From positions 372,001 through 436,000 of the forward strand of contig JAIVFI010000037.1 in the NCBI GenBank assembly GCA_025558095.1: 64,000 nucleotides of DNA, given 5' to 3'. A program made the translations under genes and the position numbers. This DNA comes from Hyaloraphidium curvatum SAG 235-1 (lineage: Eukaryota; Fungi; Monoblepharomycota). Each line of letters opens with the position of its first letter. Positions within the stretch are counted from its first letter, which is position 1. Positions 1 through 64,000 of this stretch are shown here, in pieces. The notes beneath the pieces were generated by a model. It did no database searches and was not told the DNA's origin. It worked only from the letters and a program-made list of their open reading frames with translations.

Positions 1-249
1 GTCGCTGGCCTTGTGCGCCGACACCGGGGAGACGTCGATGTCGCCGGCGGGCAGGTCAGCGGCGGTCGAGGCGACCTCTGTCTCGGAGAAGGTCGAGGCG
101 TTGTCGGGGTGAGTGTTGTGGGCCGAATAAACGGTTTCGCTGTAGACCGAGCCGCGCCGGCGGGGCTCGGCGGGGCCCGCCGACGGCGCATACGGCGGCT
201 TCAGCAGCGGCGGCGCGGCGGCGGGGGGCAGCGCGGCCGGGGGCGGCAT
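1..249 (-). CDS. 5' part of an unknown protein, running off the window (MPPPAALPPAAAPPLLKPPYAPS...SVYSETVYSAHN...)
   Basis: ATG at 249 opens an uninterrupted GC3-rich frame to the window edge; this frame is not in the ORF track. Confidence 0.6.
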   Translation of the reverse strand, partial: MPPPAALPPAAAPPLLKPPYAPSAGPAEPRRRGSVYSETVYSAHNTHPDNASTFSETEVASTAADLPAGDIDVSPVSAHKASD

Positions 250-1242
250 GTTGGGGCGGCACGTGCGCGCGCGGCGTGCGGAGTTTGCGGGCCGCGGCGG
301 CGCGGCGGCGGGGCGGTCGCGCGCGGGGAGGTCTGCCGGGGCGGCGGCCGGGCCCTGCGGTGGCGGCGGAGGGCGCACGGAGCCGGGGGGGCCGGAGATC
401 CGGGGCGGGGATACTGTGTTGACGTCGAGGGCGCGTGCTGTATTGAACCGCCGCCCTGTGACTCGATGGAATGAAACGACCTGCTACGGCAGATCCAAGC
501 AAAGACTGGCCGCTGAGGTGCCTTTCTACCTGCTTGGCTCGGGAGACAGGAAGGAATGGCGCTTGGCTTGCCCTGGGGCCGCCGTCGTGTGCCTGGCCTC
601 CCAAACTGGGTCTTTCACATGTTGGGACCCGTCCAGGCACTCGTCCGAGGCTGAGCCCGTTGGCGGTCGGCAGGATACCCGTTCGGTCGATTTTGGAAAG
701 CATCCCGGCGGCCTGCATGTAGATCACGCCCGAGGATCGCCGGAACGAGCGTTTCCTCGGGATGGCGGACAGCGACCTGCTCCGAACCCTCAGTCCCTCG
801 AAACAGCCTATGGGCCCAGGTCCCAAGCGCCCCCATTCGCGACATCAAAACCACCCGGCGCGAGCCTAGCCGGATTCCCCGTAGCTCAAGCGTCTTGATC
901 CCCCGTCACTCCGTTTCGACGACGGTGTTGGGCAGGGACCGTCCACGATCTCACTCTGCAAGCGCACCGGCGCCCCCGGCCTGGCTCCGCCTGCCCGCCG
1001 CCGCCTGCACGCTTGGACCTAGACATTGGACATCGCCCTTGCCGCCCTGCCAGAGACGGCCGTGGGCAGCTGGACCGAGTGGGAGATGGTCTGGGCCCCG
1101 GCCGTTGCCGTTTGTTGTATTGCCCGTGGCTGTGTATGTCTTCCCTGTTCGCCGATAGACCGCCCTCTGCCATTTCTGCCCTCTGCCCCGTCCGCTGGCT
1201 GCGTTGAGGCTCTTTCCCCGGAGCGGAGACGTACGCCATTGC

Positions 1243-1563
1243 ATGTTGGAATCCGGGAGTGCCCGGCAAGCCGAGAAACGCCGCCAAGCGCAAGCGACCA
1301 TGGCCTTCCCGACCGACAAGGAAATCGCCGCCGAGCTTCTGAGGGCCGAGACCGCCAAGATCAGGGAGTTCAAGGGCGACCCGGTAGCTAGGGCCTTCTA
1401 TAGCCTGTTCCCGAGCCAGTTCTTGCCGGCGGAGGAATACAAGCGTTTGGCCGACTGCTACCGCCGCCAACGACTGCTACACGCGCCGCCTCCCATCGGC
1501 GACATCGAGCAAGACGCAAACGAGAACGAGCCCACGCCCAAGCCCACTCCGCAGCGCCTTTGA
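1243..1563 (+). CDS. Hypothetical protein, possibly the last exon of a longer gene
   Basis: Protein-like frame (MAFPTDKEIAAELLRAE...) with coding codon bias; no motif recognised. Confidence 0.35.
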   Translation: MLESGSARQAEKRRQAQATMAFPTDKEIAAELLRAETAKIREFKGDPVARAFYSLFPSQFLPAEEYKRLADCYRRQRLLHAPPPIGDIEQDANENEPTPKPTPQRL

Positions 1564-1576
1564 TAGAGATCTGATC

Positions 1577-2272
1577 TCACTCCACGACGGTGTTGCGCAA
1601 GGACTTCCAGACCGCCGTTTGCTGCCGCACGCCGACCGAGTTCACCGGCCTCAGCTCCCTGACAACGATCTTGGTGTGCGGGGGCCTGTTCCTCGCGCTG
1701 TCGAGCAAGCTGCGGGCAAACGAACGTCCGATAGCGGCTTCTTCCTCCTCGGGGTCTTCGTCTTCGTCGTCGGAGGATTCCATGCCCGCCAGACGCCGCA
1801 CTGAGATTTTCGGGGACAGGAGGACGAGCTCCCGCGGGAAGCATTCGGCCACGAGCTGCACGACCACGTACGGCGCCGGCTCGTTCACGACCACCAGGGG
1901 GAAGTGGGAGAGCCTGCCCAGGAGGCTGTGATGGTAGTGCGTCTGGTTGGGGTGTGACATCGAGACGCGCTCCACCGTCGCAAGCATGGGAGAGGCGAAA
2001 TCGATCAGGTGCGCGGAGGACCCTTCCAGGTGGAGCTCCCGGAACGGCGGTGCGCCGGCGGCCCGCGAAGTAAGGAGCCTCTGGACTGCGAGGTAGTTCG
2101 TTTCCGTGACCTCCAGGGTCCCGTCGTGGAGCAGCGGCCGGGCGAAGTGCCAGGCCCGGCGGCAAGCCAGACCCGTCGCAAGCAGGGTCCACCGCCAGCG
2201 ATGCCCGGCGAGGAGCTCCATAATGATGATGAGGATCTCGTCGAGGAGCAGGGGGGAGGCGGGAGCTTCCAT
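1577..2272 (-). CDS. F-box-like protein
   Basis: N-terminal LLLDEILIIIMELL...LLATGLACRRAWHFARPLL pattern resembles a divergent F-box; intronless ORF with an acidic tract. Confidence 0.6.
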   Translation of the reverse strand: MEAPASPLLLDEILIIIMELLAGHRWRWTLLATGLACRRAWHFARPLLHDGTLEVTETNYLAVQRLLTSRAAGAPPFRELHLEGSSAHLIDFASPMLATVERVSMSHPNQTHYHHSLLGRLSHFPLVVVNEPAPYVVVQLVAECFPRELVLLSPKISVRRLAGMESSDDEDEDPEEEEAAIGRSFARSLLDSARNRPPHTKIVVRELRPVNSVGVRQQTAVWKSLRNTVVE

Positions 2273-2694
2273 CGTGTTAGTGGGCGGCCGGGAATGGGGC
2301 GATTCTGACCGATGACTGGGCGTCGGGCTTCGCAGGAACATGCAACTCAACAGAGAGAGAAACACACGGTCTTCACCTCCCTCAATCTAGCAACGCAATG
2401 CAACACGAATTCCACCCAGCTAATCCGTCTCCACGACCACGGCGGGCAAAAGCCTCCAGTTTGCCGCCTGCTCCTCAACCGGCCGTGACCCCATCCACCG
2501 GCCGCAGGCCCCTGACCACGATTCCAGGCTCATTGGCCAGGCTATTTATCGCGCCCTGCATTCGAAGAAGCTTCTGTTTGGGCGCCCCGGCCCGGTGAGA
2601 GGAGGACGAGCTCCGGCGGGCGGCAATCCCGAATGAACCGTATCTCAACGCCGCGACTTCTGTTTCCTCCAATCTCCAAGACGCGGCCGTCGCG

Positions 2695-2820
2695 ATGCCC
2701 CGGCTCGCGACGAGCATCACGTTCATGTTCGCCGACCTCCCGCTCCTCCTGCGCCCCGCCGCCGCCGCGGCCGCCGGCTTCCGCGCCGTCGACATCCAGG
2801 TGCTCGACGCCGACCCGCGC
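2695..2820 (+). pseudogene. hyi: Hydroxypyruvate isomerase, N-terminal fragment (42 codons)
   Basis: MPRLATSITFMFADLPLLLRPAAAAAAGFRAVDIQ matches the Hyi start (MPRFAANLSMMFxExPxLxRxxAAAxAGFxAVE); homology stops at about 2820. Confidence 0.8.
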
Positions 2821-3046
2821 CCGCTCCGGCCGCGAACTCGGCGTTCTCGGGAACACCGTCCTCGAGCGAGGAGATTGGCGGCGGGAGCCACGGGAAGAGC
2901 GCCAGCATGTCCTCCCCGGAGAGGTGCACCGGCGCTGGCGGCCCGGGTTGCCCAGAGGTCGGCGGCGCGTCAAGATTCCCCAGAGACACGCTGTCTCCAT
3001 CCTTGGCGGTGCTCTCCGTGTTTCCATTGGCCGCGACTGCAGGCAT
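2821..3046 (-). pseudogene. N-terminal fragment of the GRL/DUF3537-like 7TM family
   Basis: EDMLALFPWLPPP matches EDELLALFPFPP (33944 gene) and EWLVLFPTPP (21238 gene); truncated at the Hyi junction. Confidence 0.6.
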
Positions 3047-3059
3047 GTCCACGAAATGC

Positions 3060-3175
3060 CGCGGCCATCCGGTACAGATCCAGAGCCAAGGTTAGATTGA
3101 CTTCTACGGCCTTGCCGTACTCGTAGCAGAGACCGAGGGCGTTCTGGCCGTGCGCGCTGCCCTGGTTGGCCGATC
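3060..3175 (-). pseudogene. Single Sel1-like repeat fragment
   Basis: RSANQGSAHGQNALGLCYEYGKAVEVNLTLALDLYRMAA is a canonical Sel1 repeat; it has no start or stop of its own. Confidence 0.75.
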
Positions 3176-3559
3176 GGTGCTCCTGGGCGCGGGGCTGATG
3201 GTCTCGAGCACGAGTGTCAACACGTACCTCGTGGATTGCTAGTGGGTTCCTTGCCGCGCCGGCGTCGTCGGAAGTAAGGGGACTGACGCCGCCGCGCGCA
3301 GCCCAAAGGCCTCGGCGTCCATCATCTCCACCAACAACCTCTTCCGCTACCTCGTCTCGGCCTCGGCGCCGATCTTCGTGCCGTACATGATCGCGGCCAT
3401 GGGCAACGGGTGGACGCAGACCTTCTTTGCCGCGCTGAACCTGCTGGGGTGGCTGGGCGTGCTGGCGGTGTGGAAGCTCGGGGGAGGTGGAGGGCGAACG
3501 CGGCGGCAAAGGCCGAGGAGAAGGCGGCGGCGAAGGCGGCGGCAGAGGGCGGCAGCTAG
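3172..3559 (+). pseudogene. MFS transporter (DHA1-like), last two exons only
   Basis: LLGAGLMVSSTSVNTYLVDCY|PKASASIISTNNLFRY...MGNGWTQT with an intron at about 3242-3301; a 1-nt shift in the G-run near 3482 restores KLGGRWRANAAAK...GS*. Confidence 0.75.
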
Positions 3560-4399
3560 AGGGTGCCCTTTTCGACCCGGCTCTGGAAACGCCATTGTAC
3601 AGGCGGATGCCATGGAACTCGATCATTCTTTCGAACGCGGCGATGCTCGGGAGCACGACGCGTGTCCAGTCATCAGGATATCAGGAAAGGGGAAGGGGCC
3701 GTTTAGACGCCCCGTCAAGAGGACGGGTGGAGGCAGGTCCATCCACCGTTCCGCCCGGCGCGGCATGAAGCTTATGCCAGGGCAAGATGCACTCTTCAAT
3801 CCGGCACCGCGAGTCGATGGTGGCCGCCGATCAGATGTTTACCGCGCTCGCGCGCTGCCCGCGTGCCGCGCGATCAGGAGCGCCTGCGACGCGTCTGCGA
3901 GGTCCGCGAACGCGTCCGACGGCCCGCCCTGCTTGGAGAAGTACGCCTCGAGCGGGATGGTCCCGTTTGCCCAGTTTTGGGGGTCCGCGTGCGGGCCGAG
4001 CGAGAGGAAGAGCGGCAGCACCTTGCAGCGCAGCGCGCGCGCGAGCCCGACGATGTGCGAGATCGAGCTCCAAAGATGTCCGTATAATAATCGCAGGCTT
4101 GTGATGGCCAATTTTGAGGCAGCGGGCGAGATGGAATGCGTACGAAGCGCACTCGGGGAGTTTGGGCACCCGCGTTCGCGCCCGTTCGCGCCCCGGGCAA
4201 CACGACGGAAGCCCACAGGGCTCCCGCTCGCACCTGCAGTCCGGTCGCCCGCGGTCGGACACCAAAACGGAAGCCGCAGCTGTTCTTTGCCGTCTTTTGC
4301 GCCAACGCGGCCGCGGCGGCGGCGCTTCCTGGTGCACTGGCACGCCGTTGAACTCTCGCGGCGCCCCTCGACTCTCAACAAATGGTGGCCTATCCCGTC

Positions 4400-5910
4400 T
4401 CCCTGACTCCAAGACCGTGCGGGGACTTATTGCCGCGCTTTTTCAGAGCTCTGGCGGAGGTATCGAAGCGCCAGACGGTGCTGCCGGCTCGGCGCCCCGC
4501 GAACACGTGGCGCTCGAGAACGGCGGAGCTCCGGCGGGCAACGTCGCCGGGGCGGGACCCAACGTCCAAGAGGCCGAAACCAGCGTCGACGATCAGCAGG
4601 GCGAGGCAGGAGGGGCCGGCGAGGCCGGCGGAGAAGCATCCGGAATGGCCACGTCATCGTAGGTGGAAGCTGTGCGTCAAACGATCATCGCGCTCATTCG
4701 CCCGTCGGACAGTGCTCCCAGCTCCGATAGGGCAGCCTTTCAGGTACTCCTTGCGCCCCGGAGCCGGTGCCTCCTCTCCGCTCACCATCGATCTCGTTTG
4801 CAGGGATATCGGGGCTTCTTCAGGGCGTTGAGACAGGACTGGGCAGCGCAGGAGCAAGCGGGCGAGCCTGCCGCGCCTCGCGGATTGGAAGCATTTATGA
4901 AGTTTGATGCGGCCTACGTTGCCGGGAAGGTGCCCAACACCAACGTCGGGACCCCTGGCGAGGAGCCCGCGCCCTGGGCCCTCGGCGTCACCGGCAAGCC
5001 CGGCAAGATCGACGACGATTGGCGAAGTCGCATCTCCTCATTTGCCATCGCAAGCGCGCCCAAAGTCGTCAAGAAGGGTTCGAAGGGCGACAAGCCGCCG
5101 TTGCCGACCAGTCTGCCCCGGCCTGCCACCGAAACGCCGATTGCGGTGAGGAGCACGGTCGGATTTCAGGTCTGCTGCAGTAGCTTACAGTCCGTACAGC
5201 AGCAACCCGCCCGGCCCGCGCTGGACCCGGAGCTCTTAGTTCGCCTCCACAGCGCCTTCGAGTCCTCGAAGGCGCTCAACACCGTGGAGGCCCCGGCTGA
5301 CGACCACCCGGACCGTTGGGCTTGGGATGCCGTCTTAGAGAAGGGCGCCAAGGACCCGACCGCCGCCGAGAAGAAGCCTGGACGGGCGGAGCTGCGACGG
5401 GCGATCTTGGATGTCGGCATCGACCCGCTGATATGCAAGATCTCCGGCAATTGGAACATCACCAAACTGCAGATCATTCTCTTCGAGCTCCTGAAGATCA
5501 TCGTGGGTTCTTGTTCGCGGTGGCGGCATGGATGCTGACGGGAGCTTGTCGCCCAGGGGCGCCCGAGCCTACCCACCGCCTCCTCCCCGATCGGCGCCAC
5601 CAGCGACACCACAATGCCCTCCGCATCCTCCCCTTCTGCTGGCTCGGCGGCGACGGGCGCGGCGGCGGGCGCGGCGGCGACGGGCGCGACGGCGGGCATG
5701 GCGGCGACGATCGGCGCGACGGCGACAGATGCGGCGATCGGCGCGGTGGCGACGGGCGCGACGGCGGGCACGACGGCGACAGGCGCGGGGGCGGGCGCGG
5801 GGATCGCCGCGGCGACGGCGCCCTCGTATGCTTCTGTTGTCGCCCCTCAGGCTTCCAACCCCTCTACTGCTGCCGTTGGTGCCCGTCTTGTGTCGGTGTC
5901 TAGCCTTTGA
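4400..5910 (+). pseudogene. Multi-exon hypothetical gene with in-frame TAG at 4660 and an Ala/Thr/Gly-rich tail
   Basis: ORFs 4114-4662 and 4663-5538 are in the same frame; intron-like segments at 4744-4803 and about 5503-5556; start uncertain. Confidence 0.4.
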
Positions 5911-7870
5911 TTGACGCGATCCTCTTTTCCTAGGGAACCATTGCCCAGACCCCGACCCGTGGAACCCGGCGAAACCAAGACTTAGCCGGCATTTCCCCGC
6001 GCACGCCTCCTGAGCAGGTTTGCGATTGGCGCGACGATTCGCTGGCCTTCCTGACGTCACCCGCAGAACGCAGTTCCCACGGCCGCGGGCAGAAAGAAGC
6101 CCGTGAGGAACCTGTTCCCGGCGGCGGACGATGGCAGCAAGTAGTTGAACACCTGTAAAGTCAGCAGTGCCCCACGGGGATTTTCATTGAACGATCGTCG
6201 CGCCACATTCGCCCAGATCGTCGCATTCACAAAGGTCCCCCGGTCTGCGCAGGTCGCAACCAGCAGTTCCTCCCGGAGAGGAACATGGCCAGCCGGCTCC
6301 GCGGACCCGGCTCCAGGTTGCAGTAGGCACCCGACGTCCGCGGAGCCCGCCGATCCCGGCGCCGTGCGCTTCCTTCTGCGACAGGCTCTGGTCCTCGCGG
6401 GTCTCGTGCTTTTCCCCATCCTACCGGTTTCACGGGTCGCACGCGGAGCATTTACGTGCGAACCGACCGCCAGTTCGTCGTTGCTCGGGAAATCCGGGGA
6501 TTTCGGATAGTTTGGCCTGGAAATCAGCGCCGCTTGCGTTGATCAATCGGTGAAGTCCCCAGGAAGGCCCTCTTCACGTCTCCTGCCCCTCAATTTCGGT
6601 TGCAGGGGATATACGGATGTTATGCTGCCCAGGAACGATGCCTTTTCTCGTGAAGCGAGCCTGTTATTGCGGAAGTTGCGCGGAAATTTCCGGCCTCCTC
6701 AGGAGCTTCAGCCATGCCCGCGGAACTCGCCGCGGCGGGGCGCCGACGCGTCCCTCCAAGCGCTGCTCGACGCGTCGCTCGCCCCGTTTGCCACCGAGGG
6801 CCGACCTGGAGCGGGAAGCGCGTGATGCCGGGCGCGCGACGGCGGACGACCCCGAGGGCGGCCGGCTGCTCGCGTGGCCGGCGTGGAGGCGGCTCGCGGC
6901 CGTGGTGCGCCGCGCGCCTAACGCGACGAGCCAGGCCGAGGCGAAAGCTCGCTCGCCGCGATCGGGGACTGCTTCGGCGCGGACCGCGGCTCGCTCTTTG
7001 AAGTCGAGGACGCAGGCCGGACATCGCTCCTCACCGTGCGGCGACTCCGGCGACCCCGTGCGTCGGTCGAGTACGCGCACGGGCTCAAGTGGACAAGGAG
7101 GAGGACGCGAGCAGGGACGCGTTCGCCGCCCTCTCGGCCGAAGTCGGGCGTGCGCCTCCCGCCACCGCGGAGAGATCGACAGGTGCTGGATGCCCGCCCT
7201 GGACCGCCGCGCGCTGCCGCTCCTCCCCGCTTCCCACCCCGCCCTCCGCTGGTCCTCCATTCCGTGCGACGACCCCCTCCCGCCCCGCCTCCCGCCGATA
7301 AGGACCGCGACGCCCCACCTGGCCTGTGGGCGCCGTGAGCCCGCCCCTCGTCGTGCCCTCCTCGTGCCCTCCTGCGGCGGCATCCAGCACTGCTCTCCCG
7401 CATGCCTGGCCGTGCTCTCCCGCTTCCACACCCCGCAGTGCTCCGCGACCTCCGCCGCCCCTCCCCTCCTCGAGGGCACCGTCCTCCTCCCGCCGCCCTC
7501 GCCCTCTCGGGCCCCTCCCGCGGCCCCGCCCAACCCGCACTGCATGCGCGCGCGTTCCCCATCAAGCTGTCCACCACCGGCACCCTCCTCCTCACCAATG
7601 CGGACAAGGGTCACAGCCGTGTCCATGTGAGCTGCGCGTCGCTTGACGGAATCGCGTCTGCCAAAGAGGCGAGACCGCGATGGACTGGTCGTGAATATAC
7701 CGTGCCAAATTCGTAAAATCCTAGTCGCTACGGATATTGCGATGCACGATCCACTGCTCCTTCGACTACCGCTGTCCGCGTGAGCCGTGCCTCGCTCAAT
7801 GGAATCAAATCTGTCGTCGAAGAAAATGAACAACGCAAGCAACGCGATGAAGAGTCGCGGATCACCGGGT

Positions 7871-8164
7871 TCACGGCCTTGAAATCAGGATCAACATCCC
7901 TCCCAAGGCGTCGGCGTCCTCGAGGGCGAGTGCAAGCTCGGGCAAGCCCATGTCGCGCAGGGCTTGCCCAAGGGTTTCCTTGCGGGCCTGGAGGCCGTGG
8001 TGTGCCTCTGGGGAAGCGTTTATTGCGTCCCGGAGGGCGCGGCGGAGGGCTTCGGGGAACTCGCCCAGATGGGCGGTGACGATGGCGTTGGCGCGGTCGG
8101 CAGCGGCGGCGGCCCCTGCCGCGTGCCCGGGCGCGGGGGCCTGGAGTTGATCGTTGTGCGCCAT
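7871..8164 (-). CDS. 97-aa stand-alone copy of an unrecognised helical domain
   Basis: MAHNDQ...DRANAIVTAHLGEFPEALRRALRDAI...ARKETLGQALRDMGLPELALALEDADALGGM aligns with 8497-8787 and with the repeats at 14540-15887. Confidence 0.7.
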   Translation of the reverse strand: MAHNDQLQAPAPGHAAGAAAAADRANAIVTAHLGEFPEALRRALRDAINASPEAHHGLQARKETLGQALRDMGLPELALALEDADALGGMLILISRP

Positions 8165-8496
8165 ATTCTTGGAAAGGATTCGAGGACGGATAGCGCGCGA
8201 ACGAGACGGGAACGCGTGCGACGGGTGACGTGTCGCCTGCTTTCTGATGGGAGCTGCCGAACGTCCCAAAATCTCCCCTAACCACCGGTGGCGGCGCGAT
8301 GGACGTCTCGTGAGGCTCATCTGTACCACGGAACTCTACTTCACTCCATCTACTGTTCGAAATCGTCATGTTTTCCTCACAGCAGTGGTCCCCGGGCGGG
8401 TGCCCTCCTCCCCCGTGCGCACCCGACCGACCGCGTCTTTCCCAGAGGTCAACGACATAGCCGATAAGATCGCCTTTAAAGCCACAGCTCACCACA

Positions 8497-8787
8497 TCAG
8501 TGCGTCTCAACGTAAGCGAGAAGCCCGCCCATAAGCCCGGCGTCCACCAGAGCCTTTGCCATGTCATCCAGCTCCAAGGCGAGCAGAACCCGGCGCAGGG
8601 CCCGCGTGCGGGCGTGGGCGTCGTTGACAGGGATGCCGGCGATGGCGTCGTGGAGGATACGGAGAAGCGTCCCGGGAAACCTGCCACCGAAGAGTGCCGC
8701 GACGATCCCTCCAGCGGCTGCGGCGGCATCCTGCACGGCCCCTGCCCCGTTCCCGGGCACAGCGGCCGGAGTCTGGATGTTGGCCAT
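8497..8787 (-). CDS. 96-aa stand-alone copy of the same domain (tandem paralog)
   Basis: GIVAALFGGRFPGTLLRILHDAIAGIP...ARTRALRRVLLALELDDMAKALVDAGLMGGL; complete ATG-to-stop ORF. Confidence 0.72.
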   Translation of the reverse strand: MANIQTPAAVPGNGAGAVQDAAAAAGGIVAALFGGRFPGTLLRILHDAIAGIPVNDAHARTRALRRVLLALELDDMAKALVDAGLMGGLLAYVETH

Positions 8788-9057
8788 CGTTTCTTCTATC
8801 AGGATTGAGGCGGTGCGGACGCGTTCACGCGTTCGTAGGGATGACGCGTCGGCGGCGTTGTGTGCTCTGGGAGCCGACTAGTATTGACTCAAACGAGCCA
8901 CCACCGGGAGAAACGACCACCTGTGGTTTCTACCCTCAACGTGCGCGCGTTGTTACGTCCCGTGCGACCTGGAGAGCACGCCGTTCCGTTGGGCGCCGTC
9001 CTAGACCTTCGTCCTTGGCGCATACAGTCCCGAGTCTCCCTCCAAACAAAGGACGCC

Positions 9058-9716
9058 ATGGTAAACGCGCAGGATTTAGCCATCGCCATCACTCACCAGT
9101 GTCCGCATCTAAGAGCGGTCAAGGGGGCACGGAAGCCGGGGGCGGACCCATTGCTGGTCCTCAAGGCCACGTGTCGCACGGAGCGGCGCATGCGGACGCT
9201 CCAGGAACACAAGCGGCCCACGGCAACGCCATTGACGCCACCGGCGGTGGGGGTGGAGCCGGACTGGATGGCCAGGCGGGAGTGGAGCCGACTACAGCCG
9301 CGGGAGGAGGAGTGGGAGCGGGGGCGGCGGGCGGGGAACATGTTGCGGACTCGTGAGGCGTTCTTGGCCTGCCATGCTTTCCGAGTCGTGCTGATCCACC
9401 GCTCCGTACGGTGTCGTCTTCAGCCAGGTGAACAGCTACAGGCTCTCGTTCCAGGTGCGTCGACAGCGCTCTCGCTGGGAGGGGCATGATTCTGACGTGT
9501 CTGGGGCTCAAGACCTTTCTCCTGTGGAAGAAGCGGGTGGAAAAGGCCGGCATCGACCTCACGGGCAGGGAGTTTTTCCATCTGTTCGACACTGCGTTCA
9601 ACGCAGGCCGCATCCCTGGCGTGAACGGAGCCCCAGCCGTCTCCGCGCCACTGACCGCCGAGGAGGCGGAATGGATCGAGGAGTGGAAAGAGAAGGTGCG
9701 AGCCCGCGGCGACTAG
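9058..9716 (+). CDS. Hypothetical multi-exon protein
   Basis: ATG at 9058; intron GTGCGT..CTGAC..AG at about 9455-9511; last exon TFLLWKKRVEKAGID...EWIEEWKEKVRARGD*. Confidence 0.4.
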
Positions 9717-10270
9717 GTGGATCGGCGGCGCAGCAGCAGAGAGAGTACCGGTGCGGCACATGTGTTGCTGATGGGGTAGAGACCATTACAAACCAAAGCT
9801 AGGGCGCCCGGCCGCAACACCTGGGGGCCAATCAACGGCCCAGCAAAGGCTTCGACGGCTGCATCTCGCCACCCGCAGCCAAGGCACATCGGTCGTCGAA
9901 GCCACCTCGGTCCTTGTAGCACGCCGGTGACGCCCCTCTGCGACGGTCCGGGCCAGGCCGGGCCTATTTCGGCTCTAGCCGCCGGACGCGCAGTTGCGTG
10001 TCGCTGCCCGCGGTCGCACGCCCTTCGGGTTGATAGGCCTTTGGTTGGGTTAGTTGCCGGGGTTGAATAGACTTAGCTTCGATGCGTTCGCTTCGGGTTG
10101 CGGAAGAATTCTCAGAAGGGGACGCCGGTCACAGAGTCTGGGTTTCCGACGGTTCGCTTTCCGAACGGAACGATGACTTCTATGAACGGTTCGAGCCCAC
10201 AGCGAGCGAACCCCCGCTCGACTACATTTCGCGCTGCTTATATTGGTCCCGGGCCGCGAGGCTGAGCGTC

Positions 10271-10322
10271 TCCGGATCTCCGGATTCTCCGGATATCCAG
10301 CCCATCTCCGGATTCTCCGGAT
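10271..10322. repeat. Cluster of five TCCGGA palindromes
   Basis: TCCGGA starts at 10271, 10279, 10288, 10307 and 10316. Confidence 0.8.
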
Positions 10323-11521
10323 TCGACACAGCTCCGCTCTATCGCCCCTCTATGACATGTCCCCGATAAGAAAATGGAACGTCGGATAGGAAAATGTTAA
10401 CCCAGGCGGCCCGTGCCGCCACACCTCCACCTCGACTTCCATGGTGCGTTCCACGCACCCACAAAGCGGAGATTCAACACGAGGCAGCAGACTGGCGTCG
10501 ACCCGTAAGCCAGAATAGTGGAGCAGGGAAGGATGTGTCTTCGGGGACGTTGAGCGGATGGCGGAGAGACGTGGGCCGTGGGTTGACGCGATCGAAGCGG
10601 CCCTGCCCTTCGCGGCCGTTCACGCCGCCTACACCGAGGCAATCGGATTCCGCGCCATCGGGCGGCCGACCGGGAAAGGCGCTCGGAGATGGCGGCGGCA
10701 CGAAGAGCGGCGCCGCGGGATCAGTGGCTCGGCAGGTCATGTCCGGGGTCGCTCGGCCCGCGTACTCGGCCGCAGACGGATCCAAAGAAAGCGGAAACGC
10801 CGAGTAGGCCGCCGCTGGTCGTCAGGAAAGTCGTTCCCGTCGGTGCCGAAACCACCAACGACGCGGGACACCGCGAGCTCAGCCAACGGACGCGGAGCGT
10901 CCGCGCCGATGCGGCGTCGCCGATCGCCACCTTGCGATGTGTGCGGTTCCGCCCGGTACCGCCGTCCTCTTTTCGAGGCTGAGAGCACGCCGTGGGGCCG
11001 GAAGAGGGACGACAGGGCCGGGTACGACTGCCGCGGGTCGGCTGCTGACCAACCCAGACAAATTCAACCTCACGAGATTGCGGTGCTCGTCACTTGAACA
11101 GGCTGAATTTCCATGATGCGACTTCGAATACCGAATACTTGCCGATTACCTTCCCGCGAATCTCAAATGCCTGATTTCGTGGAGCATCGTGACTTTGGCT
11201 TTTTCGGGACAATCGACGTTGGGTGCTCTCGCGGAGGGGCGTAAGGGATACGTCTCCCCGAGTAGACGACTCGGACGCAATTCCGTCGATGGGATAGCCA
11301 GAAGAGGCCGGAGACCATCCCGATGGTCCGCGATGACGCCGCGGCGATGCGGGATTCGAGGGCAACCAGCGGGCGATGTGATACCCGGCGCCGGGGGAAG
11401 ACGCGGCTCAATCGACGGGTACCGTTCAACTCCAGCGACTGCCAAATTCTGGGATCTTACCGTTGTGATCCGGCGGGTATCGGCGCGATGGTTTGAAATC
11501 GAAGGGGGGGCGTGCAACACC

Positions 11522-12076
11522 GATTTCGAAGGTCCCTACTGAGCCACCCACACCGGGGCGCGTTCTACGCGTACGGAGCCGACCAAGTCGATGTTGGGCC
11601 ATCTTCTGCCGTGGACAAATCGCGATTCACTTGCCATTGCTGGTCATCCGGCCTTTGGCCGCGCTTGTCGTGCTTGATTTGGCCGCGTTTGTCGTGCTTG
11701 ATGGTCGCGATGGTCGCGAGCTACAGGCGCGCCTTCAACAGCAGACGCGTGGAGTCACGCGCAGCTTCCGCAAGCAAGCGCCAGACAAACAACAATATGC
11801 CGAGGTCTGGAATATCCCTGTGGAATGCCGCAGAATTATGCTTACCAATACGCTTTGGGCATCCGCGCGGATGCGGAAGTCGGATTGGTCAGCAAGCGAA
11901 GCGCGGGCGTCGAGGAGGCGTGTAGCAGGAGGATGAGTGGTAGCTAAAAGCCCTCGAGTCATTCGTATTCGTACAATGGGGCGGGCGTGGCGCACTTCGC
12001 CTCGGGACCCCAGGACGCGCCGCGCGGATTTCGAATATGGTCCCTACTGAGCCACACACAGACCGGCGCCTTCTAC
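11522..12076 (+). repeat. Imperfect ~50-bp direct repeat pair enclosing a 24-bp tandem duplication
   Basis: Core GGTCCCTACTGAGCCAC at 11531 and 12039, flanked by GATTTCGAA and TTCTAC; TTTGGCCGCGYTTGTCGTGCTTGA twice at 11654-11701. Confidence 0.8.
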
Positions 12077-13039
12077 CCGATTGCTGGGCAGATTGCCCCG
12101 GCGGCACCGAAACAACCTCCGGGGCCCGACCGCATCTCACCTAGCACTGTCATTCCGTCGCCGACGCCGCTCTCCAGGGATCGTTGTGCCCGACGGTCGC
12201 TGGCCCTGGCCTCGCCCATGAACCTCCCGAACTAGGCCCATCCATGCAAAACCTGGGTAATGTCACAAGAATGGACGCCAGAATCCGATTTCCCGATTCG
12301 ACCCGTGCAGCACTCGCTGCGCAAAAGGAGTCATACGGTTGAAGGGCCGTATGATCCCCGAACCAGCCCGCGCGACCGACTCCCGTTAACCAGGCGATTG
12401 CGAGCTGCAGGTCCGGCAGGACGATGCGCGATAACTAGAAGCCCTCCAGTCCTTCGCCGCTGATGCAATCGGATTGCTAGATGTGAGGACCAGCGAGTGC
12501 GGACTTGGGTCGGATCGGAGACCGCCGACGACGATCTGGACCTGGACCCCAACTCCTGCGCGCCGTTGTTCCTCCTGCGAAACGCCAAGCGTCGTCGTCG
12601 TGGATGGCACCGAATCAATCCGAAGCATGCTGCCGAGCGACAGAGGGTGGCCGGCGGGCGGGCAGCACGTCACGGGGTCCGGCGGCGGCGGCGGCCGTGC
12701 ACCGCCATGCGGCCCGGAGCCGCCGCGGGGAGGGTCTCGATCCTTGCCGTTCTTGTCGGACCGGTGTGCCGCCACGCCCGGGCCGCCCTCCAGCGCGACA
12801 CGGGCCCATAGCCGGCCGGGAGCCTCGTGCGGAGCGGAGCCGCGCCCGCCGGAGATGGCCGCACGAAGCCCAGCGCCGAGCCGGGCGCGGAGCCGGCCTT
12901 TGGAGTTTCGCGCGCGAAGCTTCCCGGCGGGATGCGCGCTGCTCCGGCGTTGTGCGCGTCGGCCAGGGTTAGGGTTGCCTTTATCGGCGCGGCCCGACGC
13001 CTGCCACGAGGCCCGTCTCCCGCCTGCGTGCCCGTCGCC

Positions 13040-15887
13040 ATGTCTGCCTCCGCCTCTGGCTCCGCCCCGCCGCCGCCGCCCGAGGAGCTGCCGCCGCCGC
13101 CGCCGTTCGAGGCCACGGCACCGGGCGGGCCGTGCGCGCCGTGCGTCCGGCGGGCGAGCGGCAAGGGGAAAGGCAAGCCGTGCGACGGCAGCCGCCCCTG
13201 CGGGCAGTGCAAGAACGACGGCACCGACTGCTTCGACATTCTGCCGTCGCCCGACGCCGGCGTCCCCGTGCCGCCCGCGCCGGACGACGAGAGCTCGTGC
13301 ACAACCCACGGGCGCGAACCGCGGGCGCCCCGCGTCGCGTCGGGCCCGCCGCAGGACCGCCCCGAGCCGGCGGTGGAGGGTCTGCCGACGATGGACAGCC
13401 TGAGGGCTACCGTGGGAGACGTGCTCGGCCGCGCGGGCGAGAGCACCGCCCTGCACGCCGGGGGACCCGGACTCGTCCCGCCTGCCCCGGCGCCCCTCAA
13501 CACGGCTCAGGCGGAGGCGGTGCGGCAGCAGATGGACGACATAACCATCACCGCGCGCCAGATCCCCGCCTACGACGGCCCTGGCGCGCTGCCCGCCGTC
13601 GTATTCACGCTGTGCTGGGGGGCCGCGACGTTCGCGGCCGGCGACGACGCCAACGTTCTCGCCCTCCTTCAACTCGGAATGGTCGGCGTTCTGTTCTTCC
13701 TCTCCCATTTCCCCGTCGATCCCAGGCACGTGTGGGGGACGCGGCCGGGGCGGCGGGGATACACGCAGCCAGCACCCCCCCTGGCGTCCTTCGCCCGGGC
13801 AGGATTGCTATGCTATTCCGGCCTCATGGCTGCGCTCCGCATCGCGGCGCAGGGCGGCGCAGAGGGTTCAGTGGGGCCGAACGCGTCGGTCCTTTTCGGG
13901 GATATCTTCCCGATCTTCGCCCCCGCGACCCGCGGAGGCGTGGACCTCGGCAACGCCACCCACATGACGCTTGTGCGCCTCATGATGGAGTTGTACCTGA
14001 TGTTGGGTGGCCGGGTATTCCCCGTTCACTCGGGGTCCGGCTCTCGCGCGGTTCTCACCGTGCTGGTCAGGATGGCGCGGCGCAGCATCCCCCTCGTGTT
14101 CTACGTCCTGGGCCAGCCCGTCACCATCTACCTCCTCCTCGACGTCAGCTTCAGCCCTTCCTTCCCTCGCGCCCCGCTCGTCGTCTTCATCCCGGCGTTC
14201 CACCTGGAACAGACCCGGATGGGCGAGCGGTACGTTCTTCACCTCGTGGCCTCGGACGCCATCGCGTTTGCCGCGGCCGGCATCTTCTTTGGCACCCAGC
14301 ATGCCCTCGCGACTGTGAGGGCGTTCTGGAACAGGCCATTGAGGACGGCCGCGGAAATTGCCGCTGATTTCGTCGAGTTCCTCAAGGGCTGCACGGCGGG
14401 GGAGCGGGACTTTGCCGAGCGCCTTCGGGCGCAAGGCGTGGCCCTGCTGGACGTGATGGACAGGGTGTGGTGTTTCCGCGGCGGTGAGCACCAGCGTCGC
14501 GGCGCAGCTGGCCACCCGCTGATCGTGTCTTCCCACAGGCGTCGTCATTCACCAACTCTGGGACCTCGCGCACCACCTCCTCACCCTTGCCCTCGGCTCC
14601 GTGGAACGTGACGCCCTGCTCAGCTTCCTCACCGAGCGCATCCTGGCCCTCCCCTCCATGGTGCGGTCCGACCCCCGGCGGCGTCGTGCCGAGCTGCTCG
14701 CCGCGTTCCGCGAGCGGGGGCTGGGCTGGTTGGCCGACATGCTCGTCCAAGAAAGGTGCTTCGGCGCCCTGTCGGCGTGGATCGGCTGGGGACAGGGTGG
14801 CCTTGTCACCGCCGCGCTCGTGGACCGTGCCGTCGAGGTTATCACCGCCTTTTTCGGCGGCTCCATCCCTGCCTCTTTCTTCCCCGTTCTGCGCGGCGCC
14901 CTCCTCGACGTGCCCGCCGGCAACCCCGTCGCCCGCCAGAACGCCCTCCGCGCGGCCCTCCTCGAGGGCGACCTCGGCGAGCTGGTTGCGATGCTGGAGG
15001 CCGCCGGGGCCGTGACCGGGCTGTCGGCTCTGCTGGGCAGGATGGCTGCCGCGGAAGCTGGCGCGGGAGCGGCTGGCCTCGCCAGTGCCGCGCTGATGGA
15101 CCGAGCCGTCGACATCATCACCGACTTCTTCGGCGGCTCCATCCCTGCCTCTTTCTTCCCCGTTCTGCGCGGCGCCCTCCTCGACGTGCCCGCCGGCAAC
15201 CCCGTCGCCCGCCAGAACGCCCTCCGCGCGGCCCTCCTCGAGGGCGACCTCGGCGAGCTGGTTGCGATGCTGGAGGCCGCCGGGGCCGTGACCGGGCTGT
15301 CGGCTCTGCTGGGCAGGATGGCTGCCGCGGAAGCTGGCGCGGGAGCGGCTGGCCTCGCCAGTGCCGCGCTGATGGACCGAGCCGTCGACATCATCACCGA
15401 CTTCTTCGGCGGCTCCATTCCCGCCTCCTTCTTCCCCGTTCTGCGCGGCGCCCTCCTGGACGTGCCCGCCGGCGACCCCGTCGCACGCCAGGGCGCGATC
15501 CGCGCGGCCCTCCTCGAGGGCGACCTCGGCGAGCTGGTTGCGATGCTGGAGACCGCCGGGGCCATGAGCGGGCTGTCGGCGTACCTGGGCACGATGGCTG
15601 GTGGCGTTAAACGTGCAGGCGGCAGAGCCAGGGCCACGCTCATCGACCGTGCCGTCGACATCATCACCGCCTTCTTCGGCGACTCCATTCCCGCCTCCTT
15701 CTTCCCCGTTCTGCGCGGCGCCCTTCTGGACGTTCCCCGTGGAGGCGGCCGCGTGCGCCAGGGCGCGATCCGCGCGGCGCTTCTCGAGGGCGACCTCGGC
15801 GAGCTGGTCGGGCTGCTGGAGGACGCCGGGGCGATGGGCGGGCTGTCGGCACACAGGTTGCTATATTCGCGTCGGCGGCTTGGCTAG
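13040..15887 (+). CDS. Zn2Cys6-like protein with five C-terminal copies of an unrecognised helical domain
   Basis: CAPC-x12-CDGSRPCGQC-x6-C cluster; the 55-nt intron 14484-14538 joins ORF 12827-14611 to ORF 14601-15887 in frame. Confidence 0.75.
14820..15860 (+). repeat. Coding tandem repeat, four units with periods of 276, 276 and 270 nt
   Basis: Anchor TTCGGCG(G/A)CTCCAT at 14853, 15129, 15405 and 15675; the first units look essentially identical. Confidence 0.95.
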
Positions 15888-16200
15888 GGCAAAGTGTAAC
15901 AGAGTTTCCTGTTCTCGGACCTGCCGACTCCATCGCCCGGCTCCTCGTCGACCGCGTCCAGCCGCCCTCCGCCGAGCTCGCCGACCTCCGCTCGCAGCTT
16001 CCCGGGGGCGCACGTTCTAGCTGCCAGCTGGCACCAACGACGAGCTTGGCGGGTCGATCGTGACAAGCCGGGAGCGGATCTCATGAACGACAACGCCGCA
16101 GCTCACCGCAACAGGGACTGTAGCCAGCGAAAATCCGGCGCAGCCGGCCGTGCACAGCGTGACAACTGCGAGCGCGGCAGCACGGCGGTGCGACCCCCCT

Positions 16201-16524
16201 TCACCCCCCCGACGGACACGCCGTCCCGACCGTCACGTACACCCCCGCGCCCTTGAGCACGCTCCACAGCCCCACAGCCACCGTGAACGCCGTCAGCAGC
16301 AGCCCCCTCACGGCGCCGGGGCTCACGCGGAACCCGAGGAACCGCGAGCCGCACGCCTCGGCGGAGGACGCCATGGCGCGGAGCAGCCCGGACCCGCAGC
16401 TGCCAGGCTTGCCGCCGGGCTTGGCGCCCTGCTTTCCGCCCGACGCCGTCAGCTTCGCCTCCGCGCGGCTGCGGCGCCACTCGGCGAGCAGCTCCTCGCG
16501 GCTGCGCGACGCGTTCTCGTCCAT
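16201..16524 (-). pseudogene. Chimeric ORF: unrelated N-terminus fused to the C-terminal TM7 region of the GRL/DUF3537-like family
   Basis: GSRFLGFRVSPGAVRGLLLTAFTVAVGLWSVLKGAGVYVTVGTACP matches the ends of the 21238 and 33944 genes; the first ~43 aa (MDENASRSREELLAEWRR) do not. Confidence 0.7.
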
Positions 16525-16556
16525 CGCGGCAATCGGCGACCGACCTGCTGGAGCGG

Positions 16557-17141
16557 ATGGCCCGCACCGAATTCTCGCCCGACGACAGGGCCTTTGTCGA
16601 ATCCGTGCCCATGTTCTTCCTGGCCACCGTGGACTCGCGCGGCATGCCCACAGTCAGCTTCAAGGGCGGCGCCCCCGGCTTCGTCCGCGCCACGGGCAAA
16701 TCCGAGCTGTGCTTCCCGCTCTACGACGGCAACGGGATGCAGCTCACCCTCGGCAACATCGCCGCGACGAAAAAGGTCGGCCTGCTGTTCGTTGACTTCG
16801 AGAAGCCGCGGCGGCTCCGCGCCCAGGGCATCGCCAGGCACTCGCAGGACCCGGCGCTGCTCTCCATGTTCCCGGGCGCGCAGTACGTCTGCGTCGTGGA
16901 GGTCAAGCACCTTTACGTCAACTGCGGGCGGTACATCGCCAAGGGGCATCTGGAGGTGTCGCCGCACGTGCCCAACGCCGAGGGGAAGCAGCCCCTTGCG
17001 GGGTGGAAGCGGCTGGACGTGATCGGGCCCGTGCTCAGCGAGCGGGACAAGAAGAAGGTCGAGCAGGCGGGGGGGTACATCGGGATCGACAAGTACACGG
17101 GGGAGGACGAGCCGGACATGGCGACGCTGGCCGTGCAGTGA
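16557..17141 (+). CDS. Pyridoxamine 5'-phosphate oxidase-like FMN-binding protein, probably 5'-truncated
   Basis: DRAFVESVPMFFLATVD..G.PTVSFKGGAPGFV, YDGNGM..TLGNI, VGLLFVDFE, NCGRYI; homology extends upstream of the ATG (DLLERM) and then breaks at about 16540. Confidence 0.85.
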   Translation: MARTEFSPDDRAFVESVPMFFLATVDSRGMPTVSFKGGAPGFVRATGKSELCFPLYDGNGMQLTLGNIAATKKVGLLFVDFEKPRRLRAQGIARHSQDPALLSMFPGAQYVCVVEVKHLYVNCGRYIAKGHLEVSPHVPNAEGKQPLAGWKRLDVIGPVLSERDKKKVEQAGGYIGIDKYTGEDEPDMATLAVQ

Positions 17142-17712
17142 GGGCGTGACCGGCTTCAACCCGTGTCCGCTGTAAATAAGGCTGAAAAAGAAGATAGAGT
17201 GGATGATGGGGCTGGAATCCATCCAGAGGCGGCCTCGAAGCACCCGAAAGTCGGGCGCCATCGAAGGCCGAGATCACATCGACCAACTTCGAGCTGGACC
17301 TCCGCCCCCTTTTCGAGCTACACATGCCTCCTGAAGCAATAATGCATCGGATTCCAGGGGCAAATGATATGGCTCTTTGTCTTTGGCCAACGCGGACGTG
17401 GTTCGGTGGCGGTGGCAAACGCGGCAGCGTCCCTAGTGCCCTGCTGCCCTCCAAACCCGCGCGCCCTTTTGCGCTCCATGCCGGCGTCCGCCCGGCCATA
17501 TTCGCCGGTTCGCTTCAGAAAGTCGCCGAGTTGAATTTCCGGGTGCGATTCGTCGGCTGCCGCCACCTCCGCCGAGCGACTCCTGACGCATCGCCGCGCG
17601 TGCCTCCAGGCCGTCTGCGGGCGCCCGCCGCCATTCAACGCGTCGGGCGCCACATTCGTTCTTTGAGAGCCTTGCTGCCCCGGAAACGGTTGGGCGGCAG
17701 CACGCGCCAGCG

Positions 17713-19525
17713 ATGGCGGGCTGCTTTGCTCTCCCCGCGGGGCTCCGCGAGACGCTCTGTGCCGCGTTCGCCGCCGCGCTGCCGGGCAACACCGTCTGCT
17801 TCGCGGAACGCGGTGTCCTGGCATCTTTGCTGGCTGGACGCGGAATGCCCGGCGGGGAGGGCGACCCGCGTTGGTCGCAGCTCTACTCCTCTGCGCCGAT
17901 GGCCGCCCTGGCGCTATGGGTCGGCGCGCGGGTGATCGTGGCGACGACGGGCAACGCGGAGCTGGAGCACACGGTGCCGGCGCTCGAGGCGCACTACCTG
18001 TCGGCCGTGCGGACGGAACTCTCGCGCTTCTGGAAGGACGTCGCCTTGCTGGGCGGCAGGCGCCGCACGGGGTCGATGGACCGCGGCCGCAGGGCCCCCG
18101 GCGCAGCCCTCCGCACCCTGCCCAACCTCGCGCTGCTCTATTCCCTCTCCCTGGCGGCCGGCTTCTCGCTCCTGCTCATGGGCAGGCCCGATGCCGCCCG
18201 TGCCATCACGCGCCACTTGGCCGCCGCCCTGGCGCTCACAAGAGTGCCTGGGGAGCTCCCTTCGGAGACGTTTCCGCGCGGAGCGGATGACCTCCTGATT
18301 GATGAGCACTGGCGTGATGTCTTTTGGCTGTGCATGGCCCTGGACGCGCTGCTCGCCTCGTTCGCCGACGACGACATGGCCTTTGATCCTCCTCGATCCT
18401 TCCCGGACGTGCCCCTGCAACCCCACGCCGTCCTCCTGGCCGCCATCCCGCGCCCCGACGCCGGCCCGCCCAACACGGCCGTGCCCGACGCCGTGGCCTT
18501 CTGCGACCGCCCCCGGTGCAGGGACCTCCTCGGCTTCCTGGACCCGCTGCAGGACGGCATGCCGCCTCCGACGGTGCCGCGGGAAGTCACAGTGCGTACA
18601 GCCTACGCGGACTACATGGACGCCGGCCCCCTGGCGCCCTCCACCGGGCCGGCCTACGCGCTGTACCAGGTCTCGCGGTTCTGCCGCTGGTTGCGGGAAG
18701 AAGCTGGCATGTCCATGCTAGGCGTGCTCGCGGCCGAGGAGCTCCTCCGCGATCCAAACACCCCCAGGGCCACCGACGCGCTCTCGGTGATCCTCCGCGA
18801 GACTCTGCTGCGCAACCCGCTGCTCAGGGAAGCGGTGCGCGGGCGGCGGCATCTGCTCGACGCCGTGGGCGCCATGTCCGCCGCCGCGCCCGCCGCGCGC
18901 ACGGCCGCATGGGAAGCCGGGGACTGGGATGCGCTGGATGCGGACCTGGGCAGGCTGCCGGGGGACGCGGGGCAGGTGGTGCTGGGGTCGCTGGCGCTCA
19001 CTCGGCAGGTGAGGATGATGCTGGTGAGCCCCGAGCCGTTCCAGCCGGGGTGGTTGGGGGACGACGAGGCGCTTTCGTCGGCGGGGGCGTCGTCGGGCGA
19101 CCCCCGCGGCGGAGCGTGGTCGGAGGATCTCGCTGGGGAGGACTCGGACGACGCGGTGTCGCAAGCCTCTGATGGATCGGGCCCTTTGGCCGCCGACGAC
19201 GCCTCCTTCCGGCACGAGATTGAAGCCGCCATGCTGCGTATCTGGTCCGGCTCGCCCTCCTTTGCCGAGGCCACCTCCTGCGCTGCGGGGATCGCCGCCG
19301 GCCTGCGCATGCTCTCGGCGCGCATGGCCGCGCAGGACCTCCGCGGCAACTTCTACCTGCTGACCTTCGGCTCCGCCTCGGCCTCCCACGCCGCATGGCT
19401 TGACCTCGTCGTCCTCCGGCACCTCGGCGGCCCCGCCGCCCTGCACTCGGACGCCGCCACCCGGAGCTTCCTCGAGGACTCGGGCCAGCCGCACCACCAC
19501 CGCGCCGGCCTCCTCCTCCGCGGCC
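17713..19525 (+). pseudogene. Fungal-specific transcription factor middle-domain-like protein, 3' end replaced by the Hyi fragment
   Basis: RDVFWLCMALDALLA resembles the Fungal_trans RRxFWxxxxLD motif; long GC3-rich ORF that turns Arg-rich after 19525, where the Hyi frame begins. Confidence 0.55.
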
Positions 19526-20167
19526 TCCGCCGTGCTCCGCTCCGCCGGCCTCGCCGTATCGCTGCTCAACGTCGGAATGGGCGACTTCCTCGCCGGCGGC
19601 CCGGGGCTGTCGGGCGTGCCGGGGAGGGAGCGCGAGTTCCGCGATGCGTTCGCGAAGGCGCTGGAGGACGCAAGGATATTGGGCGCCCGTGCATTGCACC
19701 TCGGGCCGTCGCGGGTTCCCGCCGGGGTGCCCAGGGAAAGGTGCTTGGAGGCGTATGTGGAGAACACCGAGCACGCGCTGGCGCTTTCGGACGTGCCGCT
19801 CCTGGTGGAACCGCTGAACGCGGTGGACAACCCGACGGTGCTCCACTCAGACTTTGACGCCACCGCCGAACTGCTCCGGACCCGCTTCGGGGGCAGGCTG
19901 AAGCTGCAGTTCGACGCGTATCACGCGGCGATGAACGGCCTCGACCCCGCGGCGGCGTTCCGGAAGCACTTGCCGCTGGTGGGCCACGTGCAGTTTGCGG
20001 ACGTGCCGGGGAGGGGCCCGCCGGGGTCCGGGAACGTGGACTTTGGCGCGTTCTTTGCCGCGGTGGACGACAGCGGGTACGGGGGTTACGTGGCGGCCGA
20101 GTACATGCCAAAGGTGCCGACGGCGGAGACGCTGGGGTGGATGGAGGCCCTTGCGGGGCGTCCGTAA
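19520..20167 (+). pseudogene. hyi: Hydroxypyruvate isomerase, C-terminal fragment (~215 aa, no start)
   Basis: LRSAGLAVSLLN, LLVEPLN, LKLQFDAYH, VGHVQFADVPGRG.PG.G.VDF, GY.GYVAAEY are Hyi motifs. Confidence 0.9.
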
Positions 20168-20192
20168 TAAAGGCAGCTGCCCCGAGCCGAGG

Positions 20193-21030
20193 CTACAGCT
20201 TGAAGAACCCCCTCCTGGGCCTGTCCACGCCGACCGTGGTCTCCGTCACGGGGCACCCGGCCTTTTTCAGCACCTCCCGCTGCTTGGTGGGCGGCACCTT
20301 CATGCAGATGTCTTCGTACGGGGCCAATGACTTGGCGGCGGGGTGGTCCCGCATCCGCGCGAGAAACTGCACCAGGATCGGGTAGAGTTTTGGGTCGACG
20401 AGGTGCCCGCCCCGTGCCCACTCGAGGTTCCGAAAAAAGACAGCGACCGAGACGTCCGCGACCAGCGGGTCCGCCGTGCCGAAGAGGTATCCCCCGCCTG
20501 CAGCCGGCGAATCCCTCAGCACCGATTCCAGGTAGGTGCAGATCTCCGGCACGTCCACCTCCATCACCCTCTTCACCCGCTCCTCGTCCGGCTTCTCCCC
20601 CCACACCGCCCGCCCGATCACCCTCTGGTTGAAGAACCCCCAGACGAACGCCTCGCCCATCCTCGAATCCGCAAACTCCTCGATCCACCGCGCGCGCGCC
20701 CTGTCCGCCGGCCCCGTGCGCGGGTAAGCGGGGCGAGGGAAGAGAACAGCTCGTCGAGGTACTCGCACGCGGCGGTCGAGTCCGGCACGGCGAGCGGGCC
20801 GTCGATGAGCACGGGGACGCGGCGGAGGGGCGAGAGGAGGGTGAACCCGTCGGAGCCGTAGAACGGGGTGATTGGGCTGCCGGGGCGCGTCAGCGCGAGC
20901 CCGGCGGGGCAGGAGGAGCGGCCCACTCGATCTCCCAGCCGAGGCCCTTGAGGTTCAGCGCGATGAGGAGCTTGCGGACGTACGGGCTGGGGAAGGGGCC
21001 GATGACCCGGAAGCGCGGCGTGTCTCCCAT
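20193..21030 (-). CDS. Glutathione S-transferase, bacterial-like; one intron and one 1-nt indel
   Basis: SPYVRK, LSPLRRVPVLID, DSTAACEYLDE, ADRARARWIEEFADS; intron at about 20878-20927; one extra T near 20728 restores PLYPRTG. Confidence 0.85.
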
Positions 21031-21237
21031 GTCGCGTCGCCTTCCGTAGACGCCGTCTCCGCCCAACGGGCCACGGAGATCGGCAGCGAAGCGAATTGAC
21101 GGGGATGAGCCGCGTATTGAGGTCGAGGTGGGCCGCTTCCGCCCTCAAAAGGTTGCAATTTTCAGCGTGTTTTGATCGCGCATCGCCGCCGCATCGATCA
21201 TTTCCGGGTTCTGGGGATCTCACCGTATCCCAGCAAA

Positions 21238-22782
21238 ATGAAGGTCTTCACGCCGCGGGAATGGCTAGTGCTGTTTCCCACGCCCCCGACGGACGTCGAC
21301 CGGCGCGGCGGGCCGCCGTGCGACCCCGCCGCGGCCCTCCGCGCGGACGACCCGCTGACTTTCGAAGCGCTCGTTGCGGGGCTGCCGGACCCGCTGCTGC
21401 GCGCATCGACGGTCGCCGCGAAGAAGCTGGAGCCCTTTGCCGCCCGGGTCGTCCTCCGCTACGCGTCGTTGCTGTGCCTCGCGATGGCGCTGTACGCCGC
21501 CGCCGCCGTGTTCAACGAGGGATACTACGGCACCGCGCAGTTTGCCACGGCATTTGCGGGCTACGCGGCGTCGGCGGGCTCCTCGTCGGCTGGCTTGTGG
21601 CGACACGATTCCGTGACGGCAGCTGGGCGCAGATCTACCGGCCTTTCGGGTGCTCTTCCGACGACGGCGGAAGTTCTGAGGAGGCGCCGGCGGACGTGAG
21701 CGTGCACCCGTTCGCCATGATCACGCGGTGGCACCAGCTGGCCTTGCGCTCCCCGGCCCCCGGCGATTCCGACGACGTGGAATTGTGCGCCATCCCGGAC
21801 GCCGGCGCCCTCTTGAAGCACGATGCCGCGGACCCGGACGGCCCCTGCCCGCTCCCATCCTGCATGGGCCGCGCGCCGCGGTCGGTGGGACTGCAGAGGG
21901 TCTCGCTGGACGTCTTCCAGTGTCTCGTGGAGCTGGCCGAGTGGCTCCTGTTCGTTTACTCGCCGGCGGTCGTTCTCGGGCGGCGCATCTGGACATCCCC
22001 GTGGGCGGCCCCCATTGCCGCCGTATACTGTGCGTGTGCTTGTTTGGCCGCTTCCGCCTCCGCGCCGAGTCTGACTGACGCCGCCCCGCACGCGCTCGCC
22101 AGTTTCCGTACTCGTAGTGCACTCGGCGGCGACGACGTTTGCACGCAGGATGACCACGCTGTCGGCCCTCACCCTCGCCCGCAAGCTGCACCACCGGGCG
22201 GTCAAGCTCGCCCTGGACGATCTCCTCCGGCGGTGCTCCTCGCCCCCGGGCCCGTCCGATCCGACCCCGGACGACGCCTACGTCCGCCTGCACTGGTCGC
22301 TCGTCTCGACCTACACGACGCAGCTTCGCTGGCTCTCGCACGGCAAGGGTCTCATCATCGCCTCCATCTTCCTCTTCGTGGCCTGCGCGGCCGCCAACGC
22401 CGCCGTCGGCGGGTGCGTCCCTTCCTACTACGTCTACATGGTGTGCTACCTCTGCCTCTTCCTCTCGGAATCCATGTCCTTCGTCGCGGTGTGGAACCGC
22501 AGCATCGCCTCGGTCGCAGAGATGTACCGCGACGCCGAGGCCCGCCTGGTTATGCTGGAAACCCCCTCGGGCACCCCCGGGGCGCTGGAGCGGCACGGCC
22601 GGCTGCTTGGGCTGCTCCGGGGGGGGATTGCCGCGCGGCAGGGGCGCTGGCTGGGGTTCACGGTGGGGCTGGCGACAGTCAGAACGTATCTGGCGACGCT
22701 GTTCACCGTGCTGCTGGGTATGTGGACGCTGCTGAGGGGCGCGGGGATACGGTTCGTGGCGGATTCGGTGTGCCCCGGGTGA
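21238..22782 (+). CDS. GRL/DUF3537-like 7TM protein (one frameshift near 21620, one intron near 22031-22102)
   Basis: Colinear homolog of the 33944 gene from LVLFPTPP to RWLGFTVG..TVR...LGMWTLLRGAG...CP. Confidence 0.7.
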
Positions 22783-22866
22783 CCCTACCTTACGGGGTTG
22801 CGGTGGACGGAGAGGGTGTTGCAGAGTTAGGATCTTTGTGCGGGCCATGCTTTCTTGAGGGAAGGA

Positions 22867-24171
22867 TCACACGATGTTGCGCTCGAACTCCTTCCTCCCC
22901 TCGGCCACCCTCGTCACCGCGAACCTAGACAGGTCCAGGTCCACGTACTTGCCGTGCACCAGCAGCTCCGCCACCGCCCTCCCCTGCGCCGGGGAATGCT
23001 GCAAGCCGTGCCCCGACGACCCCGCCGACACCACCAGGTTGTCCAGATGCGCGGGGCGGCCGATCAAAAGGTTGTGGTCGTGTGCGTTGACCTCGTACCA
23101 CCCCGCCCACGCGGACTGCAGGCGCAGCTCGGCAAACGCGGGGACGCGCGCGGCGAGGAGGGGCCACACCCTGTCGTTGAAGTAGTCGGCGTCGGCCTGG
23201 CTGTCCGCCGCGAAGCTCGACACGTCGTCCGGGTCGAAATCGGGGTCCTCGTCCTCGGGCGGGGACAGGCCGCCGATAAAGGTGTCCGGGAACCCCTCGC
23301 GGCGGAAGTACACCCCCGTCGGGTCGATCAGCAGCACGTTGCGGGTGACGTCGGCGCGCTGCTGCGGTGTGTGCGACGCGAAGCCCGGTGCTTTCCAGAC
23401 GTAGACCACGCGGCGCCGGGCAAAGACGGGGAGCTCGAACCCCGCGCGGGCGGCGAGGGGGCGGGACCACGCGCCCGCGGCCAGCACGGCGTGGGTGCAG
23501 TCCAGCCTAGACTCCTTGCCCGCGGGGTCGCGCACGACGACGAACTTGACCTCCCTCCCGGAGACGTCAAAGTCCACCGCGCCAGCGCGGACGAACTCGA
23601 CGCCCAGCTGCGCGCACCGCTCCCTCAGGCGGGCGCAGAGCATGTGCGCGTCGAGGAAGCCCTCGTCCGCGAGGCCCAGCGCGCCGGCGGTGAGGTCGTC
23701 CGCAGAAAGCCAAGGGAAGCGGGCGGCGAGCTCGACGGGAGAGTCGAGGAGGGCGACGCGGGCCCCGGCGGCCCGTTGCACCTGCTCGTTCTCGCGGAGG
23801 ACCGCGGCGCCGTCTGCCGAGCCGGCCAGGAAGAGATATGCGCCGTCCCGCCACCACGGTGCCCGTGATTGCTGGCTTTTTGGTTGCCTGGGGTCCCCGG
23901 TAGCCGTCACAGAGAGCTCCATCGACGCGTCCGGCTTCGACAGGAACCGCGACGACCGCACGCTCATTGCCACGTTCTCCGGCAAGGAAAACTGCACGCG
24001 ACACGATGCGGCACTCCTTAAAGAGGAAGCCCTCTCGCCGGCCGGGCCGTCGGGGTCCACGATTCTGATCCTCCGGGGGCCGGGCGCGAGCAGCGCGAGG
24101 TGCAGGGCCGAGAAGAGGCCGACCGCCCCGCTCCCGCAGATCACCACGTCGAGCGCCTTCCGGGACGCCAT
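22867..24171 (-). CDS. FAD-dependent oxidoreductase, FOXRED1/DAO family
   Basis: DVVICGSGAVG, RVQFSLPEN, EGFLD, VLAAGAWS, LQSAWAGWYEVN, SGHGLQHSPA.GRAVAEL, ERNIV. Confidence 0.9.
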   Translation of the reverse strand: MASRKALDVVICGSGAVGLFSALHLALLAPGPRRIRIVDPDGPAGERASSLRSAASCRVQFSLPENVAMSVRSSRFLSKPDASMELSVTATGDPRQPKSQQSRAPWWRDGAYLFLAGSADGAAVLRENEQVQRAAGARVALLDSPVELAARFPWLSADDLTAGALGLADEGFLDAHMLCARLRERCAQLGVEFVRAGAVDFDVSGREVKFVVVRDPAGKESRLDCTHAVLAAGAWSRPLAARAGFELPVFARRRVVYVWKAPGFASHTPQQRADVTRNVLLIDPTGVYFRREGFPDTFIGGLSPPEDEDPDFDPDDVSSFAADSQADADYFNDRVWPLLAARVPAFAELRLQSAWAGWYEVNAHDHNLLIGRPAHLDNLVVSAGSSGHGLQHSPAQGRAVAELLVHGKYVDLDLSRFAVTRVAEGRKEFERNIV

Positions 24172-24338
24172 CGCGTGTTTTCGCTGCACGCAGGCCGATC
24201 GACGCGTTCCCGGGTGACGGATGCTCGACGCGACGCGTCCCGCGACGCCGATCGCCCGCCTGATCGACCTTCGCCCCCCGCCGGCCACCCGCACCCCACA
24301 CTTATCTGGCTGTCTCCCGCGGCGCCCCCGCTGCGGAC

Positions 24339-25579
24339 ATGGCCGCCCCCGCGCCCGTCGCAGATGACCCGCCGAAGAAGGCCGCGGCGGCGGCGCAGGC
24401 CGAACCCCCCGACTGGAAGGTGCTGCTCGACCCCACGGAGCTGGTCCCAATCGGGACCTGCGTTGCCGGTGCGCTGTCGCCCGCCGTCCGGCCCCTTCTC
24501 CGTCCATTTATCGGGACATTTCCGCGCAGCCGTGATCGCGTTCAACCGCTCCGAGTACGGCAAGGCGTGGTACCGCAAGTGGTTCGAGAAGATCCCCAAG
24601 GACGAGAAGCTGGCCAAGTTCCTGCTCATGAAGGTCACGGGCGACGTGGCCAACCCGATCCTATGGGGATTCAGCGCCTTCTTCACGCTCGTCGACATCA
24701 TCCGGCCCAAGTTCTTCTGGGACCGCCGCGTGCAAAAGATCGAGCCCCCCTCGCTTTGGCGCTACGCCCGCGTGTTCGCCATGTCCCTGCTCCTGCAGGG
24801 CCTGGTCAACGACAAGTTTCTGCAGCCGCGGCTGGTCTGGCCCGCGTTCCTGTGGCGCAAGGGCGCCGAGAAGGCGCGGCAGATCCCGACGGCGCTGCAG
24901 ACGCTCAAGGAGTTTGCCGTGATCTGGATGGCGTTCGATTTCCTCTACTACATCTTCCACGCCAAGATCATGCACAACAAGTACATCTGTGGGTTGATTC
25001 CCCGGGAACGCTCGGCCGCCCTGACCTCCGCCCGGCAGACAAATGGGTCCACAAGGCGCACCACGAAGCCACCACTCCCTGTGCGTTCCACCCCTTCCCG
25101 CCCCGCGATCCCTCTTACCGCCCCTCCTCCGCAGTCGTCGTCTCGGCGTACTACCAGGCCCCCGGCGAGATCGTCCTCGAGCAGGTGGCCAGCGCCCTCG
25201 TCCCCGCGCTGGTCCCCGTGCACCCGAGCACATACTGGGCCTGGGTGGCCTACAGGGTCTTCGACGGGATCATGAGCCACTGCGGGTACAACCTGCCGCT
25301 GTTCGCCATCCAGCCTTGGCACGACTACCACGTGGGTCCCCCTGTGCCGCCCGGCCCGCTTCCCGTCGCTGATTGCGGCGTGGGCAGCACCGCACCTTCG
25401 AATCCTGCTACGGCGTCACACCCGGCTTCCCCATCTGGGACTACGCTTTCGGCACTCACCGGAAATTCATGCCCTGGCTGCGCAACTACAAGAAGACGCA
25501 CCACTGGCTCACGCACGCGAGGATAGAGGAGGACGGGAAGGGGTTCAAGGACGACGAGGTGGGGGGGGAGCACCAGTGA
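24339..25579 (+). CDS. Sterol desaturase / fatty-acid hydroxylase superfamily protein (multi-exon)
   Basis: His boxes YYIFHAKIMH, KWVHKAHHE, SHCGY, HDYH|H, and WDYAFGT. Confidence 0.88.
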
Positions 25580-25702
25580 GGGGTTCGGGAAGGGTGTTGG
25601 AGAGGAGGTTTGGAGGCCGATGTGTTCCGAGAAAGTCTTTTGTGTTCGTCAACACGCCGTCTTCCATCATCACTGACGCCGCTGGAGGAAAAGCAAAACA
25701 GG

Positions 25703-26854
25703 ATGTCGGCCAACCGCCCCGAATCCTCCGGATGGCCGCCGGAAACGGTCGACTACTTTGCCGACCGCGCTTGTGCGTTCCTCGGCGCCGCGGAGGTCGC
25801 CATGGACGCGCTGTTCTCCTTTGCGGGGCGCCCGGCGCCCGCGGACAAGGAGGCTTTCGACGCGGCCGCGGAAAACGCCTGGAACGCCACCATGGACGCG
25901 GTCATGGCGCTGTACACGTTGCAGGATCCGGGCCGCTTCGCACCGCAAACGTGGGCCGCGCGTCTGGGATCCGTGCCTCAAGGGCCGGCGCCGGGGCACC
26001 TTACAGGGAGGGCGGCGCTCCGCATCTTCCGGGAGAAGTGGCACGTTCTGCGGAGGGCGATCGGCGAGTTTTCCGGGAAAGCATCGTCCGCGCGCCGAGC
26101 AGCTTGGGGAGCCGTCGGCACGGCCGAGCCCCCGCACGATGCTCTCGGCAGGCCCGCCCTGGACGCCACCCGCGGGTACAATGGCACGTTCGGTGTGCTC
26201 GCACTCGATGCGCTATCCATGCTCAAGACCATGTCGCTTCAATCCCGCCCTGTGCGTCGCCGCCTCGCCGAGTGTCCCGCTTGGCTCGATGACGTGGCAC
26301 AGTGCGCTCTGATCTTGCCCGATTTCTGGGAATTCTTCTTCGCCCGCTTTGCAGGACCCTTAGATGGCTCATCGGAGTCGCGTGCGGGGCAGGTCGGTTT
26401 CGACCTCGATGTGACGGTCGGTCTTCTATGCTCCGTCTTGAACGACAATCCGCGGCCTTGGTTTGCGCATACCCGCGCAACCGAAGAAGCCGGAACCGTT
26501 TCTGCTGCATCTGTTTTAATCCGCGGCTTGAATCGGATCTGGGAGACCTACCAGCACTACGCTCAGAATCGCGCGGAAGGAGGCGCAAAGGTGTCGAACC
26601 TTGTGGCTTCGATTGGCTTCTACGCCGAAGTCCTCGACATCGCCACCCGAAAGAAGACCGGTCCCTCCGGCCGCGACATATGGACGATTGGGGATCGGGC
26701 AGATGGGGACATGCCCGACGGATGCGACCGGTGCGGCGCGGAAGGGGAGCCCCTGCTCCGCTGCTCGGGCTGCAAGGTTACCCGCTACTGCGGGACTGCG
26801 TGCCAGCGCGAAGCTTGGAAGGAGCACAAGGCGATCTGCAGGCAGTGGACTTGA
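25703..26854 (+). CDS. MYND zinc-finger protein
   Basis: C-terminal CDRC...LLRCSGCKVTRYCGTACQREAWKEHKAIC. Confidence 0.9.
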   Translation: MSANRPESSGWPPETVDYFADRACAFLGAAEVAMDALFSFAGRPAPADKEAFDAAAENAWNATMDAVMALYTLQDPGRFAPQTWAARLGSVPQGPAPGHLTGRAALRIFREKWHVLRRAIGEFSGKASSARRAAWGAVGTAEPPHDALGRPALDATRGYNGTFGVLALDALSMLKTMSLQSRPVRRRLAECPAWLDDVAQCALILPDFWEFFFARFAGPLDGSSESRAGQVGFDLDVTVGLLCSVLNDNPRPWFAHTRATEEAGTVSAASVLIRGLNRIWETYQHYAQNRAEGGAKVSNLVASIGFYAEVLDIATRKKTGPSGRDIWTIGDRADGDMPDGCDRCGAEGEPLLRCSGCKVTRYCGTACQREAWKEHKAICRQWT

Positions 26855-27153
26855 CGCGACTCGTGCCGCTAGTTTGCGGCCGGCACTGATGGGGTTTGGT
26901 GAGATGTTGGAGGGCGGGGGAGGCCGAGGTGTACTGGTTCGATCCCTGCGCACGCCCAGAAGGCGAACGAAGTGCCTTTCTACGTTTTCCTGACTACCGC
27001 CACTGACGCCGAGGATTCTGGAACCCCCCTTCGCTTCGGGTTCGGTCGGGGTCCAGCGGGGTCCGTCGCACAGCCACTTCCCCCGAAGCTCCGGTTTGTT
27101 TCTGTCACGCCGTGCATCCCGCCATTCCCACCTACCAGCCCTCCATACCCGCG

Positions 27154-28121
27154 ATGGTCGCCGTGCACTTCACCGCCTTCGAGCCGCGCGACGGCATGGG
27201 CCCCGAGCTGGGCACCACCCTCGCCACGCTCGCGTCGAAGCTCAACGCCGCAGGCGTCCCCGGGCTCGGCCGCGCGTGGGCCGGCGTGCCGACGTACAAC
27301 GCGGACAGGGCGGCGCCGTACACCCATGGTGCGTACCCGCGTACTGGGGCCGGGATCGGGACGGGCCAGCTCATCGTTCCTGCGACCATCCTGCCTACCA
27401 GTGCTCTACATCCAGGCCGACAGCAAGCTCGCCCTCGACGACTACGAGAAGGACGAGGGGGCCGGCGGCAAGATCCGCGCTGCCGTCGCCGAGGCCATCG
27501 GGAAGTGCACCAAGGAGGCCCTGGTCGCGTCCTTCGAGCCTGAGCACCACGCCAAGGCCGGGCAGCTGATCCACCTCGTGGCCTTCGAGGTCAACCCCGC
27601 GCAGCAGGGCAAATGGTCGGCCTGAAGCCGGCTTGTAGCTGGAAAAGGCCGAATTCGCTGATCCGGGCGCTTCCGCTCGCGCAGGACCGAGGGCGCCGAG
27701 ATCGTCGAGAAGAACTCGGTCAAGGGCTCCGGGAAGCTGCCCGTGAAGGTCCTCTACGCCGGTCCGGTGACGGGCAAGGGCAACAAGCACGTGAACCACG
27801 GTGGGAAGGCGCGCCCGTTGGCACACCACCCGGATCACTGATCGTGATCGCCAGTGCTGTTCACCGAGTTCGAGTCCAAGGACGCCCTGGACAAGTACAG
27901 CCCGGCGCCGGAACACCACAAGGCCGCGCACGAGTACCTCCTCCCCGCCTCCAACAGTGGGTCCCCCGGCCGGGCACCACGATCCGTGCTGATCACCCTG
28001 CCGTCCAGGGGCCACGGTCAAGGCGTTCGACTTTGTGCCCGTGGACACACCCGTGGCCGGCGCCGAGGCGCTGCTTTCCGATCAGGACGGGGCCTGGGTG
28101 GTGGATGCCAAGATGAAATAG
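27154..28121 (+). CDS. Tandem Dabb (stress-responsive A/B barrel) protein, multi-exon
   Basis: VHFTAF...YTH|VLYIQADS..ALDDY and IHLVAF...NH|VLFTEFESKDALDKY.PAPEH; four short introns. Confidence 0.7.
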
Positions 28122-28197
28122 AGCGCGGGGGCGATCTGCTGCGGCCTCTACTCTGAATGATTGATCTCAGTCTCTACTCTGGATGATTGGTCTCAAC

Positions 28198-29234
28198 TCA
28201 AGTGCCAAAGTCGAACTTGACATTCGCCCACTCCTCGCTCTTGTCGAACACCTCCTTCATCAGCGCGGCGTCCTTCGCCAGCGGCTGCTCGTCATTCACG
28301 GCCGGGTACCCGGAGACCTTGGGCCCGCCAGGCAACCCCCACTCGGGCCCGATGTAGCTGTTCCTGGGGCACTCGGGGGCCGCGCAGGCAAACACCTGCG
28401 GCAGCGCGCCCATCTCCACCGACTGCGCCACGAACCGGTTCAGGAAGCCCCAGACGTAGTACATAACAGTCCGATTGCCGAGCCCATTGAACTGGAGGTT
28501 GGTCGCAGTGTATCCGGGGTGTGCCGCGACGCAGAAAAGTTTCGAGGCCTCGCGGCCCCCGGCGGCGTCGTCGGCGCGACGCTGAAGCTCGTGGGTGAAC
28601 AGCAGGTTGCACAGCTTCGACGTTGCGTAGGGCATGAAGTAGTCGTAGGGGTCAAAGTACGGGATCCTCTTCATGTCTTCAGCTTTGGGCCACTCGCTGT
28701 AGCCCGAAGCAATGTTGACGACGCGGGGGGAGTCGGAGGCCATGAGCAGCGGTAGGAGGTGCGCGGTGAGCGCAAAGGGGCCGATGTGGTTCGTGCCGAA
28801 CTGGTACTCGAAGCCATCCTTGGTCAGCCTGCGGTTGGGAATGTGCATGATCTAAAAGGGGAGGGATCAGGCGCTGACTCTGGTGAAGTCACGAGGAAGC
28901 CCACCCCGCCGTTGTTGCACAGGATGTCGAGCGACTTCCATTCCTTGGCGACGGTCGCGGCAAATGCCTTGACCGACGCGAGGTCCGCTAGATCCAGCGT
29001 GCCCTCCGTGACCAACTTTGCGTCCGGCACTTTGGCCCGGATCTCGTCTGCAACGGCCCGCGCCTTGTCCGTGCTGCGGCACGCGAGCCACACCTCCGCA
29101 CCCTTGCGAGCGAGCTGGAGCGCGGTTTCAAGGCCGAGGCCGGAGTTTGCTCCGGTGACAACGGCTCGTTTGCCGGCCAGCGACGGGAGGCAATCGGTCG
29201 TCCACTTTGGCGGGACAGCGGGAGCGGCAGACAT
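28198..29234 (-). CDS. Short-chain dehydrogenase, retinol-DH/WWOX-like
   Basis: [42 protein letters not shown]; one intron at about 28852-28905. Confidence 0.92.
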
Positions 29235-29531
29235 TGCGATAGAAGGGCCGTGCACGTTGGCACGTGGGGCGTGCAGGAACGGAAGATGCACGAGATTCGA
29301 TTGCGTCGTTTTCTTGTCGTGCAGTCCGAGATGGAATGTTCCCGGGCGAGAGGAATCTTCCTTGCTTCCCGCGGGCTGGTGAAACGATCCGCCGGCCGAT
29401 TCATCGCGATTATACCGCCTACACTGAATCGTCATGAAGGCCAACTACGCACCGCAATCCCCTGCTCCGAAGAAATAGACATGGTTCCCTTTCCTGCGTC
29501 CCCCAAGCGCGTGCAGCGTTCCGCAACTGCG

Positions 29532-30941
29532 TTACTCTCCGCACACACTGAGCCTCTCCAACCTCCGAAGCCGCGGCAACCAATCCTGCAGCAGCTCCGC
29601 TTCCCATTCTCCGACCGTGGGTCCGCAGATAATGGCGTCGCGAAGCCTCGGCATCCCGGCCAGGGTCCTCAGCAGCCCCTCAGTCACCCCGCACTCGACT
29701 TCGAGCTCCTCCAATCCCGACGAGGCCGCGAGCATCTTGAGCACAGATGCGAGCTCGAGGTACCCGGTCCCGAGCGTGAGCTTCCGCAGCTTGGAGGGCC
29801 AGCCGGCGAGCAGCACATCCGCAGGGTCGACATCGAGCTCCACGCCTGGATGCTGGAAGGAGCTTTCTTCAAGTATCAGCTCCGACAGGTTCGGGTTGCG
29901 GCCTAGCAGGCCCGCGAGCGACACAAAGTCGTTGTTCTCCGGCGAAGCCGAGACGTGGAGGCGCTCCAGGTTGCCAGTGTCAAAGAGGTCGGCCCAAGAC
30001 GCGTCGATGTACCATCGAAAGTTGTCGTACGGCTTCACGAGCTCAAGGGACCGCAGCGTCGCCGTGGACGGGTTGAAGCGGTACTGCCGGCGAATCCGAA
30101 GCCAGTCCTCCGTGTCGAATCCGTCGTGGATCTCAAGACGAAGGTGCTCCAGTGACTTGAGACACTGAAGAATCTCCGCAAGGTGGATTCCAAGGAAAAC
30201 AGCGCCCTCGTTGACGTGTATGGTGAGCGAACGAACAGTCGCGGGTATGTCACCGGCGATTTTGCCGCACCATCGGTCGGACAGGCCTTCGATGTGCAGG
30301 CGCAGAACGACGAGGGAGTGCATCTCGCGCAGCAAACCCAGCGCGGGCTCGCCGGCCCCGTTGGATGCGATCGCCATTTCGGCGCGAAGGACGCTGCGGC
30401 CCAACATCGACGAGCCGAGCTGCGGAAGGTCCCGCTGCGCGCGCATGGCCGCGAGCTGGTACCAGCTCGGGTAACGGCCCTGGTCCACCGGCCGCGGCTG
30501 TTACGGCCAGCTGCAAGCGCCAAAGCCCGAGTCGACGGCCGTGTCGGTGAAGACCAGGGCGCGGCAGGCTTCCCCGTAGATCGCACCCCGTGGCGACGAG
30601 AGGCCCGGGACGAACGATTGCAGATCCGACGTCTGGATGTGCCTCCAAAGGCGCGGCGCGGCCGCCGCGAACACGTCCTGGCTGACCGTGAGCAGCGGCA
30701 GCAGCGCCGCCCGGCCGGGCGAGCAGCGGCAGTTCGATTCGTGGCGGAGATCCTTGCACGCGTCGAGGGTCAGGGGACACGGGAGGAGCGCGCTGGAAAG
30801 GAGGGGACATGAATACCGCGAGAACGGGGAAGACCGGTGCACGCACTCGACGATGCGGCCCCAAATTTCGGGTGGCAGACACGTCCTTTCGCGCTGCGTG
30901 ACGACCGCCTCGACACTCGGGCCCGTCACCGGGTTCTCCAT
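29532..30941 (-). pseudogene. F-box/LRR (RNI-like) protein with in-frame TAA at 30501
   Basis: LPPEIWGRIVECV and LRR-like LxxLxL units; WP*QP aligns with WPYQP in the paralog. Confidence 0.7.
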
Positions 30942-31219
30942 GGCTTGGGCCGCGATGACGTGCGGGCAACCGAGTCGCGCTTCTTCGGGTCTTCGACGAC
31001 CTTCTCCCGCGCAAACTGCTCCTCCGCTCCAACAGCTCTGTGCAATACGTCTTGCACCGCGGCGATGCGCCGGGTAGACGCCCGTGGAAGAGCTTCTCCG
31101 AGCACCTTTCGCGCGGGACGCATGTCACGTCACGCCTGGTTCAATCACTTCTATCGAGGCTACAATCAATGTATGCGACTCCGATTGCGACTTTCGACTC
31201 CATCTAGCAATCCAAGCCA

Positions 31220-32101
31220 TCAGGCGAACTTCGCCAACGCCACATCGACCATCTCCTGCGCCAGTGCCACCAGCCTCTCCTGCCTCTCGGCGTCCAACAC
31301 AAAGTCGGACGCCCCGAAAGGCCCGTTCCTGTCCGCGAACCCCCCTTCCCCCAGCCCCTCGTCCAGCAGCAGCCTCGCGACGTCCGCGGCGGCCTGGTCC
31401 GCCGACCGCGTCCACGGCGCGAAGAAGGGCGCGAGGCCGTACCTCACCACGGCGGGCAGCTCCCTGCGAATGTCCGTGTCCACCGCCCCGGGCCCGTAGC
31501 CCCACGCCGGGCTGCCCGTGCGGTTCATCCGCGCGGCCCAGATGTCGTTTGCCAGCTGAGCAGCCCCGTGCGCGGACATCCCGGTGCCCACTCCGGCGAC
31601 ATCACGAAACTCGTTGCTGGCGTACGAGGGAACCTGACGCGCCGATGCGGCGATCACCACGGTCCTCGCCCCATCGGCGAGCGCGATCCGCGAGTGGATG
31701 GCGAACCGCGAGAGGAACGAAGAGGCAAAGTTGGCGTCCAGCCCTTCGTCCGTCGTGCGCGCCGAGGGGATGAGTGTGCCGAGCGAATGCACCACACCAG
31801 CGAACGGCCTCCCTTGCGCAGCCCTGCCCGCCTCCTCCGCCATCCTCGAAGCCTCCTTCATCTCCTTGGCATCCCCGAGCACCACGTGCAGCTTTCCCGG
31901 GCCGGAGAGGCACCGCTCGAGCAACGCGTCGGCCTTGTCCCTGCTCCGCCCAACGACGACCACGTCGTGGCCCGCGGCGACGAGCTGCAAGGCGAGGGCG
32001 GCACCGATTCCGCTGGTGGCCCCCGTAACGAGAACGGGGCCCTTGAGAGGGCGGGAGGGGTAGGGCTGCGCGCCCCAGGCGGTGCTTTGCGATTGGCCCA
32101 T
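31220..32101 (-). CDS. Atypical short-chain dehydrogenase, intronless
   Basis: VLVTGATSGIG, DEGLDANFA, PGAVDTDI; YxxxK position reads HGAAQ. Confidence 0.85.
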   Translation of the reverse strand: MGQSQSTAWGAQPYPSRPLKGPVLVTGATSGIGAALALQLVAAGHDVVVVGRSRDKADALLERCLSGPGKLHVVLGDAKEMKEASRMAEEAGRAAQGRPFAGVVHSLGTLIPSARTTDEGLDANFASSFLSRFAIHSRIALADGARTVVIAASARQVPSYASNEFRDVAGVGTGMSAHGAAQLANDIWAARMNRTGSPAWGYGPGAVDTDIRRELPAVVRYGLAPFFAPWTRSADQAAADVARLLLDEGLGEGGFADRNGPFGASDFVLDAERQERLVALAQEMVDVALAKFA

Positions 32102-32389
32102 ATCGCTTGCTGCACGGTCGGCGGAACCACGAACGGAGCTTGGAAACGAGCTGCTCCGGACGTGCTGCTTGTAGGCGGCGACGCGCAAGCTCGGAGTCCG
32201 TGCGTCATGCCACGTTGCGTGGCGTTGCGGAGGTTTCGAAAGCAATTACGAGAGAAGGTTGCACCCGTTGGTCTGGAACACACGGCCGGCCGCCGGTCGC
32301 GCCCGGGAGACAATGCAACAACAAAAGCAAATCGGCGGTCGAAATTGCAAGAGCAAGAGAGGGATCCACCAGCATGCAACGTACATCCA

Positions 32390-33874
32390 GCCTCAGCGGT
32401 CGATGACGCCCCCCGCAGTCGCGGCGTGCACTTCTCCAAGGCAGCGAACTGTTCCTTGTCGTCCATGAATACGTCCACCCCTGCCAGCTCTTCCAACACC
32501 CTGAACCTCGGCAGCCATGCCCTGAGCAGCTCCACCTCTTGGGCCCGCACCAGCTGCCCGCGAAGCCGGAGGGCGCGGAGGTGCGGGAGCCGGGCCAGGG
32601 CCCGCAGGAACGCCTCGGTGATGTTAGTATCCACCAGCACCTCCTGAAAGCCGGGCGAGGCGGCGAGCAGGCGCGGCAAGCGAATGCGATCCTCCAATGC
32701 GAGGCCCAGGAGGGTGAACTTCTGCAGCCCGGCGGTCCAGGCGGCGAGCAGAGCAGGAAAGTCCGTGTCGTCCGCAGCGCCCGCCACGTGGGGGAATGAG
32801 CCCTCCAAGTGGAGCTCCTTGAGCCCAGGGTTGCGGCCAATCAAGCTCCACAGGCTGGCGTGACCGCCTTCATCGTCTATGCCCAAGACGCGCAGCTCTT
32901 GGAGGTCGCCGGTGACAAAGAGGTCGGGCCAGGCGGCCCGGATGCTGCTTTGGAAGACCAAGTCGTCCACCTCCTCGATCTCGAGGCACGTCAGCTTTCG
33001 GGTATTGACGGGGGGCAGGCCAGCGATCCGAAGCAAGTCATTTCCATCGAAAGCATCGCGGATCCCGATCCGCAGTCGCTCCAGGCCCGAAAGCCGCCCA
33101 AGAGCCAGCGCCACATGGTACCCACGGAAGCCCGCGCCCTCGGCATGCACCGCCAGCAACCCCGCCGATTCGGGAACACTGGAGGCAATCCTGGCGCACC
33201 ACTCATCCGACAGTCCCTCGATGTGCAGGCGGAGCACCCGCAGGGAGCCCATGCCGGTCAGAATGTGGCACACATGGTCGGCGCCCCTTGCCGAGGCGAT
33301 CGCAAGCTCCGCCCGGGCGATACCGCTCCGCAGCGCAGAAACAATAGGAACGCCCATGGACGAGGACTCCACCGAGCACAAGGTCGGAAACCGACCCTGC
33401 GCGACAGGGAGCGGTTGGTAGGGCCACCTTGAGTAATCAGACAAGTAGATCGAGTCGATGTTGAGTGCCGTATCAGTGAAGAAGAGGGCACGGCAGGCCC
33501 CATAGTAAATGTCACAGCGCGGAGATGCGAGGGCCGGGATGAGCGACTGCAAGTCCGAGGTCCGGATGTGCGGCCACAGGCGACGGGCGGCGGTCTCGAA
33601 GAGGTCCCGGCTGGCCGTCAAGAGCGAGAGAAGCGTGGCCCTGTCGGTAAAGCAGCTGCACCATATTTTGCTACGCAAGTCTCTGCACGCTTCGCCGGTC
33701 AGGGAGCACGGGAGCAGGGCACTGGAGGCCAGGACGTCGGGGATGAGCTGGCGTTCCGAGAGGTGTGAACAACACGCACTCGACGATCTGCCGCCAAATC
33801 TCGGGCGGGAGACGCGTCTTTTGCTGCTCGGTGTCCGTTGCATGCTCGCCGGCCGGCGTTCCGGGGGTCTCCAT
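32390..33874 (-). CDS. F-box/LRR protein, paralog of 29532-30941 (frameshift near 33770; 3' end uncertain)
   Basis: RLPPEIWRQIVECV in one frame, then SSALLPCSLT...RLWPHIRTSDLQS...LRLHIEGLSD shared with the paralog. Confidence 0.7.
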
Positions 33875-35817
33875 CGCGTGCAGCGTGAAGTGTTTGCGGC
33901 GGAGCTGCGTGCGAATCGCGTGTGCCACCGTTCACCTCTCGCGATGTTCCCGCCGCCCGAGTCGCTGGAGCAAATGGAGGACGCCGCGTTTAATGCCGCT
34001 CCGAAACGGTCGTGGGACGGGACCGCCCTGCCCCGGTCGCGCAAAGTCGAGGATTATGCCGAGGACGAACTCCTCGCTCTGTTCCCGTTCCCGCCGGCCA
34101 ACCCGCGGTCGCCCGACCCCGCCGCGGCGGCGCGCGCCGCCGACCCGCTGGACGGCCCGAAGCTGCTCGCCGGGCTCAGCGACGGGCTGCTGCGCGCGGT
34201 GACGGCGCCGGAGGTGTGGTGGCCGGTGCCGCGCTCCGTCGAGTGGGGCGCGGGGGCGCTGCAGTTCCTGTGCATGGCGGTGCTGTACCCGACGGCTGGC
34301 GTGCTGCTCAACGACGGGTACTTTGAGACGCCGCAGCTGGCTGCGGGGATCGTCGCCATGACGGTCGGGTCCTTGTATGAGACCTCGCGCCTGACGTCCC
34401 TCACGGTGGCCTTCCGCCGGATCGAAAAGAAAGACAGGTCGCTTGATCCGTACTCCATCGGCTGGAACTCTCTCGGGATTATGGTTCGGCGCCAGCGGCT
34501 GATTGCGGCCCGCGAGGACGGTGGCCCACGGAGCCCCCTCGTCGAGCACAGGGACGAGGATGGCCCTCTTTGCACTTGTCCCCTACCGCGTTGCTCGGGC
34601 TCCATACCCAGGGCTGCGGCTTGGACCCGGCTATTCGTGACCCCCGCGTACAGCCTTGTTTTCTTTTTCCTGGCCGTAATTATGGACAACTGGACGCTCC
34701 TCGTTACCTGGGCCCCGCGGATTTGGGCACACTGGTGGTCAACCATGCTGATGGCGCTGCTCCTTGCTGGAGGAGCCTTTCTCAACTTTGTGGCGGCCTT
34801 GTTCTATCAGAACTATATCGGACCGCAGAACTACAGCAACGAGGTGTTGCGCAGGATGCGGAGGCGCGCGCTGGCGGACGCACTGGAATCTCTGCTTGCG
34901 CGTGCAGCGGCAGCCATCAAGCTTGCTGCAGAGGGCGTTTTGCCATCGGACCTGGACCCGGCTGAAGAGGAGGGCTATGTGTGGCTGCACGCGCGGTTCG
35001 CGGAAGCGTGGAACTCCGCAGCACACACTTCCTGGTATTCCACGTTCGTTGTACCCCTGGCCATCTGTTCGTTCTGCGCAGCCGTCGTCAACATGGTGGG
35101 TCGGTGCCCGGGTCGCCCATCTCCGCCGCTCATCCGCGCACACCAGATCGCCGGCTCTTGCATCACCGGCCTGGCCTTTTCCACCGCCCTCATCGCCGTC
35201 CTCATTTCCGCGGTGGCGCTCAACAACGCTGCCTCCGTGAACCGCCGCCTCTTCGACGCCAAGGCGCTGTACCTCTCTTCCCGCCAGAAGCTGCGGTTCC
35301 TCGCCGCGCGGTGCATCCCCACGCGCCCTTCCGACCCCCGGTGGTCCGTCGCGGAATACCTCCGCGCGCACGACGCCGCGCTGAGCGGGTGCATCGCCGA
35401 GGCCGAGGCGGGGGGCGCGAGGCTGCTGGGGTTCGCGGTGGGGGAGGGCACGGTGAGGGCGGTGATCGTCACGACGGTGACGCTCGCGGTGGGGCTGTGG
35501 AGCGTGCTGAGGGGCTTGGGGATCAGGGCGACGCTCGATTTCGCCTGTCCGGCGGTACAGTGAGGACGATTTCTTGGAGCAGACCCTCAGGTGGTGTCGG
35601 TTTGTCGGCTCTTTTCTGGGCCTTGGATGTATCTGCTGCCAAATGTTGGGCGGAAGACGCGCTTTCTGCTTCTCTGCATTTGCTGCCTCGACGGCGTGGT
35701 CCGCTCCGGGGGTCTGACTGTGTGTGCGGCGCATGCCGGAGGCGGCTGCGAAACGCGTCGTCGCCCCTTATTCACCTCCTTCTCCCACGCGATGTTCCCG
35801 GCGCCCGAGTCGCTCGA
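33786..35817. repeat. Diverged ~185-bp direct repeat (33786-33969 and 35631-35817) flanking the 7TM gene
   Basis: Shared ATCTGCYGCCAAAT..GGGCGGRAGACGCG, TCCGGGGGTCT, TTCACCTC and CGCGATGTTCCCGSCGCCCGAGTCGCTSGA. Confidence 0.85.
33944..35563 (+). CDS. GRL/DUF3537-like 7TM protein, intact, with one in-frame 51-nt intron (35096-35146)
   Basis: Seven hydrophobic segments; TM6 ends in AASVN, followed by RLLGFAVG..TVR...GLWSVL. The CDS is secure; the family assignment is inference. Confidence 0.75.
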   Translation: MFPPPESLEQMEDAAFNAAPKRSWDGTALPRSRKVEDYAEDELLALFPFPPANPRSPDPAAAARAADPLDGPKLLAGLSDGLLRAVTAPEVWWPVPRSVEWGAGALQFLCMAVLYPTAGVLLNDGYFETPQLAAGIVAMTVGSLYETSRLTSLTVAFRRIEKKDRSLDPYSIGWNSLGIMVRRQRLIAAREDGGPRSPLVEHRDEDGPLCTCPLPRCSGSIPRAAAWTRLFVTPAYSLVFFFLAVIMDNWTLLVTWAPRIWAHWWSTMLMALLLAGGAFLNFVAALFYQNYIGPQNYSNEVLRRMRRRALADALESLLARAAAAIKLAAEGVLPSDLDPAEEEGYVWLHARFAEAWNSAAHTSWYSTFVVPLAICSFCAAVVNMVGRCPGRPSPPLIRAHQIAGSCITGLAFSTALIAVLISAVALNNAASVNRRLFDAKALYLSSRQKLRFLAARCIPTRPSDPRWSVAEYLRAHDAALSGCIAEAEAGGARLLGFAVGEGTVRAVIVTTVTLAVGLWSVLRGLGIRATLDFACPAVQ

Positions 35818-38800
35818 CCCCGCGGCGGCGCTGGGCGCGCTCTCGGCGGCGCTGTCGGCGGTGTCCGCGGGCGGCGGCGGGTCTGCGGGCGGCGGCGGGT
35901 TCGTCAGCGCGCGGTCGCTCGCGGCGGCGCGGTCGGGCGCGGACGCAAAGGGCGCGGCGTCGGCCGACGCGCAGGCGTTCCTCTTCGCGTGCCAGGCGCA
36001 GAAGTGGATGTGGGGCGTCGCCGCGCGGGGGCTGCTCGCGTTCGCGGACGCGGCTTCGCACTCGGCCCCGGGCGCGGCAGACGAGGCGCTGGCGTTCTAC
36101 CTCGCGGGGGCCCTGGCATTCCGGATGCGGAACAACGCCCCCGATCTGATGGCAGACAGCGACGCGGACGCCGATTTGGAGGGGCTGTCGGGCGACGGCT
36201 GGGCCGTGGTGCGGGACGCGGCAGGGACCGCCACCAGGCTGTGGGGGCCGTCGAAGGTCGTGGCGCGGAAGCTGATTCTCGGCGTGGGTGGCACCTGGTT
36301 CTCACGATTTGCATGCTCTGACTGCCGGTCGATCCCGCCACTTGGATGCCGGAAACAGCTCATTGCCCTGCTCCACCACCCGTCGCTCCCGAACGACCCG
36401 CCGCCGCTACAGCTGCTCCTCTCGCTCGTGCTCGCGCGGTCGGCGGACGCCCCACTCGGGCCGATACCCGCGTTCGAATCGCTGCCGCCCGAGCTGCAGT
36501 CGCTGTGCCTCGAGACCCTCCGGCTCACGGGCGAGCACCTCGCCGCTGACGCCGTCCACCCCTCCAAGAAACCCTCCTCGGAGCACCTCTCGGCCGCCGT
36601 TTCCCTCCTTGCCTCGGCGCTCGCCTCCCCCGCCACCCGCATCCCCGCGCTGGACGCCCTCTCGGCATTCCTCGGCTCCTCCTCCCTCATCCGCGACGCC
36701 GGCAGCGACGGCCCCCCGCTGATCGCCTCCTCCGACGCTGCCGCCCTCTTCCCCCGCCTCCTCGCCCTCCTCGCCGACCCCTCCCTGGACGAAGACGCCG
36801 AGCAGCGCGCCGCGGACCTCGCCGACGCCCTCTGCGTCCGCGTCCCCGCTTCGTCCGCCCTCCCCCTCGCCGCCTCCCTCGCACCCTCCATCGCCGCCGC
36901 CTCGTCCGCCCGCGGCGGCTTCCCACACGCCGTCGGCGCGCTCTTCTCCGCGCTCGCCCGGTTCCCGGACCGCACACTGGCCGCGCTCTCCCGCGCAGAC
37001 GCCGAGGGCGACGGCGTGCGGTGGATCCTCTCTGCGGCATGCGACCTCCTCGGGCGCACCGTCGAGGCCGGAATCACGGAGGAAGAGGCCGAGGAGGGCG
37101 ACCCGAGCACGCTGCCGGCGCCCATGTTCCAGGACCTGCTGGAGCACCTCGCCGGCCTGGAGGCCGGGGACCCGGCGGTGCAGGCGTTCGCGCCCGTGGC
37201 GGCGGTGCTGGTGGAAAGGGCGATGGCGAGGGGGATGTGCCCCGAGGGGTGGAAGAAGTGGAACGGAGGTGCGCCGCCGCGGTGCGCCGCCGGTTCCTCC
37301 GATTGCTGAACCGGAACGTCCCGCTCGGCCCACAGAAAAGAAGCGCCATCACATCTCCAACCTCCGCCCCGCGCTCACCGACATCCTCTGCGCCCTGCCC
37401 CCCGCCTACTCCACCTCGTACCTCCTCCCATCCGCCCTCGCCGCCCTCCGCGCCGGCCGCGCCGGCATGGCCGCCGGCGATCCCTCCGCCTGGCGCACCT
37501 TCGAATGCGGCGCCTGGGTCCTCGGACACTGCGCCGAGTCGCTCCCCGTCGCCCCCGAGACCTCGCGCGCGGCGGCGGAGGCGCTGGCGATCGTCTCCGA
37601 AGCATGCGCGGGGATGCTGGCCGCCGTGCGGGCCGAGGGGAGGATGGGGCAGGAAGCCCACCGCGCGGTGCAGAGCGCGCTGGATGCTTGCGGGTATCTT
37701 GCGGAAAGGGAGGGGCTGCTGGACGCGCAAGGGGTGGCGGGGGCGGCCGGCACGGCGGCGGGGGCGCTCGGGTTCCCGGCCGTTGCGACGAGGGCGGCGG
37801 AGAGGTTCCGCGCGGTGTGCTTGGCGCCGGGGGCGGACGCGCTGGTGCCGCTGCTGCCCGCGCTGGCGGAGGCGGTGCGCGCTGCCGGGCTCGGGGGGAG
37901 GGAGCTGGGGATGGCGGCCGAGGGGCTGGCGGGGGTCGTCGCGCGGGATGCGTCGGGGGCGCCGGGGGTCGTGAGGGCGGTGCTGGAGATGCTGCTGCAA
38001 CGGGTGGTCGGCGGGGCGGCGAACGCGGCGGCGGGGCAGGGGTACGAGGGGCTGAGGGAGGGGTTGGGGCAGCTGGCGGGGTTCCTGAGGGGTTTGGGGA
38101 CTGCGGAAAGTGGGGCGGTCGAGGTGGACCTGACGGGGGACGACGACGGGGTGCCGGAACCCTCGAGGCGGTTCGTCAGGAACGCGGCGGAGCATGGGAA
38201 TGGGGGCGAGGCGATGGCAAAGGCCAAGACGGATCCGGCGACGCGGGTGCTGGTGGACGGCACGTGGGTCGCCATGGAAAAGGTCGGCGAGCTGGTGCAC
38301 GGGTTCGGGAAAGTGGGGCGGGAGGAAGAAGAGGTGCTTGAGGTGGGCTCTACGTAATCCGAAGTTGGGTTACGGGCGCTGATTGGCCTCATCGTCGGGC
38401 AGTCGCTCTGCGGGCTTCTCCTCGTGCTCCTGCGCCACTCGTCGCCCGCTCTGCCGCTCTCCGTCAGCCACAGGGAGCAGCTGGCACTGCTCATCATCCG
38501 CATGCTCTCGTCCTTCCCTTCCGTCTCCAAGGTCTACGAGGTTGCCGCCGCGTGGATCACCCACCGGCCGCCGGCCGAGCTCCTCCCGCAGAGCGAGGCC
38601 CGCGACACCCTGGACGTCGTCGCGACCGCCACCGCCTCGGCCACGCGCGTGCTCACCTCCGACGACGGCATCCGGCACAACCCGGACGTGATCCAGGCCT
38701 TCTTTTCCCTCCTCTCGCGCTGCCTGCCGGACCCGACCTCGCAGGCCGCCCTGGCGGGCATGCCGGGCAACCTCCTCGACCCGCTCTTCCTCCGCCTGAT

Positions 38801-39236
38801 CCCCTTGGCCATGGGCTCGGACGACAAGCTGGCCATGCGGAGCACCGCCGGGTTCCTGGTCGAGTTCGTCGGCCGCGGCCGGGCGGAGCCGGGGCAGGCC
38901 GCGGGCGCCTTTGTCGACGCCGTGGTGGCCCGCCTGGGGGAGGCCACGATCGCCGAGCTCATGGTGCTCATCAGCGGGCGCGCGCCGAGGAGCCTGGTGC
39001 AGCAGCTGACGGACCTGCTGCTCGCGTTCTGGGCAAAGTACCCGACGGAGACGCGGGCCGTGGTGGCACAGTGGCTCGAGAGGTACGCCGGCACGAGGGT
39101 CGGGGACGCGGACAAGAGGGTGTTGCTGAAGAAGCTGTCGGAAAGCACGAAGCATCCGAAGCGGTTCCGCGAGGCGGCAAAGGAGTGGAGCAGCAAGTGT
39201 CGGGGCTTGGTTGGGACGGCGTTCGGCGATCTCTAG
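35792..39236 (+). CDS. Importin-13/Kap122/transportin-SR-like karyopherin (HEAT/ARM repeats), multi-exon
   Basis: Helical Ala/Leu-rich repeats; NPDVIQAFF.LL, GRAPRSL, KRFRE..KEWSSKCRGL.GT.F C-terminus. Confidence 0.72.
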
Positions 39237-39436
39237 CACCGCCACGACTGGAAGATATCCACGAGAATCTAGAATCTAATACCAGCAATATACCAAATCA
39301 AATTTGTTGCTTGCATTGTAGTACTTTGAAGGCTGCAGTGTGATGTGTCGATCGGTGTGTCAAGCGCCGCGTCATCGTTCGGTGCATTGCGCGACTCTCT
39401 CGACTCTCGCGTGGCCTCTTGCTTCTCGACACGACG

Positions 39437-40846
39437 ATGACCGACTCAAATCTCCGCCGCAACCTCCCGAACGTCGCGCCCCTCGTGCTCGAATACTTGA
39501 AGGCTTCCCTGGCGGGCACGCTGCACCTCATCCCGGAAAAGGACAGGAAGCTGATCGAGCAGCTCGCGGAGCCGACGGTGAAGGCACTGCTCGAGGACGT
39601 GCAGCAAGCGGAACGACGTGAGGAGCCGGAGACGAAGAGCCGGACGGGGGACCAGGGTTCGTCGGGTCGCACTCGCCCGACCAGGAGGCGGACCTCCGCG
39701 GGCTCCTCCGGCCATTCTTGGACGTCCACCGCGACCTCGCTGCCTAGTTCCGCTCCTTCTGCACGCTCTCCGTCTCCGACGACCTACAAACACCCTCTTC
39801 CCGAAGCTCTGCCGGTGCCCGAACCTCCCAGGCCGCCCCGGAGGCGTCCTCGCGATTCGGACTCGGACGACGAGGAATGGACGCCACGCACAACTTCGTA
39901 TGCACGGAGAGGGTCATCGAGCAGGTCTACCGCATGGGCATCGCGGGGATAGTCGGTCCTGGAACTGCCCGTGACGCCCGCGCGCATGCCGAGGTCGAAG
40001 AGAGCCACGACGGTTCTGCCGGACTTGAAGCTGCCGATCGACACTCAGGATGCGCCCTCGATGCCGTCGGACAAAGGAACGACTGATGACTACCGCTTCA
40101 GCCCGATCAAGCCCGAGCAGATGCAGTCGGAGCGGTCGAGCCTCCAGCAAGAGCAGCGTGCGAAGCTCATGATTCGCCTCCCGGCGACCGCACCGATGGC
40201 ACCGACAGAACCCAGTTTGCCTCTCTCTTCGTCTGCGGGCCCTTCCACGCTCCTCCGCGCCGTGCTCGTGCCGTTCTTCACGCGTGCTCCCGCTGCCCCG
40301 CTCTCCGTCGCCCGCTCGCTCGCCAAGCTGGACGATGCGGAGCCCTTCTACCGCCCCATTGTAGACTATGCTGTCGATTGGAACGTCGCCAAGGGACGAG
40401 GCAAGACGCGGAAAATCCCGCCCGCGGCGCAGAAGGAGTTTGTTGCATTACTCCGTGAGAGCGCCGACTTCTCCGAGCTGTGGGCGTTCACTCCGGACGA
40501 GAGACCGAGGGTGCGGAAGCTCACCGAAGCTCAGATGGCAAAGAAGCCTGCACAAGACGTCTCGACTGACAAGAGCAGTGGCGATCAGCAGCCGTTGAGG
40601 TTCGGTGGCGCAGTCGACCCGAATCTCCCGGCGACGCAGAGGGAGCGATCGGAAGCGCCTGAAGTCCTTCTCGAGCTCGAAAGTGGTGCCGGAGAGCAGG
40701 GGATCATCATCGATACTCAGGCTTCCCTGGATGCGGATGACGACGCCGAGCTTGAAGCCGAAGGCGTGGGAAGCGACGATCACCAGGCCGGCGCGATCGA
40801 CAGCATCATGGCCGAGTACGCGGGCCTGGAAGAGGACTTCGAGTGA
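39437..40846 (+). pseudogene. Uncharacterised family X member with in-frame TAG at 39950
   Basis: ORFs 39419-39952 and 39971-40846 share a frame; IVDYAVDWN...KIPPAAQKEFVALL matches the 52159 and 63810 genes. Confidence 0.55.
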
Positions 40847-41027
40847 CGCACCTCGCGTTGATCTTGCATGAATTTTGGCCATCGTTTCGGACGCGGTTCG
40901 AAATGAGACACAGGCATACTACATTCTCCCAGTGGTATCGATTACAAGACTGTTCAATCTATATCTCAACCCCCCTCGTCCCGCAACGTCCATGAAGAAA
41001 GCGATTGTCCGTAGGCAGCTCAACAAC

Positions 41028-42339
41028 TCAAAGGTTGCCAAGCACTTTTTTGATCTCGTCCTTCTTACTGCTGGGGATGGTCTTAGGCCACTTGACGTTG
41101 ATCTTTATCCTCAGGTTGCCCTTCTGCCCGGGCGATTTGCTGATGGGCATGCCCTCGCCCCGCATCGTGATCAGCTTCCCCGGTTCCGTGGGGTCAGGCT
41201 GCGTCAGTCGCAGCTTTCGCCCGTCCAGGGTCTGAATGTCCCGGGTGAACCCGCACAGAGCTTCCCAGAGCTCGACGTTGACGGTCATGACGAGGTCGTC
41301 GCCCTCACGAGTGAAGACGTCGTTGGGCTTCTGCTCGATCACAAAGACAATGTCCTGGGCAGGTTGGCTCGGGTCGAGGTCGTCCCCTTCGCCCGGGAAG
41401 GTGATTTTGGTGCCCGGTTTCCTGGAGGAAAGAAATTAGCACCAGAGATGTACCTTCGGTCCACTGCGACCTACCATCCCGGTTTGACGTCGATCGTCAC
41501 GATCTTTTCCGTTTGTGTAGGCTTGCCGGTGGCATCCAAGACCTTCCTCGTGATCTTGAGCTTCTTAGTGACCCCCTTGTACAGGTCTTCGAGGGCAACG
41601 GGCACGGCTTTGACAACTTGGGGCCTGGAAAGCGGATCAGTTCCGCGGACGTGGTCGAAACCATCATCTTCCACCCACTCGGCGCTCCTCGACCGCGGCA
41701 TGCCTCCAAATGAGGAAAATCCGCCCGGCATTCCGCCGCTCCGGCCTCTTCGCCCGCCGCCAAACCCGCCGAGGAGGTCGTCCTCGTCCAGGTCCATGGG
41801 CGTGCCGCCCATGCCGCCGCCCATGCCTCCCATCCCACCGCCGAATCCGCCTCCTCCGAACGGCGAACGGCCTCCGAACATGGCCTCGAATATCTTCTGC
41901 GCGTCCGTCGGCGTGAAACCCCCGCCGCGACCCCCGCCGCGGCCGCCAGGGCCGCCCGTCGTGAAGGTGAAGGAGCCTCCGGGGAACCCGCCCGGGAATC
42001 CGCCCGGGAAACCGCCGGGCCCGCCGGGTCCGCCGGCACCATCTGGCGGGACGCCACGAAGTCCCTCCTCGCCGTATTGGTCGTAGATGGCGCGCTTGTT
42101 GGGATCAGAGAGGACTTCAACGGCCTGCCATCGGCAATCCGTGGTCAGATGCTGCTCCGGACGGCGCGGAAAGAAGCACCCACCTCTCCTAGTTCTTTGA
42201 ACTTCTTCTCTGCCTGCTCTTTGTCCTTCGGATTGCGGTCCGGGTGGAACTTGAGGGCGAGCTTCTTGTACGCCTTCTTGATATCGTCGTCCGTGGCATC
42301 TTTCGCCACGCCGAGGATGGCATAGTAGTCCTTCCCCAT
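41028..42339 (-). CDS. SIS1: Type II Hsp40 co-chaperone (Sis1/DNAJB-like), two introns
   Basis: MGKDYY J-domain with HPD, G/F-rich linker, [22 protein letters not shown]|[16 protein letters not shown]. Confidence 0.93.
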
Positions 42340-42762
42340 TGCAGAGCTGTTTTCCGCTCGATTAAGATTCTCCGGTACGTTTCACCGGCGTGTGTGTGAG
42401 GGGGAACGCGTGCGGCGGTTCGGTTGAAGGGCGTTTACGGGACCCGGCGGAGCCGAAGCTTCTCGATCAGTCTCGAACGCCTCGAATACCACACGATTTG
42501 GCGGCCGGACGGCGACGAAAATAATGCCCCGACAACGACTACATGCTCTAGATTGCCGTCCCGTCGTTGATGGCCCTTTGGAGGCGGGATTTGGGCGGAC
42601 GTGGCCAGCGATCACCGGCTCGAAGCACCACGAGCGAGAAGGCGGGCAAGCGGGCTTGCTTCCATTGAAATATGACACAGACACAGACATGCGGGCACCA
42701 TTAGTAGCTTGCGCTCAACATGAGCGACCTCCCTCGACCATCCGGGGATCAAAGCCGCCAAT

Positions 42763-43636
42763 TCAAGCGATGCTGATCAAGTCAATGACCAGGAACCCCG
42801 AGTGGGAGTACCCAGGTTGGCCGACCTTCTTGGTATCGATGAGCGTGTGCTTTGGAGAGTTTCTGAGCTTCGATTGGAGAAGCTGGTCAAGGGAGAGAGT
42901 AGCGAATCCTGGTCAAGAGGTCAGGACGCCGACACAACAGCCGCTCAGCCCCGCGGAAGCCCACCGACGTAGTCGTCCGTGTTGGTTGTGTCCTTGCAAA
43001 AGCCAAATGAGGTGGGAACGGTCATTGGTACCAGAATCGAGCCCACCTTGTCCTTGACGGTCCAAAGGAGGGGCAAGCTGGTGTCCCCTCCGCAAAGGTC
43101 CTCAAGGTTCACTGCAAACGGCTCCCACACGGGGTTGACTGTCTCAGGCTTCACCGCCGTCTTATAGATCTCGAATAGAGGTCCGTTGAGCTCATTCCGG
43201 TTCCGTGGCCGCTGCGACACAAGGACGTCAGAAACAGACGCCCAGAGTTCTCTCCAGCTCCGGTACGAACAGAGAGAGTAAGGTACGGGTCACTGGCAGA
43301 GGTTCAGCCGATGTTGGAGAAGTCCAGAGTCGAAGATCCCAACAAAGTAGCAGGAATCCAGCAACGATGAGCAGGGATCCCGTTACGAGTCGGTGGTTGA
43401 GCCAACATCGCGTCCGACCGGCAAATACCCCACCATTTCCTTCGAGCATTGAAATGGCCGAGGGCAAAGGAAGGCAAGACCGCGATGGACACGCCAGTGC
43501 GGCCCGGGCGGACGAGGAGCGGAGGTTCCGTCCGTGAGCCCCGGGCCACATCGCAAGAGCCGACGGCCTCCAATCACCCGTTCGTGTCCGTCGAGATGAG
43601 CATTTCCGCGTGGAATTGGAAAGTAAGCCTCGGCAT
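42763..43636 (-). CDS. Small copine-like C2-domain protein, multi-exon
   Basis: LTFQFHAEMLISTDTNG, YKTAVKPETVNPVWEPFAVNLEDLCGGD, DDYVG, HSGFLVI; exon chain only partly resolved. Confidence 0.65.
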
Positions 43637-43784
43637 CTCCGCGGGACGTGTGACTCGGCCGGGATGTGTCCGTCGGGATGGCGGGGGCTGCGGCCTCTCC
43701 GGCTCGGTTCGGACCTCAGGGTCCATCGATTCGCCCCACAAGACGACATCCATCAGGTATCGAGCACCACGATCAGCTCCGCGT

Positions 43785-44599
43785 CTAGTTCGCTTTCGGC
43801 CCCGTCGGCCCGTCCGGGTCCGCCGGGGACAGGATGAGGATCTCCGCCGGCTTCCCGAGGAGGTCCTTGTTCTTGGCCCTCGCTGAAGCAGCACGCGCAC
43901 GCAAAAGAGAGCACGGCGAGAAGGAGAGTCCCGTTGAGCATCCGTGCTGGCCCCGCGGAACGGCCCGCGACAATCACCTTGCGCCACCGGCTCCCCGCTC
44001 CCGTGCGTCCGCAGATCCTCCATCGATGCCCACTGCGAAGCCCGTCAGACTCCCTTTCAACACAATGAACACCAAATGAGCTCACCGTCTCGATCATGAC
44101 AAGGGAGCCGTCGGCCGTCTTGTTCAGGTGGTACTCAATGCACTGTATGAGGTCCAGATCGCACGTTGAAGAGGCCGCCGTCGGAGATTGGCATCGTGAT
44201 TTGGGAAGACAAGTCGCAGGGGCAATCGAGGGTCCGACAAGGCATACGGTGCCAAGGGAAGCAAAAGGGGAGGCACGTTGGCTATCAGGGTGAGAACGTT
44301 CCTCGCCAGCACGACGAGACTGACCCCTTTCTCGGCCCAGATCAACGGCATGACATCTGCGCGAAGCGATTGGGAGTCAAGTTCAAGCCCTCCGTGCATG
44401 TGCTGCAACTCCGGCGCCGGACCGCCGAAATGCCGCCCAACGCACCGAGGTAGTTCTTCGCGACCTCATCGAGCTGGCATCGGCGGGAATGATTCCGAGG
44501 ACAGAAATGTCTCAGCGTTCCGAGCTTCGAGGGTTGAAGCGGGCCCGGACGCACCTTCCCGTCTTTGGGGTGAATGATAGCGACGACTCGGACGACCAT
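43785..44599 (-). CDS. ABM (antibiotic biosynthesis monooxygenase-like) protein with many micro-exons
   Basis: MVVRVVAIIHPKDGK|LDEV...EKG|CIEYHL...LVMIET...DLLGKPAEILIL. Confidence 0.6.
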
Positions 44600-45146
44600 T
44601 CTGCTCGCTCGAGTCGCTCCAAGAGAACAGAGAGAAGGTGGGAGATTATAGGCGAGGAGCTCGTCGGAATGCCCGGCCGGTCCGGAAAGAATCAGTGGTG
44701 CTGGGCTGCCGCGCGTTTCGTGGGAGGCACGTCGGGACCGTCGGACCGACGCGGCCGACCCGCGCTGGCGGTTTTCCCTCCATCTCAGACTTGCGAACGC
44801 CACACTTCTCTCCAAATGCCGATCAATGGTCAGCTAATCCTCTTCGTAAGGTTCCCTTCCAAAGTTGGATCCAATCCGGACGTGGGAAGACGGCGAGGTC
44901 CGCTGCAGTGGTGAATCTGCGAACTGATTGGTTTCGCCGATCGACCGCCGTCTGGCCGGCAAAGTGCCCATAGAGAAGATGAAATGATGCGGAGATTGAT
45001 TTCCCGACCTGCTTTTACCCTCTGTCCAGCTTGGTCGGGTTTTCCGATCTGCACCGGGGAGCGCGTCTTCCGTGGGTCCAGCAGAGCTCCCGCTCTCGCG
45101 CCCACGAATCGCCATCCTAGGCGCGACAAAGGCACATCGCGACTCC

Positions 45147-46176
45147 ATGGCTATTTTGCCACGCGCCGACGGGGCACCAGCGTGGCGTGCGGGGCGGCGG
45201 AGGCCCCTGGGGCGGCGGCAGAGCCGCTACCGCCCGTCGGCCCCCGCGGACGGGTCCCCGCCCCCGCAGCCGTCGACGTACCGAATCCCCGGCATGGAGG
45301 ACGATGGGCCACTGGCGGCCGCTGCGGCAGCACCCCCGCCGGCCCCAGCTGCTCCCCCGCCCCCCGCGAACGCTCCATCGCCGTCGGCCGCGTCCGTGTC
45401 GGCCTCACGCACGACAACTGCCTCCACCTCCCCGCTGCCGACCACGTACCTCATCCCTGGCTATGTCCCTGGTGCTACCATCTCGGGCGGCAACGGCACC
45501 ACAAACGGCACCGCGCCAACCACGTTCCTCGGGATGTCCAAAACAAACTGGATCATTATAGGTGCGCCCCCCGGGCCTTCCCCATTAGCCAGCTGCTAAC
45601 AATTCCGCCGATGCTGCAGGCGCTTCGGTTGGCACCATTGTGGTGATCGTGCTGGCCGCGCTCATCATCAGCTTCTGTCTCTCGTGGTGCTACCGCGAGC
45701 GAGCCGAACCGGAGGAGAGACCCACGGAACGGGAGATGCGCGACGTCAGCAAAAAGTACGGCGAGGGCCGACCTTCGGAGATGGAGGAGAAGTCGCTGCT
45801 GAAGAACCGGCCCATCATCTCGAAGCCCGGCTTCCCCGAGCACGGTGCGCCGGCGCTCACCGGCGCCGAGGCGCAGAAGCTGGTGCTCACCACGACCAAC
45901 TACGACGATGATGAAGGAGAACAGGGCAACGACGCGGGCTACGGGGATCGGACGCAGCTGCTGTCGCGGCACATGTCCCTGGCGAGGCCCGGGGGCCAGC
46001 GCGTGGACGATGGGCGGGGCCGGAGCCTCAGCCCGGCGCGGTCCTCGACGGATCCGGACTTTAGCACCAAGAAGGGCAAGCCGAGCATCTTCAGCCAGCT
46101 GAAGAGCGACTATGCCCGGGCGCGGAGCCGGAGCAGGCAGCGGGATCGGGAGGGACAGTCCGCTGACCAGCAATAG
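45147..46176 (+). CDS. Single-pass membrane protein with Pro/Ser/Thr-rich N-terminal region
   Basis: NWIII|GASVGTIVVIVLAALIISFCLSWCYR transmembrane segment across an intron at about 45562-45619; start may be 45294. Confidence 0.65.
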
Positions 46177-46335
46177 CTTTGGGACTGCTTTTCGTGTTTT
46201 GGACGGGTTGTGTCGTTGTTCTTGCTTCACAAGGTGTGATGATGGAGGCTGCAATCAGCGCGACGATGTACCGCACGATCGATGGTACATTTGTTCTGAA
46301 AGGAGTGCGAGAAAGGATCCCCTTGAACTTGTCCT

Positions 46336-46806
46336 TTACCACGCCCCCTCGTTCTTGAGCGCCCTGTACGTCAGGTAGGCGTACAGGAACTCGAACGGTA
46401 TCGTCGGCACGGCAACGTGGACGGCGATGTCGCCCTTTGCGGTGAACAGGGAGAGCAACGAGCCGATGATAATGCGGCCGAAGACAGTCATTCTGCCGAA
46501 GGCGAGGTTGTTCTCCTCGCCTGCCCTCCAGCCTGATCAAAAGAAGAGGTGTCAATGAGCGACTGATGAGCAAAAGGCCGGAAGACCCAACAGTAGTAGG
46601 CAATGCTGGCTTCGGCGGCGCACGTCATGGCCGTGAAGGCCCTGGCTTCGGCCGGCACGGGGAGTTGGTACTTTTTCACGGGCTGCGGGCACAGTTCAGT
46701 CGCTTCCTCTGGTTGCGGCATCCACGGCAAGTCAACTCACTAGGCCCACGGCGGTGCCGAGCTTCTCAAACACATCTACCTGCTTGTCCGGGAAGAATCC
46801 GGTCAT
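46336..46806 (-). CDS. Small multi-pass membrane hypothetical protein (5' exons unresolved)
   Basis: Exons separated by short introns: ...IAYYC|WRAGEENNLAFGRMTVFGRIIIG...FLYAYLTYRAL. Confidence 0.5.
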
Positions 46807-47303
46807 GAAGGCGTAAAATCCCACGTCTGGCACCAGAACCGCGCGGGAGTCAGTCGTGGGACACAGTTGCTGGCGTGCCGCTCAACCCACAGACACCTGA
46901 CGGTCGGGCACGGCGACCAACGTAATACGCCAATCAGGCCGCACACGGTGTGCACCCAATCGAGGTTCCATTCCGCGACGCAGGGCAGAACGGGGCGAGG
47001 AAGCGAGGAACAGCATGAGTCACATTCGCTTCCCCATGGCTCCCCGGGCGGCAGCAGCCGCCGGCCGCGACCCACCGGAAACCTTCATGAGCATCGCGGC
47101 GGTCGCCATTGCGGGCTTCTTTGGTGGACTGATGTCGAAGATGGGGGTGATTCGTTGGGCTCGGATTGGAGTCACGTTTCGTCCTTGCACAGCCCGAGGA
47201 CAGGAGCGGGGTTCGGTGTCGTCCGAAACACAGAATGGCGAGCATGAAATCGACAAAACACATGCCAGTTCACTAAGCCGCCTTTTTTACCTCCTACTTG
47301 ACT

Positions 47304-49193
47304 TCAAAGGTGATGCGGTTGGACCACTCGGAGAACAGGCCTCCCGGGGTAGCGGTCGCGACCGCCCCATAAGCCGAACGACGGCTTCGGTGCGGCCCCT
47401 AGAACCCGGAACTTGCCGTCCGATCCGGTTCTCCCGGTCGCGAGCGTGCTCACGTCCGACCACCTCCAATACCCGCAGTAGATTTGGATGATGTTGATGG
47501 CGGCGTCGGGGGGGCCGGAGCCGGAAAAGGTCGGCTGCCCGGTCGCCGCGTCGACGGTAACGGGGTCGAGGACCCGCGCCAGCGGCAAGGAGTAGTTGGC
47601 GGCCGCGACCACGTGGTCCCCCAGAGTGGGCAAATAGCTACAGAGCGCGTCGCATCAAAGGTCGACGTTGACATAGAGCAACCAATCAGGATGCGAAGAC
47701 AATCAGCGACACAACAGCAGCAACAGAAACAGAAACGTCAAATACAGTTACGTTACATCTCAGGTCGACCTCCATGTCATTGCGGAGGGCCACTACACTG
47801 CGCAATCCGTCACCAGCGCGTTCCCGACGACGTCGCTGCATCGGTGCGGCCGTTAGTTGATCTGCCAGCACCGGACAGCTTCCCAGTATAGCCCTCCGTC
47901 CGGGTTGCTCTGGTACCGGAGGCGGAAGCCGTCGTAGGGTGGCCATGACGGCCTTCACCTGTTGGGCCGAGAAGCTCTGCCCCTTCTTTGCTTCGGCCAG
48001 CATCGTCTCCGCCTCGGGTCTGCGCCGCTGCATGTCCGCGTGCCAGTCGAGAAAGTCCGGAACCAGGTTCGGGCATCCCTCGAGGGCGGTGATCGGGTTG
48101 GGGTACCACCTCCAAAAGTCGTGGGAGAGGACGGCGTAACCCTCGGTGATGTCCTCCAGGATGGCGACGGTCTCGTTGACCGGGAGGTCGCCCGTCTCCG
48201 CTTCGATCCCGCTGATCTCCGGGGCGTGCGACAGGGGGGCCGGAGGACCTGGGATGCACCGCGGGTGAGGGTGCTCCGGAGCGAGGCCAGAACAGCTACC
48301 CACAGGCATTCCCGCAGCTTTGGTACTGCTGCTCCGCGGCGGTACGGCAGGCGTCCGGATCTCCGCCGGCTTTGACGCACCGGACGAAGCTGTCCTCCCT
48401 GTTCTGCCTGCACTGGGCGTAGCAAACCATCGCGGGGCCTGCCGAGAAGGATGGGCATCAGGGCTTTCGACGGCTCGGCGCGGAAGGAGGCCGCCACTCA
48501 CAGCGCGCGACACACAGGGGTCGCTCGCTCTCGGGAAACATGTCGCAGGTCTTGATGCACTCTGCGAGGTCGTCGGTGGGCGGCCCGGGCACCGGCAAGG
48601 AGAAGCCGAGTCCGTCTGTGCGGAAGGCGTTATCAGCGCCGCCGGTGGTTTGCGCCCGGCGGCGCACACCCACTGCACTCTTCCAAGCATTTGCTGACCA
48701 TATCCTCCGGCAACGTGCGGCACCTGTCGACGCAGTCGCGGTTGCGGTTGTGGTTCGGACCGAAGCCCGGGCCGAGCGCGTCGTCGGCCTCGGTGCACCA
48801 TCCGGCGCCGTAGCCCGAATGGTTGTACGCGGCCACGTAGCGCGCCCCGCACTCAAAGAATGGCGTGCGACCGTCCGCCGACGCCGCCAGGGCGCCGCAG
48901 CAGGCGGCGTTGGTCCACACGCAGTCCCGCCCCCCCGAGTCGAGGCTCAGGCACGCCGCGTGGCCGCGCGCCGTCAGTTTCACCGGCGTCCACGCCTCCG
49001 ACGACCGGTCGCGTACGCACGTCCACGGGGTGCCGCCGAGGTCGGGGCCGGCGGCGGGCGCCGTGCAGTGAACGGGCAGCGGGCTGCGGGGGTGAGCGAG
49101 CGCGGGGCGGACCATCCGGTGCGCCCACCTTCCGGCCGCCATGCCGGCGGAACCCAGCGCAGCGAGGAAGAGGACGGCTGCCGGCGGGAACAT
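47304..49193 (-). CDS. Secreted cysteine-rich protein, multi-exon (3' part uncertain)
   Basis: Signal peptide MFPPAAVLFLAALGSAGMA; WTC...PVKL..RGHAACLS.D..RDCVW...ECG..Y..SGY...WC; repeated CxxxC..P.....C...C. Confidence 0.65.
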
Positions 49194-50454
49194 GGTGGTG
49201 TGTGGCCCAGTGTGGGACAGGGGACCGCCGACGGTGCCCATTTTATGCCCAGCCTTGCAGCCTTGGCCGCAGCTCAGCCACATTTCCTTCTTCCATCGGA
49301 TGCACCTGGTTCTCCCCGCCCGAGCAGTTATGGCGGCTCAGACCGGCTAAACCCAGTCAGTCCATTGTGTGGCTGCCGAGAGTGAACAAGTTGATGGCGA
49401 CCGCCGAATCAAGACTCTCAACGGTGCAGCCAATCAGCAAGCTGGTCGGAGAAACAACAGCAGCAGCAACAACAATAAGCCAGCAGACGACATCGTGCCA
49501 ACACCCGGCCGTCAAGTTCCGACCCCGCAAGCAACCCCGCCCCGGTCCCGTTCCACGCGCGCACCCAACGCACCCGCCCCTGACCCCTCCTTGCACCCGG
49601 AGCGCACCCGGCACGCCTTTTCCCTCACTCTACCCTGCACCTCGGAGAACCACCCACCCCTTCCCAACCCCCTGCCCGCAGGAAGTGGGGAGCAGCGCGC
49701 GCGGACCGTGATCACGAAAGAAGCATGAATCGAGCATTGGGCTACGGAAGGAAGGGGATCTGATCCCTTGTGCACCCGGCAAGCAACTGAGCTGCCCAAC
49801 CATTTGAAAACATAGTGCGCCAAAGCTCGATCTGGAAAGATCTTAGTGGAGAATGCTTCAAACTGCTGGATTTTGTCTCTGCTGTCGGTTTTGCTGAGAA
49901 TTCCTCTTTTGCACCGGTTTTTCCGCAACGTCATGCTTCGAAGCCGCGTACGGGTTCGAGAATCTCCTTGTCGACCACCGTCTGCGACCGCGTGCGCTTT
50001 GCAATGGCCCCGTCAATTTGGTCCCGCGGCTCCGAAGGCGGCTCTTTGGTAACATGGTGGGCCTGAAAGCGCGAAAATCTTCCTCGCTGATCCTTCCTTG
50101 GCAGTGCCTTCTTCTCCGGCCGAGGGCCCGGCTCCGTCGCGGCCGAGGGCCCTTCTCCGTCGCGACCGATGACTGCGCGACGGCCTGGGATTGCGCCAGG
50201 CTCAGCTCCACCTCGGCGAGCATGAGCAGCACGCGTCGCTGCCGCTCGGGAATCTTTGGAAACGCATCGGGGTCGAGACCCGCCTTGTCTTGAAGTACGC
50301 CGGAAGATCCGTGAGGGCCATGGCCGCGTCATTGAATCCTCCTCCGCCGGATCGCTGACTTCATCACGCAACGCCTTGTATCTAGGAGTGGAAAATGCCA
50401 GCGCAAAATTCAAAATGATCAGACGCAGTTTACAACGAAACCCGATAGAGTCGT

Positions 50455-52159
50455 TCAAGAATTACCACCCAGCTCCAGCTTGATCCCCGGCTCCTCCCCG
50501 TCGGTCTCCTCCTCGTCCGCGCCCCTCCCACTCTTCGATGATGCACCCTCGCTGACCGCTCGTTCACCTCCGTCCGCCTCAAGCTCGTCCTCCTCTTCCG
50601 ACTCGGGGAGATCCCGCACGCGCTGGCTGCGGCGTCGGATCCGCGGAACGGCGGGCAGCGAAACCGACATCTCGCTCTCCGACTCCTCTTCCGATTCGTA
50701 GTCCGAGTCCTCCGCGTCCGCAGCACCCCATGCGCCCCTGGATTCGCGTATCAGCACGGCCATCCGGGCCCCGGACGGAAGCGGCCTACCGGTCTTGGCC
50801 GGGGAAGATTTGCGGGAACTGGCCCGCGAGCCAGGCGACGAACTCGTCCTCGTCCTCCTTCGCGATCCAGTGGCCGAGCACGGGGGACCGGTTGTTGTCC
50901 GTGTTCCACTTCTTTCCGAGGTAGACGAACTTCATCGACAGCGCCCGGTCCTTGAGGGCATCCTCGAGCTTGGCGCAGGCCTTGGCCGAGTGCTTGACCT
51001 TGTACGAATCCAGCCGGTCGCGCAGGAGGTCCAGGACCTTGCGGAGGCCGTCCCGCCGCTCGGGACCATCCGGAATCGGGGAAGCTTTGGGAACGGGCTG
51101 TTTGGGTGCAGAACCGGGCGCCGGCGCGTCGCTTGCCCCCGCAAACAGCTGGGGGAACCGGCCCCTTGCTTCAGCGATGTAGTCCTCCTCGTCCTCGTGG
51201 CGGACCGAGGGCCCGTGCTTCCCGCGGCTGCGATTGAACTCCTTCGCGTGCACGACGACTCGGTGCGCCTGCTGGCGGTTCGTGTTGTAGTTGAGCAGCT
51301 CCAGCGCCGCCTCCTTCTGCCCCTGCTCGTTCCACGCCAGGCTCCCCAGGTACCGCTTGAGCAGATGGATGGACGACGTCGAAATCTCCACCTCGTCCGA
51401 GCTTTCGCCATCATCGCGGACCCTCGCGCTCGTCCCGTTCCGGAGCGACCTCCGCTGGGCTCCCGAGTCGTCCTCGTGGCTGCTCTCGTCCTCCCGCCGG
51501 CCCGCCGCGGGCGACGTGGCCTGGCTCGCCCTGAAGCCGGGCACGCCCCGCGGTCCGCACAGGTAGGAAACGTAGTCCTTCTCGTGGCTCCGGGGGACGG
51601 TGAAGACGGCGCGGGTCTTGATGCCGGGGACCGCCCTCGCGAAGTACACGAGGTCGTCGCCGGCGTACGCGGGGAACTTTTCCTGCAGGTAGCGCTTCGT
51701 AGCGTTGCGAATCGGCTGCCTCTGCTGCGCCCACGCCCGCTTGAAGGGCACCGGGAAGTCCTCGGCCGCCATCAGCAGGGTCCGGTGGTAGACCAGCGGG
51801 CCGAGGCTCGGCAGGCTCCCCTTTGGCCCGCCCTCGACCTCGGCGAGGGGCCCCGACTCGGACTCCGAGTCATCGTCGTCGTCCGGCGACGGCTCCCGCT
51901 GCCGGCCGCGCTTGACGGGCGTCGCGGGCTTCGCGGGCTCCGACGCGCGCCGCTTGGCCTGCGGCGCGGGCGCGCGGTCGCCGGCCTCCTCCGCGTCGCG
52001 CTGCTTCGGCGCGGCGCCCGACAGCCGCCCGGCGGCCCACGCCTTCACGGCGAACCGCATCACCTCCTCGTCCTCGTCCGTCGGCTTCGCGGGCAGCGGC
52101 TTCGTGCCCAGCTTGTACTGGAACCAGTCCCCGATGAACGACGGCACGTCGTCGCCCAT
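50455..52159 (-). CDS. Uncharacterised family X protein with three internal domain copies and acidic/basic linkers; may extend to about 49858
   Basis: 457-aa ORF, intron at about 50738-50789, then an acidic exon. Confidence 0.7.
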
Positions 52160-52902
52160 CTTGCTCCGCGTCGCTTGAGTCGCGAATAGGTGTCGGCACT
52201 GGGACAGCGCGTTCCGTCGGGGTCTTGTTTGGTTCGCCGCCCCAGATGCATCTGCCTTGGAGACTTCCGGAATCTTCCTGAGCTCATCGCCGATATTAAC
52301 AGGAATCCTTTATCTGCCTGTCTGAAATCTCTGTGAAAGTCATCCTGGGGGAGAATAGATCAACGGCAGCTTCTGGACTTTCTAGTCCGCTTCCCACTTT
52401 CCTATGCGAATGTGTTCGTCGGTGAGGCCCGCCCTAGGGGGTTCAAAGAGAGGTTGACGCTACTCGCGGACAGTTTTGTAGAGGGTACCTAGGAGGAACC
52501 GCTGCAAGGCATGATTGGAGCGCAAAGACGGTGGCTGGATCATCGGGGCGGGACGGCACCCGGAAGGGCTCGCAACTGAGGGACCGAACATTTATCTCAT
52601 TCAGACAGAAGAAGAATCCAAAAAAATACTAAGTTTTTGGATTTGTCTCGTGGGGACAAAAAACAAGATTGAATCAAAGGCCCAAGAAACTGGAACCCCC
52701 AGGAAACACACCATTCGACGTGACAGACAGACAAAATGAAATGACGCGGTTTAGGTGTTGATGAGCGGACATGGAATCTGGACGTTGCTTGCTTGGCCTT
52801 CGCGGTTTGTGAAGTTGCCCGCCGCCAGGCGAAATTTCGTGGCGGGCCCGGCCCCGGCGGTGGCAAAGCAACCTCCGCGAGTCTCCGTCTCCCAGACACG
52901 AA

Positions 52903-55416
52903 ATGGCAGCTACGTACCACCCGCTTCACCGAGCCTTCAAAGACGACCCATGGCGGTTCGACTTTGACCCCAAGGAGGTGCGGGAGGCGTTTGTGCGCGG
53001 GCAGCAGCGCGTTTACGCCACCGCTCGGGGTCAACCTCGCCTCCCTCGCCCCCCCTCCGACGGCCTCCCAACACGACAGCTCCTCGAAAAGTACCGAGCC
53101 GAAAGGGACCGGCGCATACGGACGGACTTTGCAGAGCAGTTCATTACAATCGGCGAAGGCAAGGGCGCCAAGTACGCGGATTGGCTCGTCGACCCATGGG
53201 TCCAGCGCGTGGAGCGGCCGGCGCTGGACATCCAGACGACCGTGCTCATCGTGGGCGGCGGGTTCTCGGGCATCCAGGTGGCGGGGAACCTCAAGAAGGC
53301 GGGTATCACGGACTTCAAGATCATGGACAGGGCTGGGGACTTTGGAGGGACGTGGTATTGGTGCGTAGGATGAGGAGCGAAGAAGGCAAAGGCTGGACTG
53401 AACGACGGAGGTCGCTCGATTCAGGAACCGTTACCCCGGCGCGGCTTGCGACAGCGAGGCCTACGGATACCTGCCCCTCCTCGAAGAAATGCAGTACATG
53501 CCGACAGCCAAGTACGTAACGGGCACAGAGGTGGGAACATAATGGCGTCCTCTGGCGTCTGCTGACATCCAGAACGTCCACCAGATCCTCCAGCACTGCT
53601 GGCGCATGGCCAAGCAGTTCGGCATCTACGAAAACGCGCTGTTCCACACCGCGGCCAAGGAGTTCGTGTGGGACGAGGCCGCGAGCGTGTGGCGGGCGAC
53701 GACGGACCGGGGGGACAAGATCACAACGAGGTTCCTGATCACCTGCGGAGGGCCGCTGGCGCACCCGCACCTGCCCGACGTTCCAGGGATCGACACTTTC
53801 AAGGGAGACGAGTGGCACACCTGTGGGTTTGTGGTGCGGCGAGAAGTCGGCCGGCAAGGCTGACGTGCCACAGCCCGCTGGAACTACGCCAAATCCGGCG
53901 GCGACCCGCTCAAGCTCGACTTCAACATGACCAAGCTCAAGGACAAGCGCGTGGGGATCATCGGGACCGGTGCTACCGCCATCCAATGCGTGTCCTTCCT
54001 CGGCGAGAGCTCCGGCAAGCTCTACGTGTTCCAGCGGACCCCTTCCGCGGTGGACGTGCGCGACAACAAGCCGACTGATCCCAAGTGGTGGGCGTCGCTC
54101 CCCAAGGGCTGGCAGGCGGAGCGGGACCGCAACTTCCACCGCAACGCCGCCGGCGCGGACATCTCCGTGGACCTCGACGACGGCTTCTCGCTCTCGCTGG
54201 CGGCGTTGGGCGAGCTCCAGCGACGGCAGATCCGGTTCGGGGAAGGGAAGCAGTACGGCATGGCCGAGCTGCGGCAGCTCGCCGATCTGAAGCTCATGGA
54301 GAGCATCCGGCGGCGTGTTGACGAGGTGGTCAAGGACAAGAAGACGGCGGAGCTGCTGAAGCCTTACTACAACCTGCGAGTACCCGCCCGTTGTTTCGCC
54401 CGACGTCGTGCTGATCGATCGCCCCGCGCTCCGTCAGGTTCTGCAAGAGGCCCGCGTATTCCGACACTTACCTCCCGACCTTCAACCGGCCCAACGTCGA
54501 GCTCGTGGACTGCTCTTCGGCGAAGGGCATCGAGCGGATCACGCCCACCGGCGTGGTCGTCGCGGGGAAGGAGTACCCGTTGGACGTCATAATCTGGTCG
54601 ACCGTGGGTGCCGCGCTGGGATTGTGCAGGACGCCGGTGACGTTCCGTCCGCCAGGGATTCACCGCCCCTATTGCCGATTACGTCGACTACAGAATTCTC
54701 GGGAAAGACGGCCTGACCAAGCGGGAGAAGTGGGACAAGCAGGGCGGGATGGCGACCCTGTACGGCATCTGCACCAACGGTTTCCCGAACGCCGTGGGTT
54801 TCGGAGCCGCGTAGCCTTTTGAGGGAGGCCTAGCTGAACTTTTCCTCCCCGCACCATCAGTTCAACTTTGGTTCCTACCAGGCCGGCGCCAGCGTCAACT
54901 TCCCTTCGGCGCTCAACGTGGTGGGTTCGGCAACGGTCGGTTTCGTGGATGCTGCTGACGGAGCCCAAGATCGGCGTCTGGATCACGCACGTCGTCTCCG
55001 AGGCCGTCAAGCGCGGGATCCAGGTACTGGAGGTTACGAGGGATGCCGAGGAGGAATGGGTGAAGGAGGTGATAAAGAGGTCGCGGCGCGACGTGACCTA
55101 CTTCGAGAACTGCACGTGGGTGGATCGCAGGCCGCCTCGTTGCCGCTCACTGAGGCTTCCTTCGTGCACGCTGCTCTCGACAGCCCTGGTTACTGTGAGT
55201 AGCTGCCGTCGTCGTATCCCAGACAGCGGACTCACGTCGTCCGCAGATAATCGCGAAGGCTTCGTGACCACCAAGACCACGCCGAGCCAGAGCCGCGAGG
55301 TGACCTACGGGGGCAGCCCGCTGCGGTACAAACGGGAGCTGGAGCAGTACGCTGCCAAGAACGACCTCGCAGGGTTCACGATCAAGTATCTGCCCGGTCG
55401 CGCGCCGAAGTTGTGA
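52903..55416 (+). CDS. Baeyer-Villiger monooxygenase (cyclohexanone/PtlE-like), many introns
   Basis: GGGFSG, GGTWYW|[19 protein letters not shown]|ARW (FxGxxxHxxxW), [18 protein letters not shown]. Confidence 0.93.
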
Positions 55417-55693
55417 GTGCTGAGGATGCGGCATTGGATGTGTAAACTTCAAGGGTCAGAGATACAACACATGCACGAGAAGAGACTAGCCACATCGCTC
55501 AGCGCTCCAGCTTCATCCCCGATTCCTCCCCGTCGCTCCACGCTTGTTCTCGTCCGTCGCACACTCGGACACATCACTTGCGCCTTGGACGATAATCGGA
55601 AGACACGGACAGCTTGAGCAAATGCCATGAAACCTGCCACATACAGCGCCAGCCCGCCTGCCTTCGCCTCTGGGCTCCCGCTTGGCTCCGTCG

Positions 55694-57421
55694 TCAATCC
55701 AGCCCCCTCAGCGCCTCCAGCGGCAGCACCAAGCCTCTCACCCCCTCCGCCTTCCCCGGCAGATCCGCCATCGACACCACCACGCCCCTCCTCGCCCGCG
55801 GGTCCAGCGCGTCGCGCCACCCGCACCCCCGCCCGGGGCGGAGGTACGCTTCGTACCCCGGCCCCTGCGAAAGCACGGCGACGCGGAAGGGGAGCGGGGC
55901 ATCGCCGCCGTCGCGGGGGGGCAGGTCCGTTTCCGCCAGCCCGGCAAGGAGGGTCAGGTTGCCCCCGCAGGCCTGCCACCTCCCGAACGCGATCCCCCGT
56001 TTGCCCGATCCGCGCGCGGCGAGCTCCCCGCGCAGCCGCGGGAACAGCGCGTTGGAAGCGGGGAGGAAGCCGGGGGGGAGCCAGAACACCGCCGCGCCTC
56101 TGGGCACCGCCCGCGGGGGGAGCGGGTGCTCCGCGTCGGCGGGGGAGGGGCGGAAGAGGAGGACGGTGGAGTTGAGGAGGTGGGAGGAGGAGAGGAGGGC
56201 GGCGGCGGGGGTGGCCTCGAAGCCCGGGGGGGCGGCGAGGTGCACGGTGAGGAGGGGGTGCCGCAGCGCGAGGGCAAAGATGGTGGCGAGGGCGTCGTCG
56301 GCGTCCGCTTGCGAGAGGGAGGGCATGCGGACGACAAAGTGCAGCCCGAGGCCGGAGAAGTAGCGCGCGACGCGGGCGGGCCACCTCTCCCGCATCCTCC
56401 GGGCGTGCCACGCGGCGGGGCTGCCCATGCTCCACAAACCCCCGTCAACGGCGTCCAAAGCGTCCTCCACCACCTTGGACACCTGGTCCGGCACGGTGAA
56501 GTCCACCCTGAACGCCGGCGGAACGGGGACGTCCTCCCCGAAGCCGACGCCCTGCACGGGGGAAGAGGGGACTATCGAGACCGCGCCGAGCAGGGCGGCC
56601 TGCAGGGGGCCGGGCGGGAAGTTGGGGAAGGAGAAGTGGAGGTAGGCTTTGGCGGCGGCGTAGAGGCACGGCAAAGCCGCGTTGTCCCCCGCGCTGGGAG
56701 GGACCAGCACGCGCACCTCGACGCCCGATTTGCGGAGCGCGCGCAGGGGTTTCTCGTAGTTGTTGGGAAAGTCCTTGAGCGCCGCCGCGGTGGCGCCGTC
56801 CACGAGCACCAGGTCCCTCTTTTCAGGGCAGCGCCCGCCGCACTCCGGCACCTCGGCGCCGGCCCTGCACCGCTCCGCGACGGAGTGGAAAGCGTCCGGG
56901 AGCGGCGCGGCCAGGCCGCCGGGGAGCACGGCGCCGAGCTGCGCGGTGATCCGGCGGGTCGGGGCGAGCGGCAACGCCCAGCCGCGCAGGGCGGCCGAAA
57001 CGGGCTCCGGGGCGGCGGGCAGGGCGAGCACGGGGACGATAATCCGCACCCCTGTGGCATGCAGCCCTTTGAGCTCTGAGAGCAGCGCCGCGTCGGAGAG
57101 CGCCGAGTGCGGCGCGACGGCGGCGTCGCCGGGTTCCGCGTCCCGCGCCCACGCGTCGCCCGGCTGCCCCGCCGCCGGGCCGACCAACTTCGCGCTGAAT
57201 CCCGCGGTCGACAGCGCGGAGTGCCACGCCGCGAGCTCGCCCGCCGACGCCGCGTCCGGGCGCAAATAGACGGTCGCGTTCCACGGCGCCGCGGGGCCCG
57301 AGGGCGGGGAGGCGGCGGCGGGCGACGCGTCCCGCGGCCACAAAATGAAGGCCGCCGCAAGGACGACAAGCACATAGACGGTGCGGCGCCGCAGCCGGAA
57401 CGGCATCCGCAGGCCCGCCAT
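55694..57421 (-). CDS. Type II membrane protein, putative glycosyltransferase-like
   Basis: RRR followed by a hydrophobic anchor; LYAAAKAYL...PLQAALLGAV resembles a GT-B nucleotide-binding segment. Confidence 0.55.
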   Translation of the reverse strand: MAGLRMPFRLRRRTVYVLVVLAAAFILWPRDASPAAASPPSGPAAPWNATVYLRPDAASAGELAAWHSALSTAGFSAKLVGPAAGQPGDAWARDAEPGDAAVAPHSALSDAALLSELKGLHATGVRIIVPVLALPAAPEPVSAALRGWALPLAPTRRITAQLGAVLPGGLAAPLPDAFHSVAERCRAGAEVPECGGRCPEKRDLVLVDGATAAALKDFPNNYEKPLRALRKSGVEVRVLVPPSAGDNAALPCLYAAAKAYLHFSFPNFPPGPLQAALLGAVSIVPSSPVQGVGFGEDVPVPPAFRVDFTVPDQVSKVVEDALDAVDGGLWSMGSPAAWHARRMRERWPARVARYFSGLGLHFVVRMPSLSQADADDALATIFALALRHPLLTVHLAAPPGFEATPAAALLSSSHLLNSTVLLFRPSPADAEHPLPPRAVPRGAAVFWLPPGFLPASNALFPRLRGELAARGSGKRGIAFGRWQACGGNLTLLAGLAETDLPPRDGGDAPLPFRVAVLSQGPGYEAYLRPGRGCGWRDALDPRARRGVVVSMADLPGKAEGVRGLVLPLEALRGLD

Positions 57422-57745
57422 GGGGCGGACTCGCGGGCTCTGAGACGCCCAATTCGGGCGCTGAACAACTGGTCCGGCGGCGACCGGGGAGCCTTATTGT
57501 GTCTCTATTCTGCATCCACTGCCGACATTCTATCCTACCCGTCGGGCACGAACGTGTTTGCCGGCCGTGGCGGTTGCCGTCTACGGAGGAGGTCCAAGCC
57601 GCCATGGAACCGCACCAACTCATGCATGGAACCGCTGCAGCCCCGCCACTGCAGACCCAGTTCCACCTCTCCGCTCGCTCTACGCGCCGCTTGCTCCGCC
57701 CCGTCGAGAGAGGGGTCTTTTTCCGAGCGGACCGCTGGTGGTCGC

Positions 57746-57811
57746 AAGAGCTCCCGCGGGCTGAGCAGCTCCCAGCCCGCGGGAGCTCTTTGCAACCAGC
57801 CCGCGGGAGCT
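57746..57811. promoter_or_regulatory. 18-bp perfect inverted repeat plus a third direct copy, in a divergent intergenic region
   Basis: AAGAGCTCCCGCGGGCTG (57746-57763) / CAGCCCGCGGGAGCTCTT (57773-57790); CAGCCCGCGGGAGCT again at 57797-57811. The structure is certain; the function is inferred. Confidence 0.5.
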
Positions 57812-57878
57812 TCTAGCACAGCGGGTATAAGAATGGCGGGCTCCCAGGGTGGCCGGCAGACCTGCGCACCCCGCGAAC

Positions 57879-59801
57879 ATGGCCACCTCCGCCTGCCTCG
57901 ACGTGCTCTCCAACATCTTCGTCGACAACGCGCTCGACCTGCCGACGCAATACGCCGCGCGCATGGTCAACCGACAATGGGGCACTGCAGCTGCCCACGC
58001 TATCGTGCGGCGGGCGAAGTATCTGCTCCGGGAGGACATGCCGGGGCAGGAATGGTCGCCCTCTCCGACGGCCGCGTCGGCCTCCCGCCCGCAGCGCTCG
58101 GCCGGCTCCTGGGCCTGGCCGGGATCAGACCCAACGAGGTCTCCGCCTTCGACGTGCTCGTCTCCTTCCGCGGGGAAGACCAGGGCCGGCTACTGCGCGG
58201 CTGGAAGGCGACGCGGCCGGAGCTGCAGAAACTGCTGCCCCGAATCCATGCCGAGCTGGTGAAGCAACGCGAGGACGAGGGCCGCTCGGATGACGGCAGC
58301 GAGGAGGGCGCGTCGGATCATGACGATGCCTTGGACCAATTCGAGTCCCTCCTCGCCGCCGTGGCTGGCTGCGGTCTCTCCCCGGATCTCGCATCCCGCG
58401 CCGTCCTCGCCTCCTCCCTCCCCGTCTACCTCAAGGTCAAGCTGGTATGCCGCCTCCTCTCGCAGGATCCTGCCGGATGGGAGGCCACCCGCGTGGCCTT
58501 CGAGATCGGATCGCAGCTGCGTGCGGCAGGCTGCCCGGGTCTGCCCGCGGACGCGGCCGGGTTCGCAGGAGCCTTCCTCAGCGAGCTGCAGTTCGATCCC
58601 GACCACCTCGCCGCTGTGTTCGCCGGAGTTCCTCAGCTGGACTGGAGCGCCAGGGGCCGCGTGGCGGGGGAGCTTGCGTTCTCGGCCGGCTGGCCCGCGC
58701 GCGCGGCGTTGCTCGCGGGTGTCCTGCGCGGGCTGTTCCTGGAGCACTGCCCCGGCGCAGGAACCAGGGATGCGAGGGCGTTCTGGATGGGGTTCGGCCC
58801 CGTGGATCATCGCAGCTTTCACGATGGCGCCCTGTTCTTCGACCCCGAGCCGTGGCCGGCGGACGCGCGGCTGCAGGCGGCGGACTTCCTCGGATCCGAA
58901 CTCGACGAGCCCTTTTTCGAGCAGCGGCTGCTCCGCACCTTGCTGCACCGCGACAGCCTCGACGCCGCCCGGTTCGCGCGCTTTGTGCACTCCTGCCCCG
59001 CCGGCACGCAGGATGCCTTCCGCGCCTGCGTAGTCGATTTGCTGGTGGCCGTCGCTGCCTACCCGGCCTGCCTCGAAGAGCATGGCCGCAGGATCCGGGA
59101 TCTCGTCGCCGCCTTTGCCTCCCTCGACCGTGCGATTCCCGTCGAGCTCGCTGGCCGCGCTGTGCGGACCATCGCGACGGAGGACACGCTCCGGATCCGG
59201 TGCCTTGCCCAGGGCTTGGGGGAGCTCAACCGGATTCGGGGCGAAACCCCCGCATCGGATGCGGTGCATCACGTGCTCTCCCTTGCCCTCGGCGACACAG
59301 GGGACCGCTCGCTTCCCTTTGACCGTGCCGCCACGCTGCTTGTCTCGCACTGCGCATTGGGCCTGTTCCACCACCGCGCCTCGCAGGTCCTCCTCGTGCT
59401 CCTGGACGCATGCACGGCCGGCCGCACCCGCGCGGAGCTCCTCGGGCCCCTTGCTTCGGCGATCGGCGCGCAGCCCGGCGCCGCATCCGCGCGCAGCTCT
59501 GTTCGGTTTCGTCCACGGCGCTACCCGCACCCCCGCTACCGTTGCTGCCGCGGGCTTCCCCGCAGGCGCCGCCTTCGACGGGGCAGGCGACATGCTGCGC
59601 TGCCCCGTCTCCCGGGGGGACCTGCTCTTCTTCCTCGCCGGGTTCGCCCGCGCGCTCGGGGCGGCGGTCGACATGCGTGCGGCGGGGGATGCGCTACTCG
59701 GGAAGGGTTGGGAGGTGGCGGCGGACTCGGAGCCGGAGGGTTGGCAGAAGGCGCGGCTGCTCGGTGCGTGGGTGCCGGTGGCAGGTACCTTTCGCCGGTG
59801 A
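57879..59801 (+). CDS. Hypothetical helical protein with an F-box-like start; apparent frameshifts near 58045 and 59500
   Basis: LDVLSNIF...ARMVNRQW; the coding-like frame switches twice. Confidence 0.5.
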
Positions 59802-59982
59802 TGGTGGGAGGGGAGGAAAGGACGTGTGATGGTATCGCCAGAGGCGTTGGCGCGTGCAAGGCATACAAAAATTCCGTGTTCCAGACTTCTAGAAGACGTA
59901 AGTGTCATTTGTACACTATTTTAGAGCCTCGCCTTGACGCTGTTCTGCCCCGCCATTGCCGCCTCTCACCCTCTGACGCCAG

Positions 59983-60125
59983 ATCCTCCCTCAGCAGCCA
60001 CGTGTACCCCTCCGGATGGTTCGTCAAGGAGGAGGTGGCGTACCTGATGGCCTACCTGGCGTTGGACGAGAGCAGCATCACGACGGGGTCGGAGCACTTC
60101 CTCGACGGGGGTTTCTTGGTGCGTC
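59983..60125 (+). pseudogene. Orphan C-terminal exon of a classical SDR
   Basis: EEVAYLMAYLALDESSITTGSEHFLDGG after a CTGAC..CAG acceptor; no upstream SDR exons seen. Confidence 0.65.
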
Positions 60126-60368
60126 GGCGCTCGCAGTACGGAGTTATTGCTCACGGATTGCGAAGTCGGTTGCAGAGTACGGCGCAAACCCGTTCAAGAT
60201 CTAAGTCGGGTCAGGGGCATGGGACGATTATAGGTGCTCCGTTGGGAAAAGCCTCTCTATGGCTTCAGGGGTTGGCAGAAAGGCCCCGTCAGGCACTGCG
60301 CCGCCGTCCGTCCGGTTTGGGCGCCGCCTTCATCGCCGTCCGCCTCCCCTCCCGTGCCACCGCGGAGC

Positions 60369-60971
60369 CTACAGCCTCGCTTCGACGCGCCCGCCCGCCG
60401 CGCCGTCAAGCGCCGCCAGCACCTCCTCGAAGGGCGCAAAAGGCCCGGCCAGGTCCTCGGACCAGCCGTACACCGCCTTGCCGGTGCGGTCGAGGACCAG
60501 CACGCCGCCGACGGGGACGGTTTCGCCGCCGAAGGTCTGCAGCTTGGGCGCGCCGCCGCCGAGCGCCGAGTAGATTGCTGGGAGACGTTTCCCGGTCAGC
60601 CTTCCACGAGCCTCAAATTGGCGAAGCAACCACGAACCGAGATCGGCGTCCACGAACACCGCCCCCCCGAACGCCTCGGCGTACCGCGCCAGCCCTTTAG
60701 GGTCCCCCGCGTCGTCCGGGTGGACCACCGCCGCCATCCCGAACCCCCTGTCCCCCACCGCCCGCCTCAACCCCGCCCACATCCCCGCCTGCTCCCGGGC
60801 CACGTACCCGCACGGCTCGGTGGCCGCTACAAAGACGGCCGGGAGCGCCGAGGAGAGGGAGACGTGCGGGCCGCCGGCGGCCGGGATCAGCCGCGCCGAG
60901 GCGGGGAGGGCGGAGGGGGGCGGGGCCCAGGGGGCGGCGGGCTCAAGGAGGCAGGTGTCGACTCAGACCAT
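60369..60971 (-). pseudogene. Thioredoxin-fold (PRXL2/AhpC-TSA-like) protein; TGA at third codon
   Basis: VFVDADL|.IYSALG and GGVLVLDRTG...YGW; ATG GTC TGA followed by an open frame. Confidence 0.5.
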
Positions 60972-62042
60972 CTTCGAGTGGAATCGGAGGAGGTGTTCGC
61001 CCGGAGAACTTCCCCGAGGGCCGAGCAAGGGGTTTCGCGGGCACTTATGCTTCGTGCAGTGCGCCGATGCGCCTGAAACAGTCCGCCCCAACAGCAGACG
61101 GTGCCACGCCGTTACGCCGGCGTCGACTAGGGGGAGATCCGCAAACTCCCAGGAGCAGGGGAACGTACCGGCGCGCCTCGGCAGCCCGACCTCGGCGGCG
61201 GCGACCCCGTAGACCAAGACCCCAGACCCGGACCACGCGAGAGGGTACTAACCTGTTGAGCGTTGCCGTTGTTCATGGTTGGCGCGGCGTTGGTGAAGGG
61301 CGACGAGGAAGGAGTGGAAAGGAGGAAACAGGTGAGTGGGGTTGTTGACGGGCGTTGGGGGTCGGCGGGGCCGCTGCGGCCTGGAGGTCGGGTCTCGCGG
61401 GCGTGTTCTTGAAGGCGGCGAGCGGGCCGGCGCTGGCGGGCTGTAGGGCGGGAGGGATTTGCGTGTGGGGCGGCGAGCGGGAGGGAGCGGCCGCGATCGG
61501 CTGACGCGGCGTCCGGGGCAAATGCCCGAGATCGATCAAAGCCTACAAAATAACGTCGAGCATAGCCTTTTCGGGATAGATTGCGGTCCTGACGTGCATG
61601 CGGCAAGGGGTCTCGGGGAGACTGGGACCGCGGGACCGTGAGGCGTTGGTTACGCGGCGGTCAGCGTCACCGGGGGAGAGAATAGCGGTCTGGAGCAAGC
61701 ATAGTAGATGATGGCAGACGAGTGGAGTGGAGCCGACGGGCGGAGAGTGTGGATGCGCGGAAGAGCGTGGCGCAAGGCTAGGAGGAGCAACAGGTCGGAC
61801 GAGCGTGGACCATCGAGTGAGCGCGGCGGGACCTCTAGGCGGCGCACGATAGATTGAGCACATGTAGTAGTAGCGCATAGAGCAGGAGGAACATTGGCGA
61901 GGCGAGCAGTTATTGAGCACGTGCGCAGAGAGTTTTTGAGCACACCGGCCTGGTGGGCGGGAGAGGCGAGGGTCCCACCCACCAGGCCGGTGGGGGGGAC
62001 CCTGCGCTCTCCCGATCACGGGCGTGGCGGCGGGTGGGGTCG

Positions 62043-62591
62043 CTAAGCGCGCGCGGCGGCGTTGAGCAAGTCACGGAGCGATCGGCGGGTGCGAGCACGA
62101 GCGAAGAAGCCGAGGAGTGCAGCGCCTGCGGGGATCTGACGCCACAGGCGATCGTGGGCGCGCAGGATAAGAGCAACAGGGTAGGAGCTTGCCACAACGT
62201 AGTGCTTGGCGTAGCGGACGAGCGCAGCAACGAGGTCGTCGCGACGCGTTGAGCGATGGTGGATCGCGAGGAACCGAGCTATTACCACGTGGAGGAAAAG
62301 CGAGTGGGGGTATGGGTTGTCGAAATCCGGCAGAGCGTTGACTGGGAAGGCAAAGAGGTCGCGCTTGTTGAAGTGCCGTGAGTGGACCCGGAGGTCAGGC
62401 GCAATCCACACCGTGCAGTCCAGGTAGTTCGAGAGGACGTCGGAAGAGTTGCTGCGCTCGAGGTCGAGGCCGATTTCGCGGAAGTACGGCGCGACGATAG
62501 CCATGAAGTCATCGCGGCGGAAGCCGAAGACGTTGATGTCATCCATGAGGCGCTTCCAGGCGTGCGAGAGGCGGGGAAAGGAGCCGAACAT
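62043..62591 (-). CDS. Hypothetical protein
   Basis: 182-aa ORF with protein-like composition; no confident motif. Confidence 0.45.
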   Translation of the reverse strand: MFGSFPRLSHAWKRLMDDINVFGFRRDDFMAIVAPYFREIGLDLERSNSSDVLSNYLDCTVWIAPDLRVHSRHFNKRDLFAFPVNALPDFDNPYPHSLFLHVVIARFLAIHHRSTRRDDLVAALVRYAKHYVVASSYPVALILRAHDRLWRQIPAGAALLGFFARARTRRSLRDLLNAAARA

Positions 62592-62878
62592 CGGGGAACT
62601 TCTTCGGCATCGGCAAAGCCGCCCATTTTCTGATAGTGCGCGCTAAGCAGGCGTTCAACGCCGTTTAACGCTTGAACGGTCAGTGAAGCCTCTGTGGATG
62701 TGGAGACTGTCTCACCTTCGCCGCCGGCGCACCTGTACAGATCATCGAGGGGCGCCGTAGGGAAGTCGAGATGAGTGCTGTGGAGTGAGTTCGGATTCGT
62801 GTTCCTAGACCATGCCTTGAAGCGGCCATATCAACATTCAATATCGATCGTGGTGAAAAGTGCAAAAGAATGTTACAA

Positions 62879-63810
62879 TCAAAGCTCAGAAGACGAATCC
62901 GACCCCTCGGTATCGTCCCTCCCGCCCAGCTCCCCCCTCCTCTGCCTCGTCCTCGGCCCCTCCCCCGCAACCCACGCAAACAGCCCCGGGAACTTGCCCT
63001 TAAAATGCCCCACGAACCCCCCGGCCTCCTCCCGCGGGATCATCTTCCCCTCCTCGCCCATCCAAGCCCTTCCGGCGCGCTGGTTCCACTCCCGCGCCAC
63101 GTGCACCACCGCCAGCCTGCTGGGCTGGCCCGTTTCGACGATGCGCCGGGCGTTGGCGAGCGAGCGTGGGGCGGGGGGGTGGGAGAAGTGCGAGGCGAGG
63201 GAGGCGTCGAGCGCCTCGAGGGGGTCGATCGATTCGTCCGAGGTGGGGGAGGGGGGGAGGGAGTGCGTGGAGAGGGGAGTGGAGGAGGAGGTGGTGCTTG
63301 AGGGGGTCGAGTTGCGGCGGCGGGCGGGGCGGGGAGGGGGCTTTTGGATGGGGAGGGCGGACTGGTGGGGAACGGGGATCGGTGACGCATCCTGGCGGGA
63401 AGCCGGCTCGGGGACTCACCTTCTTGGCCTTTCCGAGGCCAATCGGAGGTGCACTATTGGTTTTCTTGGCGGGTGTCGCACGTCGCTTCGTCACCTTGGG
63501 TGCCGGCGGCGTCTTCTTTGCCGCCGGACCAGGCCGTTTAGACGTGGCGACGGTCGGCCCTTCGTCCTTCCACTCCTTCCCCTTCCTCGCAGCAGCGGCC
63601 GGCGCGTCCGACTTGGCCGCCTTCGCGAGCACCCGCCGCGCCTCCTCCTCGGCGAGCTGCGTGAGCACCTCCAGCTCCGACGGGGCAAGGTTCGCGTATC
63701 CTCCCTCGAGCACGAAGCGCGCGAAGCGGTGCGTGTCGATGCTGCGGAACTTGAAATTAGGGTTGTCGGAGGTGGACTACAAGCGAAACGTACATCTGCT
63801 GGCCGTTCAT
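62879..63810 (-). CDS. Uncharacterised family X protein, two introns
   Basis: MNGQQI|IDTHRFARFVLEGG...; Lys/Pro-rich linker; VVHVAREWN...MIPREEAGGFVGHFKGKFPGLF. Confidence 0.65.
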
Positions 63811-64000
63811 GGCGCGGGGAACGTAGCGTGGGAATCGATTCGCAGCATGCGGATCGGTGACGGAGCGATCGGTGATTCCTCTTCCATCATCTCCTCGCGG
63901 AAAGCGGCCGCCCCCGAACGCGAACCAGAGCTGTTCTAAGCAAATTCGAGCAATTCGCGCCGCGATTTCTTTCCATTCAGCATGCCCGACGATGCAGTTG

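Follow-up and report, generated by a model that had tools for sequence, protein, structure and literature searches.

How does a gene for a hydroxypyruvate isomerase (hyi) come to lie in two pieces, 16.7 kb apart, on one strand of a fungal chromosome? The question is raised by a 64,000-nucleotide stretch of Hyaloraphidium curvatum SAG 235-1 (the window, whose numbering is used below unless a contig is named), part of a small, GC-rich, eukaryotic genome of 31.9 Mb. The reading favored here, with a probability of roughly 0.6, is a recent break-repair insertion of a relocated, ordinary chromosomal segment into hyi, which killed the gene.

The two pieces of hyi

The N-terminal fragment (2695..2826, + strand) begins with the ATG at 2695, covers beta1-alpha1-beta2, and is Hyi-like to 2820 and possibly to 2826. 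The C-terminal fragment (19529..20167, + strand, Hyi-like from 19520/19529) codes to 20164 and ends with TAA at 20165-20167. Searched against all six frames of the whole genome, TIGR03234 matched only these two complementary pieces and one weak, unrelated TIM barrel on contig C21. Model positions 1-34 fall on 2698-2799 (+), and positions 43-254 on 19520-20146 (+). Scored separately, the N-fragment matches TIGR03234 positions 1-34 with E 9e-6 and NF043033 positions 1-33, while the C-fragment matches TIGR03234 positions 45-254 with E 6e-46 and PF01261 with 94.6 bits (cut-off 31.1). The pair resembles the Hyi/OtnI isomerases (xylose-isomerase-like TIM barrel, PF01261; TIGR03234, NF043033) in that the fragments together span the whole model and all conserved C-terminal positions are retained. 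In contrast to that family, the gene is divided, with 16.7 kb between its pieces, and neither piece reaches the equivalog cut-offs (156.7 + 25.2 bits against 353 for TIGR03234, and 140.9 + 26 bits against 325 for NF043033). On the genome-wide search, hyi is the genome's sole hydroxypyruvate-isomerase-type gene, and it is most likely now a fresh pseudogene in two pieces.

The preliminary description had taken the halves to be co-oriented, ordered, and complementary with at most a few residues missing, and both the genome search and an alignment with eight relatives (250-266 aa each) agree with it. In the alignment the pieces adjoin without overlap, and 0-1 codons are absent between them (our own count, row P0005). 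The C-fragment has GC3 of 0.89 with no stops and no frameshifts, and the GC3 of the N-fragment is 1.00. Among positions conserved in at least 90% of homologues, which average 0.9 changes, none of 29 is changed in the C-fragment and two of seven in the N-fragment. The latter two, both E to D, hint at some decay or at a lineage peculiarity and count against the favored reading.

The protein of the C-fragment has one match in the whole genome. No other Hyi-like N-terminal exon was found genome-wide by the six-frame TIGR03234 search, nor an alternative exon 1 near 19.5 kb. Since the genome-wide matches are only these two pieces and the C-fragment is single-match, an origin of the halves from different hyi paralogs, which had been allowed for earlier, is impossible. 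The best relatives outside the genome are 52-59% identical, the closest named ones belong to bacterial metagenome-assembled genomes, and none of the related genomes offers an empty site. Support for an insertion comes from the halves themselves, which complement each other, occur once each, share one orientation, and are separated cleanly.

The inserted segment and its relative 170 kb upstream

The island between the halves comprises 16,702 bp (2827-19528). Both of its ends have counterparts, inverted, collinear, and 93.6-93.7% identical, in a single locus of the same contig (C37) that lies 170 kb upstream: 2827-3064 corresponds to C37:206211-205974, and 16540-19528 to C37:201472-198487. Homology to this locus, C37:198-207 kb, begins abruptly at 2827 and stops at 19528. 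There, the reading frames run on past both boundaries, and the island ends are thus truncated genes and not element termini.

In the left 1.2 kb, small gene fragments, three or four in number, meet at abrupt seams. The outermost is a 238-bp 5'-part fragment of a 7TM-family gene (g422 copy; 2827..3064, - strand), 93.7% identical to its counterpart at the upstream locus, where the donor ORF (C37:205923-207188) extends 977 nt beyond the boundary. The following Sel1-repeat gene fragment (3057..3174, - strand; Pfam Sel1 on ORF 2973-3680(-)) is 90% identical to C37:21346-21463, has weaker copies near several contig ends, and at the amino acid level is 80% identical to residues 743-782 of a 1265-aa ORF. 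It overlaps the 7TM fragment by 8 nt (3057-3064), a seam microhomology. A third fragment (3175..3824, unstranded) is 80% identical to C45:21757-22415, and both of its edges are seams because its neighbors at the C45 locus differ. The fourth (3731..4067, - strand) corresponds to an internal part, residues 146-251, of a 650-aa gene family that has a member at C32:568.1-570.1 kb. DNA identity is 81% over 3866-4067, and a single frame shows 56% aa identity across 113 residues. These seams could also mean a multi-fragment event instead of a single insertion.

The core (4068..16189, unstranded) carries transcribed genes without recognizable families. It is single-copy genome-wide except for short matches of ~40-200 nt to dispersed repeats, the scanned core ORFs hold no Pfam domains, and no source locus for it is present in the assembly. 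One core gene is spliced: its 60-nt GT..AG intron (4741-4800) is removed in the X3 contigs. An abundant X3 transcript runs from 5825 to about 6857. In addition, the core carries a Cys-rich/TM gene with five 92-aa repeats (about 13040-15884) and a tandem array of 3.8 copies of 276 bp (14811-15850).

To the right of the core lies a 3'-terminal fragment of a member of a large 7TM gene family (g518/g422-like; 16190..16400, - strand), with more than 30 genomic matches at 72-83% and with 53% aa identity to residues 461-517 of the donor ORF 196442-197995. The PNPOx-like gene copy (16540..17138, + strand; Pfam PF01243, BLASTP) lacks the first ~47 codons of its homologue, a TM/targeting N-terminus. Its homology starts abruptly at 16540, and 198 of the remaining 199 residues are identical. 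The Fungal_trans-like regulator copy g793' (17710..19528, + strand) is 96% identical in amino acids to the donor ORF C37:200434-198056, which continues 143 codons beyond the boundary. The copy lacks the last 146 codons, and its own frame carries on into hyi, not in the hyi frame, until a stop at 19855.

At the left junction, 2821-2826 (CCGCTC; residues PL) may be hyi or junction filler, so that the exact break is ambiguous. At the right junction, 19520-19528 (9 nt, AAS) are common to the C-fragment side and the homologous donor locus and may represent a 9-nt microhomology. The longest direct repeat between the boundary zones is 8 nt, not end-adjacent, and is reached in 288 of 500 shuffles. The longest inverted repeat between them is 9 nt, reached in 98 of 500.

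The divergence between island and donor is, on the evidence of substitutions and indels, of the type that accumulates under constraint. For the PNPOx copy, dS is 0.10 and dN 0.002 (dN/dS 0.02), and for g793' dS is 0.167 and dN 0.019 (dN/dS 0.11). The polarized amino acid changes in g793 number three in the island copy versus four in the donor copy, and the 1-2-nt indels all fall inside the ~570-nt intergenic spacer between PNPOx' and g793'. When neutral evolution of the C-fragment was simulated at the full per-lineage divergence of 0.05-0.08, its preservation had P = 0.019 to 0.001. The ~3.9 frameshifting indels expected under neutrality add a further factor of ~0.02. Since the truncated copies are undecayed and none of the 29 conserved positions has been lost from the C-fragment, the split is far more recent than the divergence of 6%. 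The insert would then have to derive from a homologous region that was functional and that the assembly lacks, and a second copy of the donor flanks, which would hold the remainders of the truncated genes, was not found in the genome.

Probable break repair and the history of the segment

Captured break-repair fillers are mostly tens to hundreds of bp long. Insertional translocation, or DNA capture at double-strand breaks, is known as NHEJ/MMEJ filler, as in NUMT insertions (PMC2567098). The hyi locus is similar to such captures in its clean interruption with 0-9 nt of microhomology or filler, in having no TSD or element termini, and in an insert of ordinary genomic DNA that ends at arbitrary intragenic positions. 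On the recipient side, 0-1 codons were lost. The left junction has 6 nt that may be filler, and the right one 0-9 nt of microhomology. The difference is that the present insert has 16.7 kb with whole transcribed genes, and its source is absent from the assembly.

In the favored history, a double-strand break would have arisen in the single hyi, between codons 42-44 and the next codon, and would have been repaired via end joining or microhomology-primed repair. The repair would have set one 16.7-kb ordinary chromosomal stretch in the gap, with almost no hyi sequence lost. This stretch would be a piece of a hypothetical gene-bearing region R, without counterpart in the assembly. R would be an older, diverged relative of C37:198-207 kb with the same g422 ... 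PNPOx-g793 order, its middle being distinct and unique and carrying older, small gene-fragment seams. The boundaries of the cutting or copying would lie inside two genes, such that the island starts in a g422-like gene and ends in a g793-like gene. Compared with the ~6% by which R and its relative have diverged, the insertion would be recent. R may since have been excised or lost by deletion or segregation, or it may be unassembled. Observed directly are the anatomy, the homologies, and the absence of decay and of transposon features; the repair pathway, a history of one event, and what became of R are inferred from them.

Read in this way, the hyi locus would be a clean natural case of a large, gene-carrying chromosome piece placed in a gene without transposon machinery. 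Gene fragments that are still intact, next to a relative at 6% divergence, act as an internal clock, which indicates that the move is recent and the source missing. Confirmation of the junctions would make the locus a PCR-testable marker for structural polymorphism in the organism. The locus would moreover show break repair relocating functional genes, and how presence/absence regions or the DNA of relatives enter a chromosome.

Other explanations and the probable loss of an enzyme

The alternative that survives best, though unlikely, places the source in another genome: fragmented DNA of a related strain or species, acquired by a cross, fusion, prey, or uptake, would have been captured at the hyi break. 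The 94% pieces would then be orthologues, not paralogues, of the genes at C37:198-207 kb, and the core would be accessory DNA of the relative. One step would explain undecayed truncated genes with 6% divergence and very low dN/dS, together with the absence from the assembly of the source and the remainders and a 12-kb core without paralogue. Relatives do exist in nature, as a freshwater metagenome run has short pieces with 90-95% similarity. However, the other island fragments are just 80-90% identical to the host and not at a uniform orthologue level, the composition and GC3 of the end genes match those of the host, and a lost or unassembled paralogous region accounts for the same facts. A wider form of the idea, in which the island was captured whole from a related genome or from a dispensable region moving between individuals, or is a cargo unit without terminal repeats or recombinase, is regarded as similarly doubtful. 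If foreign or inter-individual capture were true, the locus would be a transposon-independent transfer, horizontal or between individuals, of a 16.7-kb transcribed segment with genes in a microbial eukaryote, caught early.

A mobile element that moved cargo, whether a Helitron, a Pack-type TIR element, a Starship-like giant, or an unknown cut-and-paste unit, is improbable. The locus shares with Pack-MULE/Pack-CACTA, Helitrons, and Starships a cleanly interrupted host gene and an insert that is large, begins and ends in gene fragments, and has orphan genes in its core. On the other hand, the ends lie inside ordinary genes that continue at the homologous locus. The terminal inverted repeats and target-site duplication of a TIR or Pack-type element do not rise above chance. 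Helitrons have 5'-TC ... CTRR-3' termini, insert between A and T, and carry a 3' hairpin and a RepHel protein. The island starts CGGCCGCG and ends GCGGCCTCC, with termini CGGCCG... and ...GGCCTCC in a CTC|GCC host site, and the scanned ORFs have no Rep/helicase domain. Starships carry a DUF3435 tyrosine-recombinase captain at one end and are usually >20 kb. The island is 16.7 kb, and no captain-type Pfam match occurs in the scanned ORFs. The same ORFs were free of transposase, RepHel, DDE, tyrosine-recombinase, and RT domains in Pfam, a scan that covered the longer ORFs, mostly of >150 codons, so that an intron-rich gene could be missed. Dispersed copies of the island, or others with both boundaries, are lacking in the genome. 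C37:198-207 kb is the sole long match, and genes continue past both boundaries there, which does not fit a multi-copy element. Retrocopies lose introns, carry a poly(A) tail, and consist solely of mRNA-derived content. The island retains the 570-nt intergenic spacer and the 60-nt intron (4741-4800) and is therefore DNA-derived, not a retrocopy or RT-mediated insertion.

The preliminary description had offered a cargo-carrying element and a complex repair event side by side. Its insertion stands and repair is now favored, whereas the Helitron, Pack-type, and giant-element options are not supported, given ends in ordinary genes, no terminal repeats above chance, no dispersed copies, and no transposase domain in the scanned ORFs. 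Its failure to find a TIR, a frame-restoring TSD, or a transposase is borne out for the boundary zones compared and the ORFs scanned, as are its gene fragments at the ends and its orphan core. The dispersed core copies with shared boundaries that it had envisaged were not found by genome search.

An assembly artefact, in which the organism has an unbroken hyi and the assembler misplaced 16.7 kb into it, has little to recommend it. Elsewhere on contig C37 there is a locus similar to part of the island, no contig among the Logan short-read contigs listed bridges 2826/2827, and exact-product look-ups gave 0 matches. The short-read contigs neither confirm nor refute either junction as assembled. 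Nevertheless, a misjoin would have to exit hyi and re-enter it at the same codon 16.7 kb on. Moreover, the sole similar locus differs from the island ends by 6%, and the homology ends precisely at hyi with no switch inside the repeat. An independent short-read assembly has the island-specific variants at 2924-2984 in one X1 contig, and the depth of X1 contigs is the same in flank (7.3-8.7) and island (8.2-8.6).

Equally hard to sustain, and a little less probable still, is an old split with the C-fragment kept by selection as a regulator fusion, as half of a two-piece enzyme, or behind a 16.7-kb intron with nested genes. Full conservation of the C-fragment agrees with it, an in-frame GT(2843)...AG(19466) pairing exists on paper, and the g793' frame runs into hyi. 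However, the C-fragment is without beta1-alpha1-beta2 and without an upstream in-frame ATG, the g793' and hyi frames differ, and the sole intron seen in the island is 60 nt. The N-fragment, the only Hyi-like N-terminal exon in the genome, lacks an X3 transcript contig (2553-2746).

MMBIR and chromoanasynthesis produce templated insertions and complex rearrangements, and such chains are known (PMC8421209, PMC13065848). The locus resembles them in its chained segments related to different loci with abrupt seams, in the 8-nt overlap at 3057-3064 and the possible microhomology at 19520-19528, and in two segments from one nearby intrachromosomal locus with orientation and order kept. Template switching (MMBIR/FoSTeS) that copied the present C37:198-207 kb and other loci in one recent event is nonetheless the least probable account. 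All candidate templates differ from the segments by 6-20%, and the pattern of differences bears the mark of selection. The greater part of the island, including the 12-kb core, has no genomic template. Copying errors cannot yield a 6% divergence that is focused on synonymous and intergenic positions, and had it arisen after the event, the C-fragment and the truncated genes should have decayed.

With regard to metabolism, the organism would recently have lost its sole Hyi/OtnI-type isomerase. The original enzyme may have been either a hydroxypyruvate isomerase or a 2-oxo-tetronate isomerase.

Two pieces of a single hyi gene

The assembly of Hyaloraphidium curvatum comprises 31.9 Mb in 55 contigs, and the first 24 kb of the window have a GC content of 59-76%. 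The gene for a Hyi/OtnI-type isomerase (hyi) lies here in two pieces, which were searched separately throughout and never as a joined sequence. The first piece, hyi-N, comprises the first 42-44 codons of an ORF at 2695-3126 (+). Its residues match the N-terminus of hydroxypyruvate and 2-oxo-tetronate isomerases, and it aligns to positions 1-34 of TIGR03234 (E 9e-6) and 1-33 of NF043033. The second piece, hyi-C, belongs to a frame at 19364-20164 (+) that becomes hyi from 19520 or 19529, and it matches PF01261 with 94.6 bits and TIGR03234 positions 45-254 with an E-value of 6e-46. In an alignment with relatives 250-266 aa long and 52-59% identical, the two pieces abut without overlap, and the preliminary description was thus correct in proposing one hyi gene split into complementary halves. 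A six-frame TIGR03234 scan of the whole genome recovers nothing beyond hyi-N and hyi-C except a weak, unrelated barrel on another contig (C21), with no alternative first exon near hyi-C, and hyi-C has a single match in the genome. An origin of the halves from different hyi paralogues is ruled out, as no further hyi-like gene exists in the genome.

The interval between the pieces, termed the island, spans 16,702 bp at 2827-19528. When compared to the homologue P0005, the join 'DPR' + 'AAS' + 'AVLRSAG' gives the exact homologue length, and 'DPRPL' + 'AVLRSAG' falls one residue below it. Either hyi, where a hydrophobic residue is expected, or filler could account for the 6 nt at 2821-2826, and the 9 nt at 19520-19528, common to the donor locus described below, could be microhomology. 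The top hyi matches are 52-59% identical, and the closest relatives with a name come from bacterial metagenome genomes, consistent with the gene having come from bacteria long ago. No empty hyi site was found in metagenomes, where the best hyi relatives are just 52% identical. Downstream, the region 19520-24507 contains, after hyi-C, a GST-like gene at 20196-20954 (-) and a DAO-type FAD oxidoreductase gene at 22870-24507 (-).

Composition of the island

DNA searches and local BLAST of the island against the genome show that a single locus on the same contig, 170 kb upstream (C37:198-207 kb, the donor locus), resembles both island ends, inverted and with the order kept. Positions 2827-3064 are 93.7% identical to C37:206211-205974, and 16540-19528 are 93.6% identical to C37:201472-198487; compared base by base, the homology begins at 2827 and ends after 19528. 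The donor locus contains the 7TM-family gene g422 (C37:205923-207188), a PNPOx-like gene (C37:201725 to 200874), and g793 (C37:200434 to 198056), a 793-codon regulator called Fungal_trans-like from an Atlas feature match only. The donor frames continue past both homology boundaries, g422 by 977 nt and g793 by 143 codons, which argues that the island ends are truncated genes (g422' and g793') rather than element termini. The gene fragments reported earlier at both ends are thereby borne out. Between the two donor pieces lie 4.5 kb with acyl-CoA dehydrogenase and alpha/beta hydrolase genes, which have no counterpart in the island and no distant homology to its core.

The left-hand divergence is very uneven: between 2827-3064 and C37:205974-206211 (3974-4211 of the extract L003), the first 97 nt are identical, followed by 13 differences in 61 nt and then 2 in 80 nt. 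The PNPOx copy (16540-17138) starts within coding sequence and is missing the initial ~47 codons; relative to its donor counterpart (8874-9725 (-) of the extract L002), it lacks the hydrophobic N-terminus and is otherwise identical at 198/199 residues. It could be translated from Met91, in which case the pair would differ in localisation alone. The donor gene g422 is very highly expressed in the run X3 (2,368-nt contig, depth 205). Together with g518 (L002:4442-5995, +) and a window gene at 21700-22780 (+), g422 (L003:3923-5188, +) belongs to one large, fast-evolving family with >30 DNA-level genome matches, many near contig ends. The family was labelled GRL/DUF3537-like at first reading, and Pfam gives no match for the donor ORFs g422 and g518.

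The left-hand 1.2 kb of the island also contain a Sel1-repeat fragment at 3057-3174 (90% identical to C37:21.4 kb, overlapping the preceding piece by 8 nt), a piece at 3175-3824 with 80% identity to contig C45:21.8-22.4 kb, and an internal fragment of a 650-aa family at 3731-4067. All edges are abrupt, and the seams are real since synteny with C45 is absent. The 3' end of another 7TM-family member lies at 16190-16400.

The 12-kb core (4068-16189) is single-copy in the genome except for short matches of ~40-200 nt to dispersed repeats, and its scanned ORFs contain no Pfam domain, as expected of the orphan core first described. It is transcribed in X3, a run that is RNA-like because of a spliced joint at 4740/4801 (60-nt GT..AG intron), with a spliced gene at ~4239-5071 and an abundant transcript from 5825 to ~6857. 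The latter, a 1,033-nt contig at 5825-6857 with a depth of ~103 (the highest in the island), has no ORF with a coding-type GC3 signature and might represent a non-coding RNA or else encode a small protein. A further gene at ~13040-15884 (+) has a Cys-rich N-terminus and a hydrophobic region followed by five 92-aa repeats. The domain has no Pfam match and is encoded by a 276-bp unit (x3.8, 90% identity, 14811-15850), and the near-identity of the two central copies suggests a recent copy-number change.

Divergence and age of the interruption

The island and the donor locus differ by 83 transitions and 86 transversions without a directional C-to-T excess, which rules out RIP-like mutation of the duplicated ends. 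PNPOx has a dS of 0.10 and a dN of 0.002, and g793 a dS of 0.167 and a dN of 0.019. All 1-2-nt indels fall in a 570-nt spacer, where divergence reaches 13-22%, and the differences are strongly shaped by selection. When a third paralogue on contig C41 serves as the outgroup, the amino-acid changes fall about evenly on both copies (3 in the island copy, 4 in the donor copy), therefore the truncated copies have not drifted as dead DNA. In addition, hyi-C has no stop or frameshift, none of its 29 positions conserved at >=90% is changed, and GC3 is 0.89 in hyi-C and 1.00 in hyi-N. In neutral simulations with the per-lineage divergence taken from dS (0.05-0.08), the state of hyi-C arises at P = 0.019 to 0.001; ~3.9 frameshifting indels are expected under neutrality, with P(0) = 0.02. 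The undecayed state of hyi and of the truncated copies argues that the hyi break and the truncations are much younger than the 6% island-donor divergence. A split this young excludes the present C37:198-207 kb as the template, and the insert would have come from a functional, diverged homologue of the donor locus (R).

Origin of the insertion

The interruption is real as far as the assembly goes. It most likely reflects a relocation of the break-repair type, with ordinary chromosomal DNA moved into the sole hyi gene, and not a new element, and a single recent event is the simplest account. A double-strand break in hyi would have been repaired by setting a 16.7-kb segment of R into the gap, through insertional translocation or a microhomology-primed copy, and R would later have been lost or have segregated away, or would be missing from the assembly. 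On this account the small seams within the island would be older features of R. The insertion resembles known break-repair phenomena such as NUMT or filler capture (PMC2567098) and MMBIR/chromoanasynthesis chains (PMC8421209, PMC13065848). The right junction is spanned by a 25-nt unit (x2.2, 19503-19556) rich in CGCCGGCCTCC, and this flanking GC-rich low complexity may have favoured microhomology-based joining. What this account leaves unexplained is solely where a fresh, undecayed insert with 6% divergence came from: R, the remainders of its truncated genes and another copy of the 12-kb core are absent elsewhere in the assembly. In the donor locus, the parts corresponding to these remainders are C37:198056-198486, 201473-201725 and 206212-207188 for g793', PNPOx' and g422', respectively. 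An excision scar was likewise rejected, as genome searches with both donor flanks gave distant family members only. Capture of the island from a related genome is a less probable rival that fits the same facts.

A rival reading is an old split in which hyi-C has been maintained by selection. Against it, hyi-C lacks a start codon and the N-terminal barrel elements, its frame differs from that of g793', and hyi-N has no transcript contig (none from X3 over 2553-2746).

An assembly artefact is unlikely, because the assembly comes back to the same hyi codon and the island ends are 6% diverged from the sole similar locus. Among Logan contigs of four runs placed on 1001-6800, those of the DNA run X1 extend over every bin, with equal depth on flank (7.3-8.7) and island (8.2-8.6), and one X1 contig carries island-specific bases at 2924-2984. 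Loose contig ends at 2827 and 3057/3058 correspond to paralogous loci, and no contig bridges 2826/2827 among those listed. An X3 loose end at 2363 marks no seam, since the sequence there resembles a gene of contig C7 over 21 nt by chance. Exact-product look-ups of two junction-spanning ORFs in public assemblies found nothing on record; a freshwater metagenome contains short related pieces. As far as the assembly goes, the island structure appears internally coherent.

The preliminary description had left the choice between a mobile element (Helitron, Pack-type or giant) and a complex repair event; the latter is favoured, as a repair-type relocation, and the former is disfavoured, failing every defining feature tested. 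The reported lack of TIR, frame-restoring TSD and transposase is confirmed: between the two boundary zones, direct and inverted matches are no better than expected by chance, the termini and target site are unlike those of Helitrons, and the scanned ORFs contain no transposase, RepHel, RT or tyrosine-recombinase domains. DNA searches of the whole assembly found no other copies sharing the island boundaries, and no tRNA or Rfam features lie near the island as integration targets. The 8-nt direct repeat CCGCTCCG at 2821 and 19537 was rejected as a TSD, as it does not adjoin the right end, would delete 4 residues and is at chance level. The island retains both an intron and an intergenic spacer, which rules out a retrocopy. 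One-step template switching from the present loci is contradicted by the divergence pattern.

Follow-up and report, generated by a model that had tools for sequence, protein, structure and literature searches.

A domain of about 80 amino acids, common to two small genes and to five C-terminal units of one large gene, defines a protein-domain family that is real and expressed and that, on present data, is confined to the fungus Hyaloraphidium curvatum. The three genes lie in the window analyzed here, a stretch of 64,000 nucleotides from strain SAG 235-1 (contig JAIVFI010000037.1), and their features are listed in Table 1. The reading preferred for this family, with a probability of roughly 0.4, is that the domain is a binding module, that the large gene encodes a membrane protein on which five units form a docking array, and that the stand-alone paralogues are comparable to microProteins.

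Table 1. Features of the mini-genes and the large gene (window positions; residue numbers are those of the large protein)
Feature	Positions	Strand	Basis or remark
Mini-gene 1, 97-aa stand-alone domain copy (CDS with stop)	7871–8164	−	ORF; BLASTP to mini-gene 2 E 4e-8, to array units E 1e-6
Mini-gene 2, 96-aa stand-alone domain copy (CDS with stop)	8497–8787	−	ORF; BLASTP to array units E 2e-10; RNA contig
Large gene, exon 1 (481 codons + 1 base)	13040–14483	+	ORF; RNA contig
Cys-rich motif C-X2-C-X12-C-X5-C-X2-C-X6-C, Zn2Cys6-like, residues 32–64	13133–13231	+	Cys at 32, 35, 48, 54, 57, 64
Hydrophobic region, 5–6 predicted transmembrane segments, residues ~183–417	13586–14290	+	Kyte-Doolittle hydropathy
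Intron, 55 nt (GTGAGC ... CTGAT ... CAG), restores reading frame	14484–14538	+	Sequence; RNA contig
Large gene, exon 2 (five-unit domain array + stop codon)	14539–15887	+	ORF, TRF, genome profile hits
Array unit R1, degenerate	14541–14795	+	hhalign against R2–R5 profile
Array unit R2	14796–15071	+	BLASTP against mini-genes 1 and 2, alignment; dS to R3 0.079
Array unit R3	15072–15347	+	BLASTP against mini-genes 1 and 2, alignment, codon analysis
Array unit R4	15348–15617	+	BLASTP against mini-genes 1 and 2, alignment, codon analysis
Array unit R5, then short basic C-terminal tail	15618–15884	+	BLASTP against mini-genes 1 and 2, alignment, codon analysis

The first-pass annotation of this DNA proposed that one domain underlies both mini-genes and the five units, and the similarity between them is significant. 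The two mini-proteins match each other by BLASTP (E 4e-8), and four array units are matched by mini-gene 1 (E 1e-6 to 6e-4) and by mini-gene 2 (E 2e-10 to 1e-7), while R1 aligns with a profile of R2–R5 alone at E 1.7e-5 over 73 columns (hhalign). The consensus pattern given in that annotation was reproduced by MAFFT alignments, in which the invariant or near-invariant columns hold only Ala, Gly, or Leu. In the DNA, Tandem Repeats Finder reports a period of 276 nt, 3.8 copies, and 90% matches between 14811 and 15850. The end of exon 1 (residues ~420–481) was considered as a sixth, partial unit and rejected (hhalign E 0.54).

Profile searches of the H. curvatum genome, which converged over three rounds, found 11 copies of the domain: the five array units and six stand-alone genes. 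Four of the stand-alone copies are on other contigs (two on C42, one each on C12 and C25), so the family extends beyond the island of the window to which it had been assigned; the assignment holds for the two mini-genes and the large gene, and the latter is unlinked to four of the six stand-alone genes. Three members that did not contribute to the first profile were found independently: C42b (E 7.9e-15), the C12 copy (E 3.7e-6), and the C25 copy (E 8.4e-6). None of the 11 copies in the genome census is fused to other domains. The stand-alone proteins are about 74–202 aa long (ORFs of 74–127 aa and one gene model of 202 aa) and share the start “M-(P/A)-x-H...P”; half of them have a short N-terminus of Pro, Ala, and Gly and the other half (P0001, C42b, and C25) have strongly acidic N-terminal tails. 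The Pfam domains in the C42 and C12 neighborhoods are neither shared nor informative. The DNA of the mini-genes and the large gene is single copy in the genome. The possibility that the whole island is a repeated mobile element was rejected; only the edges of the island and a pair of short elements recur.

Transcription is supported by RNA contigs for mini-gene 2 and the large gene. The contig over mini-gene 2 is 480 nt long and unspliced, covering 8601–8862 and about 218 nt beyond the left end of the compared stretch, and with this overhang the ORF is wholly spanned. The first minus-strand ATG below 8862 is the start of mini-gene 2 in an ATG pattern scan, and both mini-genes start with an ATG preceded by A at −3 and followed by G at +4. 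The same scan confirmed the first ATG as the start of a neighboring gene. For the large gene, a contig of 2107 nt covers 12721–14482 and resumes past the intron, skipping exactly 55 nt with GT..AG ends, which confirms splicing; an alternative in-frame start exists at 12932, and an ATG at 12855 is out of frame. The word depths of the RNA contigs are 324 and 686, values that are high, although expression is poorly reflected by the depth of contigs.

The reading frames of the family look coding, with GC3 of 0.74–0.88 against GC2 of 0.42–0.54 (0.80 and 0.51 in mini-gene 1). The closest pairs have dN/dS of about 0.46–0.5 (0.46 for mini-gene 1 against mini-gene 2), which is compatible with moderate purifying selection on the domain copies, although a ratio near 0.5 fits weak constraint too. 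A rival explanation is a fast-evolving orphan gene family that has scarcely any specific function, if any at all, and in its favor ratios of 0.46–0.5 or higher do not indicate strong constraint. On that explanation replication slippage or unequal crossing-over would enlarge the array, the small genes would be dispersed duplicates, and the expression would be incidental. It gains from the near-identity of R2 and R3, which points to a recent change of copy number in the array, from the finding of homologues nowhere else, and from the absence of all three genes from the public protein collections searched. However, in all eleven copies the frames have stayed open and the hydrophobic core has stayed the same, although synonymous divergence between the old copies is saturated (dS ~0.65–1.6); the stand-alone members retain their common start; and the RNA contigs are deep within the limits of that measure. 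A family of this kind without specific function is considered unlikely.

The large protein is less clearly a Zn-cluster DNA-binding protein than the first-pass annotation supposed. Its six cysteines near the N-terminus do form a Zn2Cys6-like motif. The canonical spacing of Zn(2)-Cys(6) clusters, which hold two Zn ions and recognize DNA containing CGG, is C-X2-C-X6-C-X5-12-C-X2-C-X6-8-C, and the pattern is missed only by the loop between the second and third cysteines, which has 12 residues instead of 6. As in Gal4-type factors, basic residues precede the second half (C-X5-C-X2-C-X6-C), whose spacing is canonical, but the fungal-specific transcription factor middle domain is absent. Pfam Zn_clus (PF00172) gave 16.7 bits (E 0.0079) on the motif, below the gathering threshold of 21 bits, with only the second half aligned (profile positions 13–31 of 39); when the whole ORF of the large gene was searched, Zn_clus was not matched at E ≤ 1. 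The protein also has five hydrophobic segments with window-19 Kyte-Doolittle peaks of 1.42–2.06 (183–201, 206–224, 248–266, 349–367, and 399–417) and a weak sixth (311–329, peak 1.26), which make it probably an integral membrane protein. Alternate loops are K/R-rich, with four K/R each, and another loop (267–309) has two NxS/T sites; these loop charges fit the positive-inside rule with an N-in/C-in topology. By a crude hydropathy scan alone, then, this is probably a five- or six-pass membrane protein. A putative DNA-binding head on a membrane anchor recalls the membrane-tethered transcription factors SREBP/Sre1 and Spt23/Mga2, in which the heads are bHLH or IPT domains and the anchors have one or two transmembrane segments; the H. 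curvatum protein differs in its Zn2Cys6-like head and its 5–6 predicted segments. Exon 1 has no homologue among the proteins of 265–1040 aa in 5.8 billion clusters, where the protein itself is also missing, no paralogue in the genome, and no usable match in the Atlas feature search.

The domain had been described as unrecognised, and it remains so in every collection searched. None of ten domain copies matches a known Pfam family, and HeLo, HELL, Goodbye, and SesA, which are associated with fungal NLRs, are absent at E ≤ 10 on any copy. A profile search of PDB sequences gave a best E of 1.1. Among 1.84 billion protein representatives, the sole match to an eight-copy profile was the C42 paralogue of the same species, and a profile of all 11 copies matched nothing in 5.8 billion clusters. 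Metagenome contigs were searched with the R2–R5 alignment as seed, the whole-family alignment being too divergent for this purpose, and none of 600 pattern matches was confirmed. AlphaFold2 modeled the single unit of mini-gene 2 as a compact bundle of five helices (pLDDT 79.7, pTM 0.60), for which no convincing fold match was obtained with Foldseek against the PDB (nothing below E 2.6), VIA wide, or the ESM Atlas fold search (highest TM-score by query 0.52). A three-unit model of R3–R5 built on a three-row alignment had a pLDDT of 48, too low for a fold search.

The model bears on the resemblance to death-fold domains that was noted at first. A homotypic assembly domain of the DD, CARD, DED, or PYD kind, serving as a signalosome module in a fungus that diverged early, would be of similar size, all-helical, and found both alone and in multi-domain proteins, and ASC and FADD-DED chains are indeed present in the VIA list. 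Their Z scores (3.8 for ASC, 3.8 and 3.7 for FADD-DED), however, rank below about 35 unrelated matches among 1467 chains with Z ≥ 2, in a search where helical noise reaches Z of about 13. The model has five helices against the six of the antiparallel Greek-key bundle of the death fold, Foldseek returned nothing below E 2.6, and death-fold Pfam families gave nothing at E ≤ 10 on any of ten copies. The death-fold explanation is close to refuted.

Armadillo repeats, three-helix units that stack into a right-handed superhelix, offer a different structural explanation. The 92-aa unit could consist of two armadillo/HEAT-like repeats that have diverged strongly, in which case the five units would make up a continuous alpha-solenoid that binds another ligand, such as extended peptides, and the small proteins, as short pieces of solenoid, would bind ligands of that kind and not the array. 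Such repeats are likewise all-helical and tandem. A language-model feature search returned mostly ARM-clan clusters (TRIP12 TPR, KAP, UNC45, ARMC6, Arm, ELMO_ARM, ARMC9, LRRK2 ARM) at 0.90–0.93, the unit ends with “E-A-G-A-x-x-G-L,” which resembles the turn between ARM H1 and H2, and the helix lengths of 9, 10, and 19 over the unit junction resemble ARM H1-H2-H3. However, the recognition value in that search (1875) is below the level of 2300, and the 107–134 shared features are fewer than the 170 typical of a true family. Pfam Arm (PF00514), a model of ~41 residues, matched no unit at E ≤ 10 and did not match the array in a six-frame genome scan, though importin-alpha-like repeats were found, and comparison of the domain with ARM repeats of the same genome gave P 0.25 over 11 columns (hhalign). 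ARM proteins are missing from the Foldseek and VIA matches, and the best TM-score in the Atlas is the one given above. In addition, the period is 92 aa and not ~42, and a single unit is modeled as a compact bundle and exists as a stand-alone protein. The armadillo likeness is a weak lead only, and it is unlikely that the unit is such a pair of repeats.

In the preferred reading, the domain would be a non-catalytic structural or binding module, its invariant positions being as described above, and both the degenerate Zn2Cys6-like N-terminus and the C-terminal array of the large protein would face the cytosol or nucleoplasm. The array would be a platform for multivalent docking. Like microProteins or CARD-only and Pyrin-only decoys, the stand-alone paralogues may act on the same interaction network, either by binding array units or by competing with these units for a partner that both share; in the members with acidic tails, the tail may be an effector that they deliver.

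As defined in PMC9638782 and PMC7534434, a microProtein is small, has a single domain, and is related through it to one domain of a larger protein. The stand-alone proteins, which consist essentially of one domain, share this architecture with Id proteins, plant LITTLE ZIPPER, and miP1a/b: the mini-gene ORFs of 96–97 aa lie within the size of a microProtein (<~20 kDa) and are homologous to the array units of a larger relative. CARD-only and Pyrin-only decoy proteins offer a similar comparison. The H. curvatum proteins differ from microProteins in that the domain is a new family, the candidate target has five copies instead of one, and an acidic tail is added in three members, a feature that points to adaptors rather than to pure inhibitors. 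MicroProteins act on their larger relative by binding it via the shared domain and changing its activity, and by this analogy the mini-proteins may be microProtein-like decoys or adaptors.

If the finding holds up, it is a new protein-domain family without sequence or fold relatives among billions of proteins, and a rare fungal case of microProtein architecture in which free one-domain paralogues accompany a carrier with several copies. The lineage concerned, Monoblepharomycota, is one of which hardly any biology is known. The importance of the finding is limited in that these searches returned protein from no other member of the class to which H. curvatum belongs, and orphan families are common in such isolated lineages. 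Protein-only surveys would miss the family, since the three genes, two of them supported by RNA, are missing from the protein collections searched.

A bolder extension is decidedly unlikely: the domain would be a new homotypic assembly module, present as a five-unit array on a membrane-tethered regulator derived from Zn2Cys6 factors and opened or closed by the six free paralogues, some with acidic tails of the activation type, making up a self-contained, lineage-specific signaling switch that arose in the Monoblepharomycota. Such a switch would resemble death-fold decoys or microProteins in function, while its fold would be unrelated to theirs.

The shared domain proposed in the first-pass annotation is borne out by sequence comparison. 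Both small ORFs named there, mini-gene 1 (mini1) and mini-gene 2 (mini2), are present, on the minus strand. By BLASTP, mini1 matches mini2 at E 4e-8 and four units of the C-terminal array of the large protein (R1-R5) at E 1e-6 to 6e-4, and mini2 matches four array units at E 2e-10 to 1e-7. The degenerate first unit, R1 (14541-14795), is detected by a profile of R2-R5 alone (E 1.7e-5, 73 columns). A candidate sixth unit at the end of exon 1, directly upstream of R1, was rejected (E 0.54). The nucleotide sequence of the array repeats in tandem with a period of 276 nt (3.8 copies, 90% identity). All copies of the domain have the coding signature typical of this genome (GC3 0.74-0.88 vs GC2 0.42-0.54), and dN/dS is ~0.46-0.5 for the closest copy pairs. 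Synonymous divergence in the array (14796-15884) is 0.079 for R2-R3, 0.19 for R3-R4, 0.29 for R2-R4 and 0.33 for R4-R5, and ~0.65-0.9 between R1 and the other units; this age gradient, with the youngest units in the middle, is consistent with a recent change in copy number. Only Ala, Gly and Leu occupy the conserved columns of the domain, which therefore offers no candidate residues for catalysis or metal binding and is most simply read as a structural or binding module.

Members of the domain family and the gene carrying the array
Feature	Location	Strand or orientation	Description	Source
mini1	7871-8164	minus	ORF, 97 aa	
mini2	8497-8787	minus	ORF, 96 aa	
Large gene, exon 1	13040-14483	plus	two-exon gene	
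Large gene, exon 2	14539-15887	plus	two-exon gene	
C42 pair	contig 42:180214-181679	tandem, same orientation as each other, like window pair	P0001, 202-aa gene model; C42b, 95-aa ORF	
C12 copy	contig 12:56191-56445		107-aa ORF	genome profile search
C25 copy	contig 25:603827-604078		127-aa ORF	genome profile search

Hyaloraphidium curvatum is placed in the Monoblepharomycota, class Hyaloraphidiomycetes; its genome is eukaryotic, 31.9 Mb long and ~67% GC, and the window lies on contig 37. Six-frame profile searches of this genome converged after three rounds on 11 copies: the five array units, the two mini-genes of the window and four further stand-alone members, which extend the seven copies originally noticed. 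C42b (the second contig 42 copy; E 7.9e-15), C12 (E 3.7e-6) and C25 (E 8.4e-6) were each detected by a profile made without that copy. Of the stand-alone members, three (the two C42 genes and C25) have strongly acidic (Asp/Glu-rich) N-terminal tails, the ORF of C42b being preceded by an acidic exon, and mini1, mini2, C12 and C25 have in common the start "M-(P/A)-x-H...P." A maximum-likelihood tree places the stand-alone copies apart from the array units with support of 90/91, below the starred level. No paralogue of exon 1 of the large gene was found elsewhere in the genome; therefore the set of mini1, mini2 and large gene, whose co-occurrence had been raised as a question, does not recur in it. 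None of the 11 copies is fused to another recognisable domain.

In the databases the domain has a single relative, KAI9002528.1, a hypothetical H. curvatum protein that is itself P0001 of contig 42. Pfam at E<=10 gave no match to any copy except two isolated chance-level rows, and the best E in a PDB sequence-profile search was 1.1. An eight-copy profile found the C42 paralogue alone among 1.84 billion protein representatives, an 11-copy profile found nothing in a collection of 5.8 billion clusters, and a pattern-seeded scan of metagenome contigs found nothing; the domain was rightly called unrecognised. When P0001, mini1 and mini2 were looked up in the public protein collection, P0001 was present and the exact mini1 and mini2 sequences were absent; exon 1 of the large gene matched no protein of 265-1040 aa, its own included. 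In these searches and in folding, the exons and units of the large gene were each submitted separately, never joined. Because they are missing from the protein collections searched, the mini-genes and large gene appear to be unannotated, and absence from protein databases is therefore weak evidence against copies in equally under-annotated fungi. The lineage is very isolated, so orphan status in itself is unsurprising. That these are rapidly evolving orphan genes with little function is considered unlikely.

An AlphaFold2 model of mini2, made with an 8-row family alignment, predicts a compact five-helix bundle (pLDDT 79.7, pTM 0.60). The highest TM-score in an ESM Atlas fold search was 0.52, normalised by query, and the top Z in a VIA exhaustive search was 5.4, far under the level that the tool itself states for helical noise. 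The suggested resemblance to death-fold domains found no support: Foldseek against PDB gave no row better than E 2.6, and ASC and FADD-DED appear in the VIA search at only Z 3.7-3.8, behind ~35 unrelated proteins, making a death-fold module very improbable. A language-model feature search returned mainly armadillo-clan clusters (0.90-0.93; recognition and shared-feature values both fell short of the tool's reliability marks), which would suit a divergent ARM-like solenoid binding a third party, but Pfam Arm recovered the importin-alpha-type repeats of the genome and not the array, and hhalign of the family with this genome's ARM repeats covered 11 columns only, at an "E-A-G-A..L" turn (P 0.25). 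A three-unit model addressing solenoid stacking had pLDDT 48 and was discarded. The armadillo likeness is a weak lead, and such a solenoid is rather unlikely.

The N-terminal Cys motif of the large protein, C-X2-C-X12-C-X5-C-X2-C-X6-C, can best be called Zn2Cys6-like, its C2-C3 loop being doubled; with Pfam Zn_clus, the second half of the motif alone aligned (16.7 bits vs a threshold of 21). Six hydrophobic segments lie in residues ~183-417, five with Kyte-Doolittle means of 1.42-2.06 and one at 1.26. Every second loop between them is K/R-rich, with 4 K/R each, and loop 267-309, among the other loops, has two NxS/T sequons. Under the positive-inside rule, a crude prediction, this pattern agrees with six membrane passes and with N- and C-termini that are both cytosolic/nucleoplasmic. 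The label of DNA-binding protein was thus incomplete: the Zn2Cys6-like motif is there, Zn_clus falls below threshold, and predicted membrane segments are added. Should the Cys-rich head bind DNA at all, this would be a factor tethered to a membrane.

Transcription was assessed with one run of Logan contigs labelled "RNA?", compared over a 6000-nt stretch outside which mini1 lies. The contigs have zero differences from the window and skip four GT..AG introns in that stretch, so the run is RNA; they give neither strand nor expression level. Both mini2 and the large gene are covered. A 2107-nt contig over 12721-14482 lacks precisely the 55-nt intron predicted for the large gene (GTGAGC ... CTGAT ... 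CAG), which shifts the frame exactly as needed to join the exons, and runs into exon 2. Ahead of the start at 13040 this contig has ATGs at 12855 (out of frame) and 12932 (in frame); since it begins at or before 12721 and includes the latter, the N-terminus may be 36 residues longer. For mini2, an unspliced 480-nt contig covers 8601-8862 and runs on to the left for ~218 nt past the compared stretch, and therefore spans the whole ORF; going downstream from 8862 on the minus strand, the first ATG is that of mini2.

In divergent orientation to mini2 lies a transcribed, spliced four-exon gene (8888-9744, plus strand; CDS ~9058-9716), the RNA contigs of the two ending ~25 bp apart (8862 vs 8888). 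It has an intron straight after the start codon (ATG, then GTAAAC) and a 31-nt micro-exon (9424-9454), and its product, Gly/Ala-rich in the first half and ending in a small C-terminal domain, has neither a Pfam match nor a paralogue in this genome. The region 10394-12676, between mini-genes and large gene, has a lower GC (0.59-0.64) and lies under an unspliced 2306-nt RNA contig, whose two largest ORFs have no Pfam match and which stops 45 nt before the start of the large-gene contig; a non-coding RNA of its own and an extended leader are both possible.

The domain family is genuine, new and expressed; its carrier is unusual, and its paralogues form a microProtein-like set. The reading preferred here, at a probability of roughly 0.4, is that the five units would form a multivalent docking platform on a predicted membrane protein, and that the stand-alone paralogues may act on the interaction network of the array by presumed binding. 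They would in this resemble microProteins (as defined in the abstracts of PMC9638782 and PMC7534434) and CARD-only/Pyrin-only decoys; the acidic-tailed members are possible adaptors.

The mini-genes and large gene lie between two pieces of a hydroxypyruvate-isomerase-like gene, so the claim that all copies sit in the island splitting it stands for these three genes and fails for the family, which has members on contigs 42, 12 and 25. The right piece (within 19400-20164) has a xylose-isomerase-like TIM barrel match starting at profile position 23, and an ORF from 2695 resembles the missing N-terminus by eye, with no Pfam match. The DNA of the three genes is single copy; what recurs in the rest of the genome is limited to the island edges and two short elements. 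The dispersed elements are at 16194-16364 (>20 matches on many contigs, 71-88% identity) and 9938-10136 (~five matches, 74-88% identity), and at the right end a 3-kb segment (16540-19528) has a 94% identical copy ~170 kb off (C37:198487-201472, same contig). The small bacterial-type enzymes seen at first pass include a 194-aa ORF at 16557-17138 (plus strand), which matches the pyridoxamine 5'-phosphate oxidase N-terminal domain (PF01243, E 1.7e-11).

Follow-up and report, generated by a model that had tools for sequence, protein, structure and literature searches.

The closest described counterparts of the proteins reported here are the insect odorant and gustatory receptors (OR/GR), including Orco, MhOR5 (7LIC), AaegOR10 (8V02), AgamOR28 (8V3D), BmGr9 (8VC1), Gr43a (8JM9) and Gr64a (8JME), which belong to the 7TMIC (OR/GR/GRL) superfamily. 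Non-animal 7TMIC/GRL genes have been counted at one in each of two Spizellomyces species, the chytrid SpunGRL1 and SpalGRL1, and at six in Thecamonas, and plant DUF3537 (PF12056) families hold 4-12 members (Benton et al., 2020, PMC7746228).

In this study, we analysed a window of 64,000 nt from the fungus Hyaloraphidium curvatum SAG 235-1 (contig JAIVFI010000037.1, positions 372,001 to 436,000), and we conclude that it carries members of a hugely expanded, sequence-orphan new branch of the known 7TMIC superfamily, the link to which is structural and predicted from models. An expanded family had been proposed from the window alone, and at least 280 non-redundant annotated proteins of this species belong to it, with a mean identity of ~25% among paralogues; it appears to be the largest 7TMIC family seen outside animals. 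Genome searches returned 682-895 first-look candidates, and ~85 candidates were scored per search, all of them significant. In the literature searched, 7TMIC papers make no mention of Hyaloraphidium, and we found no publication describing such a family in it.

Compared with the insect OR/GR proteins, to which it has no detectable sequence similarity, the family is ~100 residues longer, possesses a conserved cytosolic N-tail of ~95 aa and a first inner loop of ~79 aa with an invariant H/C/C/C motif, carries an invariant outer cysteine pair, and resides in a unicellular, non-flagellate fungus. The animal GR/GRL TM7 motif T-Y-h-h-h-h-h-Q-F is absent, with at most its T kept as judged by eye; SpunGRL1 and SpalGRL1 likewise retain only one of four TM7 motif positions (PMC7746228). 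These chytrid proteins resemble the present family in being fungal, of chytrid grade (the host having been correctly placed among fungi by the original prediction) and of GRL-type 7TM topology. Going by their description, they differ in being single-copy per genome rather than present in hundreds, and in having been detected through sequence similarity to GRL/DUF3537, a link which is missing here (PMC7746228).

Family genes in the window

An HMM of the family, based on 91 members, matched the window at exactly four places, namely two full-length genes (A and B), a C-terminal relic and an N-terminal relic, which are the four loci picked out beforehand at 21238, 33944, 16201 and 2821. Gene B (33944-35563, + strand; 522 aa) is intact, transcribed and spliced, and is a single ORF apart from one intron of 51 nt. 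Exon 1 (33944..35095, residues 1-384) encodes the cytosolic N-tail and TM1-TM5, the GT..AG intron (35096..35146) lies in frame within the TM5-TM6 outer loop, and exon 2 (35147..35563, residues 385-522 plus the stop) encodes TM6, TM7a, the hairpin, TM7b and the C-tail. The HMM match spans 34031-35554(+) and HMM positions 6-499 (E 1e-123). Exon 1 is identical to the annotated protein P0152 (KAI..., DFJ74DRAFT_712991) apart from the intron, and the spliced gene B protein equals P0152. A transcript contig (run X1) skips exactly these 51 nt, and the intron position is the same in the paralogue C37:205992-207572 and in a relative's gene (L031:5987-6060).

Both genes had been taken as full-length, which holds; gene A (21238-22782, + strand) is a paralogue with one intron, which is not cleanly intact and bears an apparent 1-nt frameshift. 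When its pieces were searched frame by frame rather than as one joined protein, the HMM matched 21229-21600, 21630-22055 and 22105-22779(+) in frames 1/0/1, jointly covering HMM positions 8-499. The first coding stretch (21238..21583, frame 1; HMM 8-134) holds the N-tail, TM1 and the start of TM2, and the second (21584..22029, frame 0; HMM 146-267), also matched by tblastn with P0111 residues 30-174, holds the rest of TM2, the H/C/C/C loop, TM3 and TM4. Next come a predicted 73-nt intron (22030..22102, GTGCGT...CTGAC...CAG) and the last exon (22103..22782, frame 1; HMM 260-499, E 3e-55), with the cytosolic helices, TM5, TM6, TM7a/7b and the stop. The second frame change corresponds to this putative intron, the removal of which makes the spacing match P0111 exactly (21 vs 21 residues). 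At the first, around 21571-21583, alignment to P0111 gives 116 nt vs 117 expected, leaving no room for an intron, which points either to a frameshift of 1 nt or to an indel in the assembly. Genes A and B share 25% identity over 235 residues (E 5e-11), in line with their description as strongly diverged.

Topology and predicted fold

Family-mean hydropathy displays the seven hydrophobic segments that had been read from the sequence. The positive-inside rule places the N-terminus in the cytosol in 91/91 members, as anticipated, with 12.6 near-membrane K+R on the N-terminal side vs 2.0 on the other. Inner loops measure 79, 73 and 65 aa on average, as against 11, 14 and 7 aa for the outer loops and 14 aa for the outward C-tail; intracellular loops are longer than extracellular ones, as in other 7TMICs (10.1101/2023.08.30.555482; PMC7746228), and the predicted arrangement has an intracellular N-terminus and an extracellular C-terminus. 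Members are mostly 480-540 aa long, and the length used in screening for 7TMICs is about 350-500 aa (PMC7746228); the N-tail and first inner loop account for the excess.

The predicted fold comprises seven TM helices with OR-like packing. In the model, TM4-6 extend into the cytosol (H264-291 + H296-329, H344-359 + H363-387, H392-439), as expected of an anchor domain, and TM7 is split into TM7a (H448-472), a hairpin with strand residues 476-477/480-481, and TM7b (H484-507). Short model helices at 61-66, 71-77 and 81-91 precede TM1 in a region of low hydropathy, which bears on the question of a TM0 re-entrant loop, and structural alignments to ORs begin at model residues 67-84 vs chain residues 1-12.

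In a structure search against 48,161 solved chains, OR/GR representatives occupied ranks 1-7, all eight of them fell within the top 10-12, and 78-93% of the target chains was covered; the superposition on OR/GR structures put forward at the outset is therefore borne out at the level of the model. One might object that an unrelated fungal seven-helix bundle superposes on OR/GR by chance. Such convergence seems quite improbable to us, because the match lists from these chains contain no further 7TM family, be it GPCR, rhodopsin or PAQR, and because several unusual, independent features coincide: the topology is inverted, inner loops are long and outer ones short, TM4-6 reach into the cytosol, TM7 is split and has a hairpin, TM7b is the conserved element, and the predicted oligomer interface is of the anchor type.

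That interface comes from a tetramer prediction with four copies of residues 280-522, which scored 0.68 (runs 0.63-0.72) vs 0.00 for the best control, and which may reflect memory of solved OR/GR tetramers. In calibration, the tool marks 21/30 solved homomers and 0/23 monomers. Partner pLDDT lies near 60, with agreement between runs in >=70% of contacts. In the predicted ring, each copy has two neighbours, and residues 423-445 meet residues 445-472 of the adjacent copy, through the TM6 extension and TM7a.

Sequence relationships

In sequence, the family stands apart. Pfam 7tm_6 (PF02949), 7tm_7 (PF08395), Trehalose_recp and DUF3537 (PF12056) gave no match to genes A and B at E<=10, and 0/91 members matched any of them at E<=1. 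PF12056 and PF08395 had no match in the genome either, which says little as control genomes were silent too, and the family profile met only chance-level hits among PDB sequences (VMA21, E 0.18; opsin, E 1.7). Among protein-language-model neighbours, DUF3537 clusters (0.91, 7/30 hits; 0.88) and 7tm_7 clusters (0.86) were found, a weak lead only, since the recognition values of 1757 and 1523 lie below the level at which such scores carry weight. Plant DUF3537 proteins share the superfamily architecture and are among the nearest named neighbours, yet the PF12056 HMM matches none of these proteins. The likeness to OR/GR/GRL/DUF3537 originally suggested stands at superfamily and fold level, and membership in Pfam DUF3537 or 7tm_7 is not supported by sequence. 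Neither Pfam nor sequence searches with the known families detect these proteins, an example of the extent to which the 7TMIC superfamily may be overlooked.

Conserved motifs and proposed function

The motifs quoted before the family was assembled all recur in its consensus: R304/R308/A309...Y345..L348-H349 between TM4 and TM5; the invariant N416 after TM6 (ASVN in gene B, AVWN in gene A); and, in the last helix, LGFxV...R488...T496...GLWSxLRG. TM7b (35444..35515, + strand; residues 484-507; consensus RTxxVTxxTLxVGLWSxLRG), which OR/GR structures suggest by analogy as a candidate pore helix, shows the strongest conservation of all segments, its column entropy of 1.59 bits being the lowest vs 2.7-3.1 bits for TM1-TM6. 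G479 is present in 99% of members, and the N-tail also has a conserved motif. The H202-x3-D206-x3-C210-x-C212-x4-C217 motif of gene B (34547..34594, + strand) lies in the first cytosolic loop, between TM2 and TM3 by positive-inside analysis; its H and three C are invariant in 91/91 members and its D is kept in 97%, and it is likely a zinc site. On the outer face, an invariant cysteine pair in the TM5-6 loop and the C-tail is likely a disulfide. With the former inside and the latter outside, both agree with the computed N-in, C-out topology.

Together with homology to OR/GR, we infer a pore, ligand gating and a chemosensory role. Each subunit would cross the membrane seven times with its N-terminus in the cytosol, and TM4, TM5 and TM6 would run on as long cytosolic helices which, with cytosolic TM7a, form an "anchor" bundle joining four subunits into a ring. 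After the short hairpin, TM7b would line the central pore, as in the insect receptors, while TM1-TM6, the most variable segments among paralogues, may form a ligand pocket differing from copy to copy. The H/C/C/C motif and the outer cysteine pair, as putative zinc site and disulfide, are features specific to this family. By analogy, a conserved pore helix and a variable pocket point to a repertoire of ligand-gated channels, and we consider it probable, with some reserve, that this very large, old and diverse 7TMIC-fold family senses many small molecules. To our knowledge, no ligand is known for any non-animal 7TMIC/GRL protein.

Hyaloraphidium curvatum is not known to bear a flagellum or to be motile. 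Zoospore chemotaxis is consequently no obvious role, which lends some weight to the alternative that the proteins share the fold and descent of 7TMICs, but serve as channels or scaffolds in something other than chemoreception, for instance in the ion homeostasis of organelles, in sensing stress or osmotic change, in telling self from non-self, or in interactions with viruses or parasites, with conflict rather than odour-like ligands driving the expansion. The invariant cytosolic H/C/C/C motif and the conserved N-tail motif point to regulation from the cell interior. Furthermore, no function is known for many of the 7TMICs outside insects (PMC7746228; 10.1101/2023.08.30.555482), and PHTF-like class B 7TMICs share an enlarged, very long first inner loop (Himmel, Moi and Benton, 2023, 10.1101/2023.08.30.555482), which is also the longest loop of this family (79 aa); the solved chains listed by the structure search included no PHTF protein. 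We regard such another role as rather unlikely, since hundreds of paralogues at ~25% identity, with variable membrane helices and a conserved TM7b, follow the pattern of insect OR/GR repertoires, and housekeeping channels seldom expand so.

With hundreds of intact copies, purifying selection on one tandem pair and transcription of gene B, this genome would provide the first large non-animal repertoire of the OR/GR fold, would mean that massive diversification of OR/GR-type channels arose more than once, and would put at hand an intron-poor microbial gene set suited to expression, screening of ligands and structural studies. In the fullest reading, a planktonic fungus without flagella would have built up, independently, several hundred ligand-gated channels of the OR/GR fold with additions of its own, namely a cytosolic zinc knuckle in the first inner loop and an outer disulfide that ties down the C-tail. 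This would be the largest 7TMIC expansion outside animals, would mean that large chemoreceptor arrays of this fold were not invented by animals alone, and would open a microbial system for ligand-coding studies. We offer this fullest reading tentatively, and we lean slightly against the whole of it being right.

Relics and turnover of the family

The C-terminal relic (16201..16524, - strand) is a 107-aa ORF with the hairpin, TM7b and C-tail only; it matches the HMM at 16210-16389(-) over HMM 441-499 (E 2e-21), and the rest of its gene has no space, because an unrelated + strand ORF starts at 16557. The N-terminal relic (2810..3046, - strand) duplicates the first ~77 codons of the paralogue C37:205992-207572, to which it is 88% identical over 77 aa; it matches P0035 at 91.5% identity over 71 aa. 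Its HMM match (2810-2953(-), HMM 4-47) has E 1e-3, and homology ends after the N-tail.

Two relics and one frameshifted copy within this window alone, stops in some loci, and a copy with three TGA stops beside another family copy (C15:594443-595027) might suggest repeated DNA that is selfish or in decay, such as mobile-element cargo, with mostly non-functional members. We find this highly improbable: the flanks of 27 paralogous loci have no common repeat, on which ground the mobile-element idea was rejected, most of the loci scored have an unbroken reading frame of about 500 aa or longer, some of the reported "stops" fall inside introns, and gene B yields a correctly spliced transcript. One tandem pair, moreover, is under purifying selection (dN/dS 0.25). 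The expansion, the relics, the stop-riddled tandem copy and the tandem duplicates fit birth-and-death evolution, the mode suggested by the original prediction.

Linkage to the neighbouring F-box-like/LRR family was considered and rejected, with no match to it in the paralogue flanks. A metagenome scan with the C-terminal alignment gave 65 pattern matches, 0/65 of which encode a relative, a result that does not show absence. The H. curvatum genome is 32 Mb in size.

Family members in the window

The window (GC content 61–75%) is C37:372001–436000 in a 31.9 Mb, 55-contig assembly of Hyaloraphidium curvatum, a chytrid-grade fungus of the Monoblepharomycota (Hyaloraphidiomycetes). Four sites in it match the family HMM, which was built from 91 members, and they are the same four places at which the original prediction had put two full-length genes and two fragments. 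Gene B, the intact member (33944–35563, +), covers the whole profile at 34031–35554 (+), while gene A, a full-length paralogue (21238–22782, +), covers it jointly in three successive stretches within 21229..22779 (+), read in frames 1, 0 and 1. The remaining matches are a C-terminal piece at 16210–16389 (−), in a 107-aa ORF (16201–16524, −) which retains only the hairpin, TM7b and the C-tail and is directly adjoined by an unrelated gene, and an N-terminal piece at 2810–2953 (−). The latter falls in a relic, 2810–3046 (−), that copies the first 71–77 codons of the paralogue C37:205992–207572 with 88–92% identity; this paralogue is also on C37, at a distance of about 167 kb.

The ORF of gene B extends from an ATG at 33944 to a stop at 35561–35563 and is interrupted by a single in-frame 51-nt GT..AG intron (35096–35146). 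Its translation, less the 17 intron codons, is the annotated 522-aa protein P0152. Contigs of the public sequencing run X1 omit exactly 35096–35146, and also the GT..AG-bounded stretches 33722–33779 (−) and 36284–36358 (+) of neighbouring genes. Because the contigs skip such intron-like stretches, the run, whose type the tool only guessed, contains spliced RNA, which shows gene B to be transcribed and its splicing to follow the annotation.

The two frame changes of gene A have different origins. The later one, from frame 0 to 1, is due to a 73-nt intron, 22030–22102 (GTGCGT, a CTGAC branch-like site, CAG), without which residue spacing is exactly that of the closest paralogue, P0111. The earlier one, from frame 1 to 0 and close to 21571–21583, lies within continuous homology, where 116 nt are present against 117 expected and 11 profile positions fall on about 10 codons; since no intron fits there in alignments to P0111 and the family HMM, it is a 1-nt frameshift or an assembly indel.

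Size and evolution of the family

When 1.84 billion proteins, each representing one 50%-identity cluster, were searched in full with HMMER, 280 matched at E ≤ 1e-3, of which 151 also passed E ≤ 1e-10. In a sample of 20 matches, 19 are GenBank proteins of H. curvatum; a single one is called “kinase-like domain-containing protein” and the rest “hypothetical protein”. In the genome itself, first-look candidates numbered 682 with a single protein query and 895 with the profile, 80–85 of them being scored per search. Most scored matches lie in ORFs that run without interruption for at least about 500 aa, and those of the profile are all strong, the weakest full-length one still at E 1e-103. Given this uniform strength and the number of candidates, the family is well above 85 members in H. 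curvatum and plausibly several hundred. A count by eye of the matches listed gives some 110 separate loci, spread over more than 35 contigs.

Members are strongly diverged, with a mean identity of 25% among the 91 aligned. Tandem pairs are present, and one recent pair on contig C6 (77% identical, dN/dS 0.25) is under purifying selection. A family copy at C15:594443–595027 carries three in-frame TGA stops and is probably a decayed tandem duplicate, an intact paralogue (C15:597865–599079) lying about 3 kb away. Carriage by mobile elements was considered as well; the flanks of 27 paralogous loci contain no common repeat, and thus the family does not ride on a recognisable mobile element. Four annotated proteins with the family domain (P0126, P0138, P0029, P0151) are 634–1205 aa long, far above 520 aa, which may reflect gene models that were run together or genuine fusion proteins; one over-long model bears the kinase-like name.

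Topology, predicted structure and conservation

Family-mean hydropathy gives seven hydrophobic segments, as originally described. Near-membrane K+R averages 12.6 on the loops of the N-terminal side vs 2.0 on the opposite side, with the same bias in 91/91 sequences, so the proposed 7TM topology with a cytosolic N-terminus is also what these data predict. Mean loop lengths are 79, 73 and 65 residues inside and 11, 14 and 7 outside; the C-tail, which faces outward, averages 14.

AlphaFold2 models made without templates reached pLDDT 89.1 and pTM 0.88 for the unspliced translation (73 alignment rows), and pLDDT 91.7 and pTM 0.89 for spliced P0152 (91 rows). In the spliced model, TM1 (residues 97–122), TM2 (129–163) and TM3 (221–255) are followed by TM4 (264–291) with its cytosolic continuation helix (296–329), a cytosolic helix (344–359) leading into TM5 (363–387), a 48-residue TM6 (392–439), TM7a (448–472), a two-strand hairpin (476–481) and TM7b (484–507).

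TM1–TM6 are the least conserved parts (column entropy 2.7–3.1 bits), and the best conserved are the TM5–6 outer loop (1.32), TM7b (1.59), a stretch within the first inner loop (1.78) and the hairpin (1.94). The invariant H202, C210, C212 and C217 of the first inner loop, together with D206 (97%), make a candidate cytosolic zinc site, judging from conservation. C389 in the TM5–6 loop is present in 100% and C518 in the C-tail in 99% of members. Outside the hairpin, the model assigns strand only to residues 389–390 and 511–512, which must therefore pair and would place the TM5–6 loop beside the C-tail; conservation and modelled pairing together suggest a putative outer disulfide, C389/C518.

Probable relationship to the 7TMIC superfamily

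Foldseek against the PDB placed AgamOR28 first (E 0.016, prob 1.0), with BmGr9, MhOR5, Gr64a and Gr43a also in the top 25, and gave no match as strong as E 1e-3. Each model was also run through an exhaustive structural aligner, which works independently of Foldseek, against 48,161 representative chains; insect OR/GR chains took ranks 1–7 for both models. For the spliced model, scores and aligned lengths were 12.2 for AaegOR10 (346 of 375), 11.9 for ApisOR5 (296), 11.5 for MhOR5 (324), 10.7 for AgamOR28 (348), 10.1 for BmGr9 (323), 9.4 for Gr43a (299) and 9.1 for Orco (349). These alignments span residues ~70–85 to ~507, from just before TM1 through the end of TM7b, and the anticipated OR/GR-like fold is accordingly the best superposition of the predicted models. 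The three closest structures in the ESM Atlas (TM 0.53–0.54 by query, 353–395 residues) are eukaryotic clusters that carry no annotation and are represented most often in Cnidaria, Chlorophyta and Arthropoda. Language-model neighbours, of low recognition value and to be read as a lead only, include DUF3537 (0.91), several 7tm_7 clusters (0.86–0.87) and TMEM39 (0.94). TMEM39 (Pfam Tmp39, PF10271) is the top named neighbour, at 0.94 for P0152 and 0.93 for the second query, P0155, above DUF3537.

Sequence searches gave a different result. Genes A and B have no Pfam match at E ≤ 10, none of the 91 members matches 7tm_6, 7tm_7, Trehalose_recp or DUF3537 at E ≤ 1, the family profile found no OR/GR among PDB sequences, and the GR TM7 motif TYhhhhhQF does not occur in the family consensus RTxxVTxxTLxVGLWSxLRG; for these reasons the family is not filed under any of those four Pfam families. 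The suggested kinship with OR/GR/GRL/DUF3537 thus holds at the level of fold and superfamily, but not as sequence membership of Pfam 7tm_7 or DUF3537. Five structural criteria support filing the family under the seven-transmembrane ion channel (7TMIC) superfamily; as to a sixth, the re-entrant TM0, the model has short helices ahead of TM1 (61–66, 71–77 and 81–91), in a region of low hydropathy. The evidence overall supports a very large new branch of this superfamily, orphan at the sequence level and with a putative function. Benton et al. 2020 (PMC7746228) give one GRL each from Spizellomyces punctatus and S. palustris as the only fungal cases, and Himmel, Moi and Benton 2023 (10.1101/2023.08.30.555482) describe fungal 7TMICs as restricted to Chytridiomycota and Blastocladiomycota. 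Neither paper mentions Hyaloraphidium, and a search of a literature collection found no paper on such a family in H. curvatum.

Predicted tetramer and possible function

The tetramer modelling proposed at the outset predicted a ring of four: four copies of residues 280–522 scored 0.68 (runs 0.63, 0.68 and 0.72) vs 0.00 for the best control, with partner pLDDT of about 60 and at least 70% contact agreement between runs. The score was calibrated on two copies, not four, and in that calibration 21 of 30 solved homomers but none of 23 monomers reached its marks; according to the tool, a pass is possibly memory of solved complexes and means likeness, not binding. Confident contacts run between the cytosolic stretch of TM6 (423–445) in one copy and TM7a (445–472) in the next, and since copy 4 contacts copies 1 and 3 by opposite faces, the predicted arrangement is a head-to-tail ring. 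The modelled interface of TM6 extension and TM7a lies where OR subunits meet (10.1101/2023.08.30.555482).

By analogy, TM7b would line the pore, the variable TM1–6 would form copy-specific ligand pockets, and ligand binding would gate cation flow. “Chemosensory” is the least secure word of this interpretation. H. curvatum is not known to form flagellate zoospores, in which case any sensing would be for growth or for detecting nutrients or partners, and not for chemotaxis.

The family in a second organism

The single non-GenBank match in the sample comes from another organism, sequenced in run SRR26194948 (Logan pieces L031, L032 and L033). Its DNA has 53% GC, vs about 67% in H. curvatum, and is collinear with C17:366689–371599 at 67–84% nucleotide identity. 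It holds at least three family paralogues, 37–54% identical to one another, of which the one on L031 is at a non-syntenic place; as both organisms have paralogues, the family is older than their split. One of these paralogues shares gene B's intron position. This short TM5–6 loop intron occurs in a minority of paralogues (L007, L019, L026, L030, gene B and C37:205992–207572) and in the relative's L031, and is missing from most copies, which are single ORFs; its patchiness may record retroposition or intron loss during expansion.

Neighbouring genes

Genes at 29532–30941 (−) and 31858–33928 (−) are paralogues in which LRR-like repeats come after an N-terminal motif of F-box type, LPPEIW.(R/Q)IVECV, and a third F-box-like N-terminal fragment (ARLPPNIWQQI) lies at ~35590–35730 (−), just downstream of gene B. 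The gene at 31858–33928 is divergent from gene B, and its transcript contig extends to 34124, overlapping the first 180 nt of gene B. No association of such genes with other 7TM paralogues was seen in the flanks of the 27 paralogous loci. Elsewhere in the window, a 428-aa ORF (14601–15887, +) consists of about 4–5 tandem copies of a unit of ~85–90 residues (...FFGGSIPASFFPVLRGALLDVPAGNPVARQNALRAALLEGDLGELVAMLEAAGAVTGLSALLGRMAAAEAG...).
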